Shown here: positions 1-64,000 of the stretch, piece after piece
Layout of the letters: each line of letters starts with the position of its first letter
Numbering within the stretch: the stretch's first letter is position 1
Translations under genes and position numbers: made by a program
The notes under the pieces: generated by a model
Databases searched by the model: none
What the model saw: only the letters and a program-made list of their open reading frames with translations
Told to the model about the DNA's origin: nothing
Virus record (IMG/VR): IMGVR_UViG_3300032291_003679
Span: 64,001 to 128,000 of that record
DNA: 64,000 nt
Reading direction: 5' to 3' (one strand)
Source of the DNA: a virus

Positions 1-3000
1 CGGGCAGTCTGTCTTGCGCTAAAGCCCGAAGACCGATGTCATCGCCTCTAATGACGAATCCTTTTGGAGCTACCATTTCCAACATTGGGAATCTAGCTCT
101 TGCTTCGTCGTTCTCGTACTCTAAAACGGAACCGGAAGTTTCGTTCTTGTATATTTGTCTAGCAACAATATTCCCGTCAGTATCTTTCCATACTGAATCT
201 TGAAAAACAAGCGTATCTTTCATTGCTTCATCAAGTATTGAAATAACGTCATCACGCTTAGGCAACTCGACGGTACGCCAGTCTCGTTTGTCCGGTATCT
301 GTTCTGCCATTTGAGGTATCGGGTCAGCAGAAACAAACGGAATTCCGTCTGAAGAAATGTCAATCGAAATTGATTCAAGCAGTTGTTTTCCGGTTTCAGA
401 AAACGCATCGTCTATTTCAACGTCAAGAAGCGTTTTGCCCGCAATTTCTCTGGTTAAACCTGGAACCTCTCTCTCAATAATTCTTTTTTGTTGGTCGGTT
501 AGTGTTGTTTCGGTTGTTTCTTCTATTTTTTGTATTATTCGTTCAGCAACTTTTTTGCCGGTCAATACTTCCCTGTTGGAACCAGACTCGGCAGCTTCTT
601 GCTGAGTTACTTCTATGGGTTCATTAAATGCTTCAACTACATTTGCGCCAGAAGAGAGTCTTGTACTTTCCCCTTCGTCGTCCAGATATATCTTATCGTC
701 CGAGAATCTTTCATCATTTTTAAGGTCACCAATAGCGCGGTTAATGGCGTCAAGAAGAGACATTCCTTCTTCTTGATACTTGTCCCTTAAGCGCCCGAGC
801 TCTTCTGATTCAAGCTTTTTTAAATCAGCATTAAATGTGCGAAGTTTGTACCGTGAACCATTTTCATCATATACAAGTTTAAATCTTTTATTTTTTTTCT
901 CATTGAAAATTTCAATGTCTTTTATTAATTTTTGCAACGTGTTGCGCGTTGCGGTATACCCGTCTCTTCCTCGTGGCAGATATATAAGTAGGTTATAAAG
1001 TGAGTTATATGCAAGTTCGTCGTCATACACGTCGATGCTTACGTTGGCAGTCAGCTCACCATTTTTATAAATCGGGCTATAAGCATAGCCATGTTTTTCA
1101 ATAGATTCTTGTTTTATTTTTTCTCTGTAATTTTCGTCTTCTTCAAACAGGTTTTGAAGCCTGTTCCATTCTTTGACCATTTCTTCAAAGGTGTCGAACC
1201 GCTTCCCGAAAACGTCTTCGCTGGCTTGCTCAAAAGCTTCCTGGTTGAATCCGTTTTCATCACGGCTCCCAAGGCGTCTGCCGCCATACCCACTATATCC
1301 ATCATGGTATTCATAACGAGCGCGATATTCGCCCATTAGTCCTATGGGCCGTTCTTCTTGATTAAGAATATAATTACGGGCATTGCTTCTTATCTTGTAA
1401 CTAGTTTTTTCATTATCTGAGATGCGGCCAGAAGAGAGATAGTCTTTTATTTCTTGAGGTGTTCTTATTCTGTATTTTTGTCTTCCTCTTTTTTTTGATT
1501 CAAATCTTTCAAAAATTTCAGGAAATTCACCTATGAAGAAGTAGGCATTAGAAAGCGGTATCTCTAGTTCTTGAGACATTATTTTGATGTCTACTTCTCT
1601 GTCTGCATTGTCCTCTGTCCATTGCAGTGTTCTTTCAAATTCGTCTTCGCCGTAGGAAAATGATGCTCTTTTTAGTTTTTTCTTTTTTCGCGCTAAATCA
1701 ACCATTTCGAGTATTGCGTCATACTCTGCTTCTCCAATTCCTCGCGCTCGCGGCATTCGTGTTCCGCGGCGGTTATTTCTCGGAATGGGCCCATATGCTT
1801 CGTCGTAAAGACTGTCGTCGCTCGCAACTCTCCCTGCCATGGCCTCCGGTGAAGGTTTTTTTAGCGGTTCTTTTGTTGGCCTGATTGGTCTAAGACGTCT
1901 TTTGAAAATGTCACCTTGCTCTGTCTCTGTTTCCGCCGATGTTTCGGCATACTCTTGAGGTGTCAAAAAATCAGCTTTATCTTTTTCAAACTTTTCTACA
2001 TCTGTGTTAAATTTATCGTTGTCGGCTTTTAGTTTTGCGTCTCTTTTTTCTTTATCCAAGACGTCAGTAGACCATCTGTTTTCAATGGCTCTATCAATTA
2101 TCTTCTGCATAACCTGACTGGTTGCAAAAGCGTCAGCATCGGCGTTGTGGTGACCCTCACCTAATTCAACATCCAAATACTTAGTTATTGCAGCAAGACT
2201 GCTGGATGGTTTCTTGTTTCCATCTCTATCGGTTGTGTAGGGGCCCTCTGGGCTCTCTTCGCTCCACACGGGCAACGTCATTGCACTTATGTCTCTTGTG
2301 TCAAGATAACCAGAAGGACGCCAATCAATCCCGCTTTCACTCAATGCGTCTTCTAGAACGTTCTTGTCAAACGTGGCATTCTGGACGCCAATGATTGCAT
2401 TTGGCCCAATAAACTCAGCAACTTGCCTATGGGCTTCTGCCATTGGCATCTGCGTAGCGAGCCATTCGTTCGTTATTGGATTGCCGTCTGCGTCCTTAAG
2501 GTTTTTCAAGGACCATTCGCCGAGAGATTCTTCGGGGTTCATGTATAAATTTAAACGACCAATTTCTTTGCCGTTCTTTATTCTTGCTAGACCTATTTGT
2601 ATTGGCTTACCATTGCTTGACGCTTTGCCAAATTCGTCAAAAGTCAGACCAGTTGTTTCGTAGTCAAGGAAGACCATTTCGGTTTCGTTGTATCGCTCTT
2701 TAAATTCTTCCCACGAACTGACGCCATCAAACCTCTTCTCTGCGTCACCAAGGAAAGCACCAAGCGTTGGTTCGCGTGGATATCGTGGGGCCTTACCACT
2801 GCTCAGTGTTTGCCGTGAATCAGTTGCAGAATCCGCATTGTTGTAAAGTTCACGAACCTTCTCGCTAGACATAGCCAGATATGCGTTTTCAGTAAGAATT
2901 AGCTTTTCTGGGTCTATGTCCCTGAAACCCATGCTTTCCCAGTACTCCTTGGAGCCAGGGGTTGATTCAAGGCTTATGCCAGTATTGTCGTCATTTGCTA

Positions 3001-4984
3001 TTTTTAAAATGTCACGGAAAACAGAGCTTCCCAGGTTGTCTATCCCGGATTCTTTTCCATAGCTTGCCATATGGTGGATGAATAGATTGTCGTTATCCCC
3101 TCTTCCGCCTCTTCTAAAACGTGCAGCACCAACAATATTATTGTTTGAATCTCTAGCTACTACTAACGACCTGTCAACTGGGTTTGGTTCGCCAAAAAAA
3201 TCAGAATCACCAAATACTTTGTCCATCTGTATTTTTGCTTCAGCAAATCTTTGAGGAACTTTTCCATCTGGATACTTTTCTTTAGATAGCTTTTTGTATG
3301 AATCATCTGCTTCTTTTTGAAGATTGTAAAAAGATTCTCTGATTTTTTCTACATTGTCGTATATTGCGTCACTGTAAGCATCGACATCAAAATCGCCGTC
3401 ACTATTAAGGAATTCAGGGTCGTCTTCGTCGATTATTGTTTGCTCAACAATGCTGGTAGACACGTTTTCGTCGCGGGTGTTTTTGCCACTAGATAGGCTT
3501 CTTGAACTGTCGCGAGAAGGTAATGCTCCAGCAAGTTCTCTTAATGGTCTTGTATAGAAAAATTGAGCACCAGCATCATGAAACACTTTATCCGCAGTAG
3601 CAAAGTCAACCAATTCTTCTGCTGTTGCTTCTGTTTCAAACAGTCCAGTATCTTCATCTTTGCTATATAAGGAAGATATTTTTTTTCTATCTTCGTCGGA
3701 GAAAAGTTCTGGTGTTTTGGAAATGGTGTCATCAATTAGTTTTATAAACCCTTGTTTATCTTTTTCACCAGCCCATGAGAAGCCGTTTTTCGGCCAGTGA
3801 ACAGCGCCAGTTGAACCGCCACCAGATGCGCCCCATGTAATTATTGAGCGTACGTCAAGCTCTTTGTATATTTGCTCGTTTCGAGCATTGAATGTAGACC
3901 CTATGCCTTGTCCTTGGGCGCGGTTCGTGACGTAGAACGAATCGTGTGACACCATCCGAACGTCTTTGTCGTCCCCCGATATCTGCATAAATGTTCTGTA
4001 CGATGTTGCAAGAGCAGGTGTTCCATCGTCTCTGGAAACGAATCTTCTCTTGTCCTCGTCGTCGAACATGGCGATAAGCCTGTCGTTGTACTCTGGAAGT
4101 GGTTTAATTCTAAAACCAATCTCCAGCTTGGAAAGCAAGTCGCTTTCTTCTAGATTTCTTTCGTACAGTTGTAATTCGTCTTGTTCTGCAAGGTCTTTTT
4201 CAGAAACTTTATCTATTTTTAGAGACGTGGCCCATTCTGGTTGTGGGACTACTTCTATCAAGACCCTTTTACCAATATTTAGCTGCTTCCCATCATCGCC
4301 CGTAATAATTACGTCTTTGTCTAGCGTCATTTCGCCTTCAAATATTTTGGCGAATAAATCACGAACTCGTTGTTTTTCTAGTTTTCTTTCTTCATCGTCT
4401 TGAATTAACTGAACCGGCTTTGGTTCAGGCATCCCTGGTGGTCTCGGCGGTTTTGGTCTGGTGTCGAGCTCGTATACGTCTGCTTTTTGAAATTCTTCTG
4501 CTGAGAGCTCTTCAAAAAAATCATTTATCGATTGTTTTTTGTCTTCGCTTAATGGCGGTTGCGCATCAACTATCTCTTGATATTTTTTCCCAGAAGAAAG
4601 CGCTGAGCTTCGGTCACCCTGTTCGTCGCCGCTTGGTGAAAAAACACTTCCTTCAGAACGACGAGCAGGGCTCGCAGGTTTTCCGCCCTGGCCTTCAATT
4701 CCTACCCAGACCGGCTTTGTAGTGCCTTCGTCGGCCCAACCGTCACCGTCGACATCTCTACGGCTTCCTGTTGGGTTTCTGGTGCCGGGCTTGCCGCCTG
4801 TTGGCAGGTCAAAGCCCCTTCCGCCTCGTCCTCTGCGTCTTTCGCCAATGGTGGGCCTGTTTACTGCCCTGGAACCCAAATAGCGGCCTAGTCGTCCTAG
4901 GGCAGCCTTTTGTTCCGGGCTTGAATTTGCACCGCGACGGGATTCCTCAAAGGGAATGGAGAACTCTTGATTATCTGCAGACAT
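1..4984 (-). CDS. Giant polyvalent/polyprotein, truncated by the window edge (>1660 aa): leader, GNAT, GNAT, DEDDh 3'-5' exonuclease and unknown modules, separated by LSSG
   Basis: Not in the ORF track. I translated it by hand from ATG at 4984 (MSADNQEFSIPF...) to base 2 with no in-frame stop. GNAT motifs: SFYVTNRAQGQGIG...HWPKNGF (~3780-3950) and IVGAARF...LGSSVFRDILKIA...YWESMGF (~2925-3170). DEDDh motifs: VFLDYETTGL, QNATFD, HNADADA (~2130-2680). Confidence 0.9.
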   Translation of the reverse strand, partial: MSADNQEFSIPFEESRRGANSSPEQKAALGRLGRYLGSRAVNRPTIGERRRGRGGRGFDLPTGGKPGTRNPTGSRRDVDGDGWADEGTTKPVWVGIEGQGGKPASPARRSEGSVFSPSGDEQGDRSSALSSGKKYQEIVDAQPPLSEDKKQSINDFFEELSAEEFQKADVYELDTRPKPPRPPGMPEPKPVQLIQDDEERKLEKQRVRDLFAKIFEGEMTLDKDVIITGDDGKQLNIGKRVLIEVVPQPEWATSLKIDKVSEKDLAEQDELQLYERNLEESDLLSKLEIGFRIKPLPEYNDRLIAMFDDEDKRRFVSRDDGTPALATSYRTFMQISGDDKDVRMVSHDSFYVTNRAQGQGIGSTFNARNEQIYKELDVRSIITWGASGGGSTGAVHWPKNGFSWAGEKDKQGFIKLIDDTISKTPELFSDEDRKKISSLYSKDEDTGLFETEATAEELVDFATADKVFHDAGAQFFYTRPLRELAGALPSRDSSRSLSSGKNTRDENVSTSIVEQTIIDEDDPEFLNSDGDFDVDAYSDAIYDNVEKIRESFYNLQKEADDSYKKLSKEKYPDGKVPQRFAEAKIQMDKVFGDSDFFGEPNPVDRSLVVARDSNNNIVGAARFRRGGRGDNDNLFIHHMASYGKESGIDNLGSSVFRDILKIANDDNTGISLESTPGSKEYWESMGFRDIDPEKLILTENAYLAMSSEKVRELYNNADSATDSRQTLSSGKAPRYPREPTLGAFLGDAEKRFDGVSSWEEFKERYNETEMVFLDYETTGLTFDEFGKASSNGKPIQIGLARIKNGKEIGRLNLYMNPEESLGEWSLKNLKDADGNPITNEWLATQMPMAEAHRQVAEFIGPNAIIGVQNATFDKNVLEDALSESGIDWRPSGYLDTRDISAMTLPVWSEESPEGPYTTDRDGNKKPSSSLAAITKYLDVELGEGHHNADADAFATSQVMQKIIDRAIENRWSTDVLDKEKRDAKLKADNDKFNTDVEKFEKDKADFLTPQEYAETSAETETEQGDIFKRRLRPIRPTKEPLKKPSPEAMAGRVASDDSLYDEAYGPIPRNNRRGTRMPRARGIGEAEYDAILEMVDLARKKKKLKRASFSYGEDEFERTLQWTEDNADREVDIKIMSQELEIPLSNAYFFIGEFPEIFERFESKKRGRQKYRIRTPQEIKDYLSSGRISDNEKTSYKIRSNARNYILNQEERPIGLMGEYRARYEYHDGYSGYGGRRLGSRDENGFNQEAFEQASEDVFGKRFDTFEEMVKEWNRLQNLFEEDENYREKIKQESIEKHGYAYSPIYKNGELTANVSIDVYDDELAYNSLYNLLIYLPRGRDGYTATRNTLQKLIKDIEIFNEKKNKRFKLVYDENGSRYKLRTFNADLKKLESEELGRLRDKYQEEGMSLLDAINRAIGDLKNDERFSDDKIYLDDEGESTRLSSGANVVEAFNEPIEVTQQEAAESGSNREVLTGKKVAERIIQKIEETTETTLTDQQKRIIEREVPGLTREIAGKTLLDVEIDDAFSETGKQLLESISIDISSDGIPFVSADPIPQMAEQIPDKRDWRTVELPKRDDVISILDEAMKDTLVFQDSVWKDTDGNIVARQIYKNETSGSVLEYENDEARARFPMLEMVAPKGFVIRGDDIGLRALAQDRLP

Positions 4985-5022
4985 CTAAATAAATAATACC
5001 ATTGGGGCGCATTAGGGCTGGT

Positions 5023-5346
5023 TTAAAGGCGATTTCCGCACTTGGTACAGATTTTTGCCCACGGATAGAAACGCATCATTTCCATTGGGTGGTCACATTC
5101 CAGCATCCTTTTTGCCTCAGCATTAAGGATTGTTCTAATCCACGAAGAAAGCGTTACCTGCTCTAGTGATGCGGCTTCTTTCCATCGGTTTCTTTCATAG
5201 TCGTTTGTGCGAATAAGGACCTGCTTGTCTGCTGGCCCGTCTTCGGCATCTATTGACGCAGAAATACTAGGAGTTAGTGTCTCAGCCACTTTGTCCATGG
5301 CTGCACGGATGTTGTCCTGCTCTTCTTGACTATTGTCCTGGCTCAT
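5023..5346 (-). CDS. Small putative DNA-binding protein (ribbon-helix-helix-like) with a C-terminal Cys/His motif
   Basis: QVLIRT...RWKEAA...TLSSWIR..LN resembles an RHH fold; ends CDH...CTKCG; overlaps the upstream gene as in an operon. Confidence 0.5.
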   Translation of the reverse strand: MSQDNSQEEQDNIRAAMDKVAETLTPSISASIDAEDGPADKQVLIRTNDYERNRWKEAASLEQVTLSSWIRTILNAEAKRMLECDHPMEMMRFYPWAKICTKCGNRL

Positions 5347-5998
5347 CGTCGCTGAAATCCCTGTAACTTGACTCTTCTTGTGAGTCAGATACTACTTCAG
5401 CATCAATGATGTCAGCGTCAGTTTCTCTATGTTTAGAGAGAATTGAACGAACTGTTTCTTCTGGCAAAACTCCAGATATTGCCATAAGTTCCAAAAGTTT
5501 TCTTGCTTCTGATTCTGCGTCAAAACCGGAGGCTGGGGTCGTAACGCCAGGTTGACCGGCAATTGTGGCTCGAATTTGTGAACTTATATTTCCGTCAACA
5601 TTTACATTGACATTTGTTTGCTCCATACCGAGCAATTTCGTTCTTCTGTCCATAATTGACAAAACTTGTTGAATTGCCTTGAGGTCTGGTTCTACCTGCA
5701 TCTCTGTGCCATCGTCCATCACAACGCGTCTGTGCTGCGTCATGGGCCAGATTGCTTGCTGGAGGTTGTCTAGACGCTCTAGCTCCATTCTGAGGACCTC
5801 TGGATAGGCCAGAATGGCCTCTTTGTTCATCTTCTCTAGCTGGCGCTGTATAGAGCGTGAAACGGAAGACGTAGAAATGCCAAATCTTCTGGCTATCTCA
5901 TTGACAGACGTGCCAGCTTGACGCATCTTGAAGATACGCATGTCTCTTTCGTTAAGAAACTCTTTGGTTGTAATCGGTTTTGACTTTTCGTCGCTCAT
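5330..5998 (-). CDS. HTH protein, probable terminase small subunit (actinophage type)
   Basis: N-terminal HTH (GTSVNEIARRFGISTSSV), then ELERLDNLQQAIW...DLKAIQQVLSIMDRRTKLLG, a pattern I associate with actinophage small terminase-like proteins. Confidence 0.6.
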   Translation of the reverse strand: MSDEKSKPITTKEFLNERDMRIFKMRQAGTSVNEIARRFGISTSSVSRSIQRQLEKMNKEAILAYPEVLRMELERLDNLQQAIWPMTQHRRVVMDDGTEMQVEPDLKAIQQVLSIMDRRTKLLGMEQTNVNVNVDGNISSQIRATIAGQPGVTTPASGFDAESEARKLLELMAISGVLPEETVRSILSKHRETDADIIDAEVVSDSQEESSYRDFSDDEPGQ

Positions 5999-7839
5999 TT
6001 AACAGCCTTAGACCACTCAAGGACCTCAAACGGGAATCTGACGCCTCTCTTCATTTTAGTAGGCCATTGGCGTTCGTCACGTGCACCACGGAAATGTCGC
6101 ACATCGTAAACATAGGCCCCCAAAGCAGTTGGGTCTGGCTGGAGAGAGATGCCGAACTCTGGCCAGCGCGACCAAACGGCAGAACCAAAGGGTCGCAGGT
6201 CTCGACTTGTCATGCTCGTGCCCAGCGGTGCGTGATGTTCAATCCAGAGAGCACACTTATAGACAGTTCTAATTGTGTCAAGATATTTAGCCACTTCCAG
6301 AGCGATTGACTCAGAAGTTCTACCACCTGGGTCAAGAAATGCCTTATACAGGGGGCCAATACAAACGAGTTCTGGCTTTACTCTGTCTAATGTGTCTTCA
6401 AGAATTGCTCTGTCGCTTGCTTTCAGTAAGTCCATTCCCGATGGGCGTGTTAAGAGTTCGGCATTCAGTCGTGAAACTCGCCCGTGAGACATTGCCTGCA
6501 TTGCAATTGAGCGACCAGTTCTGCGAATAATACGGTCAGGGTTTTCAAGGTCCACCGTAAGAGTTTTGATAGGAGCCATTGGCTGAAATGAAAACGGATG
6601 AATTCCAGCAGCAGAAAGAAGCGCCACCTGACGGGCAAGCATTGTCTTTCCTACACCCTCAGCAGCAACAACAATAACTCTCTCTCCTCGTTCGATTAAT
6701 CCAGGGATAGCCCATTCATAAGAGTCACCGTCTGTCTCGTTTAAGAACTCGTTCCAGTGAACAAGACGGCCAGTATCAAGAGTGGAGGAAACTGTTGCAG
6801 TTGAAAGAATCAAATTGCTTTTAGCTATTTTTTGTTTTGCATTCAGGTCGTCTCGCTCAAGCATTTCTTTCAACTTGAGAAGAGCGAGTCCCTCTGGAGA
6901 GGCCTCTTCGTCTAGCGGCTGTTTTTGAACCTGGACTTCATTAAATCCATCATCCGAAACATGTGAAGAATTTGCTTCTGCGTATTCTTCGTATGCAATT
7001 AGTCCGTCGATTGAGTATCCAGCAGATAGGTGGTCTGTTATGTCTTTGTGTGACGGACAGACCCACACCTGAGCATCGCATCCTGCTTCGATAAGTTTCT
7101 GCTGAACATCAAGGGCGTGCTTTATTCCGACATCATCATTATCGGCAACAATTTCAACCAAATTATTGGCAAGTGCTTCGGTATGTATGTCCAACCATTT
7201 GCCAGCACCGCCTGGCATCGTTGTTGCAATGAAGCCAGCCTCTATGAGAGTGTCTGCGTCTTTCTCACCCTCTACAACCCATATCGGCGCATCGTATGTT
7301 TTTGCTGAAAGAACTGCTGGGAGATTGTAAAGAACCTTTGGAACGTCACCAAGGCTGTATTCCCATCCACCCTTTCCGTCAGGCTTGCGTTGACGAAAGT
7401 TTTTCTTACCGTCTTCGTCTACGTAGCGAAGCTTTTGGAAAAGAAGAAGACCGTTCTCGTCGGTGTACTCATAAGTCGCAACAAGTGTTTGTTTTTTTGG
7501 TGGTTCCACCTGTTTTGGTGTAGAAGGTTTTTGTTCTTGTTTTTTTGGAGCAACTGGCGTCTTTTTGTCCGTCTTATACGAATGTTCAAACTCATCTTTT
7601 TTTGGCATTAAGTCAGAGACGGTTAGACCCACAGAAGCACATATCTCTTCCACGTTGCATGACATGCCTCGATGGCAAGTAAGAAGAACGCGTCCATCAG
7701 CACCCTGTCCTACTGAAAGGGAAGGGTTTGAGTCGTCGTTTCTGCACGGACAACGCGCCACCCATCCTGCCCCTGCTCGACGAACGCCCTCTAGGAGCCC
7801 AAGAAAATTTTCTGTTTCTTCTGATGGAACTGTTGTCAT
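5995..7839 (-). CDS. DNA primase-helicase (Zn finger, TOPRIM, RecA-like/AAA ATPase)
   Basis: CPC...CH zinc-binding region; VVEGEKDAD and ADND TOPRIM motifs; Walker A AAEGVGKT. Confidence 0.88.
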   Translation of the reverse strand: MTTVPSEETENFLGLLEGVRRAGAGWVARCPCRNDDSNPSLSVGQGADGRVLLTCHRGMSCNVEEICASVGLTVSDLMPKKDEFEHSYKTDKKTPVAPKKQEQKPSTPKQVEPPKKQTLVATYEYTDENGLLLFQKLRYVDEDGKKNFRQRKPDGKGGWEYSLGDVPKVLYNLPAVLSAKTYDAPIWVVEGEKDADTLIEAGFIATTMPGGAGKWLDIHTEALANNLVEIVADNDDVGIKHALDVQQKLIEAGCDAQVWVCPSHKDITDHLSAGYSIDGLIAYEEYAEANSSHVSDDGFNEVQVQKQPLDEEASPEGLALLKLKEMLERDDLNAKQKIAKSNLILSTATVSSTLDTGRLVHWNEFLNETDGDSYEWAIPGLIERGERVIVVAAEGVGKTMLARQVALLSAAGIHPFSFQPMAPIKTLTVDLENPDRIIRRTGRSIAMQAMSHGRVSRLNAELLTRPSGMDLLKASDRAILEDTLDRVKPELVCIGPLYKAFLDPGGRTSESIALEVAKYLDTIRTVYKCALWIEHHAPLGTSMTSRDLRPFGSAVWSRWPEFGISLQPDPTALGAYVYDVRHFRGARDERQWPTKMKRGVRFPFEVLEWSKAVK

Positions 7840-8177
7840 TGCATAACTCGTGTCGGTGGGGGAAGAAGAAGGTTAACAGGAACGCGAGGGATTGGAATAA
7901 TATTTAGCTGTTTGCGAATCTTGTGTCGTTCACGTTCGGTCGCCCCTCCCCATATGCCAAACATTTCGTGATAGAGGGCATACGAAAGACACTCATGTTT
8001 AATCTTGCATGTGTCGCATATTTTTTTGGCAGTCTCAGTATCTTCTCTTGCCTTGCGATAGTTCTGGGAAAATTGTCCTGGCTGCGACTTATCAGCCATC
8101 GGAAACCAAATCTCAGGGTCTTGCCCTACGCATTTTCCGCCACGCGGAAGTTCGTCAATACGACGAATTTCTTTCAT
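7836..8177 (-). CDS. whiB: WhiB-family Fe-S transcription factor
   Basis: Four Cys (C...CDTC...C), DPEIWFP, GIWGG turn and TERER helix. Confidence 0.92.
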   Translation of the reverse strand: MKEIRRIDELPRGGKCVGQDPEIWFPMADKSQPGQFSQNYRKAREDTETAKKICDTCKIKHECLSYALYHEMFGIWGGATERERHKIRKQLNIIPIPRVPVNLLLPPPTRVMQ

Positions 8178-8204
8178 TACGCCCTCCCTAAATATTAACG
8201 GGGG

Positions 8205-8618
8205 CTAGGTGTCCCCCGCAATGCGATTAACATCGCGTGCAGAAAGATACACGACTGCGCTGCGAATTACAAGGACCCCGTTCATATCTTCTGCAGCTAC
8301 GTCAACAGCTTCCATCGGAACGCCAATTCTTGCAGCAATTGCCGCTCGTGTTTTTTCAATGCGTGTTTCTTCTTCTGCAAGGTTGTCATCGTAAAAAACG
8401 CTCTGCACTGGAGGAGCCGAAAGCTTTTTAAGTTCCACTGCCTGCTCTTCCGCGCGCAGACACCACATGCAGGCTATTTCGTCAGAAGTTGCAGCTCGCT
8501 TACGGACGTCAACATGCCCACATTCAAGCTTGTGGTTGTACGTAAGCTGTCCCCATCTGCCTATCTTTTCGATAGATACGATTTTTTTGCGTGGGGCGCG
8601 TCGTCTTTCTGTAGTCAT
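8205..8618 (-). CDS. Hypothetical protein with a zinc-ribbon-like motif
   Basis: LECGH...CMWC; co-oriented in the operon. Confidence 0.55.
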   Translation of the reverse strand: MTTERRRAPRKKIVSIEKIGRWGQLTYNHKLECGHVDVRKRAATSDEIACMWCLRAEEQAVELKKLSAPPVQSVFYDDNLAEEETRIEKTRAAIAARIGVPMEAVDVAAEDMNGVLVIRSAVVYLSARDVNRIAGDT

Positions 8619-8646
8619 CCGGCAAGAGACTTCTTACCGTAGCTTT

Positions 8647-9081
8647 TCAGCGCTTAAAAAGCTTTGAAAAGAAACGCTTTAGAAGACCATTCTTGGCATT
8701 GAGGTCAATCTCAATCTTGTCGTTCTTTACTGAAATCAGTCCTTCAGACTCTTCCTCAGCGAAATCCTTGGCCCATTCAACAATTGTGTCACGAGTATCG
8801 TCAAGGAAGTCGATTTTGATTGCATCCGCAGCATTCAGGGCTTCCATCAACTCTTTATGCATGTTCTCGTGTGCCTCGATAGAAGTAATCGCTTCATATA
8901 CCGACTCAACTGTCTGCTTTGCCTTCTTAGGTGCTGCAGCCTTCTTTGCTGGGGCCTTCTTGACCGCCTGCTTTTTTGCTGGAGCCTTTTTAGCCGCCTG
9001 CTTCTTAGCTGGAGCTTTTTTAGATGCAGGCTTCTTGGCTGATTGCTTTTTGGTTGTGTTCTTTTTCTTGCTTTCGCTCAT
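8647..9081 (-). CDS. Protein with a histone H1-like, Lys/Ala/Pro-rich N-terminus
   Basis: KKAPAKK/KKQAAKK repeats; ATG at 9081 lies 6 nt after TAATGT. Confidence 0.7.
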   Translation of the reverse strand: MSESKKKNTTKKQSAKKPASKKAPAKKQAAKKAPAKKQAVKKAPAKKAAAPKKAKQTVESVYEAITSIEAHENMHKELMEALNAADAIKIDFLDDTRDTIVEWAKDFAEEESEGLISVKNDKIEIDLNAKNGLLKRFFSKLFKR

Positions 9082-9173
9082 GGCCAAACATTAGCGCATT
9101 GTTGGGCTGCGTGCAGGAAAAGATGTTTATTTGTTTACCTCAAAATAAAAGGGTTCGGGTCTAGGATTCTTTC

Positions 9174-9812
9174 GTGGAGCAGTATGTCAACGATTTTAGT
9201 AAAATGGCGCTTGCGCTCACCTCTGCTCAAATGGCGAAAGACGATGCCATCCATGAGCATGGTGTTGGCGAAGAAATAGCCATTCATTTTCTTGCATGGA
9301 TTGACGATGCATTAATTGCCATATGTCAGATGAATGCAGAAACCAGCAAGCTGGACCCTGAAGAGCGGTTCAATAGATGTAAAGAGTTATGTAAAATACT
9401 AAGAAAAGACCTTTGGTGTACTGCTTTGACAATGGTCTCCGAGGGGTACTGTTCCTTGGATTCATCAAAAACGAACAATATGGACCTGGCTGCAGCATTC
9501 GCCGACCCAAAACTCCCCGTCTACGAGTGCATAACCATCACTCACGTATCCATAGACGAAGACTCTGGACACATAGCGCCGGTCTCCATGGTTGCAGCCC
9601 CTTATAAAATGGGGGTTGGCCGTAAGGTTGACTGGAAAGAGGTGCTCGTGTACCCCGAAAAAGCGGAACAGTACACAAAGCAGACAAAATACCCAGCCAT
9701 GCTTCGCAGGGTCCTTCAGATGCCTCCAGATGAACCAACGAATGACGAGAGCCTCAATGCTGCTGCCCTGAATATCGCCAATCTGGGTTTTGCCATGCAG
9801 AGCATTATTTAG
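9174..9812 (+). CDS. Hypothetical protein
   Basis: 212-aa ORF with globular composition; TAGGAT 6 nt before the GTG start. Confidence 0.7.
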   Translation: MEQYVNDFSKMALALTSAQMAKDDAIHEHGVGEEIAIHFLAWIDDALIAICQMNAETSKLDPEERFNRCKELCKILRKDLWCTALTMVSEGYCSLDSSKTNNMDLAAAFADPKLPVYECITITHVSIDEDSGHIAPVSMVAAPYKMGVGRKVDWKEVLVYPEKAEQYTKQTKYPAMLRRVLQMPPDEPTNDESLNAAALNIANLGFAMQSII

Positions 9813-9825
9813 ATAATATATTAAA

Positions 9826-10161
9826 GTGAACCCTTTTTATACAAGCCCTGGATTTGGTGAAATATCTATTTTCGAGGACCCGTCAGGCGAAGTTAGAATA
9901 GCTAGAGCAGACAGACTTCCTTGTCCGGTGTGTGGACACCTAACCGGGGACTGTACTGGCGATAGCGAGCCACTAGACCAAGAAAAAGTGTGGGGCTTTA
10001 ACACAAATTCATCTCTCGACAACTCTGTCACTTTTTATTTAGAAGACGACTACATCGAAGAAAGAGAAATAGCGCCAGGAATTGTGACAAAAATAGTTAT
10101 CCACAAGAAGGGTAAAAACATCCCTCTTGCGGAAGCAAAAAATCTCGGCCTCGTAAAATAA
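9826..10161 (+). CDS. Hypothetical protein with a CPVCGH..GDC motif
   Basis: ORF between co-oriented genes; TAATAT 6 nt before the GTG start. Confidence 0.65.
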   Translation: MNPFYTSPGFGEISIFEDPSGEVRIARADRLPCPVCGHLTGDCTGDSEPLDQEKVWGFNTNSSLDNSVTFYLEDDYIEEREIAPGIVTKIVIHKKGKNIPLAEAKNLGLVK

Positions 10162-10249
10162 ATCTCATCGTCTCTCGACTTTTTCTTTATTCAAATTTGC
10201 GCTACACTCGTTTCCTCAAGTTGTTAACCGACCTACATGACAGGAAATT

Positions 10250-12175
10250 ATGAGCCTTATCGATAATGAATTCGTTGCTTCGTACGCAAACCGCCCGGTT
10301 CCATGGGGCTTTAACGGAATGGGGGAAATTGTATTTCTCCGTACGTATAGCCGCACAAAAGACAATGGAAGCATTGAGACATGGCCAGAAACAATTCAGC
10401 GTGTCATTAACGGTGCAGTAGAAATCGGTGTTCCATATACACGTGAAGAAGCTGAAGAGCTTTTCGACCACATGTATCACCTTCGTTGCTCAATGAGCGG
10501 TCGCGCATTGTGGCAGCTGGGCACATCAATGGTTGCACGCTTCGGTGGTGCATCACTCAATAACTGCTACTTCACAAACATTGAAAAAGTAGATGACTTT
10601 GAGTTCCTTTTTGACTACCTCATGCTTGGTGGAGGTGTTGGCTTCTCTGTAGAGCGTTCGAAGATTCACGACCTTCCAAAGATTAAGACAGGCGTAACAA
10701 TTACGCACGAACGAACCAACGATGCCGACATTATTGTTCCAGACAGCCGCACTGGGTGGCGTCGCCTTCTTCACAGCGTTCTCAAGTCGTATTTCGACAC
10801 AGGCAAGTCATTCAGCTACTCAACTATTTTGATTCGTGAATTCGGAGCACCGCTTAAGACGTTTGGCGGAACAGCAAGTGGCCCAGGAGCGCTTATTGAC
10901 GGCATTACCGATATTTGTAAAGTCCTGGATAACCGTGTCGGTAAGAAATTGAGGTCAGTCGATGTTTTGGATATTTGTAACATTATTGGTCGCATTGTTG
11001 TTTCCGGCTCGTCTAGGCGGTCGGCGCAAATAGCAATGGGTGACCCAGACGACGTTCTTTTCCTTCGTGCAAAGAACTGGGGCTCAGGAAACATCCCAGG
11101 CTGGAGAGCAAACAGCAACAACTCTCTTTACGCAGACGGCTGGGAAGAAATGCCAGCAGAACTTTGGCGTGGATATGACGGTTCTGGTGAGCCATATGGT
11201 CTTGTTAACCGCAAGCTTGCTCGTACCTATGGACGCCTCGGAGAAAAGCGCCCAGACCCAACAATCGAAGGCTTTAACCCATGCGCCGAAATTGGATTGG
11301 CTGACGGAGAGTCGTGCAACCTTGCAACAATCTTTTTGCCAAACATCGAATCCCTCTCGCAGCTTTTGTCTATCTCACGACTTCTCTATATGACGCAAAA
11401 GCAAATCACACGTTTGCCATACCCATATGAAAAAACAACATCAATCGTAAGAGCGAATGCACGCCTTGGTCAGAGCATCACTGGTGTTTTGCAGGCGACA
11501 GAACAACAGATTGAATGGCTTGATACAACATACAAGTATCTCCGCGACCTGGACAAGGAGTATTCGGCAGAAAAGGGATTCCCTGAATCAGTCCGCATGA
11601 CGACAGTTCAGCCATCTGGAACTCTTTCTCTGTTGCCTGGGGTGACACCAGGAGTACACCCAGCATTTGCTCCGTACTACATCCGTCGTGTTCGTTTCGG
11701 CTCGGCTGACCCGTTGGTTGACGCTTGTCGTAAGCGTGGATACAAAGTTGTTTGGGATATTGGCATTGATGGTCGTGAAGACCACACGCGCTACGTTGTT
11801 GAATTCCCATGCATGTCGCCAGAGGGTTCAACCATGGCAAAAGACATGACTGCAGTTGAACAACTTGAGTGGGTAAAGAAGATGCAAACAGAATGGGCTG
11901 ATAACGCTGTTTCTGTAACCGTCTATTACCGCAAGGAAGAACTTGACAGCATCAAAGAATGGCTATCCAAGAATTACGACAAGGGCGTGAAATCTGTGTC
12001 ATTCCTTCTTCACAGTGACCACAACTTCGTATTGCCCCCATATGAGGAAATCGCAAAAGAGGCCTACGAAAAGATGGTGTCGAAGATTGATTTCTCTATT
12101 CCTTTGGTGCAAGAGAAGTTCAATGGCGATATTGACATGGATGATTGCGCAACTGGAGCATGCCCTGTAAAGTAG
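10250..12175 (+). CDS. nrdJ: Class II (adenosylcobalamin-dependent) ribonucleotide reductase
   Basis: NNCYF, GGGVGF, NPCAEI, TTVQPSGT, DNAVSVTV and C-terminal CATGACPVK redox tail; SD AGGA upstream. Confidence 0.95.
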   Translation: MSLIDNEFVASYANRPVPWGFNGMGEIVFLRTYSRTKDNGSIETWPETIQRVINGAVEIGVPYTREEAEELFDHMYHLRCSMSGRALWQLGTSMVARFGGASLNNCYFTNIEKVDDFEFLFDYLMLGGGVGFSVERSKIHDLPKIKTGVTITHERTNDADIIVPDSRTGWRRLLHSVLKSYFDTGKSFSYSTILIREFGAPLKTFGGTASGPGALIDGITDICKVLDNRVGKKLRSVDVLDICNIIGRIVVSGSSRRSAQIAMGDPDDVLFLRAKNWGSGNIPGWRANSNNSLYADGWEEMPAELWRGYDGSGEPYGLVNRKLARTYGRLGEKRPDPTIEGFNPCAEIGLADGESCNLATIFLPNIESLSQLLSISRLLYMTQKQITRLPYPYEKTTSIVRANARLGQSITGVLQATEQQIEWLDTTYKYLRDLDKEYSAEKGFPESVRMTTVQPSGTLSLLPGVTPGVHPAFAPYYIRRVRFGSADPLVDACRKRGYKVVWDIGIDGREDHTRYVVEFPCMSPEGSTMAKDMTAVEQLEWVKKMQTEWADNAVSVTVYYRKEELDSIKEWLSKNYDKGVKSVSFLLHSDHNFVLPPYEEIAKEAYEKMVSKIDFSIPLVQEKFNGDIDMDDCATGACPVK

Positions 12176-12179
12176 CGTT

Positions 12180-12638
12180 ATGGCTAAATTTGCATCCTAT
12201 GAGGAGCGCTTCTTTCAGAAAGTCGACAAGACGGATTCTTGTTGGATTTGGAAAGGAGCGCTCAGCTCAAAGGGTTACGGGTCTTTCAGTTTTAATCGCA
12301 AAACGACCTTAGCTCATCGTTATTCTTTTTTAATTCATAAGGGGCCAATCCCAGACGGTGCTGTGATTTGTCATACATGCGATATTCCGTCCTGCGTTAA
12401 TCCGGAACATTTGTGGGCTGGAACTAACTCGGAAAACACAAGAGATATGTTCAACAAGGGACGGGAACCAATTTCATGCAAAGAACAGACACATTGTAGA
12501 AGAGGTCATAGTTTCGATGAGTTTGGAGTTCTTGTTTATACAAAAAAAACAGGCAGACAAATTGGGAAACAATGGAGAACCTGTAAAGAATGCAAAAGAA
12601 TAAACGACGCATCAAGGCTCAAGAAAAATAAAAAATAA
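12180..12638 (+). CDS. HNH homing endonuclease
   Basis: CWIWKG...GYG...AHR...ICHTCDIPSCVNPEHL...N..D and a C-terminal THCRRGH...CKEC. Confidence 0.9.
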   Translation: MAKFASYEERFFQKVDKTDSCWIWKGALSSKGYGSFSFNRKTTLAHRYSFLIHKGPIPDGAVICHTCDIPSCVNPEHLWAGTNSENTRDMFNKGREPISCKEQTHCRRGHSFDEFGVLVYTKKTGRQIGKQWRTCKECKRINDASRLKKNKK

Positions 12639-12643
12639 TTTAG

Positions 12644-12719
12644 GCGTCGGTGGCCAAATGGATAAGGCAACAGACTTCTAATCTGTCGATTGCAGGTTCG
12701 AATCCTGCCCGACGCGCCA
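12644..12719 (+). tRNA. tRNA-Arg (anticodon UCU)
   Basis: Acceptor stem GCGTCGG/CCGACGC, anticodon arm ACAGA-CTTCTAA-TCTGT, T arm GCAGG-TTCGAAT-CCTGC, encoded CCA. Confidence 0.95.
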
Positions 12720-12740
12720 ATTTATGTATAAACTTTGCGT

Positions 12741-13106
12741 ATGAAAGAATACATAGGTTCAGACCCTGATTTTCAAAATATTCTCGACCACTTTGCTGAC
12801 AACGTTCCAGCGACAATTGATTGCGGATATGGGTGGGCTGAACTGATTAGAGAGTGCGATGATGCTTTATTTATCGCCGACCCAAACTACACGATTTCTC
12901 AAGTAAAAGAAAAGTTTGGCGGACTTCGTTTCTATTTTAATCCAACAGACATGAATCAGTACAGCAAGATGAGTTCAACAATTATGGCGATTGAAGAGAA
13001 GTCTCTTGAGATGTGTGAGGAGTGTGGAGCGCCTGGTTATCGCCGGCGATGGAATGGCACTGGCTATATGTATACATCTTGTGATGAACACGAGAAAAAG
13101 GACTAA
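12741..13106 (+). CDS. Conserved phage hypothetical protein
   Basis: CGYGW...QVKEKFGGLRFY...CEECG pattern common in phages; ATG at 12741 lies 6 nt after TAAACT. Confidence 0.75.
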   Translation: MKEYIGSDPDFQNILDHFADNVPATIDCGYGWAELIRECDDALFIADPNYTISQVKEKFGGLRFYFNPTDMNQYSKMSSTIMAIEEKSLEMCEECGAPGYRRRWNGTGYMYTSCDEHEKKD

Positions 13107-13232
13107 CTACTCCCACATTTCAGGGTTTGGGTGTTTTGCGGCTTTCCGAAAGCCGATTGATGCTTTTGCAGCAACGAATGAGCCAACCAGGACGGCTGCC
13201 CATCCAATAAGCCTAGTTATTTTTGTTTTCAC
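13107..13232 (-). CDS. Possible small membrane peptide (41 aa)
   Basis: GTG start overlapping the end of the upstream gene; MKTKITRLIGWAAVLVGSFVAAKASIGF... has one hydrophobic segment. Confidence 0.35.
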   Translation of the reverse strand: MKTKITRLIGWAAVLVGSFVAAKASIGFRKAAKHPNPEMWE

Positions 13233-13668
13233 GGATTGGACCACCGGTAACCCATGCTCTGCATGTTCTCTTTGAGGCACACTTGAAGTCAAAGGCCTCA
13301 CAGAAGCCAAGCTCTCCTGCCGCATCAATTGCTTCCCATTCATCATTATTTGCGTCACCAACAAGTCCTGACTTTATGCATGACTTCATCTCTGGCGTAA
13401 CTATAAACACTGCGCAATTACCACATAGTTGTTTCTTGGCGTCAGCTGCAGAAACTTCCCATTCTTCCGCCATCTTGTCCCAGTATTTAGCGTTTTCTTC
13501 GCCAGGATTTAGTGGTCCGTAGTCTGCCACGGCTATTGCTTTTGCTCTATTCTTTAAGTTGACTGCAACATCTTTTGTCGCCGTAGGGCACTTCTCTGCG
13601 TCAGCTTTTTCTTCGATGCGTATTCCGCTTATTGGGCCCCTGTAGGAACCCCATGTAATCTCTGTCAT
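13213..13668 (-). CDS. Cys-rich head-module protein (CGNC...C...C, HiPIP-like spacing)
   Basis: CPTAT...YGPLNP...LCGNCAVF...GFCEAFDFKCASKRTCRAW. Confidence 0.7.
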   Translation of the reverse strand: MTEITWGSYRGPISGIRIEEKADAEKCPTATKDVAVNLKNRAKAIAVADYGPLNPGEENAKYWDKMAEEWEVSAADAKKQLCGNCAVFIVTPEMKSCIKSGLVGDANNDEWEAIDAAGELGFCEAFDFKCASKRTCRAWVTGGPIRENKNN

Positions 13669-14066
13669 TTCTTAAACTCGTCCCATGTTTTATCTCCGGC
13701 ACCGAAATAGGCTCTTGCATATCCTGAAGAAACTATATCTTCATTGAGGCAAGCAGTCTGCTCAGACTTTACGTCTTTGTCTGAATATATCTGGGCAAGT
13801 ATTCTTCCGTATTTGTCGTCCTTGCCGGCGATGGTCTTCAAGAACACTGTTTGATGTCTTGTTGTCCAGTCGGCTGTAAAGGTTTTTGCCTTCAGGCCCA
13901 TTTCTTTTTCTGCCAAGTCTTTTGTTCGTGATTCTGGAGTATTAACTCCGTAGAGTCGTACTCGTGCTTTATGGTGGATGTTGAACCCAAGGTCAATCAT
14001 GACGTCCAATGTGTCTCCATCGATGACTTTTAAGACTTTAGCCGTATACCAGTATTGCTCAGCCAT
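13665..14066 (-). CDS. Thermonuclease (SNase-like) family nuclease
   Basis: VIDGDT, RVRLYGVNTPE, DKYGRILA, LNE..V..GYA. Confidence 0.9.
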   Translation of the reverse strand: MAEQYWYTAKVLKVIDGDTLDVMIDLGFNIHHKARVRLYGVNTPESRTKDLAEKEMGLKAKTFTADWTTRHQTVFLKTIAGKDDKYGRILAQIYSDKDVKSEQTACLNEDIVSSGYARAYFGAGDKTWDEFKK

Positions 14067-14874
14067 TTGACTTCTTCTTGCGTCGCTTTGACATTACTTT
14101 CGCCGCGTGTGCCATACGTCTACGTGCTTCAGAATCTTCTGGCATATACGAGGTCATTGCTTTCTCCGAAGCCCCCATGTGCACTAAATTTCCCCTAACA
14201 GCAAGACGAACGATTCTTTCGTCTTCAAAATTAATCTCATCTACGTCGTCAACTATTCCGCTCCACAAGCCCGCCATGTCCGGGTCGTTGCGGTGGGATA
14301 AGAAATTTTGATTCGCTGTCTTATTGAATACATCAAACTCAAAGTCGGACTTCTTTTTCTTTTTTGAGTTTTCGTATCTCTCTAGAAGTCTTCTACCTTT
14401 AGCAGCAAGTCTTCTTGCGTCTTCCATGTCTTGAGGAACCGGCTCTCCCCATGCTGCAGCAGACAAGGCTAGACGTGTTGAACGGCCTTTTTCATCTTTC
14501 ATCGGTCCAGATGGATTAGTGAAGAATCTAGTGAGAAACGAACCTTTTCTTCTCATCTTCTGTGGAGTATTGGCTGCACCCATAACTCCGGGCTTAAGGT
14601 TCGCGCCTTCTTTTCTCTTGAAGTATGCGCGACCTGCTGCCGTGAGTCCACCCTTAGGGTCTCTTAAGACTGGCTTCTTTGCCCCTTTTTTCATAACGTC
14701 GTTAAGTCGTTCTGACGTGTAGTACTCATCGAAAAGCGGCTGCATCTCAATTCGCTTGAGTTCTACAAGTGATTGCTCGGTAATTTGCCCTAGGGCCAAT
14801 TCTGCCTCTATTTGGTCAGATATTCCCTGAAGCTCTTCATAGAGCTTTTCTGTGTCATCAATAGGATTTGTCAT
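14059..14874 (-). CDS. Head-associated hypothetical protein with a DUF6321-like basic domain
   Basis: DPKGGLTAAGRAYF...NLKPGV...RRKGSFLTRF...GPMKDEKG..TRLALS...W. Confidence 0.6.
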   Translation of the reverse strand: MTNPIDDTEKLYEELQGISDQIEAELALGQITEQSLVELKRIEMQPLFDEYYTSERLNDVMKKGAKKPVLRDPKGGLTAAGRAYFKRKEGANLKPGVMGAANTPQKMRRKGSFLTRFFTNPSGPMKDEKGRSTRLALSAAAWGEPVPQDMEDARRLAAKGRRLLERYENSKKKKKSDFEFDVFNKTANQNFLSHRNDPDMAGLWSGIVDDVDEINFEDERIVRLAVRGNLVHMGASEKAMTSYMPEDSEARRRMAHAAKVMSKRRKKKSNG

Positions 14875-14904
14875 ATAGATAATCTTCTCATATTTTGTGG
14901 CTAC

Positions 14905-14959
14905 AAAAGAGAAACCCCCGGTTTCACCACATTTAAGTGGCTACTTCCGGGGGCTTCTC
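14905..14959 (-). terminator. Rho-independent terminator downstream of the major capsid gene
   Basis: Stem GAGAAgCCCCCGG...CCGGGGGtTTCTC followed by TTTT on the minus strand. Confidence 0.7.
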
Positions 14960-14977
14960 CTGAAGTGCTAAACGCTA

Positions 14978-16342
14978 TCAGGAAGGTGCGCTGTCGAAGT
15001 CCAGCTTCACGAATGCCTCTGGGCGCTTCACGGCGAGAGCAAGGCGCTGCTCGGCGAGAATCACGATGGCATTACGGATGAAGAAGTCCGAGTGCTGTTC
15101 GCTGATACGGATGCTTGCCTGCTCGCGGTCGTACAACTGAGCGCCGGTACCGAAAGCACCAACAAGAGCTGTACCCTCTGTCATGGCAGGAGTGTCAACG
15201 ATTGGCATTCTCCAAACACGTGGCTCGCCACCCATTGCAACCGAAACTGCGATGAGGTATTGACCCTGCTCGTCCTTGGTGAGCTCGATGTCTTCCCAGT
15301 CATTCGGGTGTAGAACTACACCTGATGGCTCGTAGTAAGCAAGGAATGACAACGTTGCTGCACGACGGATTGCGTCAGCCTTGGTGTCTGCGACAGGTGC
15401 TGAAACACCGTCTGACCATGCGTACTCCTGAATGTTCGGTGTCTGAAGAACGCCGAGCAAGTTTTCGCCAACGCCATTTCCGTTAAGGATTTGGTTATCT
15501 TCGAGAAGACGAAGACCGTACATGAGTTCGTTGTCGATGATTGCACGCAACTGTGGCTCATCTGACAAAACGTTGCGGTGAGCTGCTTCCCAGTGAGCGA
15601 GTGTGCGCACTGGAGCCTGCTCGCCAACGAAGGCAAATGAAGACTGTGGCTTGATACCGAATGCTGTGTTGCCGGAGTTACGCTCTGCAACTGACGATGC
15701 ACTGTTTGTGCCATGGCCAGCCTGCAGGGTTGTGAAACCGAGCTGACGGAAGTATTCAATAACTGCAGCGTTTGTTGTGCGTGTTGGGAACAGGTCACGA
15801 ACGCGCTTTGTACGCATTGGAGGTGTCACCATTGGGTCACGCTGAACGTTGCCAAATGAACCAAGACGGCTGTCTGTAACAGCGGTTGTTGGCAATGCTG
15901 AGTACACATCCTTGACATTGAAGCCATTGTGTGAAGTCAACGAAGCAGCAACCTGCCAAGGAGCAGCCATGTTTGCGCCATTGCGGCCACCGTTGAGTGC
16001 CTTGAACTCTGCTGACTCAAGGAACATCTGACCAATGCTCTTGATTTCACGTGATGTAAGTTGGTTCATGTCTGCAGATGCAGCTGCGTATGCGGCAGCA
16101 GCAGATTCGCCTGCAGGCTGTGAACCCCAGCCATCAACTTGGTTCATGGTCTCAAGGTCGCCGAGAAGGCCCTTGATTTCCTTGATGTCGCGCATGTTCT
16201 TATCGAATGCGCTCTTTTGCTCTGGAGTAACGACTACTGTGCCGTTCTCAACTTTGAATGAATCAGCGATGGTCTTATTGTCTGCCATCTTCTGACGTAG
16301 AGCTCCTTGGAGCTCATCTATACGGGCTTTGTCTTCCGACAT
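14978..16342 (-). CDS. Major capsid protein, HK97 fold
   Basis: Coiled-coil delta-like N-terminus; VRDLFP; VRTLAHW...SDEPQLRAIIDNELMYGL...EDNQILNGNG; F.RN...ILAEQRLALAVKRPEAF; SD GAGGAG. Confidence 0.95.
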   Translation of the reverse strand: MSEDKARIDELQGALRQKMADNKTIADSFKVENGTVVVTPEQKSAFDKNMRDIKEIKGLLGDLETMNQVDGWGSQPAGESAAAAYAAASADMNQLTSREIKSIGQMFLESAEFKALNGGRNGANMAAPWQVAASLTSHNGFNVKDVYSALPTTAVTDSRLGSFGNVQRDPMVTPPMRTKRVRDLFPTRTTNAAVIEYFRQLGFTTLQAGHGTNSASSVAERNSGNTAFGIKPQSSFAFVGEQAPVRTLAHWEAAHRNVLSDEPQLRAIIDNELMYGLRLLEDNQILNGNGVGENLLGVLQTPNIQEYAWSDGVSAPVADTKADAIRRAATLSFLAYYEPSGVVLHPNDWEDIELTKDEQGQYLIAVSVAMGGEPRVWRMPIVDTPAMTEGTALVGAFGTGAQLYDREQASIRISEQHSDFFIRNAIVILAEQRLALAVKRPEAFVKLDFDSAPS

Positions 16343-16423
16343 TACTTTTCTCCTCTTGAGATTAAGTGGTTGGGTTGTTGGGTTAGCAATGGCTTAGGTC
16401 AGCACCCAGCCCTCGTATAAATA

Positions 16424-16459
16424 AGAATAATAGATGATTTACACTCTTTAGTGGAACTA
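16424..16459 (-). promoter_or_regulatory. Putative late promoter TAGTTCCAC-N21-TATTCT upstream of the capsid gene
   Basis: Same motif and spacing upstream of the protease, sheath and chaperone genes. Confidence 0.45.
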
Positions 16460-16498
16460 ATAGAATTTTGGAATTAAAGTGCGTAAATGGTTGTTGCG

Positions 16499-17164
16499 TT
16501 ATTTCTTGCGAAGTTCTTCGGCTAGTGAAGTTTTTCTTCTAACTGTTTGCTTTGGCTTTTCCCGTAGCACCGTTCTGACAGCTCTTCGTGTCTCTTCTTC
16601 GCGTCGTTTCTGAATGTTTCTACGACCAAGGTCAGTAGAACCAGACCTGTTTGCATAATCAGACATATTCGTGCAAGGCATCCAAACTGTTCTTCCACCC
16701 TTGCTTACGCGTCTACTGATACCGATGCATCCAAGTTGACGTGACCTAAAGCGAGCTGACTCGGGGTCAAGAAAAACATCTGGGTCGTTATCTCTAACAA
16801 ACTCTGGACCTGCACTTTTCCCACTGCAACAGTCAAGAGATTTGCCACTAAAAGAAGGAGACGAAACAAGGCTTCCATCAGCAAGCGTTGCTATCCCTCT
16901 TATTGGGGCTTCTGTGAGATTTTCCCACTCATCGCGCTTGCGTTTCTTATTCTTGCCACGTGTTCTGCCTTTGCCTGATTTGCCATCAGGAACAACAGTT
17001 CTCCATTTGGATGTTTCCGCAATATTGGAGATTCTTTCAAGCTCATCCATGGAGGCACATGGCATCCAGTTGCCGTCTTTATCTTTGTGTGCTCCTGAAC
17101 AACCTATGTCTTTTGCCAAGCGCAGAGCGTCTGCCTTCTTGACAAGTTCTTTCTTATCGGCCAT
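16499..17164 (-). CDS. Head-module protein with two GC.G......WMPC repeats
   Basis: IGCSGAHKDKDGNWMPC and LGCIGISRRVSKGGRTVWMPC. Confidence 0.7.
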   Translation of the reverse strand: MADKKELVKKADALRLAKDIGCSGAHKDKDGNWMPCASMDELERISNIAETSKWRTVVPDGKSGKGRTRGKNKKRKRDEWENLTEAPIRGIATLADGSLVSSPSFSGKSLDCCSGKSAGPEFVRDNDPDVFLDPESARFRSRQLGCIGISRRVSKGGRTVWMPCTNMSDYANRSGSTDLGRRNIQKRREEETRRAVRTVLREKPKQTVRRKTSLAEELRKK

Positions 17165-17834
17165 TTTTTACATCTTTTCGTGCCTTGTCAATGCGCGACA
17201 AAGTGGTTTTACCTGAGCCATAACTGTCTTCAGTGTTTAAATTGGACAAAAGTCGCGCACGTCGAGAAACTCTTCTTTTTGCTTTTGTTTTTTTCGCAGT
17301 TTTTCTTATAAAACCATCACCAAAAGAATCTCTAAGAATTTCTTCTTCGACGTGACTAAATGAGAACTTTGGATTTTGAACAATTCTCCCAAGAGGTTGG
17401 TCGAATAATACCTTTCCTGTATTTATTCTGTTTAAAAATTCACTTCTTCTGCTCGATGTTTTAAACGCAGCAGCCTTGAAAGCGATTACATTGATTTTGT
17501 CAACAGAATTAGAAAATTTATTTATCAAGATGCTTGAAACGTTTTTCTGATTTGACAATGATTTTTCGTGAAAGAAGCCAGCATAAGCAAAAGATTTTTG
17601 CCTTAGTTTTTTCTCTGAACTTACAGCCTCTTCTTTCCCAGTTTTTTCAAAAAACCCGGTAAACATAAAGCCGTCTGGAATGGTCGTGGATATGTTGTTT
17701 GAGTCAAAGTCAAAATCATTAATAATTGATTTACCAAACTCCGTAATTGACTTAACTTGAATATTTCCATTCTGTTCAGTCGCCATAACATGAGGCATTC
17801 CGCCGAATGCATCTTTTACAAATCCTATTTTCAT
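17154..17834 (-). CDS. Hypothetical head-module protein
   Basis: 226-aa ORF overlapping both neighbours. Confidence 0.65.
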   Translation of the reverse strand: MKIGFVKDAFGGMPHVMATEQNGNIQVKSITEFGKSIINDFDFDSNNISTTIPDGFMFTGFFEKTGKEEAVSSEKKLRQKSFAYAGFFHEKSLSNQKNVSSILINKFSNSVDKINVIAFKAAAFKTSSRRSEFLNRINTGKVLFDQPLGRIVQNPKFSFSHVEEEILRDSFGDGFIRKTAKKTKAKRRVSRRARLLSNLNTEDSYGSGKTTLSRIDKARKDVKNGR

Positions 17835-19861
17835 TGAGATGCTCCAGTAATTAGTCTTCTCAGGGTATTTTTTTGGCTTTTTAGCACATTAAGGCGAGAC
17901 TCAAATAACTTCCCAATAATGTTTATATGTATTCTTTCGCCTTCAGACATTCCGTACTGATTCATTGAATCCTTAAAGCTGCTTGGATTAAATTTTCTAG
18001 CCCTGTTTATTAACTGAGAAAGATATCTCATAAAAATAATTCTTTGTTCAGCTTTTAATGCTTGGTAGTAGTCAGAATACGATGGTGTCAATTGAGATGA
18101 GTAAAACTCTTCAATATTCATTTTCATGCGCTTTGTTATCTCAATTTTTGACAAATCAGTCAAACCTGAAGTAGAGTTTTGCCCAAGCACCAAGCGACGA
18201 GCATCAGGCGTGTCGAGCGTGTATATAGATGTCATCGGACGCTCGCGCTGGTCTGTCAAAAAGTCAGAGATAAGCATCGCTGCCACGTCCTGCGGCTCTA
18301 ATTCGTTGAATTTTGCTTCAGGATTAAAGTTGCTTCCAGGAATAGCGGAAGTTACCTCTTGCCGCAAAAACTGTCTTTTGTCTCCAGGTTTTCCTGAAAA
18401 AATGACGTCAGGAGATTCTAGGCCCAGCACCTGTTGAACGTCAGAAGCAAATCTCTCGCCTATGTGCTGGAAGGTCTTTGGCTTTTCGTATAAAAACAAC
18501 TGTTCCGATGGTGTTGCGATAGCGCTTATATTGTTCGCTAGGCGCTGTCTTTGAATCACACCGGACTTAGCAAGCACTTTTGGCATTATCGATGGGTCAA
18601 TAGCGGACATAGGTCCACCATCAACAATAAACTGCACTGCTTCGTCAACACTCTTGATTAGTTTTCTACGTGGACCAAATGTTTCGGTGTTTCGTACCGA
18701 AGACGAGTCTGGCTGAGAAGCCATACGTCCGCCCCATACCTGAGACGCCCAGCTCACTCTTCCCTTGATTATTTCGTTTGGATTTTTTACACCCGTAAAC
18801 TTTTCTGAGTACTTCAGGCCATCGCCTATCTCGTCCGCAACTGCACGAAGCCTCTTTGATGGGTCACGAGAGTTATCTATGGAAGCAACTTGGTTAACAA
18901 CGCGGCCAAGCTTGCGTCTTTCACCTATCTCAAGCTGCCTGGCTTTTTCCAGCGTTATTGAAGAACCTCCTGGAAGTACATAGACAAGCGACTTAACGCC
19001 AGTGTTGGAGAGAAGTCCAAGCTCTTCTCCGCCCATGTCTTTTGGAGAAAGGGCTGACATCAAGAAAGAAGCGCCTTCCATGTCTCGGTTGTCTGGAATT
19101 GCTCTTAAAACCTTGTTAGGTACAACCGGCTCAAGGACGAACCCATCACGACGAATCATTCGACGCACTTTTATTCCAGAACCCTTATTAAATCTCCCCA
19201 TTGAAGATATTTCGTCGTTAACCCTTCCTGAAGCAAGCCGTGGATTAGAGGTTGTTACTTTAGGGATTTGAGGCTCACGTGAAAGGATTATCGAACTGTC
19301 GTATGGTGCTCCAGTTATGTCTCTACCGCGTGTCTGTGGGTCTATTCCAGAAGTTAAGGCCCGCCTTGCTGCCCCAATAGCTGCCCCAAGAGCAGAAGGT
19401 ATACCAAACAATTTTGCTCCACAAGTTGAAAGACGATTATCTGTGAATCTTCCTCCATACTGATACCCCTCTGGGCATCTGTGCGCTCTGTTTTCTCCAG
19501 GACGCGAACCCCCACGTCCTCCGCCAAAACCTGGCGTTACAGTTCTGTAAAAAGCTGAACGTATAGGTGACCGTATTGGACCCATATCGCCCGGAGTTAT
19601 GGTGCTTAAAATACTTCCGCCTATTTGACGTGCTGCATTTGCCTTGAACTGCATTCCGCCATTAGATTCGCTACGCTGAGTCCGTCTCGTATTCCCAAAT
19701 CTTTTCGATAGAGCTTTGTATTCAGTTAGTTCTTGAGACGATGCCTTAACACCACGTATGTAGTCGATGTTTTGTTTTTGGGCAGGATTAAATAAAAGCA
19801 CCCGAGTAACAAGTACTTCACTGTCTCCACAACATCCAGTAAAATCAGCCACAGCACTCAT
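17831..19861 (-). CDS. Head-module protein with an RCPxG...FTD...C motif and a degenerate HipA/PI3K-like C-terminal domain
   Basis: HIGERFASDVQQVLGLESPDV...LISDFLTDQRERP...RLVLGQN resembles a kinase-like fold lacking the catalytic DRH/N/ID residues. Confidence 0.5.
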   Translation of the reverse strand: MSAVADFTGCCGDSEVLVTRVLLFNPAQKQNIDYIRGVKASSQELTEYKALSKRFGNTRRTQRSESNGGMQFKANAARQIGGSILSTITPGDMGPIRSPIRSAFYRTVTPGFGGGRGGSRPGENRAHRCPEGYQYGGRFTDNRLSTCGAKLFGIPSALGAAIGAARRALTSGIDPQTRGRDITGAPYDSSIILSREPQIPKVTTSNPRLASGRVNDEISSMGRFNKGSGIKVRRMIRRDGFVLEPVVPNKVLRAIPDNRDMEGASFLMSALSPKDMGGEELGLLSNTGVKSLVYVLPGGSSITLEKARQLEIGERRKLGRVVNQVASIDNSRDPSKRLRAVADEIGDGLKYSEKFTGVKNPNEIIKGRVSWASQVWGGRMASQPDSSSVRNTETFGPRRKLIKSVDEAVQFIVDGGPMSAIDPSIMPKVLAKSGVIQRQRLANNISAIATPSEQLFLYEKPKTFQHIGERFASDVQQVLGLESPDVIFSGKPGDKRQFLRQEVTSAIPGSNFNPEAKFNELEPQDVAAMLISDFLTDQRERPMTSIYTLDTPDARRLVLGQNSTSGLTDLSKIEITKRMKMNIEEFYSSQLTPSYSDYYQALKAEQRIIFMRYLSQLINRARKFNPSSFKDSMNQYGMSEGERIHINIIGKLFESRLNVLKSQKNTLRRLITGASQ

Positions 19862-20498
19862 CTTCTATTGATTTTGTGCTGACGTAAACTGAATAGACTT
19901 TCTTTCCATTTTCGTCTTCGCCTTCTACTTGCCAGTTTTCATCGTCCTGAAGAAACTTTGTAAACCCTGGCTCCATTTCGCAAAACTCGCCCAAAACTTT
20001 GATTGCATGAGCTATGTCTGATTCTGTCACCACGAAGTTTTCGTCTGACTTGGTATCCATGTCTGGATATTCATAAAAGAAAACATCTGAGTAAATATCT
20101 TCTACAGACTTACCAGAAGTACGAACTGTATTTTTTGGTTTTTTTCCTCTTAACGACGAAGCAAACTGAGCATCTGTCCAGTTGGTGAGTTTTCTAAACT
20201 TCTTTTTACAATTTTTCATTCCGGGATGATGGCATCCCTCATTTGGCCACAGCCCTGTAGTCTCGTGATGCAACCATGCACAAATGTTGTTAAGAGGGTA
20301 AAGCTCAGGGTGGTTCGCCAAGATAACTCGGCATCGTCTAAAACCGCCAGGCTTTTTCATTATGGGACGCCAGTAACGGAGAAGTCTTTCAAGGTTTCCG
20401 CGGCGAGGTCCGTAGCCGCGCAGGATATCCCCCGTTACGAGTTCCTGAGGCAGTAGGCCGCCTAGCGGGTCTGCCTTTGTAAACTCTTCAGTTGACAT
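19845..20498 (-). CDS. Head-module protein with a Cys/His motif seen in actinophage head proteins
   Basis: GNLERLLRYW...PGGFRRC..IL...ICAWLHHETTGLWP. Confidence 0.6.
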   Translation of the reverse strand: MSTEEFTKADPLGGLLPQELVTGDILRGYGPRRGNLERLLRYWRPIMKKPGGFRRCRVILANHPELYPLNNICAWLHHETTGLWPNEGCHHPGMKNCKKKFRKLTNWTDAQFASSLRGKKPKNTVRTSGKSVEDIYSDVFFYEYPDMDTKSDENFVVTESDIAHAIKVLGEFCEMEPGFTKFLQDDENWQVEGEDENGKKVYSVYVSTKSIEDECCG

Positions 20499-21003
20499 CT
20501 TTTTGCTCCTCTATTTCCCGTAGAAGACTCATTGCTTTCCATGCAAAATCTCGTTCTTCGGCTGTTTTAAACTTGTAAATACTTGTATCCAACTTTACCA
20601 TTCCATCGCAACATGACTTTGTAAGCATTTGCTGTTCAATGTTTTCGGAAATAAATGATTTAACTGCCCTTTTTGTTTTGTCTAGTTTTCTTTTGTTTTT
20701 TCCGAGTGATGAGTTTGTCGGCATTGACTCAAGCATCGAGTCTTTTATCGGCCTTGTTTTAGTTATGAAGGTCTCATACCATGCTCCAGAGGTTGAATCT
20801 TTGGGCGCATCCCATAAAAATCTTTGAAAAGGGGTTGTGCGAAGTTTTCTAAACCCTCTTGTAGTGCTGGATATCTGTATTATGTTGGCCCTGATAGATG
20901 TGCCATCGGGGCGCTCTATTACTGCATCTTTTTCTCCAGGACCAGCCTCAATGTCGTAGTAGACGCGGCTGTCATTGAGTAGACCCACGATTATTGACTT
21001 CAT
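20488..21003 (-). CDS. Hypothetical head-module protein
   Basis: 171-aa ORF overlapping both neighbours. Confidence 0.65.
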   Translation of the reverse strand: MKSIIVGLLNDSRVYYDIEAGPGEKDAVIERPDGTSIRANIIQISSTTRGFRKLRTTPFQRFLWDAPKDSTSGAWYETFITKTRPIKDSMLESMPTNSSLGKNKRKLDKTKRAVKSFISENIEQQMLTKSCCDGMVKLDTSIYKFKTAEERDFAWKAMSLLREIEEQKDVN

Positions 21004-24000
21004 AGACGACCCCCGTAGGTAGAGGTGATTCTTGGCTTGCTTGACTTTTTCATGTCCTTAAGCATTTCTTTAGCCATTGCGATTATTTCGCTAGATATTG
21101 ATTTTGCAAGAACTGATTCGACAGACTCTCCCTTTCCTGCCGTTTTAGAATGAGAGCGTGGGTCTTCTATGTTAAATCCACGCGGATGAGCAAATTTCAC
21201 GTTATTGAATCCGCGCTCTGAAAAGCTGTTTTTTATTTTTTGAGAAGCTCTATAATTTCTGAGCATCGCCATGCTTTCACTATTCATCATCTGACCGCCA
21301 CCAATAGAGTAGAAGTACTCAATTTCTTCTGGGGAAAATCCAGCGGCGCGCAATCTTTCGGCAATTGTTTTTGTGTTAACGATGTCGCTAATGTCTTCTT
21401 TTTCTGCTTCTTGTTCTATTTTTTTGAAAGGAACGTTTACTTGCTCAATGTCTGCCATGTCGAACCCACCAAGTATCTGGGCTTCAAATGGCTCACGAGA
21501 TGAACCTTCTGGAAGATTGGAATCAAAAGAGTTAGCCAGTTTTCCTTTTTTACCACGAGTAGCGTTGATGTTAGAAAAATCATTATTCAAAGACGCTGAA
21601 AGAAGGTTCATAAAAGCCTCCTGGCGCGTCTTTTCCCCATTTACACCGTCAGCGTTGAGAATGGCATCGGCCACGTCTTCACGATTGCGTGAATTAAGCC
21701 TCACTGGCCTGTGTGCAGTGCTAAGTGAATTTCCTCGACCGTAAGCAACTCGTTCCGAAACTCCCGGGCGAAGAACTATCTCCATGTCCCCAAGAGCGGT
21801 GAGTCCGTCACCCACGACATCTTGGTCGCCAATTTCAAACACAGCATCTGGCCTTAGATTCCCGGAGCCGTCTTTCATAACATCTTTTCGTTTGCTGTCA
21901 ATGTGTGATTTATGAATCAAATACCCGCTCACTGGTAGCTGGTCTGGTGCCACAGAATCCGGTATTCCGATACGCGCAAGGTATTCACGAACATAGTTCT
22001 CTGCAGATAACCCGACAGTGTCTCCGGATGGAGCCATGTCTGACTCCATGTCTCTTGTCTTTAATGTCGCCTGCGAGCGCCTAATCTTCGCCAGTCTTCC
22101 CATGTTGGCTCTTCCGCTAGACAGGGAGTTGCTTCTCTCTATGTCTGCAGCACGAATAATTTCGTCAAGTTGTCGTTCGCGCTCGCTAGAGATAGCGCTT
22201 GTTCTTCTTGTTTCAACCAAGCTTTGACGAACTTTTAGCGTTTGCGAGTATTCTGCATCATTTCTAAGACCAACGGAGCCAAGCTGTATAAAGTCACCTT
22301 CACTGTATTTTTCGTCAATGAGTCTTGGGCCGTTTTCAATTAAAAAAGCTTCGATAGCATCAATTTCTTCATTAGAAATATCTTCAATTCCCTGTGCTCC
22401 TGGAAGTCTCCCTTCTACCCAGTCATTCTCCGCCCCCAGCTTCGCCACCTTGATTCCCCACACATCTTGGAAAACCTTTCCGAGCGTCAGCCCTTCAACA
22501 ATGTCTGTTTGAACTTCATTTATGTTTAGTGGCATTTGAAGTTCTTCTGGCAGCGAGCGATTGGCTACAATCAGCGCCCCCCATCTGTGATGGCCATCAA
22601 GGATGTATCCATCTTTGGTAGCAAGAATTGGCTGCATAAACCACTCTTTGTTCATTTCGTCGAGGAATAGCTTTTTAAACTCTTCTGCTGATACCCCAGG
22701 ATTAGCTTTTCGCACTGCTTCTGCTTTAGCAACTGCAACTTCTTGCATTGTTTGCGCCGTGCCGTCGACCTTGCTTGCAACCAACTGCTGTTGTGATGGG
22801 GCTGCCAGGCCAGGGGCAACCTGCTTGCGCCTTACCGCAGGGCCATTATCGGGGTCTTCAACCTTTATCATCTTATTAAGCCAATTAATAAAAGGTGTTT
22901 CTAAGTTTACTTCGACATCATTCCAGTTTGTATTTGCGTATAGCCACTGTTTTGCTTCATCAGAAAGACTTTCGTACGATTCCTCTCTGTGTTGTGCTGC
23001 TGTCTTTTCGCCAAGCTCATTTCCAATAGAATGTTTTTTTGCTATAAGCTTGTACAGCATTTTTGGCGTATCTTCATCAGAAAGTGGCTCTTTACCTTTT
23101 TGTGCACGCTCTAAATTTTCTTTTGCAATATCTTTATCAAGGTCGTCCGCAAATTCGACTTCTAGTTTTCTGTTTCTTTCAATTTTTCCTAATGGTTCAA
23201 ATTTTCCTGCAGCACGCCCGGCAACAAGGGCGCGGACTGCAGCAGTGTCGTGGCCCTTTGTTCTTCCGTTTGTTTGAGGCATTTTTTCTCTGTCGATGCC
23301 TATATGTCCAGAACACATAAGATTTTTTGTTGGGTCATAAAGGGCGCACAGGTCTGCTTGGTAGCTCCCCACGTAATCTTTTTCCATTTTTTTGATAGTT
23401 GCAGGGTCGTCAAAATCAAAATCTCTATTTTCATTCATGTATTTTGATTTGTATTGCTCCCACTTCCAGTGGCCATTTTTTATATGGTCTTTAGCAATGT
23501 TTTTTACTTCATCTTCAAAAACTTTTTGTGCCTGTTCCGTTAGGCGAATGTCTTGCTCTTTTACTTCAACGTGATGACCAAGCATCATCATTGCAATAGC
23601 TGTTGGAACATCGTCTACTTCGTAAAGGTTTGGGTGTTTTTCACTTATTGAGAGTCGTGCTGACCGCCGCGCCAACCCGCCAAACATTTGGTTAATCTCG
23701 TCCTGGGTCATGTCGTCTATGTTTTTCCCATCTTCAATAACTTTATTGAAGATGTCTAACGCTTTTGTGGCGACTTCTTTTTCCTGGTTTCTACGAATTT
23801 TCAAGTTTTCTTGAGAATCTATAATTCTCCCCGAAGAAAGAGACCGCGATGCTCTTTGTTGGGGTGAAATGGAAGCCAATCTTTCCGCGCGACGTGATGT
23901 TCTTAGGTCTTCATCAGATGCGCTAGAAAAAGGGGAACGTATTCCAGCCCCAGATGAAAGACGCTCTATATCTTCATCTGTTGCTCTTACTCTGACTCTT

Positions 24001-27000
24001 CTGTCAAACCCTTCGTGCATTCTGTAGGCGGTCTCAGAAGCCCTTACTATTAAAAGCTCTTCTGGGGTCTCCGCAATTAGCTTTGCCACAGCTGGATGGA
24101 TATCTCCACGAGAAATGCTTCCGTCGCCTCTTCCGCCACCTAGTGCATCTTTTACGTTTCTTACGGTCGAGGACATGGAGGTGTTTCTTGAATTTGTTCT
24201 TTCTGGTCTTGTAGCAGGCTTGCCTAGAGTGTCTCCACTGGAAAGTGTGGTTCTTCCGCTCGAAAGATGCGGTGGAACTTCATCAAAACCTTCACCAAAT
24301 GAGCCACCAGCATCTATTATTTCATCAACCGAAACGCGGCTTGCGGTCACCGTCGCGTCGTCATAGTCGCTTCTAGGTCCAGGGAAGGTATCTCCAGAAG
24401 CGCGACGCTCAGTTACATACTTGTCGACCATCGCTTGTATTTTTTTGCCGTGGCTCTGCGCCCAGATTGCATCTGTTTTGTTCTTTGAAAGATTTTCTGC
24501 CATTGAGTCAACAACTTGAACAGTATCTTTTTGGTAAGAAATTTCAGCTCTTATCGTTCCGTCAGCGTCTCGTCCAATGATTCTTATCTTCCCAGGAGGG
24601 GCAACGAATTTCTGCTCGGTATCTCCGCCTGTAGTTGGAAACAATCCACGGTCGCCTTCGCGAACGGAAAGAATGACGCGTCGAGGCGTTCTTCCAGTTT
24701 TGGGGTCTTTTGTCCCTCGCGCTGGCATGTCTGTTTTTACGGTTCTGCTGGTAATTACTCGGCCGGAAACAAACTGTTCTAGGTCAATCTCTCTGCCTTC
24801 AACCTTGCCCTTAAGTTTGGATGGGTCAAAATCAATAATTGCTTCTATGTCAAATGGGTCAGCAACGGAAGTTTTATCTATCGCCTCCATGGTTGGTATC
24901 AGCAGTTTTTCTACTTGCTGAACAACGTCGCCTTCTGCGGAGGACATTGGGTCAATTTCTAGACCCAAGCGCTTGAGGCGTGCATTTCTCTTATTTATTG
25001 CGCGTCCAGCACGTGTCTGAATAACTGGGTCAAGCATTTTGCCTACGTCAGATTCAGAAACATCGCCCAACTCTTTCATGGCCTTTTTCTGCTCTGCGTT
25101 AGCTTTTACTCTTCTTCTTTCGCGTGCGCCATGGTCGGCTGCATCTTTAGCGTTCTTAAATTTTTTCTTCGGCTTGGGTGGTGGACTGATTATGTCAGTT
25201 ATTTTTTTGTCTAATTCTTTTTTGATTTGAGCTTTTGTTCTCTTGTCGCCAGAAGATTTAAGATTTTCAATGTATTGGTCACGAATGACTTCTATCTCGT
25301 CAGCAAGTTTTCTAAATTCGTCAGATGCTGGGTCGAGCGTAGAAAGACGCACTTCTTCATCTACAAGTTTCTGTACTATTTTCTTTTCGGGCATCGCCTT
25401 GATGCGCTCACGAAGGTCGTCTAGGTCAGCTTTGCGGGCGATTTCTGCCATTTCGCCCGGGTCTAGAAGACCTTCGCTTTCCCGAATAGAACGAACTGTT
25501 TCGTCAAATCTTTTCTTTTCTCCACTAGCGCCGACGCCGAATTTTTTACGCCAAATCTTGCTGGCTTCATCATATTTTTTGCTATGAAAATCGAGCTCTC
25601 TTTGGGCATCTCTAATTGCTTCGGATTTCGCTCTCTCCATAAAAATTCGTTCATCGTCAGCAAGTGACTCATCTATTTCGAATTCTTTATAACTTTCAAG
25701 TCTTCTAGAAGCGTCGTCTCTTTGTGAAGCTATTATTGCTGCCTCTGAGAACATGTCATCTTCTGCGAGTTCGGCAAAACTTGTTTTAAATTCTGCCAAC
25801 TCTGCTCTTAGCTCTGATGCGAGTCGAACATCCCTATCCTCAAGAGTTTCTTCAATTACGTCATCTGGCATATCTTCTGGAACAATTGTGTCGTCTGGAA
25901 TGCGAAAGACATCATCGAGCGATTCTAGGTCTGCCGTATCGTCGCTTTCAGCGCGAGCTCTTGAGGATTTAGAGAAAGATAATCCGTCCATCCATTCGAG
26001 AGCAGCGTCGACGTCTTCGCCGTAGATTATTCCACGTTCACGAAGTGCCCATATCTCAGCAGCGGCTTCCAGTGCCCACACTTCCGAGCCTTCGGTGTAT
26101 ACGTCTCTTGGATACGACCCAGCAAGTGGAGCAATTTTCTTAAGTCTCTCCATTGCGCTGTCTAGCGCTTCAAGGTTAATTGAGTCCGCAACGTCGGTCA
26201 TAATTGACATAATGTCGGAGCCGCTTAATGCATAAATTGAATCGACGTTACGAGAACCAACGACTACCCCATCCTTGATGATAGGAACACGTATGAAGCC
26301 CATCTCGTCTATCTCGTCTTGAATTTTTTCTATGAACACCTGCGCTTGCTTGTGGTGCGCTATTTCGTGAATCATAATGTGGCTAGAAAAGCCGTAAACT
26401 CCATCTAGCAGGCCTGCCATGCCTCTTGCCGAATAGTCGGCGTTGACCAAAAAGTCAGCTACAGCAAGACGACCTTCAGCTTCGCTTCTTGCTCCAACTG
26501 CAGAAATTGCGAGCCTTTCGTTTGGAAGCATGTCTGGCAACATTGTTTCTTGATTAGCAAGAATCATCCCCATGTTGACATGAATCTGGGTGCGAAGTTC
26601 TCCAGGAGTCTTCCCCATCACAGGATTTCCATCCCTATCAAGAACGGGGGTTCCGTCAGGCTTTAGTCGTGGACTAATTGACGGCGCATCCCTGTATACG
26701 GATGTTCCTGCTTCATCTCCTGAATCGAATCTGTAAACTATCCGCCCAATGCCACGCATGCTTTCTGGGTCTTTTACAAATTGGTCTATAAGTGATTCAA
26801 ACAAAGCTCTTTGTGTGTACTTGTACCTGTCAAAGTCAGACTTAAGAAGTCTGCTCTTTTCTTCGTTTGAAAGACCGCGCCATCCGGGAATGCTTTCTAG
26901 TCTTACTTCACAAAATCTTTCTATTTCTGAATCAAGTAGTAAAGCTGCGCCTTCACCAGAAGCATTGAGGACCTCTATGTCCCAGCCAGCTCTCCCACCG

Positions 27001-28175
27001 GAATCAACATGCATCTGCTGCAGGGCCCTAACTGCCAGTATTGCTGCATCTGGGTCTTCAGAATCAATACCAAGCGCGTCATATATGCGCGCTGCTTCCG
27101 CTTTCTGACGAGCAATATCATCTTGCCCGCGGATTGCACCGTTCTTGAAGAGACGCAAGTTCTCCTCAACAGGGATATCTCTCCACGATGGTGGCTTAAA
27201 TCTGTCACCAGAAATACTGTCCCAGTATGCAACTCGACCAAGAAAGGCTGGGTCTGCTATTTGCCTGGTTGACTTGCTGTATTGGTCGTTGTATAAAAAA
27301 TTAAAGAATGTTTTTGCATTGTTTCTTAGGCCCTCATATTGGCCTTCTGATTCAAGCTTTGCTGCTTGTCGTGCGGCAAATCGGGCGAACTTTGTTGGGC
27401 TAAAACCAAAACAGTTAGAGCCAGTAGCGTCAGTGAACTGGTTTGCAGCAGGCGTTCCAGGAGGGCATCTAAATTTGTTATTTTCATCGCGAAGAATGCC
27501 AAATACTGCAGCAGCACGTGAAAGCAGAGAGCCGCCTGGGACTCTCGATTCAAGACTGCGTCCAGGAAGCATCTTTTTCTCTATAAGGTTGTCTTTATAT
27601 TTACGAATAGACTTTTGTTTTTCTTCGTAACTAAGACCAGCGGCCATGCCAAAGGGGTCGACTATTTTTTCCGACTCTTGTATAACTTCGTCCGTCTTCG
27701 GATTTACTTTGTACTTGCTGAGCTTAATTGATGGCTTCGACCTATACATCTGAAGCATCTCTTCAAAGCTTGTTGGCGCATTTTTGTCTGGCTTAATCCA
27801 TCCAACGTTTGGCTTTGCGTCCATTCCTTCGCGCGACTGAAATGATGGACTAATGACGAGGGTGGAGCCAGGCTCCCATGTTGCCGCCCCTTCCCATCGA
27901 TAACCAAACTCGTTTGACTCCACGCCAGGCAAAGTGCCGCCCGTAAAGTCTCGTTTCTTTCCATCTGTATCTTCGTAGGTTTTTACCCTTATGCCGAACC
28001 CTTCCGTTATAGCTTTTACGGCTATATCGGCCTGAAGGCGGTTTGTTTCGATGGAAGCATTAATCGACTGCTTGAATCTGACAGCCTTTTCATTGAATCC
28101 GCCGCAGCAAGAGGTCGGCACCATGAGTCGTGCTGCAACTATTACTCTTTCCCGCGTTATTGGGGTATTCGCCAT
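21000..28175 (-). CDS. 2391-aa polyvalent protein: zincin (HExxH), degenerate VIP2-like ART, ParB-like nuclease, DUF3626/ART-like domain
   Basis: HEIAH at 26355-26369 plus downstream EAAAE; PILATKDGYILDGHHRW (~22581-22635); PVSGYL...GDMEIVLR...GNSL...EAQILGG (~21430-21960); five LSSG motifs. Confidence 0.75.
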   Translation of the reverse strand: MANTPITRERVIVAARLMVPTSCCGGFNEKAVRFKQSINASIETNRLQADIAVKAITEGFGIRVKTYEDTDGKKRDFTGGTLPGVESNEFGYRWEGAATWEPGSTLVISPSFQSREGMDAKPNVGWIKPDKNAPTSFEEMLQMYRSKPSIKLSKYKVNPKTDEVIQESEKIVDPFGMAAGLSYEEKQKSIRKYKDNLIEKKMLPGRSLESRVPGGSLLSRAAAVFGILRDENNKFRCPPGTPAANQFTDATGSNCFGFSPTKFARFAARQAAKLESEGQYEGLRNNAKTFFNFLYNDQYSKSTRQIADPAFLGRVAYWDSISGDRFKPPSWRDIPVEENLRLFKNGAIRGQDDIARQKAEAARIYDALGIDSEDPDAAILAVRALQQMHVDSGGRAGWDIEVLNASGEGAALLLDSEIERFCEVRLESIPGWRGLSNEEKSRLLKSDFDRYKYTQRALFESLIDQFVKDPESMRGIGRIVYRFDSGDEAGTSVYRDAPSISPRLKPDGTPVLDRDGNPVMGKTPGELRTQIHVNMGMILANQETMLPDMLPNERLAISAVGARSEAEGRLAVADFLVNADYSARGMAGLLDGVYGFSSHIMIHEIAHHKQAQVFIEKIQDEIDEMGFIRVPIIKDGVVVGSRNVDSIYALSGSDIMSIMTDVADSINLEALDSAMERLKKIAPLAGSYPRDVYTEGSEVWALEAAAEIWALRERGIIYGEDVDAALEWMDGLSFSKSSRARAESDDTADLESLDDVFRIPDDTIVPEDMPDDVIEETLEDRDVRLASELRAELAEFKTSFAELAEDDMFSEAAIIASQRDDASRRLESYKEFEIDESLADDERIFMERAKSEAIRDAQRELDFHSKKYDEASKIWRKKFGVGASGEKKRFDETVRSIRESEGLLDPGEMAEIARKADLDDLRERIKAMPEKKIVQKLVDEEVRLSTLDPASDEFRKLADEIEVIRDQYIENLKSSGDKRTKAQIKKELDKKITDIISPPPKPKKKFKNAKDAADHGARERRRVKANAEQKKAMKELGDVSESDVGKMLDPVIQTRAGRAINKRNARLKRLGLEIDPMSSAEGDVVQQVEKLLIPTMEAIDKTSVADPFDIEAIIDFDPSKLKGKVEGREIDLEQFVSGRVITSRTVKTDMPARGTKDPKTGRTPRRVILSVREGDRGLFPTTGGDTEQKFVAPPGKIRIIGRDADGTIRAEISYQKDTVQVVDSMAENLSKNKTDAIWAQSHGKKIQAMVDKYVTERRASGDTFPGPRSDYDDATVTASRVSVDEIIDAGGSFGEGFDEVPPHLSSGRTTLSSGDTLGKPATRPERTNSRNTSMSSTVRNVKDALGGGRGDGSISRGDIHPAVAKLIAETPEELLIVRASETAYRMHEGFDRRVRVRATDEDIERLSSGAGIRSPFSSASDEDLRTSRRAERLASISPQQRASRSLSSGRIIDSQENLKIRRNQEKEVATKALDIFNKVIEDGKNIDDMTQDEINQMFGGLARRSARLSISEKHPNLYEVDDVPTAIAMMMLGHHVEVKEQDIRLTEQAQKVFEDEVKNIAKDHIKNGHWKWEQYKSKYMNENRDFDFDDPATIKKMEKDYVGSYQADLCALYDPTKNLMCSGHIGIDREKMPQTNGRTKGHDTAAVRALVAGRAAGKFEPLGKIERNRKLEVEFADDLDKDIAKENLERAQKGKEPLSDEDTPKMLYKLIAKKHSIGNELGEKTAAQHREESYESLSDEAKQWLYANTNWNDVEVNLETPFINWLNKMIKVEDPDNGPAVRRKQVAPGLAAPSQQQLVASKVDGTAQTMQEVAVAKAEAVRKANPGVSAEEFKKLFLDEMNKEWFMQPILATKDGYILDGHHRWGALIVANRSLPEELQMPLNINEVQTDIVEGLTLGKVFQDVWGIKVAKLGAENDWVEGRLPGAQGIEDISNEEIDAIEAFLIENGPRLIDEKYSEGDFIQLGSVGLRNDAEYSQTLKVRQSLVETRRTSAISSERERQLDEIIRAADIERSNSLSSGRANMGRLAKIRRSQATLKTRDMESDMAPSGDTVGLSAENYVREYLARIGIPDSVAPDQLPVSGYLIHKSHIDSKRKDVMKDGSGNLRPDAVFEIGDQDVVGDGLTALGDMEIVLRPGVSERVAYGRGNSLSTAHRPVRLNSRNREDVADAILNADGVNGEKTRQEAFMNLLSASLNNDFSNINATRGKKGKLANSFDSNLPEGSSREPFEAQILGGFDMADIEQVNVPFKKIEQEAEKEDISDIVNTKTIAERLRAAGFSPEEIEYFYSIGGGQMMNSESMAMLRNYRASQKIKNSFSERGFNNVKFAHPRGFNIEDPRSHSKTAGKGESVESVLAKSISSEIIAMAKEMLKDMKKSSKPRITSTYGGRL

Positions 28176-28189
28176 CTGGCGTCCCCTTC

Positions 28190-29761
28190 TTAGTTGTCGT
28201 CTAGGGTGTCTTCGAGCAACTGGAACTCGACAAGAGAAGCCATGAACTCAGCGTCACTCAAGTCGCCAACTTTTTCTTCTCCGCCAGCAATCCAATTGCC
28301 AGGAATCATGCTTTCGAGCTTAAGTGCACGAGCACGCTTCATGATGTGCTTCTTTGTTGCCTCTTTGTCTTTTGCTCGTCCATATGCCTGGATAGCATTG
28401 CGCAAGTCGGTTTCAGAGACAATTGGGTATGAGCCATCTGCCATTGCTTCGCCGCTCTTCGCCAAGTCAAAGCGACGCTCTTCAGAGAAAGCGCGCTTGA
28501 GGGCAATTTCTGCAGCTTCTGCTTCGATTTCTTCAACTTCGTCAGCCTCGTACTTGTCGTAACCCAGAACCTCTCCGTCTAGGGCGACAAAAACGTCGTA
28601 CGACTTGCCATCAAATCCTTCGATTTCCACAGCGTATGCATCAAAGCCTTCAAATACGTCTGGCTCTACGGCGATTACTGTTCCGTCGATTGATTTAACT
28701 GCAATTTCAGCAGCTTCCGTGAAGTCAATAAGGTGGAAGTCACCAATATCTGACTTTTGTTCAAAGCTAGAAGAGTCAAGCTTGTGGAAGCCAAGTATCT
28801 CTGCTGATTGACCGTCAATGAAAACTTCATTGACCGAGCCATCTTTAACCTGAACGTCAACAACAAACATGTCTGCGTCTGAAGAATATCCAGAATCTAC
28901 GACAACACCGTCGAACATCTTTTCAGCAAGGCCTTCTACGTGAAGAATTCCTGGCATTCCTTTTTCTGCAACACATCCGCCAGGACAGTCGTCGCACACC
29001 GGAGAAGAGCCGCCATAGGCTTTGCGCTCAATTGCGCAAACATAACCGGTTGCGCCAATGTCGGAAGTCTTCAAACCCATGGATTTGATTCTCGAACGAC
29101 GAATTTGTTCCCATTCAGAGTCGCGAGCCGAGAAAGACTTTGTACCCATTTCTGCGTACTCTTCCTCGTCTTCTTCGTCCTCTTCTTCTTCGGCAACATC
29201 TTCTTCTTCTTCTTCGTCTTCCATCATTTCTTCGTCTTCAAGTTCAGCTTTCATGCCTCGCATTCTGCGCATGCGCTGTGCTCTGCCGCCGCTTGAGCCC
29301 ATCATCTTTTCTTCGTCAGATTCCATGTCCTCTTCGTCTTCAGGCATTTCATCTTCGTCGATTTCGTCTTCTTCGACCATTTCTTCGGCGTCGTCTTCGC
29401 TCATCATGACAGGAGCACCCTTTTTCTTGGGCATGACAGCAGCAAGTTCCTCTTCGGTCATTTCTGGCTCTTCCTCCTCATCAATCATGTCCATGAGTGC
29501 GTGTCCAGGCTTTTTGCCGTCCATCTTTTTCTTCACGGCGACAGCTGCTGTTGGGTTAAGCGCGTCTTCTGCCTCGATAGTTTCTTCGTCCTCTTCAGAG
29601 GATGCTGGAACCATCTTCATCTCGACAGGCATAGCACCACACTTGGCGCATAGCTCTGCTCCCTTGACGAAACCGCAATCTCCAGCGGCTGCGCCTTTGG
29701 CGCACTTCAAGACATTGCCGTCACCGTCAATGCTTACAGTAGCTTTTTCGTCGTACTTCAT
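28190..29761 (-). CDS. Acidic scaffold-like protein with Cys motifs, two PepSY-like domains and a C-terminal DUF6582-like domain
   Basis: Long E/D-rich tract; EAAEIAVKSIDGTVIAVE...YAVEI...GKSYDVFVALDGEVLG (PepSY-like); GEAMADGSYPI....DLRNAIQAYGRAKD...HIMKRARAL. Confidence 0.65.
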   Translation of the reverse strand: MKYDEKATVSIDGDGNVLKCAKGAAAGDCGFVKGAELCAKCGAMPVEMKMVPASSEEDEETIEAEDALNPTAAVAVKKKMDGKKPGHALMDMIDEEEEPEMTEEELAAVMPKKKGAPVMMSEDDAEEMVEEDEIDEDEMPEDEEDMESDEEKMMGSSGGRAQRMRRMRGMKAELEDEEMMEDEEEEEDVAEEEEDEEDEEEYAEMGTKSFSARDSEWEQIRRSRIKSMGLKTSDIGATGYVCAIERKAYGGSSPVCDDCPGGCVAEKGMPGILHVEGLAEKMFDGVVVDSGYSSDADMFVVDVQVKDGSVNEVFIDGQSAEILGFHKLDSSSFEQKSDIGDFHLIDFTEAAEIAVKSIDGTVIAVEPDVFEGFDAYAVEIEGFDGKSYDVFVALDGEVLGYDKYEADEVEEIEAEAAEIALKRAFSEERRFDLAKSGEAMADGSYPIVSETDLRNAIQAYGRAKDKEATKKHIMKRARALKLESMIPGNWIAGGEEKVGDLSDAEFMASLVEFQLLEDTLDDN

Positions 29762-29876
29762 ACAACTCCCGTTAGTGCAGGGAAATGACCTGATAGACCA
29801 TTAACCAATAAATGTCTTTAATTATAACCTATCACGCTATACACGCGTGAATTAGCAACATCTGTTTCTTCTGTTT

Positions 29877-32800
29877 TTATTTATCTGGATTCTTTGAATT
29901 TTTCTTGTCCACCCAAAGGCTATTGCCGGATTCGACTCTCTCTCTTGCTGTTCTTAACTGCTCGTCGCTAAATATGTCATCAATTGTGTATCTTGTTCCA
30001 AACATCTCATTAAATCTGTTAACCATTGACTGCAGTTCACTACCCGAGAATCGTGGCTCGTTACCCTTACTTGGGGTCCACACCGAACCCCTGTTCTGCG
30101 TGGCCGCTTCTAGGGTGTACGCCAGGTCGGTAGCTTCGATTATTTTGTTGCGATTTTCTCTGGTATTAAGTTTTGGAAAACTCTTGTCGATAAATTCGTA
30201 AAGAGCCTCGTAGACGGCGTATTTTGGCCTCTTCATCTCCGTGTCGAACCTCTCGCCAGTATCAGATTCTTTCCATACCGATTTTGCGTCTGGAAGAACT
30301 CCATTGCGAATCATTTGAGCAATTGTTGCAGTAGGAATTCCTTTTCTTCTCCACGCATCATTGATTCCGATGGAATCCGTTCCAAAGGCTGATGAAAGTC
30401 GCTCCTGTAGACCCTTCTTCCATTCTTTTCTATCAATTCCAAGATAATCAAGAAGCGAATCAAGGTCGAAGTCTTCTATCGCGGTCTTGTCATCTCTGAT
30501 TATTTCCCCAGAATCATCTATAGAGCCTTCTTCTGGCAGAAGCATGTCAAAAGATTCACCATAAAGGTCTATCTCTGCCTCAGAATCTCCTCTTGTTGCA
30601 CTGTCTGGATAAAAACGGCCCGAGGCTCTAAATTTAGATGTTTCACTTACTTCTCCAAGTTGAACATATTCCTCAGGGGTCATTGATTGATTTTCTTCAA
30701 CATCAAACCAATATGGGAACGCATCTTTGCCAAACGTTTCAATAATGAATCTGTCACGCATATTTGCGCGGCCAGCATTTTCAGATGCCAAATCAATTTG
30801 CGAAATGTCTTCTATGATGTCGCCCTCTGGGGACTGCACTACTTTTTTGGCTTCATTTGCAGAAACTGGAGCAAAGTATCTCCACGCTGAAAGCTCTTTC
30901 TGCTTACCGAGTTCAGCAATCAAGAGGCGCACAGCGTCGTGGTTGATTCCAGCATCTGGTTCTCTCATCTTTGCTGCGTTAGCAGGGCTCAACCCAAGCA
31001 TCTTAGAGATTTCATCCCTTGTTGCTGGTCGTGACTGTGTCCACCTGATTGTCGAACCGTCTTCGGTATTAAAATTTTCTCTTGAAGTAAATTCTGTTGG
31101 GATTCTTATCGTGTCAGCAAGCTTGTCAATAGAGAGCATCCACGTTTCGGCCGACGGATTCTCGTTTTTGTTGTTGTCACTAATTTTGCCAATACGCACA
31201 CGTTCTTGACGTGCTTTCATCGCTTTGCCAACGTTCTGCATTGCGCCGCGAGTGCGTGATTGACGCACCGGCACTGAAAGCGAGTCGTCATCTATGTCAA
31301 TCGCTATGCCGCGCTTACGTACGCCGTCCCATGCCTGCATGGCGAACTGAAGTGCTTGTCTGTTTTTGCTGGAGTTTGGGTCTCCGTTTATTCTCAATCC
31401 GGCGAGCTGTTGTGCGCTTAGGCTACCTCCGTAGATATTGCTTCCAGAAATTTTTCTGCTTCTACGTGTCAGGCGTCTGCTTCCATCGGTGGTTGCTCCA
31501 CTAGACAGTGTCATTCCTAGAACGTCGTCGATGTCACCTTCGTCAACTACTTCATCATCGTCGTCACCTTCTGGAAGTACGAAATCGTCTTCTCCAGGTT
31601 TTCCATCTTCACCGAATTCGTAATCTTCTTCATCAATTTCAGTAATGATGCCTTCAACTTCTTCAGAATCACCATCATCATCAACTGGTACAGGAACCAC
31701 AATAACTTCGTCGTCTTTTTCATCAGTAGGACGAGCTGGGAATCCATTTTCCAGTTCTGAAAGCGACATGGCATTAATTGCCTTGTACCAATCTGGAAGA
31801 GGAATCCCGTCCTTATCACCGAAGGCTCCTCTATCAAGCTCTGGTGGGATATGCCCATCTACAACAGCTTGCTTCATTGCATCACGTATTGCTTTTGTTC
31901 GCTCGTCATGCAAGTAATAAAAGAAACCAGCATTGCCTGGGTCTAACATTTCTTTTGCGCGGGAGAATGCAACATGGACTAGGTTTCCCTCTTCCATGAA
32001 GCCAATACCAGCTTCGCCTTGCGCCAAGTTGCTTGGAAGATTCTGGGACGGGTCTCCCATGTCTTCTGCTACTGCGACGAATCGAGACTCACGACCCTTA
32101 GAGAGCTGCATTGTTGTGATTTCAACATCTCCGCCCCCAGTCTTGGCCGCATCGCGCACTGCTTGAGCAATTTGTGCAAGTATCTCAGTGCTTTCTTCTA
32201 GGGTTTCACCTTTAATAACAAAACCGTCATAATGGCGACGCCCAGCCTGTCCTTCAATTCTAAAGCCACGCTCAGCTTCCTGCATTACTTCAATTTTGTC
32301 CTGAAGTCCAAGCTGAATGATTGCTTTTTCAAGGTCCCTGCGGTATCTGCCGTTGTTTGAGCCGCGACCTCCTGGTGGAGTATTTACCTTTTGACTTCCG
32401 TCTGGCCTGTCTATTGGTCGACCGGTGTCCACGCCGTCGCCGGTTATTATTATTCGACCAGTTGCTTTTCCTGGGGATTTGTCACTACCCCCTTCAATTT
32501 CAAGAGCAGCATAAACAGCTTGCTTAAACGTGTCGTCAACGTTGGGAATAATGAAAAGCTTTTCTCTCTGTGTTGATTTAGCTTTCCATGCGGACTTTTG
32601 TCTTCCGGCTATTTCTCTTATTTGGTCAACACCAACATTCCAGTTATCGAGTTCCATCGTCTTGCGTTCTGGAATTAAAACTGCTGGGATTATGTCAATT
32701 TTTTCCTTGCCCTTGGCTTTGCCTTTTTCGTGAACCCCTTTAACGACGGTTCCCTGAAGGAGTTCTAGCATTCCCTTTGTGCCAAGAGCTTTGCCTGTTG

Positions 32801-35800
32801 GGTCATTCTTGGGTGGCTTCATTATCAAGTTATAAGCAGAACGTGCTTGCTGATATCTTGCTTGACTAAGAGCCTTTTGTAGCGCGCCAGTTGTCCAGAC
32901 GTTGCCTAGCCACCCAGATGCCTGTGGTTTACCGAATCGTGCAACATAATCTCGCTGCTGTTGTGGTGTTCGGTTAATAAAATCAAGATGCTTCGTAAAG
33001 GTAACTAGCTGCTCCCACTTGGATGCTGGAATAATTACTTCCGGCAACTTTGGCATGCCGCGTTCGTCTTTCTTAACAGCCCTGCTGTTAATGACGATAT
33101 TAATAAACTTAAGAGCTTCGTTGATTATTTCGGCATTTGTTCTACACAAAATCATCGTCGGCAGATTTCCCTTGTCGGCCTCTTCGTATCTGTCGACTAT
33201 TCTTCCTTCCTTTGGCGCGTAAAGTTTATCTCTTAATTCCTTAAGGGCTTTATCTTGCTCTCTTCTGCTTAGGGATGAAATATTTAGCTTCTCCGTGGGG
33301 GAAGAATATTTTTTCTCAATTTTAGCAATCAGGAGCTCTCGGGTTGCATCATCAAGTTCTTCAACAGGGAAATTTCCGCGTCTGTCTTCTTTTGGTAACA
33401 ATGGGTCAAACTGTCTATTAATGACCGTTTGTGCCTGACCCTTAACATGCTTCCATGCAACTGGTTGTGGAACCCCTTGCTTCGTTAGATGCAGGTTCTG
33501 TCCACCCAAAACAAGGTTTGTCGCATGACCGATAACTCCGCCGTATCTAAATGACTCAGTAATGCTCTGCGCATACTCCGGCTGTAGTGACTCAAGAATA
33601 TTTTTTGAATCACGGAATGCGTAAACTGCTTGCCTGTCGTCGCCAACAATTATAATTGGAAGTTTATCCCTATTTCTATCAAGGACAGTTTCCAGAACTT
33701 CGTTAGTATCTTGCGATTCGTCAACCATAAAGGCACCGAGAGGATTCTCTGGTGTCGCTACTTTTTTGCGTAAAGTTGCTCTGGACGTTTTCCCGGCCTT
33801 GTCCGAAATCGTCGTAACAATCCACTCTTCTCCATCGGCAACATACGTATCGCCTTCACTAAGAGATGACGGAATGGCGACTTTTGCTCTTGTCTGATTG
33901 CTTGAATGGGTAATTAAGCCTGGGTCTGTTCTTAGGTCTGGGTCCGTCAGCATCCAAAGTTTTGCTATTAGTTCCATTGATGGCATAACGTTAGAGTCAC
34001 CATCTGAAATTTGGTCAACTATCGACTGGACCGAATCAATCCATAGCTTTGGAATTGCGCTTTCCGGCAAAATGCTATCTACTCCGCCGGGCTTTTTCCC
34101 ATGGCCGCGCGGCGTATCTAAGTCTTCTATGGCCTTTTTGGGCTGCATAAAATGTTGGGCAGTAACTTTTTCTTCTTTCGAAAGCCCCCATCTTCTGAGG
34201 GCGTTGGCAAGAAGGTCACCCATTTCAGAAAACTCTACGAACTCACCGTTTGGAAGTTCGAATCCATCAACTTCTACTTCAACTTTTGTTTTTTTGCCTT
34301 TTTCATTAAGGACTGGCTTGCCTGTCGTGTCTACGACAGTTACCATCTTTTTTTTCTTTTTTTGGTTTGGCCACTTGTTTATTTCAAGATGTTTTACAAA
34401 ATCTTCACCCGACTCAAGCACTACCCATCCCAATGCCTCTAGGCCTGGGTCTTCGCCTACAAATGTTTCTATTGTTCCATCAAAAGTTTCCCTGACAAAG
34501 TTTTTACCAATCATCTTTTCGACGTCTGGTGTTTCTTCTTCGCTTTTCCACTTCGGATTACGTCGCATGGACTTTTTGCTATCGCGGGATTTGTTTAGCA
34601 TTACCAGCTTCCGGCGCATACCTTTTCCATACCTGGCGTCACCTTGGCCAAGGCGTAGCGACCACTGCCACAATTTGTCCGTTGTTGCAATACCAGTGTT
34701 TTTGGGGAATTCAACTTCAGCTTCTAATTGGTTTTTAGTGTTAAACACCGTGTAGAAAATGTTGCCAGTTTTATTAGCTTTTGCTAAGTCTGCTACCGTT
34801 TCTTCAATCTTGTCTGCTGGTATTTTGCTGAAATCAACACCGTAAGTATCTGACAGATACGCTAATTGTTCAGCCCTGCGGACATCGCCTTCTGGCCAGA
34901 GTTCAAACTCTCTCTGAAGGGCCCACGCAATGCTCTTTAGTGTTGTTGTTTTGCCCGTTCCTGCACCAGCAAGAACGCTGAAAACTGCTGGATTTCTTTT
35001 ATGTATAAGCGACATTGCTACAGCTATGATGTCACGCTGTTCGTTAGTTGGTTCGTCCTTAAGGGCGAACGCAAGCCCAAGAGAGACTTTCTCGTCTATC
35101 CGTTCAATGTCTGCGACACCTTTTTGTTTGCCCTTTGGTGTTCCACTAATCGGGCCATCTTGTTTGCCGCTAGCTAACGCACCAGACGGAGTTATAACAA
35201 CGCCGTCCTTGTTTTTGGCTGGGAGCCCTTCGAGTGACCGAGCGAGTTCTCTTTCGGAAGGGCTTGATGGAACAAAATCGTCAAAAGCTTCGGAGTCAAG
35301 AAGGTCTTCTAGCGGTCCTACTATTGTCGTTGTCGGTTTGATTGGTTCAATGTCTTCGTATCCTGCAAGCATTGGCACTTCATACCATGAGTCCTCTTTG
35401 CCCTTGCGCTCATCGTCAGGGATGCCGGCAAGACGACGCATTGTTGCCGAACGGTTAAGCAAGTAGTCGTTTGCTTGCTGAGCCTGAACGATTGCTCTAT
35501 GAATTGCGAGAGGGTCTGAACGTAGCTTCTTTAGCCAGCTATTTAGGTACAAAAGATGGTCTTCGCGTACTGTTGGCTCCAGACCCATTGACCCCATTGC
35601 GAATGCTGAACCTATTTCTGCAATCAATTCTTCGAATGCGTACTGGTCATCGCCGAATTCACGGCCCAGAGTTCTGTTTAGTCTTGTTGGGTGAGATGTC
35701 CAGTGAATTGTCTCATGCATTGCCGTCCCATAGAATGCGAGGGCATTCTCAAACTGTTCAAATGCTGGCATGTGAATCTTGTCAGTGGATGGACGATAAA

Positions 35801-38800
35801 AGGCTTGCTGGCCTTTTGATTCGACAAATGCTGGACCTATTTCTTGGATTACGTTTTCAATATCCTGCAACCGCTGCTCTTGGTTGATGTCAGTATCTTC
35901 AACTTCGTAATACTTGTTAGGAAGATTAGAAACATCATCAACGTTGTATACGGTTTGAACAACGTAATAGCGACCCATCTGGATTGCTTGTCCATCAGCG
36001 TTTATTACAGTTCTGCCATCACGTGGCACAAGAATAGAAACGCCGCGAGCACTAGCTCCAGGCTTTAATTTTCCGCCTAGTTTTTCCCATTGCGTTCTGC
36101 CTGCCCATCTGTTTGTTTTGTAGCCGCGACTTTGCGCAGTAAGCAAAAGGGCTAGCTGATTCATGCCCTGGTAAACACGATTTTTAGTTGGGTTACGCGC
36201 AAAGATTTCCGGGTTGCGCCACGGCATCTTCCATTGTTTTGTTTTGTCAGGGTTATCAATTAAGTCTTGCAGGACTTCGATAATCTCCTCGGCCATTCTC
36301 TTGTACATTTCCGCAAGGATTGGAGAGTCTTCTGGTATTTCTGCTTTATCTGGAAGTTTTCCGGATGAAAGTGCAGCACTAATTGGGCCGTCAAATTTTC
36401 TTATCTCGTTGTTGGTTCTCTTGTTTTTTGACTTATTTAGATATTTTGCGTAACCGCTAGAAAGCTTTTGCTCAGGGTCGTCTGGTATTGCTACGAACTC
36501 TGGCTTTCGGCCGCGGGCAAGTTCGAGGTTCTCTCTATCCTGGTCTTGCTGCATGATGGACGTGACAAGGTCCCTATCAGGAGGGATGCGAACGAACCCT
36601 GGCTTTCGGCCGCGGGCAAGCGGAGTGCTTCTGTCGATGACTTCTGGCTTCTCGTCTGGTATCTCTACAAATTCTGGCTTTCGGCCTTGGGAAAGACGCG
36701 TATTTCTATCGAGAACCTGTGGTTGCTTCGGCTTTTTCTTAGGCTTATCTGCCTCCGCTATTTCGTCTTCAGCCATCTTCTCGACACGATTCATATACTT
36801 GTCAAGGTCAGCAATAGCCTTCTTTAGCTTCTTTATCTGGTCAGCGTCAGTAGCGCCGTCCAGCACTCCCTGTAGTTCGTCTCTTTGAGATTCTGCGGCA
36901 CCGTATTTTTCGGCTGAATCAACATCTGGGTCGTCTATTCGCGGAAGGTCTAGCGGGATTTTCCCTGAAGATAGACGCTCGGTCCGAGCAATAGTTTCTG
37001 ATTCTGGCTTAGAAAGCTGACGGGGTGACGGCTTTGGGTTACGAATTGAGCCAGGACCATCTGGAGTTGGGTCCGGAGTAGCAAGTGGGACGCCACGAAG
37101 GAATAGACCTTCACCGACGACTCCGTTGAGGTTTGCGTCACGAGCTGTGAATGGGTCAAAGTCTTCTGCCCCGATTGAGGTAAAGAACCTTCCACGTGAA
37201 CGACCGCCTCCAATGTTAGGACGGTCGATTAGGCGACTGCCGATAGCGCGTCCGAGGCGGTAACCAGCCGCCTTCCACTCTATGTCATTCTCACCTAGAG
37301 ATTTTTTTTTTAGATTATCAACAGCCGTATCGATGGCTTCAATCAGCTCAAAGCTGACACCAGAGGTGATGACGATGCCGTTGACATCCACAAAGGAGTC
37401 GACATTGTGATAGTCAAAGATTGGGTCTAGAGCTTGTTTTACTTGAAAGGCAAACTGAGGCACCACTGGAAGCAAGTATGGCTTCTGGTCGAAATTGTCA
37501 TCTTTTGTTGAGCCAAACTCGCTGAGAAGCTTAAACTTACGACGCTTCTTGCGGCGTCTCCCAACAACTCCACGGAGTGCTGCAACTGCAAGTTCTCCTG
37601 GATACTTTACTTCCAGGTCAGCAATGTAGTCCTCTTCGTTGAATTCTTCGTCAAGTTCATAAGTCTTCTTAGATGCTGTGTCGCCGGTGACTACTCCCTT
37701 GGGAATTACGGCAAATCTGCACTTGCCTTCTGGCTCGACATCCATGGCGATTATCTTGCAAGAATTTCCACCTTGGTAGAAGACGCAGTTTGCGCACTTA
37801 ACGCCAATTGCAGCAACTGGGTTTTCAGCTGCAGGCTTATAGCCAGCCCAAACGCCGTCAGAATCCTCGTTGAAACGACCGTGGCGCTTAACAATCTTAA
37901 GAAGAGCATCTCTTAAGTCTGTTTCTTCTTGGTCGAGATTGTTTTTGTCAAACTCTGGCTGATTTCTTTCATCATCCATGTCTTCGTATTGGACGGGGGG
38001 CAGAGGAACCATACGGTTGCCGTTTTCTCCAGGCTTAATAGCAATTGGCATCGCCGGCATTTGTGATGGGCGAATCACTCTTTGTGGCTCATTTGCAGGG
38101 ACACCAGGTGCCAGCATTGGCATATTCTGCATTGGCGCAACTGGCTTGCGTGCTGGCATCACCACAATCTGCTGTGGTGGACCAAACATGTAGCGTCCGC
38201 GGTTCCCACTAAATCCGCACTTGTAGCGACCGACTTCACCATTGTCCATTCTGCGGGCAAATGTAATTTCGTCGTCGTTTACGTCCATCAGTGAAACTTT
38301 TGCACCAAGGATTGTAGCTAGTTGCTTTTCTATTTCAGCCTTGTCGATGGCGTCTTCGTCGTCTTCCATCATCGCCATCATGACGCCACTGGCGTTGTCG
38401 TCAGACTTAACTGAAATTGTTCCAGTAAGTTGATTTGCTCCATGTAAAACGGGCGAGACCTCGTAAAGTTCAAGTTCGTAAATAACGTTTGCTTGAGACT
38501 TTTGGTCAAACTGGGCCCGAAGGGTCTTGTATCCGATTGACCATTCCTGCTCTTCTCCAAAGAAAGCAACCATGGCAAAAGCTTCCCGACCTTTTTCTGA
38601 ATTAAGGTTGAATTGCACACGGGCGAACAGGCCACCAATGCCAGCCATTTTCATCTTAAGTGGCAAGCGATTGTCCGTATTTGGAACTTCGTAAATCTCT
38701 AGAACTTTACCGATTGGGTCATTCCAGCTATGTCCCCAGACAACTCGTGGCTTACGGCGTTGGAGGCTCTTGGCGAATGCTCCACTTGCAACAATGTCAC

Positions 38801-38939
38801 CAACGGAGTCTTTGTTACCAATACCAGCAACGAAACACTCAACTATGCCCTGAGCCTCATCAAGGTTGATGTTTCCGCCCTTCGAAGAGAGCGAGTTACC
38901 AAGCGAAGTTGACTTGTATTCGAATAGTTCAGATGGCAT
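29877..38939 (-). CDS. 3020-aa fusion: HK97-type prohead protease, scaffold/HiPIP-like region, leader, ArdC-like (ssDNA-binding + metallopeptidase), UvrD/SF1 helicase, unknown C-terminal module
   Basis: Protease GNKDSVGD...VVWGH..NDPIGK...EWSIGY...LYEVSPVLHGAN; ArdC WKMPW...YQGMNQ...HETIHWTSH..RLNR...YAFEELIAEIGS; helicase AGAGTGKTT, DESQD, VGDDRQAVYAFR, SFRYG, LCRTN, SKGRE, VAFSRAK. Confidence 0.9.
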   Translation of the reverse strand: MPSELFEYKSTSLGNSLSSKGGNINLDEAQGIVECFVAGIGNKDSVGDIVASGAFAKSLQRRKPRVVWGHSWNDPIGKVLEIYEVPNTDNRLPLKMKMAGIGGLFARVQFNLNSEKGREAFAMVAFFGEEQEWSIGYKTLRAQFDQKSQANVIYELELYEVSPVLHGANQLTGTISVKSDDNASGVMMAMMEDDEDAIDKAEIEKQLATILGAKVSLMDVNDDEITFARRMDNGEVGRYKCGFSGNRGRYMFGPPQQIVVMPARKPVAPMQNMPMLAPGVPANEPQRVIRPSQMPAMPIAIKPGENGNRMVPLPPVQYEDMDDERNQPEFDKNNLDQEETDLRDALLKIVKRHGRFNEDSDGVWAGYKPAAENPVAAIGVKCANCVFYQGGNSCKIIAMDVEPEGKCRFAVIPKGVVTGDTASKKTYELDEEFNEEDYIADLEVKYPGELAVAALRGVVGRRRKKRRKFKLLSEFGSTKDDNFDQKPYLLPVVPQFAFQVKQALDPIFDYHNVDSFVDVNGIVITSGVSFELIEAIDTAVDNLKKKSLGENDIEWKAAGYRLGRAIGSRLIDRPNIGGGRSRGRFFTSIGAEDFDPFTARDANLNGVVGEGLFLRGVPLATPDPTPDGPGSIRNPKPSPRQLSKPESETIARTERLSSGKIPLDLPRIDDPDVDSAEKYGAAESQRDELQGVLDGATDADQIKKLKKAIADLDKYMNRVEKMAEDEIAEADKPKKKPKQPQVLDRNTRLSQGRKPEFVEIPDEKPEVIDRSTPLARGRKPGFVRIPPDRDLVTSIMQQDQDRENLELARGRKPEFVAIPDDPEQKLSSGYAKYLNKSKNKRTNNEIRKFDGPISAALSSGKLPDKAEIPEDSPILAEMYKRMAEEIIEVLQDLIDNPDKTKQWKMPWRNPEIFARNPTKNRVYQGMNQLALLLTAQSRGYKTNRWAGRTQWEKLGGKLKPGASARGVSILVPRDGRTVINADGQAIQMGRYYVVQTVYNVDDVSNLPNKYYEVEDTDINQEQRLQDIENVIQEIGPAFVESKGQQAFYRPSTDKIHMPAFEQFENALAFYGTAMHETIHWTSHPTRLNRTLGREFGDDQYAFEELIAEIGSAFAMGSMGLEPTVREDHLLYLNSWLKKLRSDPLAIHRAIVQAQQANDYLLNRSATMRRLAGIPDDERKGKEDSWYEVPMLAGYEDIEPIKPTTTIVGPLEDLLDSEAFDDFVPSSPSERELARSLEGLPAKNKDGVVITPSGALASGKQDGPISGTPKGKQKGVADIERIDEKVSLGLAFALKDEPTNEQRDIIAVAMSLIHKRNPAVFSVLAGAGTGKTTTLKSIAWALQREFELWPEGDVRRAEQLAYLSDTYGVDFSKIPADKIEETVADLAKANKTGNIFYTVFNTKNQLEAEVEFPKNTGIATTDKLWQWSLRLGQGDARYGKGMRRKLVMLNKSRDSKKSMRRNPKWKSEEETPDVEKMIGKNFVRETFDGTIETFVGEDPGLEALGWVVLESGEDFVKHLEINKWPNQKKKKKMVTVVDTTGKPVLNEKGKKTKVEVEVDGFELPNGEFVEFSEMGDLLANALRRWGLSKEEKVTAQHFMQPKKAIEDLDTPRGHGKKPGGVDSILPESAIPKLWIDSVQSIVDQISDGDSNVMPSMELIAKLWMLTDPDLRTDPGLITHSSNQTRAKVAIPSSLSEGDTYVADGEEWIVTTISDKAGKTSRATLRKKVATPENPLGAFMVDESQDTNEVLETVLDRNRDKLPIIIVGDDRQAVYAFRDSKNILESLQPEYAQSITESFRYGGVIGHATNLVLGGQNLHLTKQGVPQPVAWKHVKGQAQTVINRQFDPLLPKEDRRGNFPVEELDDATRELLIAKIEKKYSSPTEKLNISSLSRREQDKALKELRDKLYAPKEGRIVDRYEEADKGNLPTMILCRTNAEIINEALKFINIVINSRAVKKDERGMPKLPEVIIPASKWEQLVTFTKHLDFINRTPQQQRDYVARFGKPQASGWLGNVWTTGALQKALSQARYQQARSAYNLIMKPPKNDPTGKALGTKGMLELLQGTVVKGVHEKGKAKGKEKIDIIPAVLIPERKTMELDNWNVGVDQIREIAGRQKSAWKAKSTQREKLFIIPNVDDTFKQAVYAALEIEGGSDKSPGKATGRIIITGDGVDTGRPIDRPDGSQKVNTPPGGRGSNNGRYRRDLEKAIIQLGLQDKIEVMQEAERGFRIEGQAGRRHYDGFVIKGETLEESTEILAQIAQAVRDAAKTGGGDVEITTMQLSKGRESRFVAVAEDMGDPSQNLPSNLAQGEAGIGFMEEGNLVHVAFSRAKEMLDPGNAGFFYYLHDERTKAIRDAMKQAVVDGHIPPELDRGAFGDKDGIPLPDWYKAINAMSLSELENGFPARPTDEKDDEVIVVPVPVDDDGDSEEVEGIITEIDEEDYEFGEDGKPGEDDFVLPEGDDDDEVVDEGDIDDVLGMTLSSGATTDGSRRLTRRSRKISGSNIYGGSLSAQQLAGLRINGDPNSSKNRQALQFAMQAWDGVRKRGIAIDIDDDSLSVPVRQSRTRGAMQNVGKAMKARQERVRIGKISDNNKNENPSAETWMLSIDKLADTIRIPTEFTSRENFNTEDGSTIRWTQSRPATRDEISKMLGLSPANAAKMREPDAGINHDAVRLLIAELGKQKELSAWRYFAPVSANEAKKVVQSPEGDIIEDISQIDLASENAGRANMRDRFIIETFGKDAFPYWFDVEENQSMTPEEYVQLGEVSETSKFRASGRFYPDSATRGDSEAEIDLYGESFDMLLPEEGSIDDSGEIIRDDKTAIEDFDLDSLLDYLGIDRKEWKKGLQERLSSAFGTDSIGINDAWRRKGIPTATIAQMIRNGVLPDAKSVWKESDTGERFDTEMKRPKYAVYEALYEFIDKSFPKLNTRENRNKIIEATDLAYTLEAATQNRGSVWTPSKGNEPRFSGSELQSMVNRFNEMFGTRYTIDDIFSDEQLRTARERVESGNSLWVDKKNSKNPDK
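36480..36720 (-). repeat. Three tandem peptide repeats L(SQ/AR)GRKP(E/G)FVxIP inside the 3020-aa protein
   Basis: The 21-nt string TGGCTTTCGGCCGCGGGCAAG occurs at both 36501-36521 and 36600-36620, with a third degenerate copy near 36675-36695. Confidence 0.85.
37302..37311 (-). promoter_or_regulatory. A10 slippery run (candidate programmed frameshift or transcriptional slippage site)
   Basis: CTA AAA AAA AAA TCT CTA GGT GAG; both alternative frames stop within 4 codons. Confidence 0.5.
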
Positions 38940-38971
38940 GCAATAGACCCTTCAAGTTGTGTCTATTGAAG

Positions 38972-39007
38972 ATAATAAGCGATTGGGAAGTCTGTTTGGT
39001 GTAACTA
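38972..39007 (-). promoter_or_regulatory. Putative late promoter TAGTTACAC-N21-TATTAT upstream of the protease polyprotein
   Basis: Shared motif and spacing with other structural-gene leaders. Confidence 0.45.
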
Positions 39008-39070
39008 TTACTTAAGATTTCAGTATAAAGAAACTATTCTATTGTTGGCGTTAATTTACTGAAACTGCAC

Positions 39071-41176
39071 TTAAACAGTCTGCCCAAAACCCCAAGCCGC
39101 CCTGGTTTCCCGCTCCGCGAAAGAGTCTTGTTGATGAGCGAAAAACTCCGTAAACATCTCTACAAGTCCGTCTCGGAAGAAAGAGAATCTCTTTTCCTCG
39201 TCCGCATACTCAAAAGATTTGAGCATTAGTGAATTTATTTCACTGAAGTGTGACTCGTTAATCTTTTTGATTCTTGCAACATGAGCATCAATCATTGCTC
39301 GAACATCTTTTGCGGGCAGTGCCTTTACTCTGAGGCCCTTCTCCGATGCTTCGTTCACTCGTGACTCAAACGAGTCATTGATAATTGAAGAAATAACCGG
39401 CCTGATGTCTTCATCAAATTGCTTGTTCCATGTGTCTATGGACAGAACCGATTCGATGTCAAGAGTTCCATGCATTAGTGCTTTTTTGGACTTTAGTCCG
39501 CTTGCTTTTTCAAGAACTACCCGCTGCTGGCGCTCCATGACTCTTTCTACTCCGCGTGAGAGAATGTTGGTCCAACGCTCAATCGATTGTTCATTTCTAT
39601 CGACTGATTCTTTTTCTGAATCATCAGACTTTGTCTCAATCTCAGATTCTGGGGATGAAGCGACCGTTGTTGGTGCTGGAGGCATTGCTGTCTGCGGTAT
39701 CCCGCCGAAAGCCTCTGGTGGAACAGTTGTTTGCGCAAGCTGTCCTTCTGCTGCTGTCTCGGCAAGAGCACCAGCCATTGTGTTCGTATCGAGCGGCATG
39801 ACTTCTCCGCCTGGAGGAATAGGTGCTGGGGCACCTGGAGGCATTCCTGGCATACCTGGGGGCATTCCTGGCATTCCTGGCATTCCTGGCATTCCTGGCA
39901 TTCCTGGTGCTCCTGGAATCTGTGTTTGTCCCTCTTCCATCTTCTTTTTGGTATTGGCGATAGGAATGAGGTTTGGATTTTGCAGCAGAGAGTCAGCAAG
40001 GTCTGCTTCTACTTCTTTGCGTGAAGAACCCATTCTGTATTCGTTTGCGCTGATAAGACCAGACTGGAACTCTTGGAGAAGGTATTTGTCTCTCTCTTGC
40101 TTATAAAGCATAAGGATTGGCACTTCGGACGTATCAAAATCTAAATAGAATTTTTCATCAAGTTCGTCAAGGCCACGAGCCAATGGCTCTAGGTGAGGAA
40201 GCATTGTCTCCATCCAGAAAACACGAATTTCTTCAGCTGCGTTACTAAATGTTCTTCCTGCAGCATTTCCGATAACTGATTCCGGGACACCGAAGGATGA
40301 AAGAATTTCTTCTTTTGTTATCTGTCGCATCTGAATATATGCAGCATCACGCGGGTTCGCGGAAGTATCAACAAAATCCACCCCATCGTCTGCTGCAATA
40401 ACCGTCGTATGGCCTGCTTTTGCAAGATTTCCACGGAATCTGCTTCTTAGCTCTTCCTTGTCGTCCTCGTCAATTGCGCCCCTAACGACCAAAAGTCCAC
40501 CAGGGCGGCCATCGTTTAGGAGGTAGTTGCGGTTATAAAGTTTGGCTAGGTTTTCAATTTCAATTGCTACGCCAGCTGCCTCTAGGGGTGTTAGAGACAG
40601 GTATGGGTCAAGTGGATGAGGTCTTCTTATCCAGCAAACATCTTCTGGCTTGAGAATTCTTTTTTCTCCATATGGCATCTGCACTTCATAGCCAGATACA
40701 AAAGTTTTAGGGTCGGGGATTGGGGCTGTTGATTGGGGCGGAAGAAGGTTGAGCGCGATGATGCGACCATCTCGCCCAAATATTTTCTCAATAAATGCGC
40801 CGCGAGTTCCAAGAAGCAACTGGGCAGAAAGCCTGTATCTGAATATAAAGGAGTTTTCTCCAACATTTGCTTTATTATTCAGAAGCTCCAGAAGGGTTGA
40901 GCGATTTGCTTCTCTACCTACAACTATTTCGCCCTTATTTGAGTTGTTTTTTCTGAGAATTATTGGAAGTCGCGCTTGGTTGCCAGCGATTGCATCAATA
41001 CACCTGTTAACCCAGGTGATTTTTGACATTCCTTCACGGTAGGCGCGCTCAATATCCCAAGAGTCACGGTATGCCTTCCCAGCAAGAGATGGGTTAATGG
41101 AGATAGGCGCTCCATACCCAACGTCCTTTCTGGACTGGGAATTTATGTTTTTGTTTTGAGGTGCGTTCCAAGCCAT
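39071..41176 (-). CDS. Portal protein (HK97 family) with a Pro/Gly/Met-rich linker and C-terminal extension
   Basis: WVNRCIDAIA, LSPL-like LTPLEAA, NDGRPGGLL, EILSSFGVPESVIG, TFSNAAE, GLISANEYR. Confidence 0.92.
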   Translation of the reverse strand: MAWNAPQNKNINSQSRKDVGYGAPISINPSLAGKAYRDSWDIERAYREGMSKITWVNRCIDAIAGNQARLPIILRKNNSNKGEIVVGREANRSTLLELLNNKANVGENSFIFRYRLSAQLLLGTRGAFIEKIFGRDGRIIALNLLPPQSTAPIPDPKTFVSGYEVQMPYGEKRILKPEDVCWIRRPHPLDPYLSLTPLEAAGVAIEIENLAKLYNRNYLLNDGRPGGLLVVRGAIDEDDKEELRSRFRGNLAKAGHTTVIAADDGVDFVDTSANPRDAAYIQMRQITKEEILSSFGVPESVIGNAAGRTFSNAAEEIRVFWMETMLPHLEPLARGLDELDEKFYLDFDTSEVPILMLYKQERDKYLLQEFQSGLISANEYRMGSSRKEVEADLADSLLQNPNLIPIANTKKKMEEGQTQIPGAPGMPGMPGMPGMPGMPPGMPGMPPGAPAPIPPGGEVMPLDTNTMAGALAETAAEGQLAQTTVPPEAFGGIPQTAMPPAPTTVASSPESEIETKSDDSEKESVDRNEQSIERWTNILSRGVERVMERQQRVVLEKASGLKSKKALMHGTLDIESVLSIDTWNKQFDEDIRPVISSIINDSFESRVNEASEKGLRVKALPAKDVRAMIDAHVARIKKINESHFSEINSLMLKSFEYADEEKRFSFFRDGLVEMFTEFFAHQQDSFAERETRAAWGFGQTV
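39831..39916 (-). repeat. 9-nt tandem repeat (GGCATTCCT)n encoding (PGM)n in the portal
   Basis: Directly visible tandem copies. Confidence 0.9.
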
Positions 41177-41183
41177 GCGTTAT

Positions 41184-41450
41184 CTACTCAGAACCCAACA
41201 AGAAACCGAAAAGTCCACAAGAGACACCAGCGACCACCCAACCGGCAGGGAAAAATATCATTCCTGCTCCAATACTAGTAAATATTATAAAGCAAAGCAT
41301 TAATACATTTGCGAAAGTTCTACGATTAGCCCTAATTTGAAGCCATCTGCGGAAAACCCGAATTTTTAAAGTTAACCGAGCCGGAAGCGTCTTGATGGTC
41401 TTTTTAAATTTGCGGCGTCTGTTTTTTGTTTCTGCTTGCGCTGGGGGCAT
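41184..41450 (-). CDS. Small membrane protein upstream of the portal
   Basis: Basic N-terminus and two hydrophobic segments; TACTGT 7 nt before ATG. Confidence 0.6.
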   Translation of the reverse strand: MPPAQAETKNRRRKFKKTIKTLPARLTLKIRVFRRWLQIRANRRTFANVLMLCFIIFTSIGAGMIFFPAGWVVAGVSCGLFGFLLGSE

Positions 41451-41518
41451 GTAAGATACAGTAGCGCATAAGTTGGCTCTCGCGCACTAAGAGCCTTATC
41501 GATTGGTATTTATAGTTT

Positions 41519-42832
41519 ATGGCTGGAAAAGCTAACTGGGAAGAAGTCCTTGAATACCTCAGCCCCAAAATGCCTTCATTTTGTCCGGAGGAGCCATCTA
41601 TAAACCAAAAAGTTTTCTTGAGAACCAATTCACTTGAGGGACTATTTGGTGGGGCTGCCGGTGGAGGCAAGTCCAGTGCTCTTTTGATGGCTGCACTGCA
41701 ATACGTAGATGTCCCAGGGTACTCTGCAATCCTTTTCCGTAGGACATTTGCGGACCTTTCGCTCCCTGGAGCTCTGATGGACCGCTTTAAGTCATGGATG
41801 AGCAACTACGACGATGTCCACTGGAACAACAACACATTCGTTGCCACCTTCCCATCCGGTGCGCGTATTTCTTTCGGATACTTAAATAACGTTAATGACT
41901 ATCTCCGCTACAAAGGTTCCGAATTTCAGTTCATAGGAATGGATGAGGTCACGGAAATCCGTGAATCTGACTACAGATACCTGTTCTCCCGTCTCCGCCG
42001 TCCTGCAAGCGGACCAATCGCCCAAGTCCCACTCAGAATGAGGGCTGCGTCAAACCCTGCCCCCAACTGGGTGCGTCAGCGCTTTATCGTGGAAGGCAAG
42101 GAGACTGGAAGGGTGTTTGTCCCATCTACGCTAAAAGACAACCCTGGAATTGACGCTGACTCATACCGACAGGCTCTGTCAGCCCTTGACCCAGTGGAAA
42201 GAAGAAGACTTGAAGAGGGCGACTGGTGGTCAACCACCCTGGGCAGCCTGTTTGAGCGGGAATCTTTCATAATTATTGACGCCGACGAGATACCACTTAT
42301 AACCAACTCAGCGAGAGTTGTCAGGTTCTGGGACCTTGCAGCCACCGAGCCTCACGCTGGCAACCCTGACCCTGACTGGACGGTTGGGACGCTCATGCTG
42401 TTTGACGGGGGGGTTTCCTACATTCTTGATGTTAGGAAGGCGCGCGTAAAAGGAGAAAAAGTAGAGCAATTAATCTCCGAGACCGCCGAAGATGACGGAT
42501 ACGGGGTTTCAATTAGAATGGAACAAGAACCCGGTTCTTCCGGAAAGGCCTTGGTTGACCAGTACGCCAGATACGTCGTTCCTGGGTATGACTTTGGCGC
42601 AATGAGGCCGACCGGAGACAAGGTGACAAGGGCTAGGCCGTTCGCCGCTGCTGCCGCCAACGGAAACGTTCGCCTGGTTCGTGCCCCTTGGCTCACTGAC
42701 TGGCTGGACGAATTTTCTTCATTTCCAGAAGCCGCGAACCACGACGACCAGGTTGACTCCGCTGTTGGAGCTTTTACTTTTTTGACTGGTTTGGGGTTGC
42801 CTCAACGCAAACGTGCTTCTATAATTTTCTAA
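41519..42832 (+). CDS. terL: Terminase large subunit
   Basis: Walker A GGAAGGGKS, Walker B FIGMDE, ASNP, nuclease WDLA...DWTVG and HDDQVDS. Confidence 0.95.
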   Translation: MAGKANWEEVLEYLSPKMPSFCPEEPSINQKVFLRTNSLEGLFGGAAGGGKSSALLMAALQYVDVPGYSAILFRRTFADLSLPGALMDRFKSWMSNYDDVHWNNNTFVATFPSGARISFGYLNNVNDYLRYKGSEFQFIGMDEVTEIRESDYRYLFSRLRRPASGPIAQVPLRMRAASNPAPNWVRQRFIVEGKETGRVFVPSTLKDNPGIDADSYRQALSALDPVERRRLEEGDWWSTTLGSLFERESFIIIDADEIPLITNSARVVRFWDLAATEPHAGNPDPDWTVGTLMLFDGGVSYILDVRKARVKGEKVEQLISETAEDDGYGVSIRMEQEPGSSGKALVDQYARYVVPGYDFGAMRPTGDKVTRARPFAAAAANGNVRLVRAPWLTDWLDEFSSFPEAANHDDQVDSAVGAFTFLTGLGLPQRKRASIIF

Positions 42833-42869
42833 ACCATCACCAAACTAGACTTACAAAGAGGTACTACTA

Positions 42870-43364
42870 ATGAGCTTGGGTAGAATCCAAGAACTCCGTT
42901 CCGCCATCATGGAACTAGACAAAGATATTTCTTCTTTCCTAAAGGAAGCGCCAAGTGCAGAAGAAGCCGGTACAGCTCTCGCTGAGCTGAACTTTTTAAA
43001 GCGAGACATTTCTCTCGTTTACGACATATTCGCTGGAGCTCTTTCAGAAATTATGGGACCAGTAGAATCGTTGCATCTTTCAGATGGAACAACTATTGAA
43101 AAGAAGTCTTCCTATGACCGAAAAGGCTGGAAGCATGCAGACCTCGGTTCTGCGGTCGCAGAACGCCTCGTAAAGATGTCTATCGACATGGACACGGGGG
43201 AAGTAACCAAGTCTCCGAAAGAAATAGCACAAGAGATGCTTTCATATTGTGCTCCTTCTTATTGGAGAATCAAAGAACTTAACAAAATTGGCTTGAATGC
43301 AGATAACTTCAGTGAAGTTGGAGAACTCAAGACCAGCATCATCGTCCGTAAACCAAAGTCATAA
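42870..43364 (+). CDS. Hypothetical protein in the recombination cluster
   Basis: 164-aa ORF with SD GAGG. Confidence 0.7.
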   Translation: MSLGRIQELRSAIMELDKDISSFLKEAPSAEEAGTALAELNFLKRDISLVYDIFAGALSEIMGPVESLHLSDGTTIEKKSSYDRKGWKHADLGSAVAERLVKMSIDMDTGEVTKSPKEIAQEMLSYCAPSYWRIKELNKIGLNADNFSEVGELKTSIIVRKPKS

Positions 43365-43378
43365 ATCGAGGAGAGAAC

Positions 43379-44059
43379 ATGACACAGAACAGCCAAGACA
43401 TTGCCCGCCAGCTCGCAGAGCCATTTCCAGAAGAAATGGAAAAGACTCTCGTCAAGAGTGGCGTTTCTCTTATTTACCTTCCAATTAGCGAAGTGATTAA
43501 TCGACTTAACAAAGTTCTCGGTGTAGAGAACTGGTCTTTTGAAATCATCTCAGTACGTCGTGACGAGGTGGACGTTGACGAAATAATCGCGCACGTTTCA
43601 CTGTCTGCTGAAATCGATGGCAAATCTATTGTTAAGCATGGATTTGGTGGCCAGACAGTCAAGCGCCAAAGAAAAGACAACAAGCCTGTCGACCTTGGCA
43701 ACGACTTCAAGGGAGCAGTATCTGACGCCCTCAAGAAAGCCGCTCAACAGTTAGGCATCGGTCTATATCTTGCTCGGTCTGCAGACGCGATGGATGCCGA
43801 GGACGCAATTCATTCTGCTCCACAGCAACCCGAGCAACCATCGGAGATTGACGAAAGATGGAACAACTTTGTATCTGTTACAAAAACACTCACACAAGAG
43901 CAAAAAGACTCTTTGAACGATTTTTGGGCAAAGCATTCTGGCGGCAAACCAAAGCCAACACGTGCCACAGCAACAGAAGATGACATTGATGTCCTTGTTG
44001 TTGAAGCAATGCGACTTTCGTTCGGTGCAACTCTTGTAGAGCCAACAGATGGCAAGTGA
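43379..44059 (+). CDS. Rad52/Sak-family single-strand annealing protein
   Basis: LAEPFP...YL....VINRLNKVLG..NWSF...KGAVSDALKKAA..LGIGLYL. Confidence 0.85.
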   Translation: MTQNSQDIARQLAEPFPEEMEKTLVKSGVSLIYLPISEVINRLNKVLGVENWSFEIISVRRDEVDVDEIIAHVSLSAEIDGKSIVKHGFGGQTVKRQRKDNKPVDLGNDFKGAVSDALKKAAQQLGIGLYLARSADAMDAEDAIHSAPQQPEQPSEIDERWNNFVSVTKTLTQEQKDSLNDFWAKHSGGKPKPTRATATEDDIDVLVVEAMRLSFGATLVEPTDGK

Positions 44060-44831
44060 TGAGCCAGTGGTTCTTGTAGCCCCAGATAGGCTTTCGCCGT
44101 CTTCCATATCAACGTTTCAGCAATGTCCACTGAAGTTTAAATTCAGCAAAATTGACGGACTTCGTGATGCCCCAACAGAAGCAACAATGCTGGGAAATTT
44201 CGTTCATGAGATTCTAGAAGTAATGTATGCACTTCCTGCTGAACAGCGGACGCAGGACACGGCCCGCGCTTTGGCTCGTGACTTGTGGTCTTCTAAGTGG
44301 GAGGAACAGGTCACAACGCTGATTCACACAGAGAAAGAATTAAAACTCTTCAGATGGACGGCATGGTGGTGTGTAGAGAATCTATGGAACCTTGAGGAAC
44401 CCAAAGAAGTCGAACCTTATTCGATAGAAGAGCATGTAGAGGGAGAGATTTCTGGGATTAAGCTTCACGGCTTCATAGACAGATTGCACTTCTCTGACGG
44501 AGTAGCAAAGGTGTCTGACTACAAGACAGGCAAGACACCTAAAAAGAACTACATCGATGACAAGTTCTTTCAGTTAATTATCTACACTCAGCTTTTAGAG
44601 AGCGCCGGGATTAATGCGGACAAAATTGAAGTCGAGCTTCTTTACCTGAAAGACGGAGTCAGGTTCGCAAAAGAAATTACAAAAGAAGATGTGGCCAAGG
44701 TCGCATCCGTGATTGCTGAAGTAAGAGAAGGCATAGAGAAGAGATGCGAGGAAGGGTATTTTGAGCCGAACAAGTCAATCTTATGCAACTGGTGCGGATT
44801 CAAGTCAATTTGTCCAGCATGGCAAAAGTAA
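44049..44831 (+). CDS. PD-(D/E)XK RecB/AddB-like exonuclease with Fe-S cysteines
   Basis: LSPSS...QCP, G..VHEILE, GFIDR, DYKTGK, QLIIY, LCNWCGFKSIC. Confidence 0.88.
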   Translation: MASDEPVVLVAPDRLSPSSISTFQQCPLKFKFSKIDGLRDAPTEATMLGNFVHEILEVMYALPAEQRTQDTARALARDLWSSKWEEQVTTLIHTEKELKLFRWTAWWCVENLWNLEEPKEVEPYSIEEHVEGEISGIKLHGFIDRLHFSDGVAKVSDYKTGKTPKKNYIDDKFFQLIIYTQLLESAGINADKIEVELLYLKDGVRFAKEITKEDVAKVASVIAEVREGIEKRCEEGYFEPNKSILCNWCGFKSICPAWQK

Positions 44832-44841
44832 GGGTTCATCT

Positions 44842-45357
44842 GTGAGCCCTAAATGGAATGATGACATCTTCGCACGTACAGTTGCAGAAGAGGTAAAGAA
44901 TAAAGTTACCCCTATTGAAAGAGATGAGCTACGTCGCCCAGAGAACTGGGACAGATGGAAGCGCGCTCTTGTTGCTTTGTCGGATAATCTGCAAAACCAG
45001 ATTGAGCTAATTGAAGAAGACAACGAGTCGGACCAAAGACGCTATTCTTCGCTTGGGTCAAAAGGCAATAAGTTGACAACTGAAACTCGTCGCTACTATG
45101 ACGAGAAAGCAACCAAGATTAAAAGATTCAAATATCACGTAGACAGAAGACTTGATGAGGTCTGCGTAATGATTGAAACTGGAGAGGCCACACAGAGTGA
45201 CGGATGGAAAGAGGTCGACTTTTACCGTAGAGCGATAATTGCGCACCGCAACATGCTCCGAGACTTTGACCTAGAGGATACAGCGATTGACCGCTCCCTC
45301 TGGGATTGCCTTGACGGTAAATGGACCTTTGATTCTATTAACAACGACAACTTGTGA
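44842..45357 (+). CDS. Hypothetical helical protein
   Basis: GTG at 44842 in the long frame just after the exonuclease stop. Confidence 0.65.
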   Translation: MSPKWNDDIFARTVAEEVKNKVTPIERDELRRPENWDRWKRALVALSDNLQNQIELIEEDNESDQRRYSSLGSKGNKLTTETRRYYDEKATKIKRFKYHVDRRLDEVCVMIETGEATQSDGWKEVDFYRRAIIAHRNMLRDFDLEDTAIDRSLWDCLDGKWTFDSINNDNL

Positions 45358-45374
45358 TGTAGTCTTGCGCTTAG

Positions 45375-45728
45375 ATGGAGCGTAAAAAACCAATTAAGCG
45401 GACACCAATTAAGCGTAGTTCAGCGCCAATAGCGAAGCGCAGCAAAAAAACCGAGAAAGCTTATGTTGAGCGTCGTAAAATAGTTGCTGAGATGCTCGCC
45501 GAGTTCCCGCTTTGTTTTGCTTGTCCAATATTTGCAAAACACGACGGCTTGTCAACGTTTATTCATAAGAACAGTGTTGACATTCATGAACTAATAAGAA
45601 GGTCACAGGGTGGCTCTATTTTGGACAGAGATAATCTTGTTTCAGTCTGTAGACAATGCCATACGCGAATAGGAAATGAGCCATCTTTGGCTTTTTCACT
45701 AGGACTCGCAAAACATTCTTGGGATTGA
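45375..45728 (+). CDS. HNH endonuclease
   Basis: CFAC...DIHELIRRSQGGS..DRDNLVSVCRQCH. Confidence 0.8.
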   Translation: MERKKPIKRTPIKRSSAPIAKRSKKTEKAYVERRKIVAEMLAEFPLCFACPIFAKHDGLSTFIHKNSVDIHELIRRSQGGSILDRDNLVSVCRQCHTRIGNEPSLAFSLGLAKHSWD

Positions 45729-45777
45729 GTGTATTATTTAATCATTCCTAGATATCGCTACCTGGGGACAGTATAGG

Positions 45778-45826
45778 TACAAGGGCGGGCAGGCGCATAA
45801 TTTGACGACTGCCCGCCTTTGTATTT
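45778..45826 (+). terminator. GC-rich hairpin with T-tail (terminator, possibly ending a short RNA)
   Basis: TACAAGGGCGGGCAG...CTGCCCGCCTTTGTA followed by TTT. Confidence 0.55.
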
Positions 45827-45842
45827 GCTATAGTCACTGCTT

Positions 45843-46370
45843 GTGAATATTCTTGGGTTAGACCTATCTTTGACGTCTACCGGGTATTCATTTCATGGGA
45901 ATACTGGAATATTTTCAACGAAAGCCAAAGGACCAGAGAGGCTTTCTACGATAAACAAACTCGTATTGCAGTTTTGTCTTGACAACGGTGTTGAGTGCGT
46001 TGTCATTGAGGGCTACTCATTTGCTTCACGAAACTCACAGGCCCACAGCATTGGTGAACTTGGAGGATGTATACGCATGACCTTGTGGGAGTGCAATATT
46101 CCGTACATCGAGGTCCCACCAAGATGTAGGGCAAAATTTGCTACAGGCAAGGGGAATGCTGGCAAAACAGAGGTCATATCGTCCATCTCATCAAAGACTG
46201 GCCTTGTGTTCTCTGGTGCTGGAGCAGATGATGAATGTGATGCGTGGGTTCTTGAGCAGATGGGCCTTACTTATCTTGGAGAGTCGACACAATCTTGGAC
46301 AAAAGAGCAACTTGAGGCTTTAACGAAAGTAGACTGGTCGCAAATAGACACAATGAGGGGAACCGCTTAA
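45843..46370 (+). CDS. RuvC-like Holliday junction resolvase
   Basis: ILGLDLSLTSTG, VVIEGY, GELGG, KFATGKGNA.K, DDECDA. Confidence 0.88.
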   Translation: MNILGLDLSLTSTGYSFHGNTGIFSTKAKGPERLSTINKLVLQFCLDNGVECVVIEGYSFASRNSQAHSIGELGGCIRMTLWECNIPYIEVPPRCRAKFATGKGNAGKTEVISSISSKTGLVFSGAGADDECDAWVLEQMGLTYLGESTQSWTKEQLEALTKVDWSQIDTMRGTA

Positions 46371-46706
46371 ATGAGAACCACACCGATTAGCCAGGTAGAT
46401 ATTGAGCAAGAATTACTACGCTTGATGGATACCTTAGAAAATGAAACAGAGCAATTTGAGTCACTATCTATGGATATGGCAAAAAAAGAAGCTGTCTATA
46501 AAGCAAACTGGGCTCGTGAATACTTATCAGCTAAGGGCTCTATTAAAGAGCGTGAAGCTTGGGCTGACTACAAACTTGACCAAGAATTGTTTGAGTACAA
46601 GTGTGCTGAAGCTCTTGTAAAGGCAAAAAGAGAAAAACTTCTTTCTGTTCGCTCATCGATGGACGCAATAAGAACACTAAACGCAAACGTAAGAACGCAG
46701 GTATAG
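46371..46706 (+). CDS. Coiled-coil hypothetical protein
   Basis: Helical 111-aa ORF in the operon. Confidence 0.65.
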   Translation: MRTTPISQVDIEQELLRLMDTLENETEQFESLSMDMAKKEAVYKANWAREYLSAKGSIKEREAWADYKLDQELFEYKCAEALVKAKREKLLSVRSSMDAIRTLNANVRTQV

Positions 46707-46708
46707 AG

Positions 46709-47587
46709 ATGCCTAATGGGATACATGAATCACTACTTCAGCTGGCTGTGGATGTTGACATCCTTGTCCCACTAGACAACAACCCGCGTCGTGGCGATGT
46801 TGCCGCAATCATGTCCTCATACAAAGAGTTTGGGCAGATTAAGCCAATCGTAATAAGACCAAATGATGACGGAACAGCAACAGTCATAGCAGGAAACCAC
46901 CAACTGCAGGCTGCTAAGAATCTTGGATGGGACAAGATTGCTGCCGTACCTTATGAGGTTGACGGAGAACGGGCTATCGCCTTTGCAATTGCCGACAACA
47001 GAACAATGGAGCTTGGTTATACGGAGCCGGAACTTCTCAACGAAGTAATTCTTGAATTAGCTGATGTCTATCCAGAACTAATGACTGGTCTTGGGTGGGA
47101 CGAATTCTCAACGGCAGAAATTGAACAGAAAGTTATTCGTCAAGATAACCGAATAGTTGAACCGGGTGCTGGATTTATAGCCCCTGTTATGTCCGGCAAT
47201 TCAGGCAATGGATTTACTTCAGGGGAAGCAAGATTTGACAGATACGAAGACTATGAAGAAAATGACGAAGAATACAACGCTCCATCTGCTGAACGACCAG
47301 GTTTGGATAGAAATGCTGTTTCGGTCACGCAAACAGAAGACGGCAAGCAGAGAATAGGCATAATGCCAGGGATGGACCAAAATGATGCTGTCATCCGTGG
47401 GTCTACAACCGTGGCTCCAGGTTCTGCGCCTCAGGCTGTTGTCCAATATACGCTAGTCTTTGATAACACCGCACAGCAGGCTAGGTGGTATGAATTCGTC
47501 AAGTGGCTTCGCTCAGACCCAGCCGTAGTCGGAACTACTACAGCAGAAAAATTAATCGACTTCATCAATCAACACATAGAGATTTAA
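46709..47587 (+). CDS. ParB/Srx-like N-terminal domain protein
   Basis: NNPR.GDV..I..S..EFGQIKPIV...IAGNH..AAK.LGW...ADNR. Confidence 0.85.
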   Translation: MPNGIHESLLQLAVDVDILVPLDNNPRRGDVAAIMSSYKEFGQIKPIVIRPNDDGTATVIAGNHQLQAAKNLGWDKIAAVPYEVDGERAIAFAIADNRTMELGYTEPELLNEVILELADVYPELMTGLGWDEFSTAEIEQKVIRQDNRIVEPGAGFIAPVMSGNSGNGFTSGEARFDRYEDYEENDEEYNAPSAERPGLDRNAVSVTQTEDGKQRIGIMPGMDQNDAVIRGSTTVAPGSAPQAVVQYTLVFDNTAQQARWYEFVKWLRSDPAVVGTTTAEKLIDFINQHIEI

Positions 47588-47588
47588 C

Positions 47589-47789
47589 ATGGACCCAATA
47601 GAACAAAAATGCAGATACCTTCTTGGCAGAGGACGCATTTCAGCAAATGAATGTGCCGAGGTTTTGAATGTTCTTGATATAAGAATTTCAGAAGCCACGC
47701 ACTGGAAAGAAATAGCCGAAAAAGCGCTAAATGAAAACAATGAACTGAGAGCTGAAGTAGCACGCTTGAGTCAAATAGCGCGGTACTAA
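47589..47789 (+). CDS. Hypothetical protein
   Basis: 66-aa ORF filling the gap in the operon. Confidence 0.55.
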   Translation: MDPIEQKCRYLLGRGRISANECAEVLNVLDIRISEATHWKEIAEKALNENNELRAEVARLSQIARY

Positions 47790-47790
47790 A

Positions 47791-48930
47791 GTGACCCGTC
47801 AACGTCTATTCCTAGACATGAGTTGCGTAGAAGCTGCTCGCCAAAGAATTCGCCACGTTTATGACACATTCGATACTGTCTGTGTTCAGTTTTCTGGTGG
47901 TAAAGACTCTACGGCGGTCCTTTTGCTTGCCAAAGAAGTGCACGAAGAAAGGGGCCTCGGTCCTGTAAAGGTTATTTTCCGTGACGAAGAGATGGTTAGC
48001 CCTGTGGTGGCGGACTATGTCGAGCGAGTAAGAAATTATGACTGGGTCGACATGGAATGGTATTGCCTTCCGTATCCGGCAGAAATATGGGTGCTCGGCT
48101 ACAGAATAACTACATTGCTTTGGAGCCAGGAGCGCTTTGAGCAAGACAGATGGATACGCCCAATGCCATCGTGGGCAATAAGCGGAAAACATTTTGGACT
48201 GAGCCACAGTGTTTCCTTGCCTGAGCAAACTGACTACTACACAATGCAAGGGAAGAAGGGAAACGTTGCCTTCCTCACCGGAGTACGAGCAAGTGAATCA
48301 ATGGTTCGCTATAGGTCGATAGTTCAGAAACTTCACGAGAACTACATAAATACTCCATACAAACTAAAAAAGGGAATACCTCTTAAGTTTGCAAAAGTAA
48401 TTTACGACTGGAACACAAATGATGTGTTTAAGTTCATCATTGAAGAGCATGGCGCTGAATATTGTGAGTACTACGACCTTGCCGCCCTAACTGGAAGCAA
48501 TACAAGAGTTGGAATACCACTGCATGCTACGGCAATTAGAAGAATCGGTGACGTTATAGCAACTGAGCCAGAGTTTTATGACAGACTTTTTGAATGCTTC
48601 CCGTACATTGACGCACAGCGCAGACTGTGGCCTGAATTTGACTCAGAACAATTAATCGAAAGCTATGCCCGTTTTGGTTTTGATGGCGCATCAAGTTTTA
48701 TAGACGAGTATCTGGTTGGGGATAGGCGCAAGACCGAAGCAAAAGCATATGTTTCTAAATTCAGAAAAAAACACCTGACCGACCCTCATGGGTATCCAGT
48801 TAGTTGGTTAATCAGAAACCTAATGCTCAATGATATTGACGTAAACTCACCGACGCCAGTGGGGCCAAAAACAAAAGCTCACGCAGTTAGGGCTGTGGAG
48901 ATGGAAAGAGCCGACATCTATGAATATTAA
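47791..48930 (+). CDS. PAPS-reductase/PP-loop family protein (IbrA/YbdN-like)
   Basis: FSGGKDS PP-loop, FRDEE, WYCLP, GVRASES..R, IYDW...DV. Confidence 0.85.
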   Translation: MTRQRLFLDMSCVEAARQRIRHVYDTFDTVCVQFSGGKDSTAVLLLAKEVHEERGLGPVKVIFRDEEMVSPVVADYVERVRNYDWVDMEWYCLPYPAEIWVLGYRITTLLWSQERFEQDRWIRPMPSWAISGKHFGLSHSVSLPEQTDYYTMQGKKGNVAFLTGVRASESMVRYRSIVQKLHENYINTPYKLKKGIPLKFAKVIYDWNTNDVFKFIIEEHGAEYCEYYDLAALTGSNTRVGIPLHATAIRRIGDVIATEPEFYDRLFECFPYIDAQRRLWPEFDSEQLIESYARFGFDGASSFIDEYLVGDRRKTEAKAYVSKFRKKHLTDPHGYPVSWLIRNLMLNDIDVNSPTPVGPKTKAHAVRAVEMERADIYEY

Positions 48931-49477
48931 TATTGAGTACGTAGACCCATCGGTCTTGTCAGTTCCTGAATGGAAAGCGACATATACGCTTCGGCCAGAG
49001 ATGTTAGTTATTTCAGCATCGCTTTCCCAGTTTGGCTTTATCCAACCAATTCATGTGCGAAAAGCAACGGGGGAGATTATTGACGGTTCAGAAAGATTCC
49101 TATTAGCAACAAGCATCCCGCAGATACTAAGAAAAAGCTCTGGGTTGATTCCCGTTGTCTTTCACGACGTAGACCACATTGACGCAATGCTTATGCACTT
49201 GAGACTAAATAGAGGACATTCTCAAGTAATTGCTCAAAAAACCTCAAACATTGTCAGGGCAGTTAAGCGTTCTGGAAAGTATGGAGTGTCTGATTTTGAA
49301 GACATGCTGTGCATGAGGTCTGAGGAATTGTCAATAATGCTTGACGGAAGCCTGCTGAAAACACGCAAATTAAAGGAACACAACTACGCCAGGGCATGGA
49401 TTCCTATTGAGGCACCGCCGGGTTCCGTAGGAGAAGAATCTTTTTCCATAGAAAGACCTCCTAATCCTGACAGATAA
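48920..49477 (+). CDS. ParB-like protein (IbrB/YbdM-like)
   Basis: SLSQFGFIQPI...IIDGSER...LRLNRG; directly follows the IbrA-like gene. Confidence 0.75.
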   Translation: MNINIEYVDPSVLSVPEWKATYTLRPEMLVISASLSQFGFIQPIHVRKATGEIIDGSERFLLATSIPQILRKSSGLIPVVFHDVDHIDAMLMHLRLNRGHSQVIAQKTSNIVRAVKRSGKYGVSDFEDMLCMRSEELSIMLDGSLLKTRKLKEHNYARAWIPIEAPPGSVGEESFSIERPPNPDR

Positions 49478-49523
49478 ATAAAACTCTTTTCTGGTATATT
49501 TATAAAAAGACTAGAGGAGCATT

Positions 49524-50306
49524 ATGCCCGGAGTACGCTACGGCCCAGACATTTCAGACGACGCTGCCTTCATTCTTGATTCTGTTAAAGAGTTGCAGGC
49601 AAAATTGCGTAAAGGTTTGACCCTAAGCAAGGACCGCAAGGGCAAAGCTGGTGAAGCTACTAAGCTTGCGCAGTACAAGAAACTTGCAAAAGATATCTTC
49701 GGCGTAAGCGAAAAAGATTTTGATAGAGGAAGATTTGGAGACCTTGCCACTATGGCAACATATGGTGGCTCTAAGTCTCGAAGCAAACTTGCAAAGAGCT
49801 GGAGAACTGGTGGACAGATGAAGAAGTCTGTTACCCAGGAATTTGTCGACAGAGGCGTACCTGGTGGAAGAAGAGCTGGAAGTACTAAAACTCCAGACAC
49901 AGCATGGTACCTTGGACGAACCAGACCGAAGAAGTTCAGAGAAGTTGAAGGCCGAATTCAGCGCCGTTTAAACCGCAACGGGACATCTTACAATGGCGTA
50001 AGCGTGCCTCCACGAGGTGCTAAGCCAGACAATTTCCTCGCTGCAGTGGACTCTTTGAATATCACTCGTGCGCGAGGAAAGACAAACACGCCAGCTACCA
50101 GCGATATAGCTAACAGACCTCTCGGAGTAAGCAGAGGCGCAAGACCCGGAAGTTCAATCCGCCCTCCTTTGCCAAAAAGCGCTATAGCCGCAGAAAAGCG
50201 CAGAAGAGCACAGTCAGGTACAAAGAAAGCGCGAGAGCTTGCCGGCAAGGGTAAAGGTAAAAGCGGCGGAAAGCCGAAGACACCAAAGAAGCCTAAGAAG
50301 GCATAA
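49524..50306 (+). CDS. Highly basic (Lys/Arg/Gly-rich) protein, possibly DNA-associated
   Basis: Composition; strong SD GAGGAG. Confidence 0.65.
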   Translation: MPGVRYGPDISDDAAFILDSVKELQAKLRKGLTLSKDRKGKAGEATKLAQYKKLAKDIFGVSEKDFDRGRFGDLATMATYGGSKSRSKLAKSWRTGGQMKKSVTQEFVDRGVPGGRRAGSTKTPDTAWYLGRTRPKKFREVEGRIQRRLNRNGTSYNGVSVPPRGAKPDNFLAAVDSLNITRARGKTNTPATSDIANRPLGVSRGARPGSSIRPPLPKSAIAAEKRRRAQSGTKKARELAGKGKGKSGGKPKTPKKPKKA

Positions 50307-50310
50307 AAGA

Positions 50311-50724
50311 CTACCTCTCGGTAATCTTTAACATCTTCTTCTCGTGTAGCCCGAATCCAGAGTCGAGCTCAATAGGGTCGATTATGTCCTCATAAAAGAT
50401 GTGCCCATCCATGCCTGAATCTTCTTTTATTAAGAAGTCCTTTACTGAAGCATGTGGTTCAAAAACAGCAACGTAACGGCCGTTTTCGTCTTTCCCAACA
50501 ATGTCTATATTTGTAGAGGAAAACGCAGCAACTGTTACTCTCCACAGAAAATCGGTGAACTCTTCGAGCTCTTCGCCGTCCATGTCTCCTTGCTCTTCTT
50601 CAAAATAGAAAAACAACACTTCAAGGGCGTTTCTCAGGACATCTACGTTGGCTGCCCTTTTGTCTTCAGGATTAGAAAAAAAGTTTACTAAAATCTGTTC
50701 TTGAATATTGTTTTTTGTTGTCAT
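50311..50724 (-). CDS. Acidic hypothetical protein (paralog A)
   Basis: Aligns by eye with the adjacent 50721-51023 product. Confidence 0.7.
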   Translation of the reverse strand: MTTKNNIQEQILVNFFSNPEDKRAANVDVLRNALEVLFFYFEEEQGDMDGEELEEFTDFLWRVTVAAFSSTNIDIVGKDENGRYVAVFEPHASVKDFLIKEDSGMDGHIFYEDIIDPIELDSGFGLHEKKMLKITER

Positions 50725-51023
50725 TGCATATTTCTTTCTTTACCGAAGTGTTCCAGTGACTTATAAGGCTTAAATCTAGCGACATAATCACCTTCTGAGT
50801 TCGTACCGACGATATCCATACCTGCAACGGCCATAAGAACTGTTGCTATTCCAAAAGAGTCATCAATCAGTTCATCCACCTCTGACTCGCTCATTGGCTC
50901 GTCGTCTGCCATGAATACGACAAAAAGTATTCTGGCAACCCTTTCCAAGATTTCTCTATTTGCATCAACCTTTTCTTGTTGAGAAAATTTAATAGTTGGA
51001 GCAAATAACTGTTCAGATGACAT
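50721..51023 (-). CDS. Acidic hypothetical protein (paralog B)
   Basis: ATG at 51023 lies 6 nt after TAAATT; similar to the neighbouring product. Confidence 0.7.
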   Translation of the reverse strand: MSSEQLFAPTIKFSQQEKVDANREILERVARILFVVFMADDEPMSESEVDELIDDSFGIATVLMAVAGMDIVGTNSEGDYVARFKPYKSLEHFGKERNMQ

Positions 51024-51142
51024 AACCAAAATTTACACCCTATTGGTGTCTGGGTCAATGCTCGTCTCCCCCTGCAGACATACTTGGTGTTAGAATTTGA
51101 TACCGCATTTATTTGCGAAATCGCTTTATCACTGGAGTAGCC

Positions 51143-51787
51143 ATGATTGTCTCGGTCAACGACATTAAGACATATATGGACATCAAGCTAAATCCCCGTC
51201 AAGAGGATGCAGCAGAAATGATTCTTGCTGGCCTGCAGAGCGAGCTAGAAGCATTCCTCAGAAGGCCCATCGAAGTATCTGAATTCGAAGAAGAGCATCG
51301 TCTCGACGCCGCTCATACGGGCGTTCCAATGGGGTCATTCTTGACCGCCAACGACAATACATACAACTCCTCCTTCACGACCAGCCCACGGAACGACATG
51401 ACCACATGGGCAAGTCCGCCACCAGCTATTTATTTTAGAAACACACCAATTGTTTCTATCTCTGAAGTAAAAGTAAAACCATTATTTGGAGAAGAAAAAA
51501 TTCTCGTTGAAGAAAATGACTACATCCCTCGTAAATACGGAATTGACTACTACTACGGATACACGGACGACTTGATTACGGTTACCTATACAGCAGGGCT
51601 AGACGGCACAACAATACCGGCAATGAAGCTAATGATTCTTCGTGCCGCATCCCGTGAAATGCAAAACATGCACGATGACGTTGTTGCGGTAAAAGACCTA
51701 AACACACGAAATACAGGGCCGGCCGTAACAGGCTTTCTTGATACTGAACTTTCAAGCCTTCGCAAGTACAGAAGGATTCAGGCGTAG
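51143..51787 (+). CDS. Head-tail adaptor/connector
   Basis: IVSVNDIKTYM...LEAFLRR...PIVSISEV...VTYTAG...L.KYRR; SD GGAG before ATG 51143. Confidence 0.75.
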   Translation: MIVSVNDIKTYMDIKLNPRQEDAAEMILAGLQSELEAFLRRPIEVSEFEEEHRLDAAHTGVPMGSFLTANDNTYNSSFTTSPRNDMTTWASPPPAIYFRNTPIVSISEVKVKPLFGEEKILVEENDYIPRKYGIDYYYGYTDDLITVTYTAGLDGTTIPAMKLMILRAASREMQNMHDDVVAVKDLNTRNTGPAVTGFLDTELSSLRKYRRIQA

Positions 51788-51793
51788 CAAAAA

Positions 51794-52291
51794 ATGGCTA
51801 ATCGCAGTGTAGTAGTCGTAGTAGACGCCAAATGGGATGGGGATGACGCTCAAGACAGGCTGAAAAACATGAAGGATAGGGCCACAAATATGAGCCCTGT
51901 CCTTACTTGGGCCGGTAAATATTTAGAGCGTGCTTACTCAAAAAACTTCACCACCATGGGCTCGTTGTCGGCAAAAGCGATGCTTAAGGGAGCGTGGCCC
52001 CCTCTTGATAACGAGTACGCTTCATGGAAGGCAACAAAAGTTCCTGGTGCTACTCCATTGATATTCAGTGGAAAACTGTTCAGAAGTGTTTCAAGCATGA
52101 ACTCTAGTCCCAAAAACGCTCTCAGCGACATGTCGGCCACCTTCGTTATAGATAGCCCAATTGCAAAGTTCCACCAATACGGAACTCAAGACATGCCATC
52201 TCGTAAAATACTTTTTGTACCAAGAGACTTTGACAGGGATATAAATAAAAAAGCAACGCAGTACATCGTTAACGGAAGCAAGCTGACATGA
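51794..52291 (+). CDS. Neck/virion morphogenesis protein (Mu gpG-like)
   Basis: W.PL...Y...K...LIFSGKL..S...AKFHQYGT..MPSRKIL. Confidence 0.75.
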   Translation: MANRSVVVVVDAKWDGDDAQDRLKNMKDRATNMSPVLTWAGKYLERAYSKNFTTMGSLSAKAMLKGAWPPLDNEYASWKATKVPGATPLIFSGKLFRSVSSMNSSPKNALSDMSATFVIDSPIAKFHQYGTQDMPSRKILFVPRDFDRDINKKATQYIVNGSKLT

Positions 52292-52896
52292 CCCCGTTAA
52301 TGAATGGTTCGCATGCAGCAAAAAAGTATGTCAATGACTACCTGTCTCGTGACATACCAATCAGGCTTATCCGCTACAGAAATGGCTGGAACCTGGATAG
52401 CACGGATTTGCCAGACCCAGGCCAGTACATCGCCTACGAGCCCCTAGCGATAGATGAGTGGCCTTCAATCATTACGGTCGCTCTATCGATGAACGGTCTT
52501 GAGCGGATTGGCTACGATAGCGCCGACCCTCTATACCGAGTTAGCTACAGCATGAGAACATACGTGTGGGTTAGAGACGAAGGCAACGAAGCCACCACTT
52601 TAATGCGAGATAGATTGACGACGGTGGTCAGAAGCGCATTGCTTGATTATCCGTGCCTAAAAGCTTTCGATGCAAGAACTTCGTTTAGGGCCGTTATCGC
52701 CGAGAATACTTTGCGTGAAGAATATTCCGACATAACTTTACTAAAAGGCGACAGAATGATGGCCGGTGCTTACCTCGCCTACACGCTAGAGATGGACGAA
52801 GTAGTCACAAGAGAACCGCTTGGAATTGTTTCCGAGATAGAGATAGAAGCAAGAACTGCTGGCACAAACGAAGAAATGCCTTCTCTTGATGATTAA
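52288..52896 (+). CDS. Probable tail terminator/completion protein
   Basis: Position between neck and sheath genes; size. Confidence 0.55.
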   Translation: MTPLMNGSHAAKKYVNDYLSRDIPIRLIRYRNGWNLDSTDLPDPGQYIAYEPLAIDEWPSIITVALSMNGLERIGYDSADPLYRVSYSMRTYVWVRDEGNEATTLMRDRLTTVVRSALLDYPCLKAFDARTSFRAVIAENTLREEYSDITLLKGDRMMAGAYLAYTLEMDEVVTREPLGIVSEIEIEARTAGTNEEMPSLDD

Positions 52897-52922
52897 ACAG
52901 CTACTTTTAAAAGTTCAATTCA

Positions 52923-52958
52923 TAGTTGCACAAAATAATAGAATCCCGTCTGTACAAT
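52923..52958 (+). promoter_or_regulatory. Putative late promoter TAGTTGCAC-N21-TACAAT upstream of the sheath gene
   Basis: Shared motif; overlaps the inverted repeat GAATCCCGT...ACGGGATTC. Confidence 0.45.
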
Positions 52959-53001
52959 TGACCATACAAACGGGATTCCCTATTCGAAACAGTGAGGTCC
53001 T

Positions 53002-54459
53002 ATGCCTGGCGTAGTCATTTCAACTTCAGTTAGAACCGGCCCATCAACGGCTACAGTTCGTGAGTCATCACAGCTGTTCATTGTTGGCCTCACCGAGCGC
53101 GGCCCATCCGATGAGCCAGTGCTTGTAGAGAGCCTTGCCGAATTTGAGGACGTTTTTGGCGGATATCAGTCATATTCATACACACACCCAACTCTCGAGA
53201 CATTCTTCGAGGAGGGTGGAACTCGCGCATACGTTGCTCGTGCCGTTGGTGCTTCAGCAACAGTCGGAGAGTTAACGCTTCAAAATGGTGGCGACGACGT
53301 CATCACGCTGACAGCTAACGGTGCCGGCGCATGGAGCGCAGACGTTGAGGTTGCAGTAACGCACCCAACAGCCTCGACTTTCAAAATTGACATCTACTAC
53401 GGTGGTGGCTCTCCAAAGTATACGACTGGAAGCGTTTCGAGCGCATCTCAGGCTGTAGGACGAATCAACCTAAGCGCAATAGCTTCACGGTATGTCACAG
53501 CGTCTGTTGATGATGCAGAACTGATTCCATCAGTCATTGCTGCTACAGCATTGTCAGCAGGAGACGATAATTACGAGCTTGTTGATGCCGACACATACGA
53601 AGCACAGCTTGAACTTTTCAACGATGCTCTTGGCTCCGGCGCAGTTATCTGTGCCGAAGATTCAAGCAACGCAATGGGCTCTTCACTTATCGCGCACTGC
53701 AATACATACAGCAGAGTTGCTCTCCTGTTTGCAAACGAGACTGCAACGGCATCCGAGGTGAAGGCAAAAGCACTTACACTTCAGGCCGAAGACCACCCTG
53801 AGCATGCAGCCCTTTATTACCCATGGGTAGAGGTTCCAACCGGAACCCCTGGCGTAACACGCGTTATTCCGCCTGTCGGTTATGTCGCTGGCAAGCGCTC
53901 GGTCGCTCACAACCAAACAGGACCACATCTTCCTGCAGCAGGCCTTTTGTCTGCATCGAAGTTTGTAGTTGGTATCAAGTCCGACATCAACAAGACCGTT
54001 GGTGACAACTTGGACGAGAACTACGTGAATGCTCTGAGAGTTATTCAAAACACAATCAGAGTTTATGGTGCACGTTCACTGTCTTCCGATACAGACAACT
54101 TCCGCTACATTACGCAGCAGGACGTTGTTAACACAATCGTGACAGAGTGCTACCGTTCGATAGAAGATGTGGTTTTCAGCTCAATCGATGGTCGAAACAC
54201 GATTTTCGCCAACATCGAGTCACGACTAATTTCAATCTTGTCGGTTATGCGTAATATTGGGGCACTGTACCCAGCATTCGATGCAAATGGACGCCAGCTT
54301 GACAATGGGTACATCGTGAAGTGTGATTCTTCCATGAACCCAACATCACAGTTGGCAGACGGTCTGGTCAAGGCAAAGGTTGGCGTTCGCGTCAGCAGCG
54401 TCGGGGACAGAATCGAAATCGACATCGTCAAGTCAAACCTCACTTCAACAGTGGTTTAA
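53002..54459 (+). CDS. Contractile tail sheath protein
   Basis: MPGV, GLTERGP...V.S..EF...FG, FFEEGG..AYVAR, ALYYPW, PP.GYVAG, VYGARSL. Confidence 0.92.
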   Translation: MPGVVISTSVRTGPSTATVRESSQLFIVGLTERGPSDEPVLVESLAEFEDVFGGYQSYSYTHPTLETFFEEGGTRAYVARAVGASATVGELTLQNGGDDVITLTANGAGAWSADVEVAVTHPTASTFKIDIYYGGGSPKYTTGSVSSASQAVGRINLSAIASRYVTASVDDAELIPSVIAATALSAGDDNYELVDADTYEAQLELFNDALGSGAVICAEDSSNAMGSSLIAHCNTYSRVALLFANETATASEVKAKALTLQAEDHPEHAALYYPWVEVPTGTPGVTRVIPPVGYVAGKRSVAHNQTGPHLPAAGLLSASKFVVGIKSDINKTVGDNLDENYVNALRVIQNTIRVYGARSLSSDTDNFRYITQQDVVNTIVTECYRSIEDVVFSSIDGRNTIFANIESRLISILSVMRNIGALYPAFDANGRQLDNGYIVKCDSSMNPTSQLADGLVKAKVGVRVSSVGDRIEIDIVKSNLTSTVV

Positions 54460-54475
54460 TCGGAGGAAGTAACCA

Positions 54476-54973
54476 ATGGCAAAAGTAGCGCAGAGACAAG
54501 TACTTGCAACAATAGTTCCAAGCACTTTTACCAATAACGCCAAGCAACAAACCAACGTTCAGGTTAACCTCCCGCGTTGGAACGAGTTCCGCTTCGCGCA
54601 GGTCTCAGGCGGTGAAATCACTGCATCTGTTGAAAAGATTTATGAAGGTGGCAAGTCACGACCAACAGTGTTGTGTGCACCCTCCGAAATCGGCGACATT
54701 ACCCTGACAGCCCACTACGATGACGACATGAATTCAGCGGAAACTGCTGCTGGAATTGGTGCAAAAATCAAGGGCCTCCGCAAGTATGTCGGTACGGCTT
54801 ACTACAACATCACAGTGTCTGTTTACGACTGCGACATCAAGGACCCAACAAACGACCGCGTTTACACAAATGCGCTCTTGGTTGGAATGACGGAGCCAGA
54901 AGGCGACTCGTCTTCGGGTGCTCCTGCAACATTCGCCCTTACATTCGCAATTTCAGACGTCGACGCCCAATAA
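54476..54973 (+). CDS. Tail tube protein
   Basis: Follows the sheath gene; FAQVSGG...YEGG...GDITLT. Confidence 0.8.
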   Translation: MAKVAQRQVLATIVPSTFTNNAKQQTNVQVNLPRWNEFRFAQVSGGEITASVEKIYEGGKSRPTVLCAPSEIGDITLTAHYDDDMNSAETAAGIGAKIKGLRKYVGTAYYNITVSVYDCDIKDPTNDRVYTNALLVGMTEPEGDSSSGAPATFALTFAISDVDAQ

Positions 54974-54979
54974 ATCGCC

Positions 54980-55015
54980 TAGTTGCATTTTTGGCTAGCC
55001 ATAATGTGCTAGTTT
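54980..55015 (+). promoter_or_regulatory. Putative promoter TAGTTGCAT-N21-TAGTTT, leaderless, for the tail chaperone
   Basis: Shared motif; -10-like box 7 nt before ATG 55023. Confidence 0.45.
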
Positions 55016-55022
55016 CTGCACT

Positions 55023-55574
55023 ATGAGCGAAAATGCATTGTACGTAAGCGAAGATTCCGATGACGCAAAGGGTGGCAAAAAGTCACCTCAGCGTGACCTG
55101 ACAGCATCAAGCGTTAAGGAAGAGACACAACTCGACCGCCTACGCTCTATTGTTAAGAAAAAGGTTGAGCGTCCGGTAGTCCACATTCAGGTCCCAGAAC
55201 GCCCTGGTGTTAGCGTCATAATTAGCCCAAACATCACTCAGTCACAGATGAAAAACTGGCGTAAGAATGCTGGCGAAGACTCAAGAAACGGTCTTGACCC
55301 AACAAAGTTTGCTTGCCTTGTTATTGGCCATTCAACTGTTGGTATCTGCATGGATGACGTTGAGATTTTTGACGAAAATGGCAATAATCTTAATTTTGCC
55401 CACCCGCTTATTCTTGAAATGACAGAGACAACACGTCCAGTCCCCGATGCAGTTCGGGCACTTTTCGGTGTTGACCCCCACGTTGAGTCAGCTGCTCTCG
55501 CAATTCTTGATGCGGCCGGATATTCAGATACGGTTGCCGCAGTGGACCCTACGAAGGAGTCTTCGACGAACTAG
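55023..55574 (+). CDS. Tail assembly chaperone (gpG-like)
   Basis: Position between tube and tape measure genes; ends ...VDPTKESSTN. Confidence 0.75.
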   Translation: MSENALYVSEDSDDAKGGKKSPQRDLTASSVKEETQLDRLRSIVKKKVERPVVHIQVPERPGVSVIISPNITQSQMKNWRKNAGEDSRNGLDPTKFACLVIGHSTVGICMDDVEIFDENGNNLNFAHPLILEMTETTRPVPDAVRALFGVDPHVESAALAILDAAGYSDTVAAVDPTKESSTN

Positions 55575-55747
55575 TCGTAGATTCCACAGTCGCATCAGCA
55601 GCAAGGCTCGGAGAGCTTTTTCACGTAAACCCATTAGAAATAATGGATGTAGACGAAACTGACTGGTTGCTACTATTGGCCTGTGCTAAAGTTATAGGCA
55701 ACGACCGCGAAGAGCAAGAGCGAAAGTCGAAGACTCAGGGCATATAG
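55544..55747 (+). CDS. -1 frameshift extension of the tail chaperone (gpGT-like)
   Basis: The -1 frame is open 55511-55747 with no suitable own start and encodes FDELVVDSTVASAARLGELFHVNPLEIMDVDETDWLLLLACAKVI. Confidence 0.65.
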   Translation, partial: GPYEGVFDELVVDSTVASAARLGELFHVNPLEIMDVDETDWLLLLACAKVIGNDREEQERKSKTQGI

Positions 55748-55801
55748 TCCATAGCTCGGCAGCCTTACACTCACGTGACTTAAAAATCACTCGGAGTAGG
55801 A

Positions 55802-64000: not shown

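Follow-up and report, generated by a model that had tools for sequence, protein, structure and literature searches.

The capsid-targeting sequence (CTS) of phage T4 is an N-terminal propeptide that is carried by head-packaged, injected proteins (the internal proteins and Alt), lies just before a protease site and is common to unrelated cargo (PMC7411985, PMC5694885). The ejection proteins of SPN3US and phiKZ carry propeptides of 111-130 residues, which are removed by the prohead protease and for which a role in prohead targeting has been proposed (PMC7411985, PMC5694885). In phage P1, the anti-restriction protein DarB (250 kDa), which travels inside the head, has an N-terminal signal that suffices for the loading of a reporter (PMC9024508). 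Encapsulin targeting peptides, which are short and rich in Gly and other small residues, dock cargo inside an HK97-fold shell and are found at either end of unrelated cargo (PMC8346489). For the polyvalent proteins, the head-association device named in the parts of Iyer et al. (2017) considered here is fusion to MuF or portal domains; the passages searched describe no leader peptide, nor one common to a protease-fused giant (PMC5512222). The route of large polyvalent proteins into heads is largely unknown outside such MuF or portal-domain fusions.

Here we describe a conserved leader of ~70 residues (72 profile positions) that marks where the enzyme cargo begins in each of two otherwise unrelated giant proteins of an uncultured lake phage. 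All positions refer to the window, i.e., the whole stretch of 64,000 nucleotides analysed, which is part of a complete 158-kb phage record with terminal repeats. One copy (copy A) occupies residues 21-88 of a giant whose ORF starts at position 4984 on the minus strand and extends past the left edge of the window; its length of 3479 aa was measured in the full record. The other (copy B) occupies residues 546-623 of a 3020-aa giant (ORF 29877..38939, minus strand) that begins with a head protease (Table 1). The initial annotation had proposed that these two proteins share a leader, and both stretches are confirmed at 4721-4924 and 37071-37304. It had also placed the first LSSG motif behind the leader, where it is indeed found, 41 residues behind copy A (residues 129-132, positions 4589-4600) and 33 residues behind copy B (positions 36963-36974).

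Table 1. Coordinates in the window of the two leader copies, their carriers and neighbouring head genes
Feature	Position	Strand	Remarks
Leader copy A	4721..4924	-	Basic Gly-spaced helix, Arg/Gly-rich stretch, DxDxDG-type loop
20-residue N-terminal peptide before copy A	4925..4984	-	MSxDNxEFxIPF..SRRG; kept across lineages in the N-terminal class
Linker behind copy A	4589..4720	-	Pro/Gly/Ser-rich; ends at first LSSG
Cargo of 3479-aa giant, part in window	2..4588	-	RNase_T exonuclease domain, weak GNAT matches, further LSSG junctions
Leader copy B	37071..37304	-	In the 3020-aa protease-led giant
Ten-A run at upstream edge of copy B	37302..37311	-	Last base of a Leu codon and three AAA Lys codons
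Linker behind copy B	36963..37070	-	Conserved PDPTPDGPGS stretch; ends at first LSSG
Module before leader copy B	37305..38939	-	Peptidase_S78 prohead protease (residues 32-175), then ~370 residues with a Cys cluster and a folded alpha/beta domain at 430-547
Cargo of 3020-aa giant	29877..36962	-	ArdC-N, MPTase-PolyVal, UvrD-type helicase, further modules
Portal gene	39071..41176	-	Directly upstream of the protease-led giant
HK97-fold major capsid protein	14978..16342	-	Acidic N-terminal extension of ~100 residues; candidate docking partner of the leader
Very acidic 523-aa protein	28190..29761	-	Net charge -84; directly after the protease-led giant; candidate scaffold/core partner of the basic leader

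As with the T4 CTS, the leader is found on otherwise unrelated cargo and mostly lies just before LSSG, which is here a candidate cut site only; the cargo of one relative also contains an ADP-ribosyltransferase, the enzyme class of the packaged T4 Alt protein (PMC5512222). However, the CTS is 10-20 residues long, as against ~70 for the leader. The leader starts at residue 17-24 in the copy A class and at residue 445-567 in the copy B class; copy B, behind a fused protease, is internal, unlike the CTS. No sequence relation between the CTS and the leader was found. If LSSG is the cleavage site, the 128 residues that precede the first LSSG of the 3479-aa protein would make an N-terminal propeptide of more than 100 residues, like those of SPN3US and phiKZ. 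Those phages belong to another lineage, have a T4 gp21-like protease with AXE- or SXE-like motifs and share propeptides among paralogous proteins, whereas the phage described here has a Peptidase_S78 enzyme, an LSSG junction motif and otherwise unrelated carriers. Copy A resembles the DarB signal in lying at the N-terminus of a very large protein, but the P1 signal lies within 30 residues and has no consensus among the Dar proteins, while here a conserved profile recurs on two or three proteins per genome. Encapsulin peptides, at 10-15 residues and mostly C-terminal, are like the leader in working principle only; compared with the Family 1 consensus SDGSLGIGSLKRS, the leader helix differs in spacing, is out of register and is not C-terminal (PMC8346489). 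The giants correspond to polyvalent proteins, as characterised in the portions of Iyer et al. considered here, both in their modules (ArdC-N, MPTase-PolyVal, helicase, GNAT and nuclease) and in the position of their genes among late genes (PMC5512222).

In BLASTP, the first 161 aa of the 3479-aa protein matched the 3020-aa protein with 22 identities in 42 positions (E 2e-5). When the two giants were compared at full length, the leader stretch was the sole match (E 3e-4), in agreement with the earlier claim that the carriers are otherwise unrelated, and no other pair among the four giants was similar by BLASTP. A profile built from the N-terminal copies of other phages alone has the internal copy (E 9e-10) as its single match in a search of all ORFs of at least 80 aa in this genome. 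With a profile built from internal copies alone, the match is to the N-terminus of the 3479-aa protein, at E 8e-16. The two leader stretches are homologous by these comparisons; chance similarity is ruled out because of the cross-validated profiles and the conservation of the leader in relatives.

Among 1.84 billion (1.84e9) representative proteins, 53 match the leader. In 52 of the 53 the leader begins at residue 1-24 or 373-567 of LSSG-rich giants, which reach 6526 aa and contain as many as 13 LSSG. In most of the matched proteins the first LSSG-type site lies 5-60 residues behind the leader, and only three of them have such a site shortly upstream. Relatives collected by means of the portal gene show the internal copy at residue 530-640 of the portal-adjacent giant (~70 portal-linked loci). 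All 10 relatives with a long enough contig contain both copies, 32-39 kb apart and on the same strand, with the second copy at residues 21-90 of another giant. The prediction that a leader profile would match, in this genome and its relatives, only at the cargo start of LSSG-rich giants was thus borne out. Searches of Pfam, PHROGs and PDB sequences with a 24-sequence alignment found no known family. In a tblastn search of 50,697 phage records the protease domain alone gave matches, most of them to actinophages, and the leader was found in no cultured relative; a DNA search for cultured relatives gave no match. As the closest cultured matches to the protease domain are actinophages, an actinobacterial host is probable.

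The internal copy begins directly behind a run of 9-11 A's, which 69 of 70 related loci have at this edge. In each of the 36 distinct junctions a stop is reached within 6 codons in both shifted frames, and in A9 variants a separate frame starts with the leader. The A-run with its early stops, as read from the sequence, ends a short product exactly at the first residue of the leader. Because the A9-A11 run is conserved and stops follow early in both shifted frames, the leader is separate from the protease module, with an upstream edge that is defined by slippage. The encapsidation tail of HK97-type prohead proteases is the C-terminal end of the protease polypeptide. That the leader is such a tail is ruled out by its position, as the short protease form ends just before it.

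The leader consists of a basic cluster (KKK or RR), an acidic spacer of ~8 residues, an amphipathic helix, an Arg/Gly-rich stretch and a DxDxDG-type loop; copy A has a pI of 11.3. The helix has Gly at every fourth residue and an Arg face (pattern ExKAxGxRLGRxxGSR...RP). AlphaFold2 models of both copies are of low confidence (pTM 0.25-0.28) and were used for secondary structure only. They place a helix at residues 23-40 for copy A and at residues 555-571 for copy B, the remainder of which is disordered, while residues 61-100 of copy A reach pLDDT 67-82, with the highest values in the loop region. The leader is predicted to be a lone helix in a disordered basic segment, as is typical of a docking peptide. 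All aligned copies have a D-x-[DN]-x-[DN]-G pattern, and 1 of 24 copies matched the Pfam EF-hand, weakly (E 0.05). The K|A cleavage site proposed in the initial annotation is unsupported: its Lys, although invariant, is part of the predicted helix. A Tat signal is ruled out, as no hydrophobic core follows the N-terminal SRRG. A promoter scan upstream of the 3479-aa gene was uninformative.

The association of the leader with LSSG, also suggested earlier, holds only in part. The leader precedes the first LSSG, but the link is not exclusive. The leader was sought on two other LSSG-bearing proteins, of 2391 aa and 1601 aa (tape-measure-like), and not found, while in some relatives a degenerate third copy lies mid-protein in an LSSG-free DUF6321 head-module protein beside the capsid gene. 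On the strength of these LSSG proteins without leader and of the LSSG-free protein with a degenerate copy, the leader is independent of LSSG recognition. As for the cargo, the 3020-aa protein, which adjoins the portal, has ArdC-N, MPTase-PolyVal and UvrD domains, and giants of the N-terminal class have RNase_T, GNAT and ADPrib_exo_Tox domains. With such domains, the cargo looks like ejected effectors.

Our favoured explanation is that the leader is a cargo-loading propeptide, which would work like the head-targeting signals of T4, SPN3US or P1 DarB; we give it an even chance of being correct. It builds on the homology of the copies, their strict placement, their conservation throughout the family, exchange followed by purifying selection, the slippage-defined edge and the effector-type cargo. 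The giant multi-enzyme proteins of the phage are of the 'polyvalent' type and would travel inside the head to reach the host together with the DNA; each opens its cargo part with the same module of ~75 residues. Helix and loop may bind to a component of the assembling head interior. This partner could be the capsid protein, through its acidic N-terminal domain, the very acidic 523-aa protein, or else the protease module. Docking would lead to enclosure of the giant in the procapsid; a cut at the first LSSG, which lies 5-60 residues further on, would then remove the leader, and the cargo would stay in the head. The acidic candidate partners are encoded in the head module.

Some features argue against an address label. 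The cargo of the 3020-aa giant is already fused to a protease module, which might enter the head alone, and because of this fusion an extra label on that giant looks redundant, unless the leader brings the protease in. The 2391-aa protein, moreover, has LSSG without a leader. LSSG, the putative cut site, is also present in the tape-measure-like protein, which at no stage lies within the head, so that both the cutting enzyme and the timing are uncertain.

A wider form of the cargo-loading explanation treats the module as a loading tag for an HK97-fold phage capsid that is self-contained and can be transferred, i.e., a phage counterpart of the encapsulin targeting peptide. It would be put on any polyprotein of >300 kDa that is to be injected and, given the two or three carriers per genome and the exchanges within genomes, would be movable between genes; it may also recruit free-standing cargo via the slippage-made short form of the protease/scaffold. 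We advance this tentatively, as somewhat short of an even chance. What the present finding supplies is a conserved leader that can be recognised from its sequence and has exact bounds, a slippery A-run upstream and the first LSSG downstream. If the cargo-loading explanation is true, the leader would be available as it stands for use as a tag, in the way that those of T4 and P1 are used, with which foreign proteins can be loaded into HK97-type capsids. It would also allow injected effectors to be searched for in phage genomes from metagenomes, and it would tie phage cargo loading to the logic of encapsulin targeting peptides.

A leader that is kept in the virion could instead be an ejection or portal-engagement signal, which enters portal and tail channel ahead of the unfolded polyprotein and leads it into the host, LSSG being cut after arrival, e.g., by the giant's own MPTase. 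A disordered, basic, Gly-rich segment suits a channel, and LSSG is shared with the tape-measure-like protein, which exits through the tail. In the portions of their work considered here, Iyer et al. proposed that MPTase processes polyvalent proteins after delivery (PMC5512222), and the 3020-aa giant carries this domain. However, the leader of this protease-led giant is internal, behind ~545 folded residues, and would have no free end unless the protein were cut there. The place before the first LSSG in nearly all proteins suits removal over retention, and the mid-protein location of the degenerate copy in the DUF6321 protein also counts against a signal of this kind, which we regard as unlikely. 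Another possibility is that the leader acts on the S78 protease, as a docking or regulatory element that starts or orders the cuts or keeps the enzyme inactive until assembly, and so serves processing, not targeting. Such an element would explain why the internal copy lies directly behind the protease module and the first LSSG close by in both giants; a stand-alone substrate would need a handle for the enzyme that the other giant carries in cis. The uncoupling of cutting signal and leader, as seen in two LSSG proteins without leader and a leader-like copy without LSSG, makes this distinctly unlikely, and it would merge with the cargo-loading explanation if protease binding carries the second giant into the head.

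Alternatively, the second giant may have arisen as a copy of the first giant's cargo part that began at the slippage point, and the leader may be a relic of this common descent or a generic basic linker, i.e., a flexible spacer, perhaps nucleic-acid-binding (RGG-like), with no address function. The Arg/Gly-rich middle part is of low complexity and variable length, and the start of the leader is a natural module boundary, as such a relic or linker would predict. We consider this very unlikely. Across lineages that share only 66% identity in their portals, seven leader columns are invariant, with Lys, Arg, Pro and Asp among the invariant residues, and a further five are almost so; the flanking linkers have no comparable conservation. 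The history of the copies also argues against it. Protein identity between the two copies is 80% in one relative (G001) and 68% in another (G007), as compared with 25-44% in other genomes, and each of these copies clusters with its genome mate and not with same-position copies elsewhere. The DNA of these copies is only 62-64% identical, and most shared residues differ in codon. This rules out recent gene conversion, and the likeness in protein despite diverged synonymous sites points to selection at the protein level. Taken together, a protein identity of 68-80% with a DNA identity of only 62-64% indicates that the module was exchanged between positions in two lineages and then kept by purifying selection. 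The leader had initially been described as portable; these exchanges, and the degenerate third copy in some relatives, bear this out.

The two copies of the leader, a module of about 70 residues, lie where the initial annotation had placed them, at residues 21-88 of a 3479-aa giant protein (copy A) and residues 546-623 of a 3020-aa giant (copy B). BLASTP aligned residues 24-59 of the left ORF with residues 554-595 of the 3020-aa protein (22/42 identities, E 2e-5). The two proteins had been described as otherwise unrelated, and when the four giants were compared over their whole length the leader was indeed the sole significant match. Profiles built from one class alone recovered the other: N-terminal copies of other phages led to the internal copy (E 9e-10), and internal copies to the start of the 3479-aa protein (E 8e-16), with no match to any further ORF of the genome. 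The K|A cleavage site proposed in the same annotation found no support.

The window covers bases 64001-128000 of a complete virus record of 158,021 bp with direct terminal repeats. Its minus-strand head module runs from the portal through the 3020-aa giant, a very acidic 523-aa protein, a 2391-aa protein and several small ORFs to an HK97-type capsid protein; the ORF for the 3479-aa giant lies downstream on the same strand and crosses the window edge, its length being that in the full record. The 3020-aa giant carries a Peptidase_S78 prohead protease at residues 32-175, followed by ArdC-N, MPTase-PolyVal and a UvrD-type helicase, while the 3479-aa giant has an RNase_T exonuclease domain and weak GNAT matches. 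Both belong to the 'polyvalent' proteins as defined by Iyer et al. (PMC5512222).

Features of the window discussed in the text
Feature	Position	Strand	Remarks
ORF of 3479-aa giant	start at 4984	minus	
Its first 20 residues	4925-4984	minus	MSxDNxEFxIPF..SRRG
ORF of ~105 aa	about 5024-5345	minus	C-terminal Cys pair
DUF6321 protein	14059..14874	minus	adjoins capsid gene; no leader-like stretch or Pro-rich repeats
HK97-type capsid protein	14978..16342	minus	
2391-aa protein	21000-28175	minus	five LSSG, first at residue 1304; no leader; no match in Pfam or PHROG
523-aa protein	28190-29761	minus	net charge -84, two Cys clusters; directly after protease-led giant
3020-aa giant	29877..38939	minus	
Stretch directly after internal leader	37047-37076	minus	PDPTPDGPGS
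Ten A's	37302-37311	minus	joint of protease module and leader; upstream edge of copy B
Portal	39071..41176	minus	
Tape-measure-like protein, 1601 aa	55802-60607	plus	hydrophobic Gly-zipper segments; LSSG at residues 36 and 607; no leader

The upstream edge of copy B is marked by a run of A's, which is kept at 9-11 A's in 69 of 70 related loci despite variable flanking codons. Each of the 36 distinct junctions has a stop within 6 codons in either shifted frame (medians 2 and 3), and three loci with nine A's have the leader in a newly opened frame. The KKK preceding a leader-like stretch of a different gene in relatives served as a control; it is encoded by AAG AAG AAG, or by AAA AAG AAG in one lineage. 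Together these observations put the start of the leader exactly where the protease module is optionally extended, and the run looks like a site of programmed slippage with two products, the short protease form and a long one that joins protease and cargo. We rejected the leader as a tail of the short form, since it begins where the optional extension begins. At its downstream side the leader is bounded by the first LSSG, a motif with 22 occurrences in the genome, confined to four giants. One of these is the tape-measure-like protein, so LSSG extends beyond head cargo.

Aligned leaders start with a basic cluster (KKK or RR) and a spacer of ~8 residues, followed by ExKA. Next comes a helix in which every fourth residue is Gly and Arg occupies a different face, with RP-x-[IL]-G as its end. 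The module closes with an Arg/Gly-rich segment that varies in length, a Pro and a D-x-[DN]-x-[DN]-G loop. Across lineages with portals of only 66% identity, seven alignment columns do not vary. AlphaFold2 models, of low overall confidence, predict one helix, placed alike on the motif in both contexts (555-571 and 23-40), and disorder elsewhere, except in the loop region of copy A (pLDDT 67-82). Copy A has a pI of 11.3. Pfam, PHROGs and PDB sequences contain no family of this kind. The stretch directly after the internal leader is conserved family-wide, and QPDPTP, part of it, also occurs behind the N-terminal copies of the lineage of G007, a related genome.

Among the best 80 of 270 related contigs, retrieved with the portal protein, about 70 carry the module at residue 530-640 of the ORF after the portal. 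Of fifteen related records searched over their full length, all ten whose contig is long enough also have the module at residues 21-90 of a further giant on the same strand, 32-39 kb from the first copy; these giants start with the conserved 20-residue peptide. This peptide is kept even between lineages with different leader types (relatives L089-L093, L100, L101, L110, L111). When 1.84 billion representative proteins were searched with a profile, only 53 matched, 52 of them giants of this family, in which the module starts at residue 1-24 or 373-567. They carry up to 13 LSSG each, the first LSSG-type site usually following the module by 5-60 residues; such a site lies shortly upstream in only three proteins. 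N-terminal-class giants have RNase_T and GNAT domains. One of them, P0036, a 4703-aa giant of a relative, combines both behind its leader with an ADP-ribosyltransferase (ADPrib_exo_Tox), which is of the enzyme class of the packaged T4 Alt protein. In the cultured phages searched the module was absent, and only the protease domain gave matches, mainly in actinophages.

Identity between the two copies is 25-44% in most genomes, where they fall into an N-terminal and an internal type. The related genome G001 has two copies of N-terminal type (80% identical) and G007 two that share one internal-like type (68% identical); these copies group within their own genome and not with same-position copies elsewhere. 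The DNA of these pairs is only 62-64% identical, with different codons for most shared residues. So at least two exchanges of the module between the positions took place, after which selection on the protein kept both copies alike, as a shared binding partner would predict. In G001, G007 and G010 the DUF6321 protein adjoining the capsid gene has a third, degenerate copy in its middle. These homologues (L094, L102, L103), of about 520-540 aa, have KKK, the degenerate stretch and then long Pro-rich repeats.

We give about even weight to the leader being an address label that would direct cargo to the procapsid and be removed at the first LSSG. This reading fits best because the leader stands where effector-type cargo begins, ahead of the first junction motif, has a predicted docking-peptide character and has interchangeable copies, and because acidic candidate partners are encoded in the head module; the 523-aa protein is possibly a scaffold or core protein and such a partner. 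The proposed action resembles that of the T4 capsid-targeting sequence and the long propeptides of SPN3US ejection proteins (PMC7411985, PMC5694885), and the N-terminal signal of P1 DarB (PMC9024508). Encapsulin targeting peptides are alike in working principle only, as the consensus does not align (PMC8346489). The reading is weakened by the internal copy, which seems superfluous should the protease module get into the head unaided; this difficulty could be avoided if the leader bound the short protease form, on which free-standing cargo would be carried in.

It is unlikely that the leader is instead an ejection or portal-threading signal. A protease-docking or regulatory element is slightly less probable again. 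The leader is absent from two LSSG proteins and one leader-like copy lies in an LSSG-free protein; it is thus separable from the cutting signal, which makes a role in LSSG recognition unlikely. That the module is a conserved linker or a duplication relic seems improbable, given its interchangeable copies.

Neither Pfam nor PHROG accounts for the N-terminal 1300 residues of the 2391-aa protein. The ~105-aa ORF directly upstream of the 3479-aa gene was missed by the 150-aa cut-off of the ORF listing; 37 bases separate its stop from the start codon of the giant, with no obvious ribosome-binding site. The capsid protein begins with an acidic, helix-rich extension of ~100 residues. As this protein lacks LSSG, its maturation would use a different site, and K-S-I-G near residue 101 is reminiscent of the HK97 maturation site.

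What the first reader, a model, noticed from the sequence alone, without database searches (positions are those of the whole stretch)
37285..37315. A10 slippery run at the junction between protease/scaffold and cargo
The minus strand reads CTA AAA AAA AAA TCT CTA GGT GAG (T10 at 37302-37311 on the plus strand), the longest homopolymer I noticed in the window. A -1 shift gives KKKISR-stop (TGA 37291-37293) and a +1 shift stops at the next TAG. Either yields a ~550-aa protease-scaffold protein. The run sits about 8 codons before the shared leader. Inference: ribosomal frameshifting or RNA-polymerase slippage sets the ratio of short protease/scaffold to the 3020-aa cargo-bearing form. This is the reverse of the usual logic, since here slippage truncates.
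Basis: partly seen in the sequence, partly recalled or inferred. Interest (0 to 1): 0.7.

Follow-up and report, generated by a model that had tools for sequence, protein, structure and literature searches.

The report
Conserved slippery A-run splitting protease from cargo
A run of ten A's inside a giant phage head gene has been kept letter for letter across diverged relatives, so it most likely makes the copying machinery slip, giving a short head-protease form beside the full protease-plus-injected-cargo form; this is a known trick in a new place.

Summary
The A10 run is real (37302-37311, minus strand, codons L543-K546 of the 3020-aa ORF 29877..38939). It is the longest homopolymer in the whole 158-kb phage genome. 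Its length alone is about what the run-length tail predicts.

Comparison with relatives carries the case:
- In 14 distinct in-frame relatives (50-87% aa identity) the stretch NTA AAA AAA AAA is invariant, except one final AAG. All ten other conserved lysine columns mix AAA and AAG.
- Stops lie 1-5 codons away in both shifted frames in every relative.
- Two further lineages carry an in-frame A10 and A11.
- One sister lineage (A9) and one more distant clade (A7-8 plus stop) are out of frame here. The start-less -1 frame behind their run encodes the homologous cargo leader under purifying selection, so recoding at this junction is a family trait.

Slippage, most likely by RNA polymerase with ribosomal sliding possible, yields 547/549-aa protease forms beside the 337-kDa cargo fusion. 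No RNA or protein data exist.

"Slippage truncates" is not new logic: Thermus dnaX and Shigella spa33/mxiA work this way. The scan has noted the same layout in other phage genomes. This is a new member of a known kind.

The parts
37302..37311 (-). A10 run (third base of CTA-543 plus AAA AAA AAA for K544-546): the proposed slippage site
   Evidence: Read directly. Invariant in 13 of 14 distinct in-frame relatives, with one AAG at the last Lys. A10 and A11 in two further lineages.
37291..37293 (-). TGA stop in the -1 frame (used by a -1 ribosomal shift or by mRNA with one extra A); product ends KKK-ISR, 549 aa
   Evidence: A -1-frame stop lies 3-5 codons after the run in all 14 relatives, made by a T-ending codon followed by GAx although the amino acids differ.
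37295..37297 (-). TAG stop in the +1 frame (mRNA with one A fewer); product ends KK-NL, 547 aa
   Evidence: A +1-frame stop lies 1-4 codons after the run in all 14 relatives; in 13 of them it is made by an NTA codon (CTA, TTA or ATA) followed by a purine.
38415..38846 (-). Prohead serine protease domain (Peptidase_S78, residues 32-175), the only one in the genome
   Evidence: Pfam 44.1 bits against a cut-off of 21; PHROG head maturation protease; single hit in the whole genome.
37689..37928 (-). Cys4 (HiPIP-like) module, residues 338-417, part of the short form
   Evidence: 60% identical to part of a 'capsid maturation protease' of Actinomycetia phage DSL-LC01. Function not tested.
37317..37493 (-). 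Conserved C-terminal domain of the short form (residues ~483-541); the run follows 2 residues after it
   Evidence: Homologous in the A9-A11 clade and in the A7-8 frameshift clade. The run lies 2-13 residues after this domain in both.
37212..37280 (-). Cargo leader (residues 554-576), start of the cargo half
   Evidence: Similar to the N-terminus of a separately encoded giant protein. Homologous to the peptide read in the -1 frame directly after the run in out-of-frame relatives.
36963..36974 (-). First LSSG motif (residues 656-659), a candidate prohead-protease cut site that ends the leader
   Evidence: Motif positions. The motif recurs in P0001 and P0002. Cleavage not shown.
29877..37301 (-). 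Cargo half (residues 547-3020, 276 kDa): ArdC-N, zincin MPTase-PolyVal, UvrD-like helicase and others
   Evidence: Pfam; mass.
4847..4915 (-). Second copy of the leader, near the N-terminus of giant ORF 2..4984(-)
   Evidence: tblastn 61% identity over 23 aa, E 0.004; translation.

Best explanation
The 3020-aa gene joins in frame two units that are separate or frameshift-linked in relatives. The first is a ~546-aa prohead protease with its C-terminal extension. The second is a ~2470-aa leader-plus-cargo polyprotein of the 'polyvalent protein' type. The A10 run at the joint is a selected slippage site. Shown: the run, and the stops that flank it in both shifted frames, are kept at the nucleotide level across relatives whose synonymous sites are otherwise near saturation. 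Related lineages are out of frame at the equivalent run yet keep the start-less cargo frame under purifying selection. Inferred: in this phage a share of transcripts gain or lose one A on the A10 template. This is RNA polymerase slippage, favoured because the run has at least nine A's, no RNA structure accompanies it, and stops are kept in both directions. Ribosomes may also slide on AAA AAA AAA. The shifted messages end after 2-3 codons and give a 547- or 549-aa protease-only protein. Unshifted messages give the 337-kDa protease-cargo fusion. That fusion would be carried into the prohead by its protease end and then cut at LSSG-type sites. The ratio of the two forms would set how much cargo each capsid receives.
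For: 1) Nucleotide-level conservation. Fourteen distinct in-frame sequences share 50-87% aa and 55-78% nt identity with the window sequence. Only 10 of 310 third codon positions are invariant, and three of them are consecutive in the run. The three run lysines are AAA in 14/14, 14/14 and 13/14 sequences. All ten other conserved Lys columns mix AAA and AAG. The preceding codon changes amino acid (L, V, I) but stays NTA. The longest invariant nucleotide stretch in the 1200-nt alignment is the run itself. AAA makes up only 49-57% of Lys codons in this phage, and its other KKK and KKKKK stretches are broken by AAG.
2) Stops in both shifted frames lie within 1-5 codons in all 14 sequences. They are made by different codons and amino acids. 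Only 1.6% of positions in this ORF match the window's values.
3) Two more diverged metagenomic lineages carry an in-frame A10 and A11 at the same spot.
4) Out-of-frame relatives. L034/L035/L085 carry A9 (three contigs; L085 is 94.5% identical in DNA to the L035 contig, so at least two strains). There the protease ORF stops 6 codons after the run, and a cargo ORF of more than 1100 aa continues in the -1 frame. A second clade of at least 10 distinct contigs ends the 462-515-aa protease ORF 0-5 codons after an in-frame A_AAA_AAA, and an ORF of about 1000 aa or more (cut by the locus ends) lies in the -1 frame. That ORF has no ATG for about 100 nt or more after the run, and in L071, L074 and L061 no start codon of any kind. 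The peptide read in that frame right after the run aligns with the window's leader and has dN/dS of 0-0.46.
5) The run marks a true module boundary. It follows a C-terminal domain shared by both clades. The leader behind it also heads a separately encoded giant protein. A cultured relative has a stand-alone 454-aa protease next to its capsid gene.
6) Precedent. In Thermus dnaX the long product is in frame and slippage with stops in both frames gives the short product at 1:1. Shigella spa33 and mxiA are truncated by slippage (PMC5009743). The A11 of Citrobacter tssM1 gives mRNAs with 10-15 A's, and the ratio of the two forms matters (PMC4256274).
Against: No RNA, read-level or protein data exist, so slippage, its rate and its direction are all inferred. 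Many related phages (at least 20 contigs) fuse protease and cargo in frame with no run of 8 or more, so a separately made short form is not universally needed. If the unshifted long form is the main product, the cargo load per capsid would be very large, and this is unexplained. E. coli RNA polymerase is reported to slip less on poly(A) than on poly(T) coding runs (PMC6260861 abstract), and the host polymerase here is unknown. The single variant in the in-frame clade (final AAG) and the A9-G of the out-of-frame lineage both form A_AAA_AAG, the classic ribosomal -1 heptamer. A ribosomal mechanism is therefore not excluded.
Confidence: 0.7

Rival explanations
1. Classical -1 programmed ribosomal frameshifting (tRNA-Lys slipping on A_AAA_AAA or A_AAA_AAG), rather than polymerase slippage, makes the short form. 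The outcome is the same but the machine differs.
For: An in-frame X_XXY_YYZ heptamer is present. The only substitution tolerated in the in-frame clade gives A_AAA_AAG, and the out-of-frame A9 lineage has the same heptamer. The A7-8 clade has a heptamer, a 7-nt spacer and a hairpin with four invariant G-C pairs. Ribosomes are known to slide on iterated AAA codons (PMC4363877).
Against: The window shows no stimulatory structure: single fold z = -0.64 and consensus fold energy ~0 across 12 relatives. The +1-frame stop is conserved as tightly as the -1 stop, which a pure -1 shift would not require. Runs of nine or more A's are the hallmark of transcriptional slippage.
Confidence: 0.15
2. DNA-level phase variation. 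The homopolymer is a contingency locus at which replication slippage switches heritable sub-populations between cargo-fused and cargo-less states.
For: Long homopolymers are mutable. In-frame (A10, A11) and out-of-frame (A9) states both exist among relatives.
Against: Run length is uniform within every group of contigs whose 1200-nt junction segments are identical, although the contigs carry different IMG sample numbers: groups of 6, 4, 3, 3, 2, 2, 2 and 2. The A9 state is shared by contigs that differ at 5.5% of bases, and their cargo frame is under purifying selection. A switched-off state would not preserve it.
Confidence: 0.07
3. The run is a translational attenuator only. The poly(A) track stalls ribosomes and lowers synthesis of the cargo half, and the truncated peptides are by-products without function.
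For: Poly(A) tracks attenuate translation (PMC4552401 and PMC4363877). Run-less in-frame fusions work in other lineages.
Against: It does not explain why stops are kept within a few codons in both shifted frames. It also does not explain why related clades encode the protease form as the default product and reach the cargo only by a shift.
Confidence: 0.05
4. Chance, or a decaying relic: three lysines that happen to use AAA, or a leftover of an ancestral frameshift site now fixed in frame.
For: One A/T run of 10 in 158 kb is about what the run-length tail predicts.
Against: The run is invariant across lineages with pS of 0.63-0.84, whereas all other conserved Lys codons vary. A relic would have picked up AAG.
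Confidence: 0.03

Closest known systems
Thermus thermophilus dnaX (tau/gamma) transcriptional slippage at an A9 run
   Same: The long product is encoded in one ORF. A run of at least nine A's sits inside it, stop codons lie close by in both non-zero frames, and slippage gives a truncated second product that shares the N-terminus (PMC5009743).
   Different: That is a host replication gene, not a phage head gene. There the two products are shown by experiment at 1:1; here nothing is measured. Here the truncation removes a 276-kDa cargo, and relatives toggle between in-frame and out-of-frame states at the same joint.
Citrobacter rodentium tssM1 (A11) and Shigella spa13/spa33/mxiA/mxiE transcriptional slippage
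   Same: Homopolymeric A runs in genes of injection machines give two length variants, and their ratio matters. spa33 and mxiA are truncated by slippage.
   Different: In tssM1 the DNA frame is interrupted and slippage restores it. That matches the A9 and A7-8 relatives found here, not the window itself.
Programmed -1 frameshifts in phage structural genes (lambda G/GT tail chaperone)
   Same: A fixed share of an N-terminally identical longer protein is made from a slippery site near the 3' end of a structural gene (lambda G/GT: PMC5009743). The A7-8 clade of relatives has this classical layout.
   Different: Here the extension is a giant multi-enzyme cargo, the carrier is the prohead protease, and in the window the default frame is the long one. 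T7 10A/10B, as I recall it, is a further example of the same kind.
Polyvalent proteins of phages and conjugative elements (Iyer et al. 2017, PMC5512222)
   Same: A giant multidomain protein with ArdC-N, zincin MPTase and helicase modules, encoded in the head module and predicted to be packaged and injected.
   Different: That paper says assemblin-like peptidases lie at the C-termini of polyvalent proteins. Here the S78 protease is N-terminal. The word 'frameshift' does not occur in the paper's text.
Phage T4 internal proteins with capsid targeting sequence
   Same: In T4, as I recall, an N-terminal leader directs cargo into the prohead and is removed by the prohead protease. Here a shared leader followed by an LSSG motif heads two cargo units.
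   Different: Here one cargo unit is covalently fused to the protease itself. Targeting and cleavage are untested.

Membership tests
Programmed transcriptional slippage site (dnaX-Thermus type) | Homopolymeric A or T run of about 9 or more inside the coding sequence | tested here: met
   A10 at 37302-37311. Relatives carry A9, A10 or A11.
Programmed transcriptional slippage site (dnaX-Thermus type) | Run conserved at the nucleotide level among homologues despite synonymous alternatives | tested here: met
   Run lysines are AAA in 14/14, 14/14 and 13/14 sequences. All ten other conserved Lys columns are mixed. The preceding codon is always NTA.
Programmed transcriptional slippage site (dnaX-Thermus type) | Stop codons close by in both shifted frames, so that +1 and -1 nucleotide products are both short | tested here: met
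   Stops 1-5 codons away in all 14 relatives. 1.6% of positions in the ORF match the window's values.
Programmed transcriptional slippage site (dnaX-Thermus type) | mRNA population heterogeneous in run length while the DNA is homogeneous | not testable with these tools
   No reads or transcriptomes are available. DNA consensus length is uniform within every group of contigs with identical junction segments.
Programmed transcriptional slippage site (dnaX-Thermus type) | Two protein products with a common N-terminus detected | not testable with these tools
   Predicted sizes are 60.6/60.9 kDa and 336.6 kDa.
-1 programmed ribosomal frameshift cassette | In-frame X_XXY_YYZ heptamer | tested here: met
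   A_AAA_AAA occurs twice within CTA AAA AAA AAA. A_AAA_AAG occurs in L014-19 and in L034/35/85.
-1 programmed ribosomal frameshift cassette | Stimulatory RNA structure 5-9 nt downstream (or an SD-like element upstream) | tested here: not met
   Window fold z = -0.64. Consensus fold of 12 relatives is ~0 kcal/mol with no covarying pairs. A hairpin 7 nt after the run is found only in the A7-8 clade.
Polyvalent protein (Iyer et al. 2017) | Single polypeptide with several conflict-related domains (ArdC-N, MPTase, helicase and others) | tested here: met
   ArdcN 62 bits, MPTase-PolyVal 137 bits, UvrD-helicase 42 bits, AAA_19 33 bits.
Polyvalent protein (Iyer et al. 2017) | Encoded among virion (portal-terminase) genes | tested here: met
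   Lies between the portal gene (39071..41176) and the major head protein gene (14978..16342), with the large terminase gene adjacent.
Polyvalent protein (Iyer et al. 2017) | Packaged in the capsid and delivered to the host | not testable with these tools
   Inferred only, from the fusion to the prohead protease.
HK97-type prohead protease (Peptidase_S78) | Match to the family profile above the curated cut-off | tested here: met
   44.1 bits against 21; 49.8 bits in the genome search.
HK97-type prohead protease (Peptidase_S78) | Catalytic His/Ser residues present | not tested
   Not checked residue by residue.
Phase-variable contingency locus | Run length polymorphic among near-identical genomes | tested here: not met
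   Contigs with identical 1200-nt junction segments, in groups of 6, 4, 3, 3, 2, 2, 2 and 2, all share one run length per group. This is consensus level only; reads were not available.

The most novel reading that the evidence does not exclude
A homopolymer 'dosing valve' for injected anti-defence cargo. In this group of uncultured phages the joint between the prohead protease (the carrier) and a giant polyvalent cargo is a recoding site. Evolution toggles it between default-long (in-frame A10 or A11, slippage truncates) and default-short (A7-9, slippage or a -1 shift fuses). Each lineage would thereby set how many copies of a 276-kDa enzyme cargo are loaded per capsid, with polymerase or ribosome infidelity as the tuning knob.
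Probability: 0.45. Interest if true: 0.75.

Novelty: new member of a known kind. Interest (0 to 1): 0.6.

Why it matters
If the run works as proposed, one gene supplies both the phage's only head-maturation protease and a protease-tethered 276-kDa package of anti-restriction and DNA-handling enzymes. A ten-base homopolymer would then set the ratio between them. That would give a simple, testable rule for how giant polyvalent proteins get into capsids and how their copy number is controlled, which the 2017 description of these proteins left open. The family also offers a natural series for measuring how run length and frame set the product ratio: A7-8 with a hairpin, A9 out of frame, A10 and A11 in frame, and run-less fusions. 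For genome annotation it means two things. In-frame giant 'protease' genes may hide a second, short product. Relatives annotated as two genes (protease, then a start-less giant ORF) are really one frameshift-linked unit.

Tried and rejected
- Length statistics alone. The run-length tail (48, 12, 2, 1 for lengths 7-10) roughly predicts one run of 10, so length is not evidence.
- DNA search of cultured phages: no match. A protein search hit only the protease domain (42% identity to Gordonia phages) and the Cys4 module (DSL-LC01). Neither phage has the fused layout.
- RNA structure around the window's run: none, either in a single fold or in a 12-sequence consensus. No Rfam family matched.
- Internal promoter. 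TTGAAG-17-GATAAT ends 2 nt before the run, but it scores only 9 of 12 and its hexamers are not conserved in relatives (GAA AAT, GCA AAC, GAT AAC). No in-frame start follows. Rejected.
- Antisense terminator on the T10 strand: none found at the run.
- A second protease gene that would make a short form unnecessary: none in the genome.
- A phage T7-like RNA polymerase: no hit, but the control genomes gave none either, so this is uninformative.
- Literature searches for a frameshift between a prohead protease and a polyvalent or ejection protein found no description.
- The metagenome scan gave only two extra loci, too few to test run-length polymorphism.
Full report
**Setting**

The window is bases 64001-128000 of a 158,021-bp IMG/VR virus record with direct terminal repeats. 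On the minus strand the head module reads as follows:
- portal, 39071..41176;
- a 3020-aa ORF, 29877..38939 (P0001);
- an acidic 523-aa protein;
- a second giant ORF of 2391 aa;
- several small genes;
- the major head protein, 14978..16342.

The large terminase gene lies divergently at 41519..42832.

P0001 starts with the phage's only Peptidase_S78 prohead protease, residues 32-175. It goes on to ArdC-N (877-968), a zincin MPTase-PolyVal domain (1027-1149) and a UvrD-like helicase (about 1723-1779). It is thus a 'polyvalent protein' in the sense of Iyer et al. 2017 (PMC5512222), but it is led by the protease. That paper reports assemblin-like peptidases only at C-termini.

**The observation**

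The minus strand reads GAT AAT CTA AAA AAA AAA TCT CTA GGT GAG, with ten A's at 37311-37302. These are codons L543 and K544-546.
- One extra A, or a -1 shift, gives KKK-ISR-stop (TGA 37291-37293; 549 aa, 60.9 kDa).
- One A fewer, or a +1 shift, gives KK-NL-stop (TAG 37295-37297; 547 aa, 60.6 kDa).
- The full chain is 336.6 kDa.

The run is the longest homopolymer in the whole genome. However, A/T runs of 7, 8, 9 and 10 number 48, 12, 2 and 1, so one run of 10 is roughly what the tail predicts.

**Conservation**

A scan of IMG/VR with the first 700 residues returned 77 related loci.

Thirteen distinct sequences, together with the window, form an in-frame set. They share 50-87% aa and 55-78% nt identity with the window sequence over 1200 nt around the joint. 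At the homologous spot all read NTA AAA AAA AAA, except one lineage (L014-19, L024) whose last lysine is AAG.

The contrast with the rest of the alignment is strong:
- Only 10 of 310 ungapped third codon positions are invariant, and three of them are consecutive in the run.
- Only 8 of 125 columns with an invariant degenerate amino acid have an invariant codon.
- All ten other conserved lysine columns mix AAA and AAG.
- The longest invariant nucleotide stretch is the run itself.

The codon before the run changes amino acid (Leu, Val, Ile) yet always ends in TA. In this phage AAA is only 49-57% of lysine codons, and the other KKK and KKKKK stretches of P0001 are interrupted by AAG.

Two more diverged lineages from general metagenomes (55-60% aa identity) carry an in-frame A10 (L089) and an in-frame A11 (L090, where the next codon is ATC) at the same place.

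**Off-frame stops**

In all 14 sequences the -1 frame stops 3-5 codons after the run and the +1 frame stops 1-4 codons after it. The stops are built from different codons:
- The -1 TGA comes from a T-ending codon (GGT, ACT, AGT, GAT, AAT) followed by GAx.
- The +1 TAG or TAA comes, in 13 of the 14, from CTA, TTA or ATA followed by a purine.

The stops therefore look selected in their own right. Only 1.6% of codon positions in P0001 have stops as close in both frames as the window has here.

**Relatives that need the shift**

Three contigs (L034, L035 and L085; L085 is 94.5% identical in DNA to the L035 contig) have A9 followed by G. In them the protease frame stops 6 codons after the run. The homologous cargo continues in the -1 frame for more than 1100 codons, with no start codon for about 186 nt.

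A second clade (L036-44, 47, 53, 61, 71, 74, 76) ends a 462-515-aa protease ORF with GGT TCA AAA AAA followed by a stop 0-5 codons on. This is an in-frame A_AAA_AAA heptamer. An ORF of about 1000 aa or more, cut off by the locus ends, opens before the run in the -1 frame. It has no ATG for about 100 nt or more after the run, and in L071, L074 and L061 it has no start codon of any kind.

The peptide read in that frame directly after the run aligns with residues 547-600 of the window protein. It evolves with dN/dS of 0-0.46 where that is measurable. It is therefore translated, and that requires a -1 shift or one added A. In this clade a hairpin with four invariant G-C pairs begins 7 nt after the run, which is the classical -1 frameshift layout, although covariation is weak.

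On a tree of the protease region the A9-A11 sequences form one clade (SH-aLRT support 99). The A7-8 sequences form another (support 87), inside a sister clade that otherwise holds in-frame fusions without any run of 8 or more. The recoding site is therefore a recurrent trait of the group, but not a universal one.

**A true module boundary**

The last ~60 residues before the run form a domain conserved in both clades, and the run follows it by 2-13 residues. Eight codons after the run begins a leader (EWKAAGYRLGR...). This leader also stands near the N-terminus of a separately encoded giant protein (window 4847-4915, minus; E 0.004). In both proteins a basic Gly/Arg-rich stretch, an acidic D/G-rich stretch and an LSSG motif follow it. 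The cultured Gordonia phage Hanem has a stand-alone 454-aa protease next to its capsid gene. That size is close to the short form predicted here.

**Mechanism**

No RNA structure accompanies the run in the window (z = -0.64) or in a 12-sequence consensus (about 0 kcal/mol). No Rfam family matches.

Three features fit transcriptional slippage as described for Thermus dnaX: a run of at least nine A's, no stimulator, and stops guarded in both directions. In dnaX the long tau is in frame, stops lie in both non-zero frames, and gamma is made at 1:1. The same holds for Shigella spa33 and mxiA (PMC5009743). In Citrobacter tssM1 an A11 run gives mRNAs with 10-15 A's, and both forms and their ratio are needed (PMC4256274).

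Ribosomal events cannot be excluded. AAA AAA AAA makes ribosomes slide (PMC4363877), and the one tolerated variant creates A_AAA_AAG. E. coli polymerase is reported to slip less on poly(A) than on poly(T) (PMC6260861).

I put about 70% on a selected slippage site that makes a short protease form. Within that I rate polymerase slippage more likely than a purely ribosomal shift.

**What remains inferred**

The following are all untested:
- that the short form is functional rather than a by-product;
- the ratio of the two forms;
- that the fusion is the route by which cargo enters the prohead;
- cleavage at LSSG.

The run-less in-frame fusions show that a separately made short form is not obligatory in every lineage.

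**Rivals**

- DNA-level phase variation is disfavoured. Run length is uniform within every group of contigs whose junction segments are identical. The A9 state persists across 5.5% sequence divergence with its cargo frame under purifying selection.
- A promoter-like TTGAAG-17-GATAAT just 5' of the run is weak and not conserved.
- Chance or a relic is excluded by the codon statistics.

**Novelty**

The mechanism and the 'slippage truncates' logic are known. My literature searches found no description of a recoding site between a prohead protease and a polyvalent cargo, and the word 'frameshift' does not occur in the text of Iyer et al. 2017. Earlier notes of this scan report the same layout in other phage genomes: an A11 and an A10 at protease/cargo junctions, and a 170-kb actinophage-like genome. 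Within the scan this is therefore a recurring find. I did not test those genomes. I class it as a new member of a known kind, of moderate to high interest because it makes cargo loading of giant phage polyproteins directly testable.

Noticed in passing
window 4847-4915 (-) and 37212-37280 (-): A ~23-aa leader (E-x-K-A-A-x-x-R-L-G-R-x-x-G-S-R-x-x-x-R-P-x-I) is shared by the cargo half of P0001 and the N-terminus of a separately encoded giant ORF (2..4984, minus, running off the window). In both, a basic Gly/Arg-rich stretch, an acidic D/G-rich stretch and an LSSG motif follow it. It is a candidate capsid-targeting or docking peptide.
   Followed up: partly
window 36963-36974, 36453-36464, 36360-36371, 31497-31508 (-); also P0002 (21000..28175, -): Recurrent LSSG motifs (and LSQG, LARG, LASG variants) lie between modules of the giant proteins. 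They are probably prohead-protease cut sites.
   Followed up: no
L037:4243-4338, L038, L040, L036, L061, L053 (relatives, not the window): In the A7-8 clade a hairpin with the stem GCCC...GGGC starts 7 nt after the slippery heptamer, which is a textbook -1 frameshift geometry. L071 and L074 seem to use a different, longer-range stem (GCCCTTAG...CTAAGGGC).
   Followed up: partly
L085/L086/L087 position 2315-2323: The A9 out-of-frame lineage has a second A9 run about 125 codons further on, inside the leader just before its LSSG motif. It is not conserved in L029 or L032.
   Followed up: no
window 37314-37342 (-): A sigma-70-like TTGAAG-17-GATAAT ends 2 nt before the A-run, so a transcript from it would start inside the run. 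It matches 9 of 12 positions, and the hexamers are not conserved in relatives.
   Followed up: yes
window 37689-37928 (-): A Cys4 (C-x2-C ... C ... C) module in the protease extension is 60% identical to part of a 'capsid maturation protease' of Actinomycetia phage DSL-LC01. That phage also annotates a 'high potential iron-sulfur protein' nearby.
   Followed up: no
L063 codon ~452 and L049 codon ~487 (relatives): Two of the 'run-less' in-frame fusions carry an in-frame A7 (GGT GGA AAA AAA CGT; GAT GGA AAA AAA TGG) in the region where the junction should lie. These may be weaker versions of the same site.
   Followed up: no
window 29877-38939 (-): The protease is N-terminal in this polyvalent protein. 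Iyer et al. 2017 state that assemblin-like peptidases are always at the C-termini of polyvalent proteins.
   Followed up: partly
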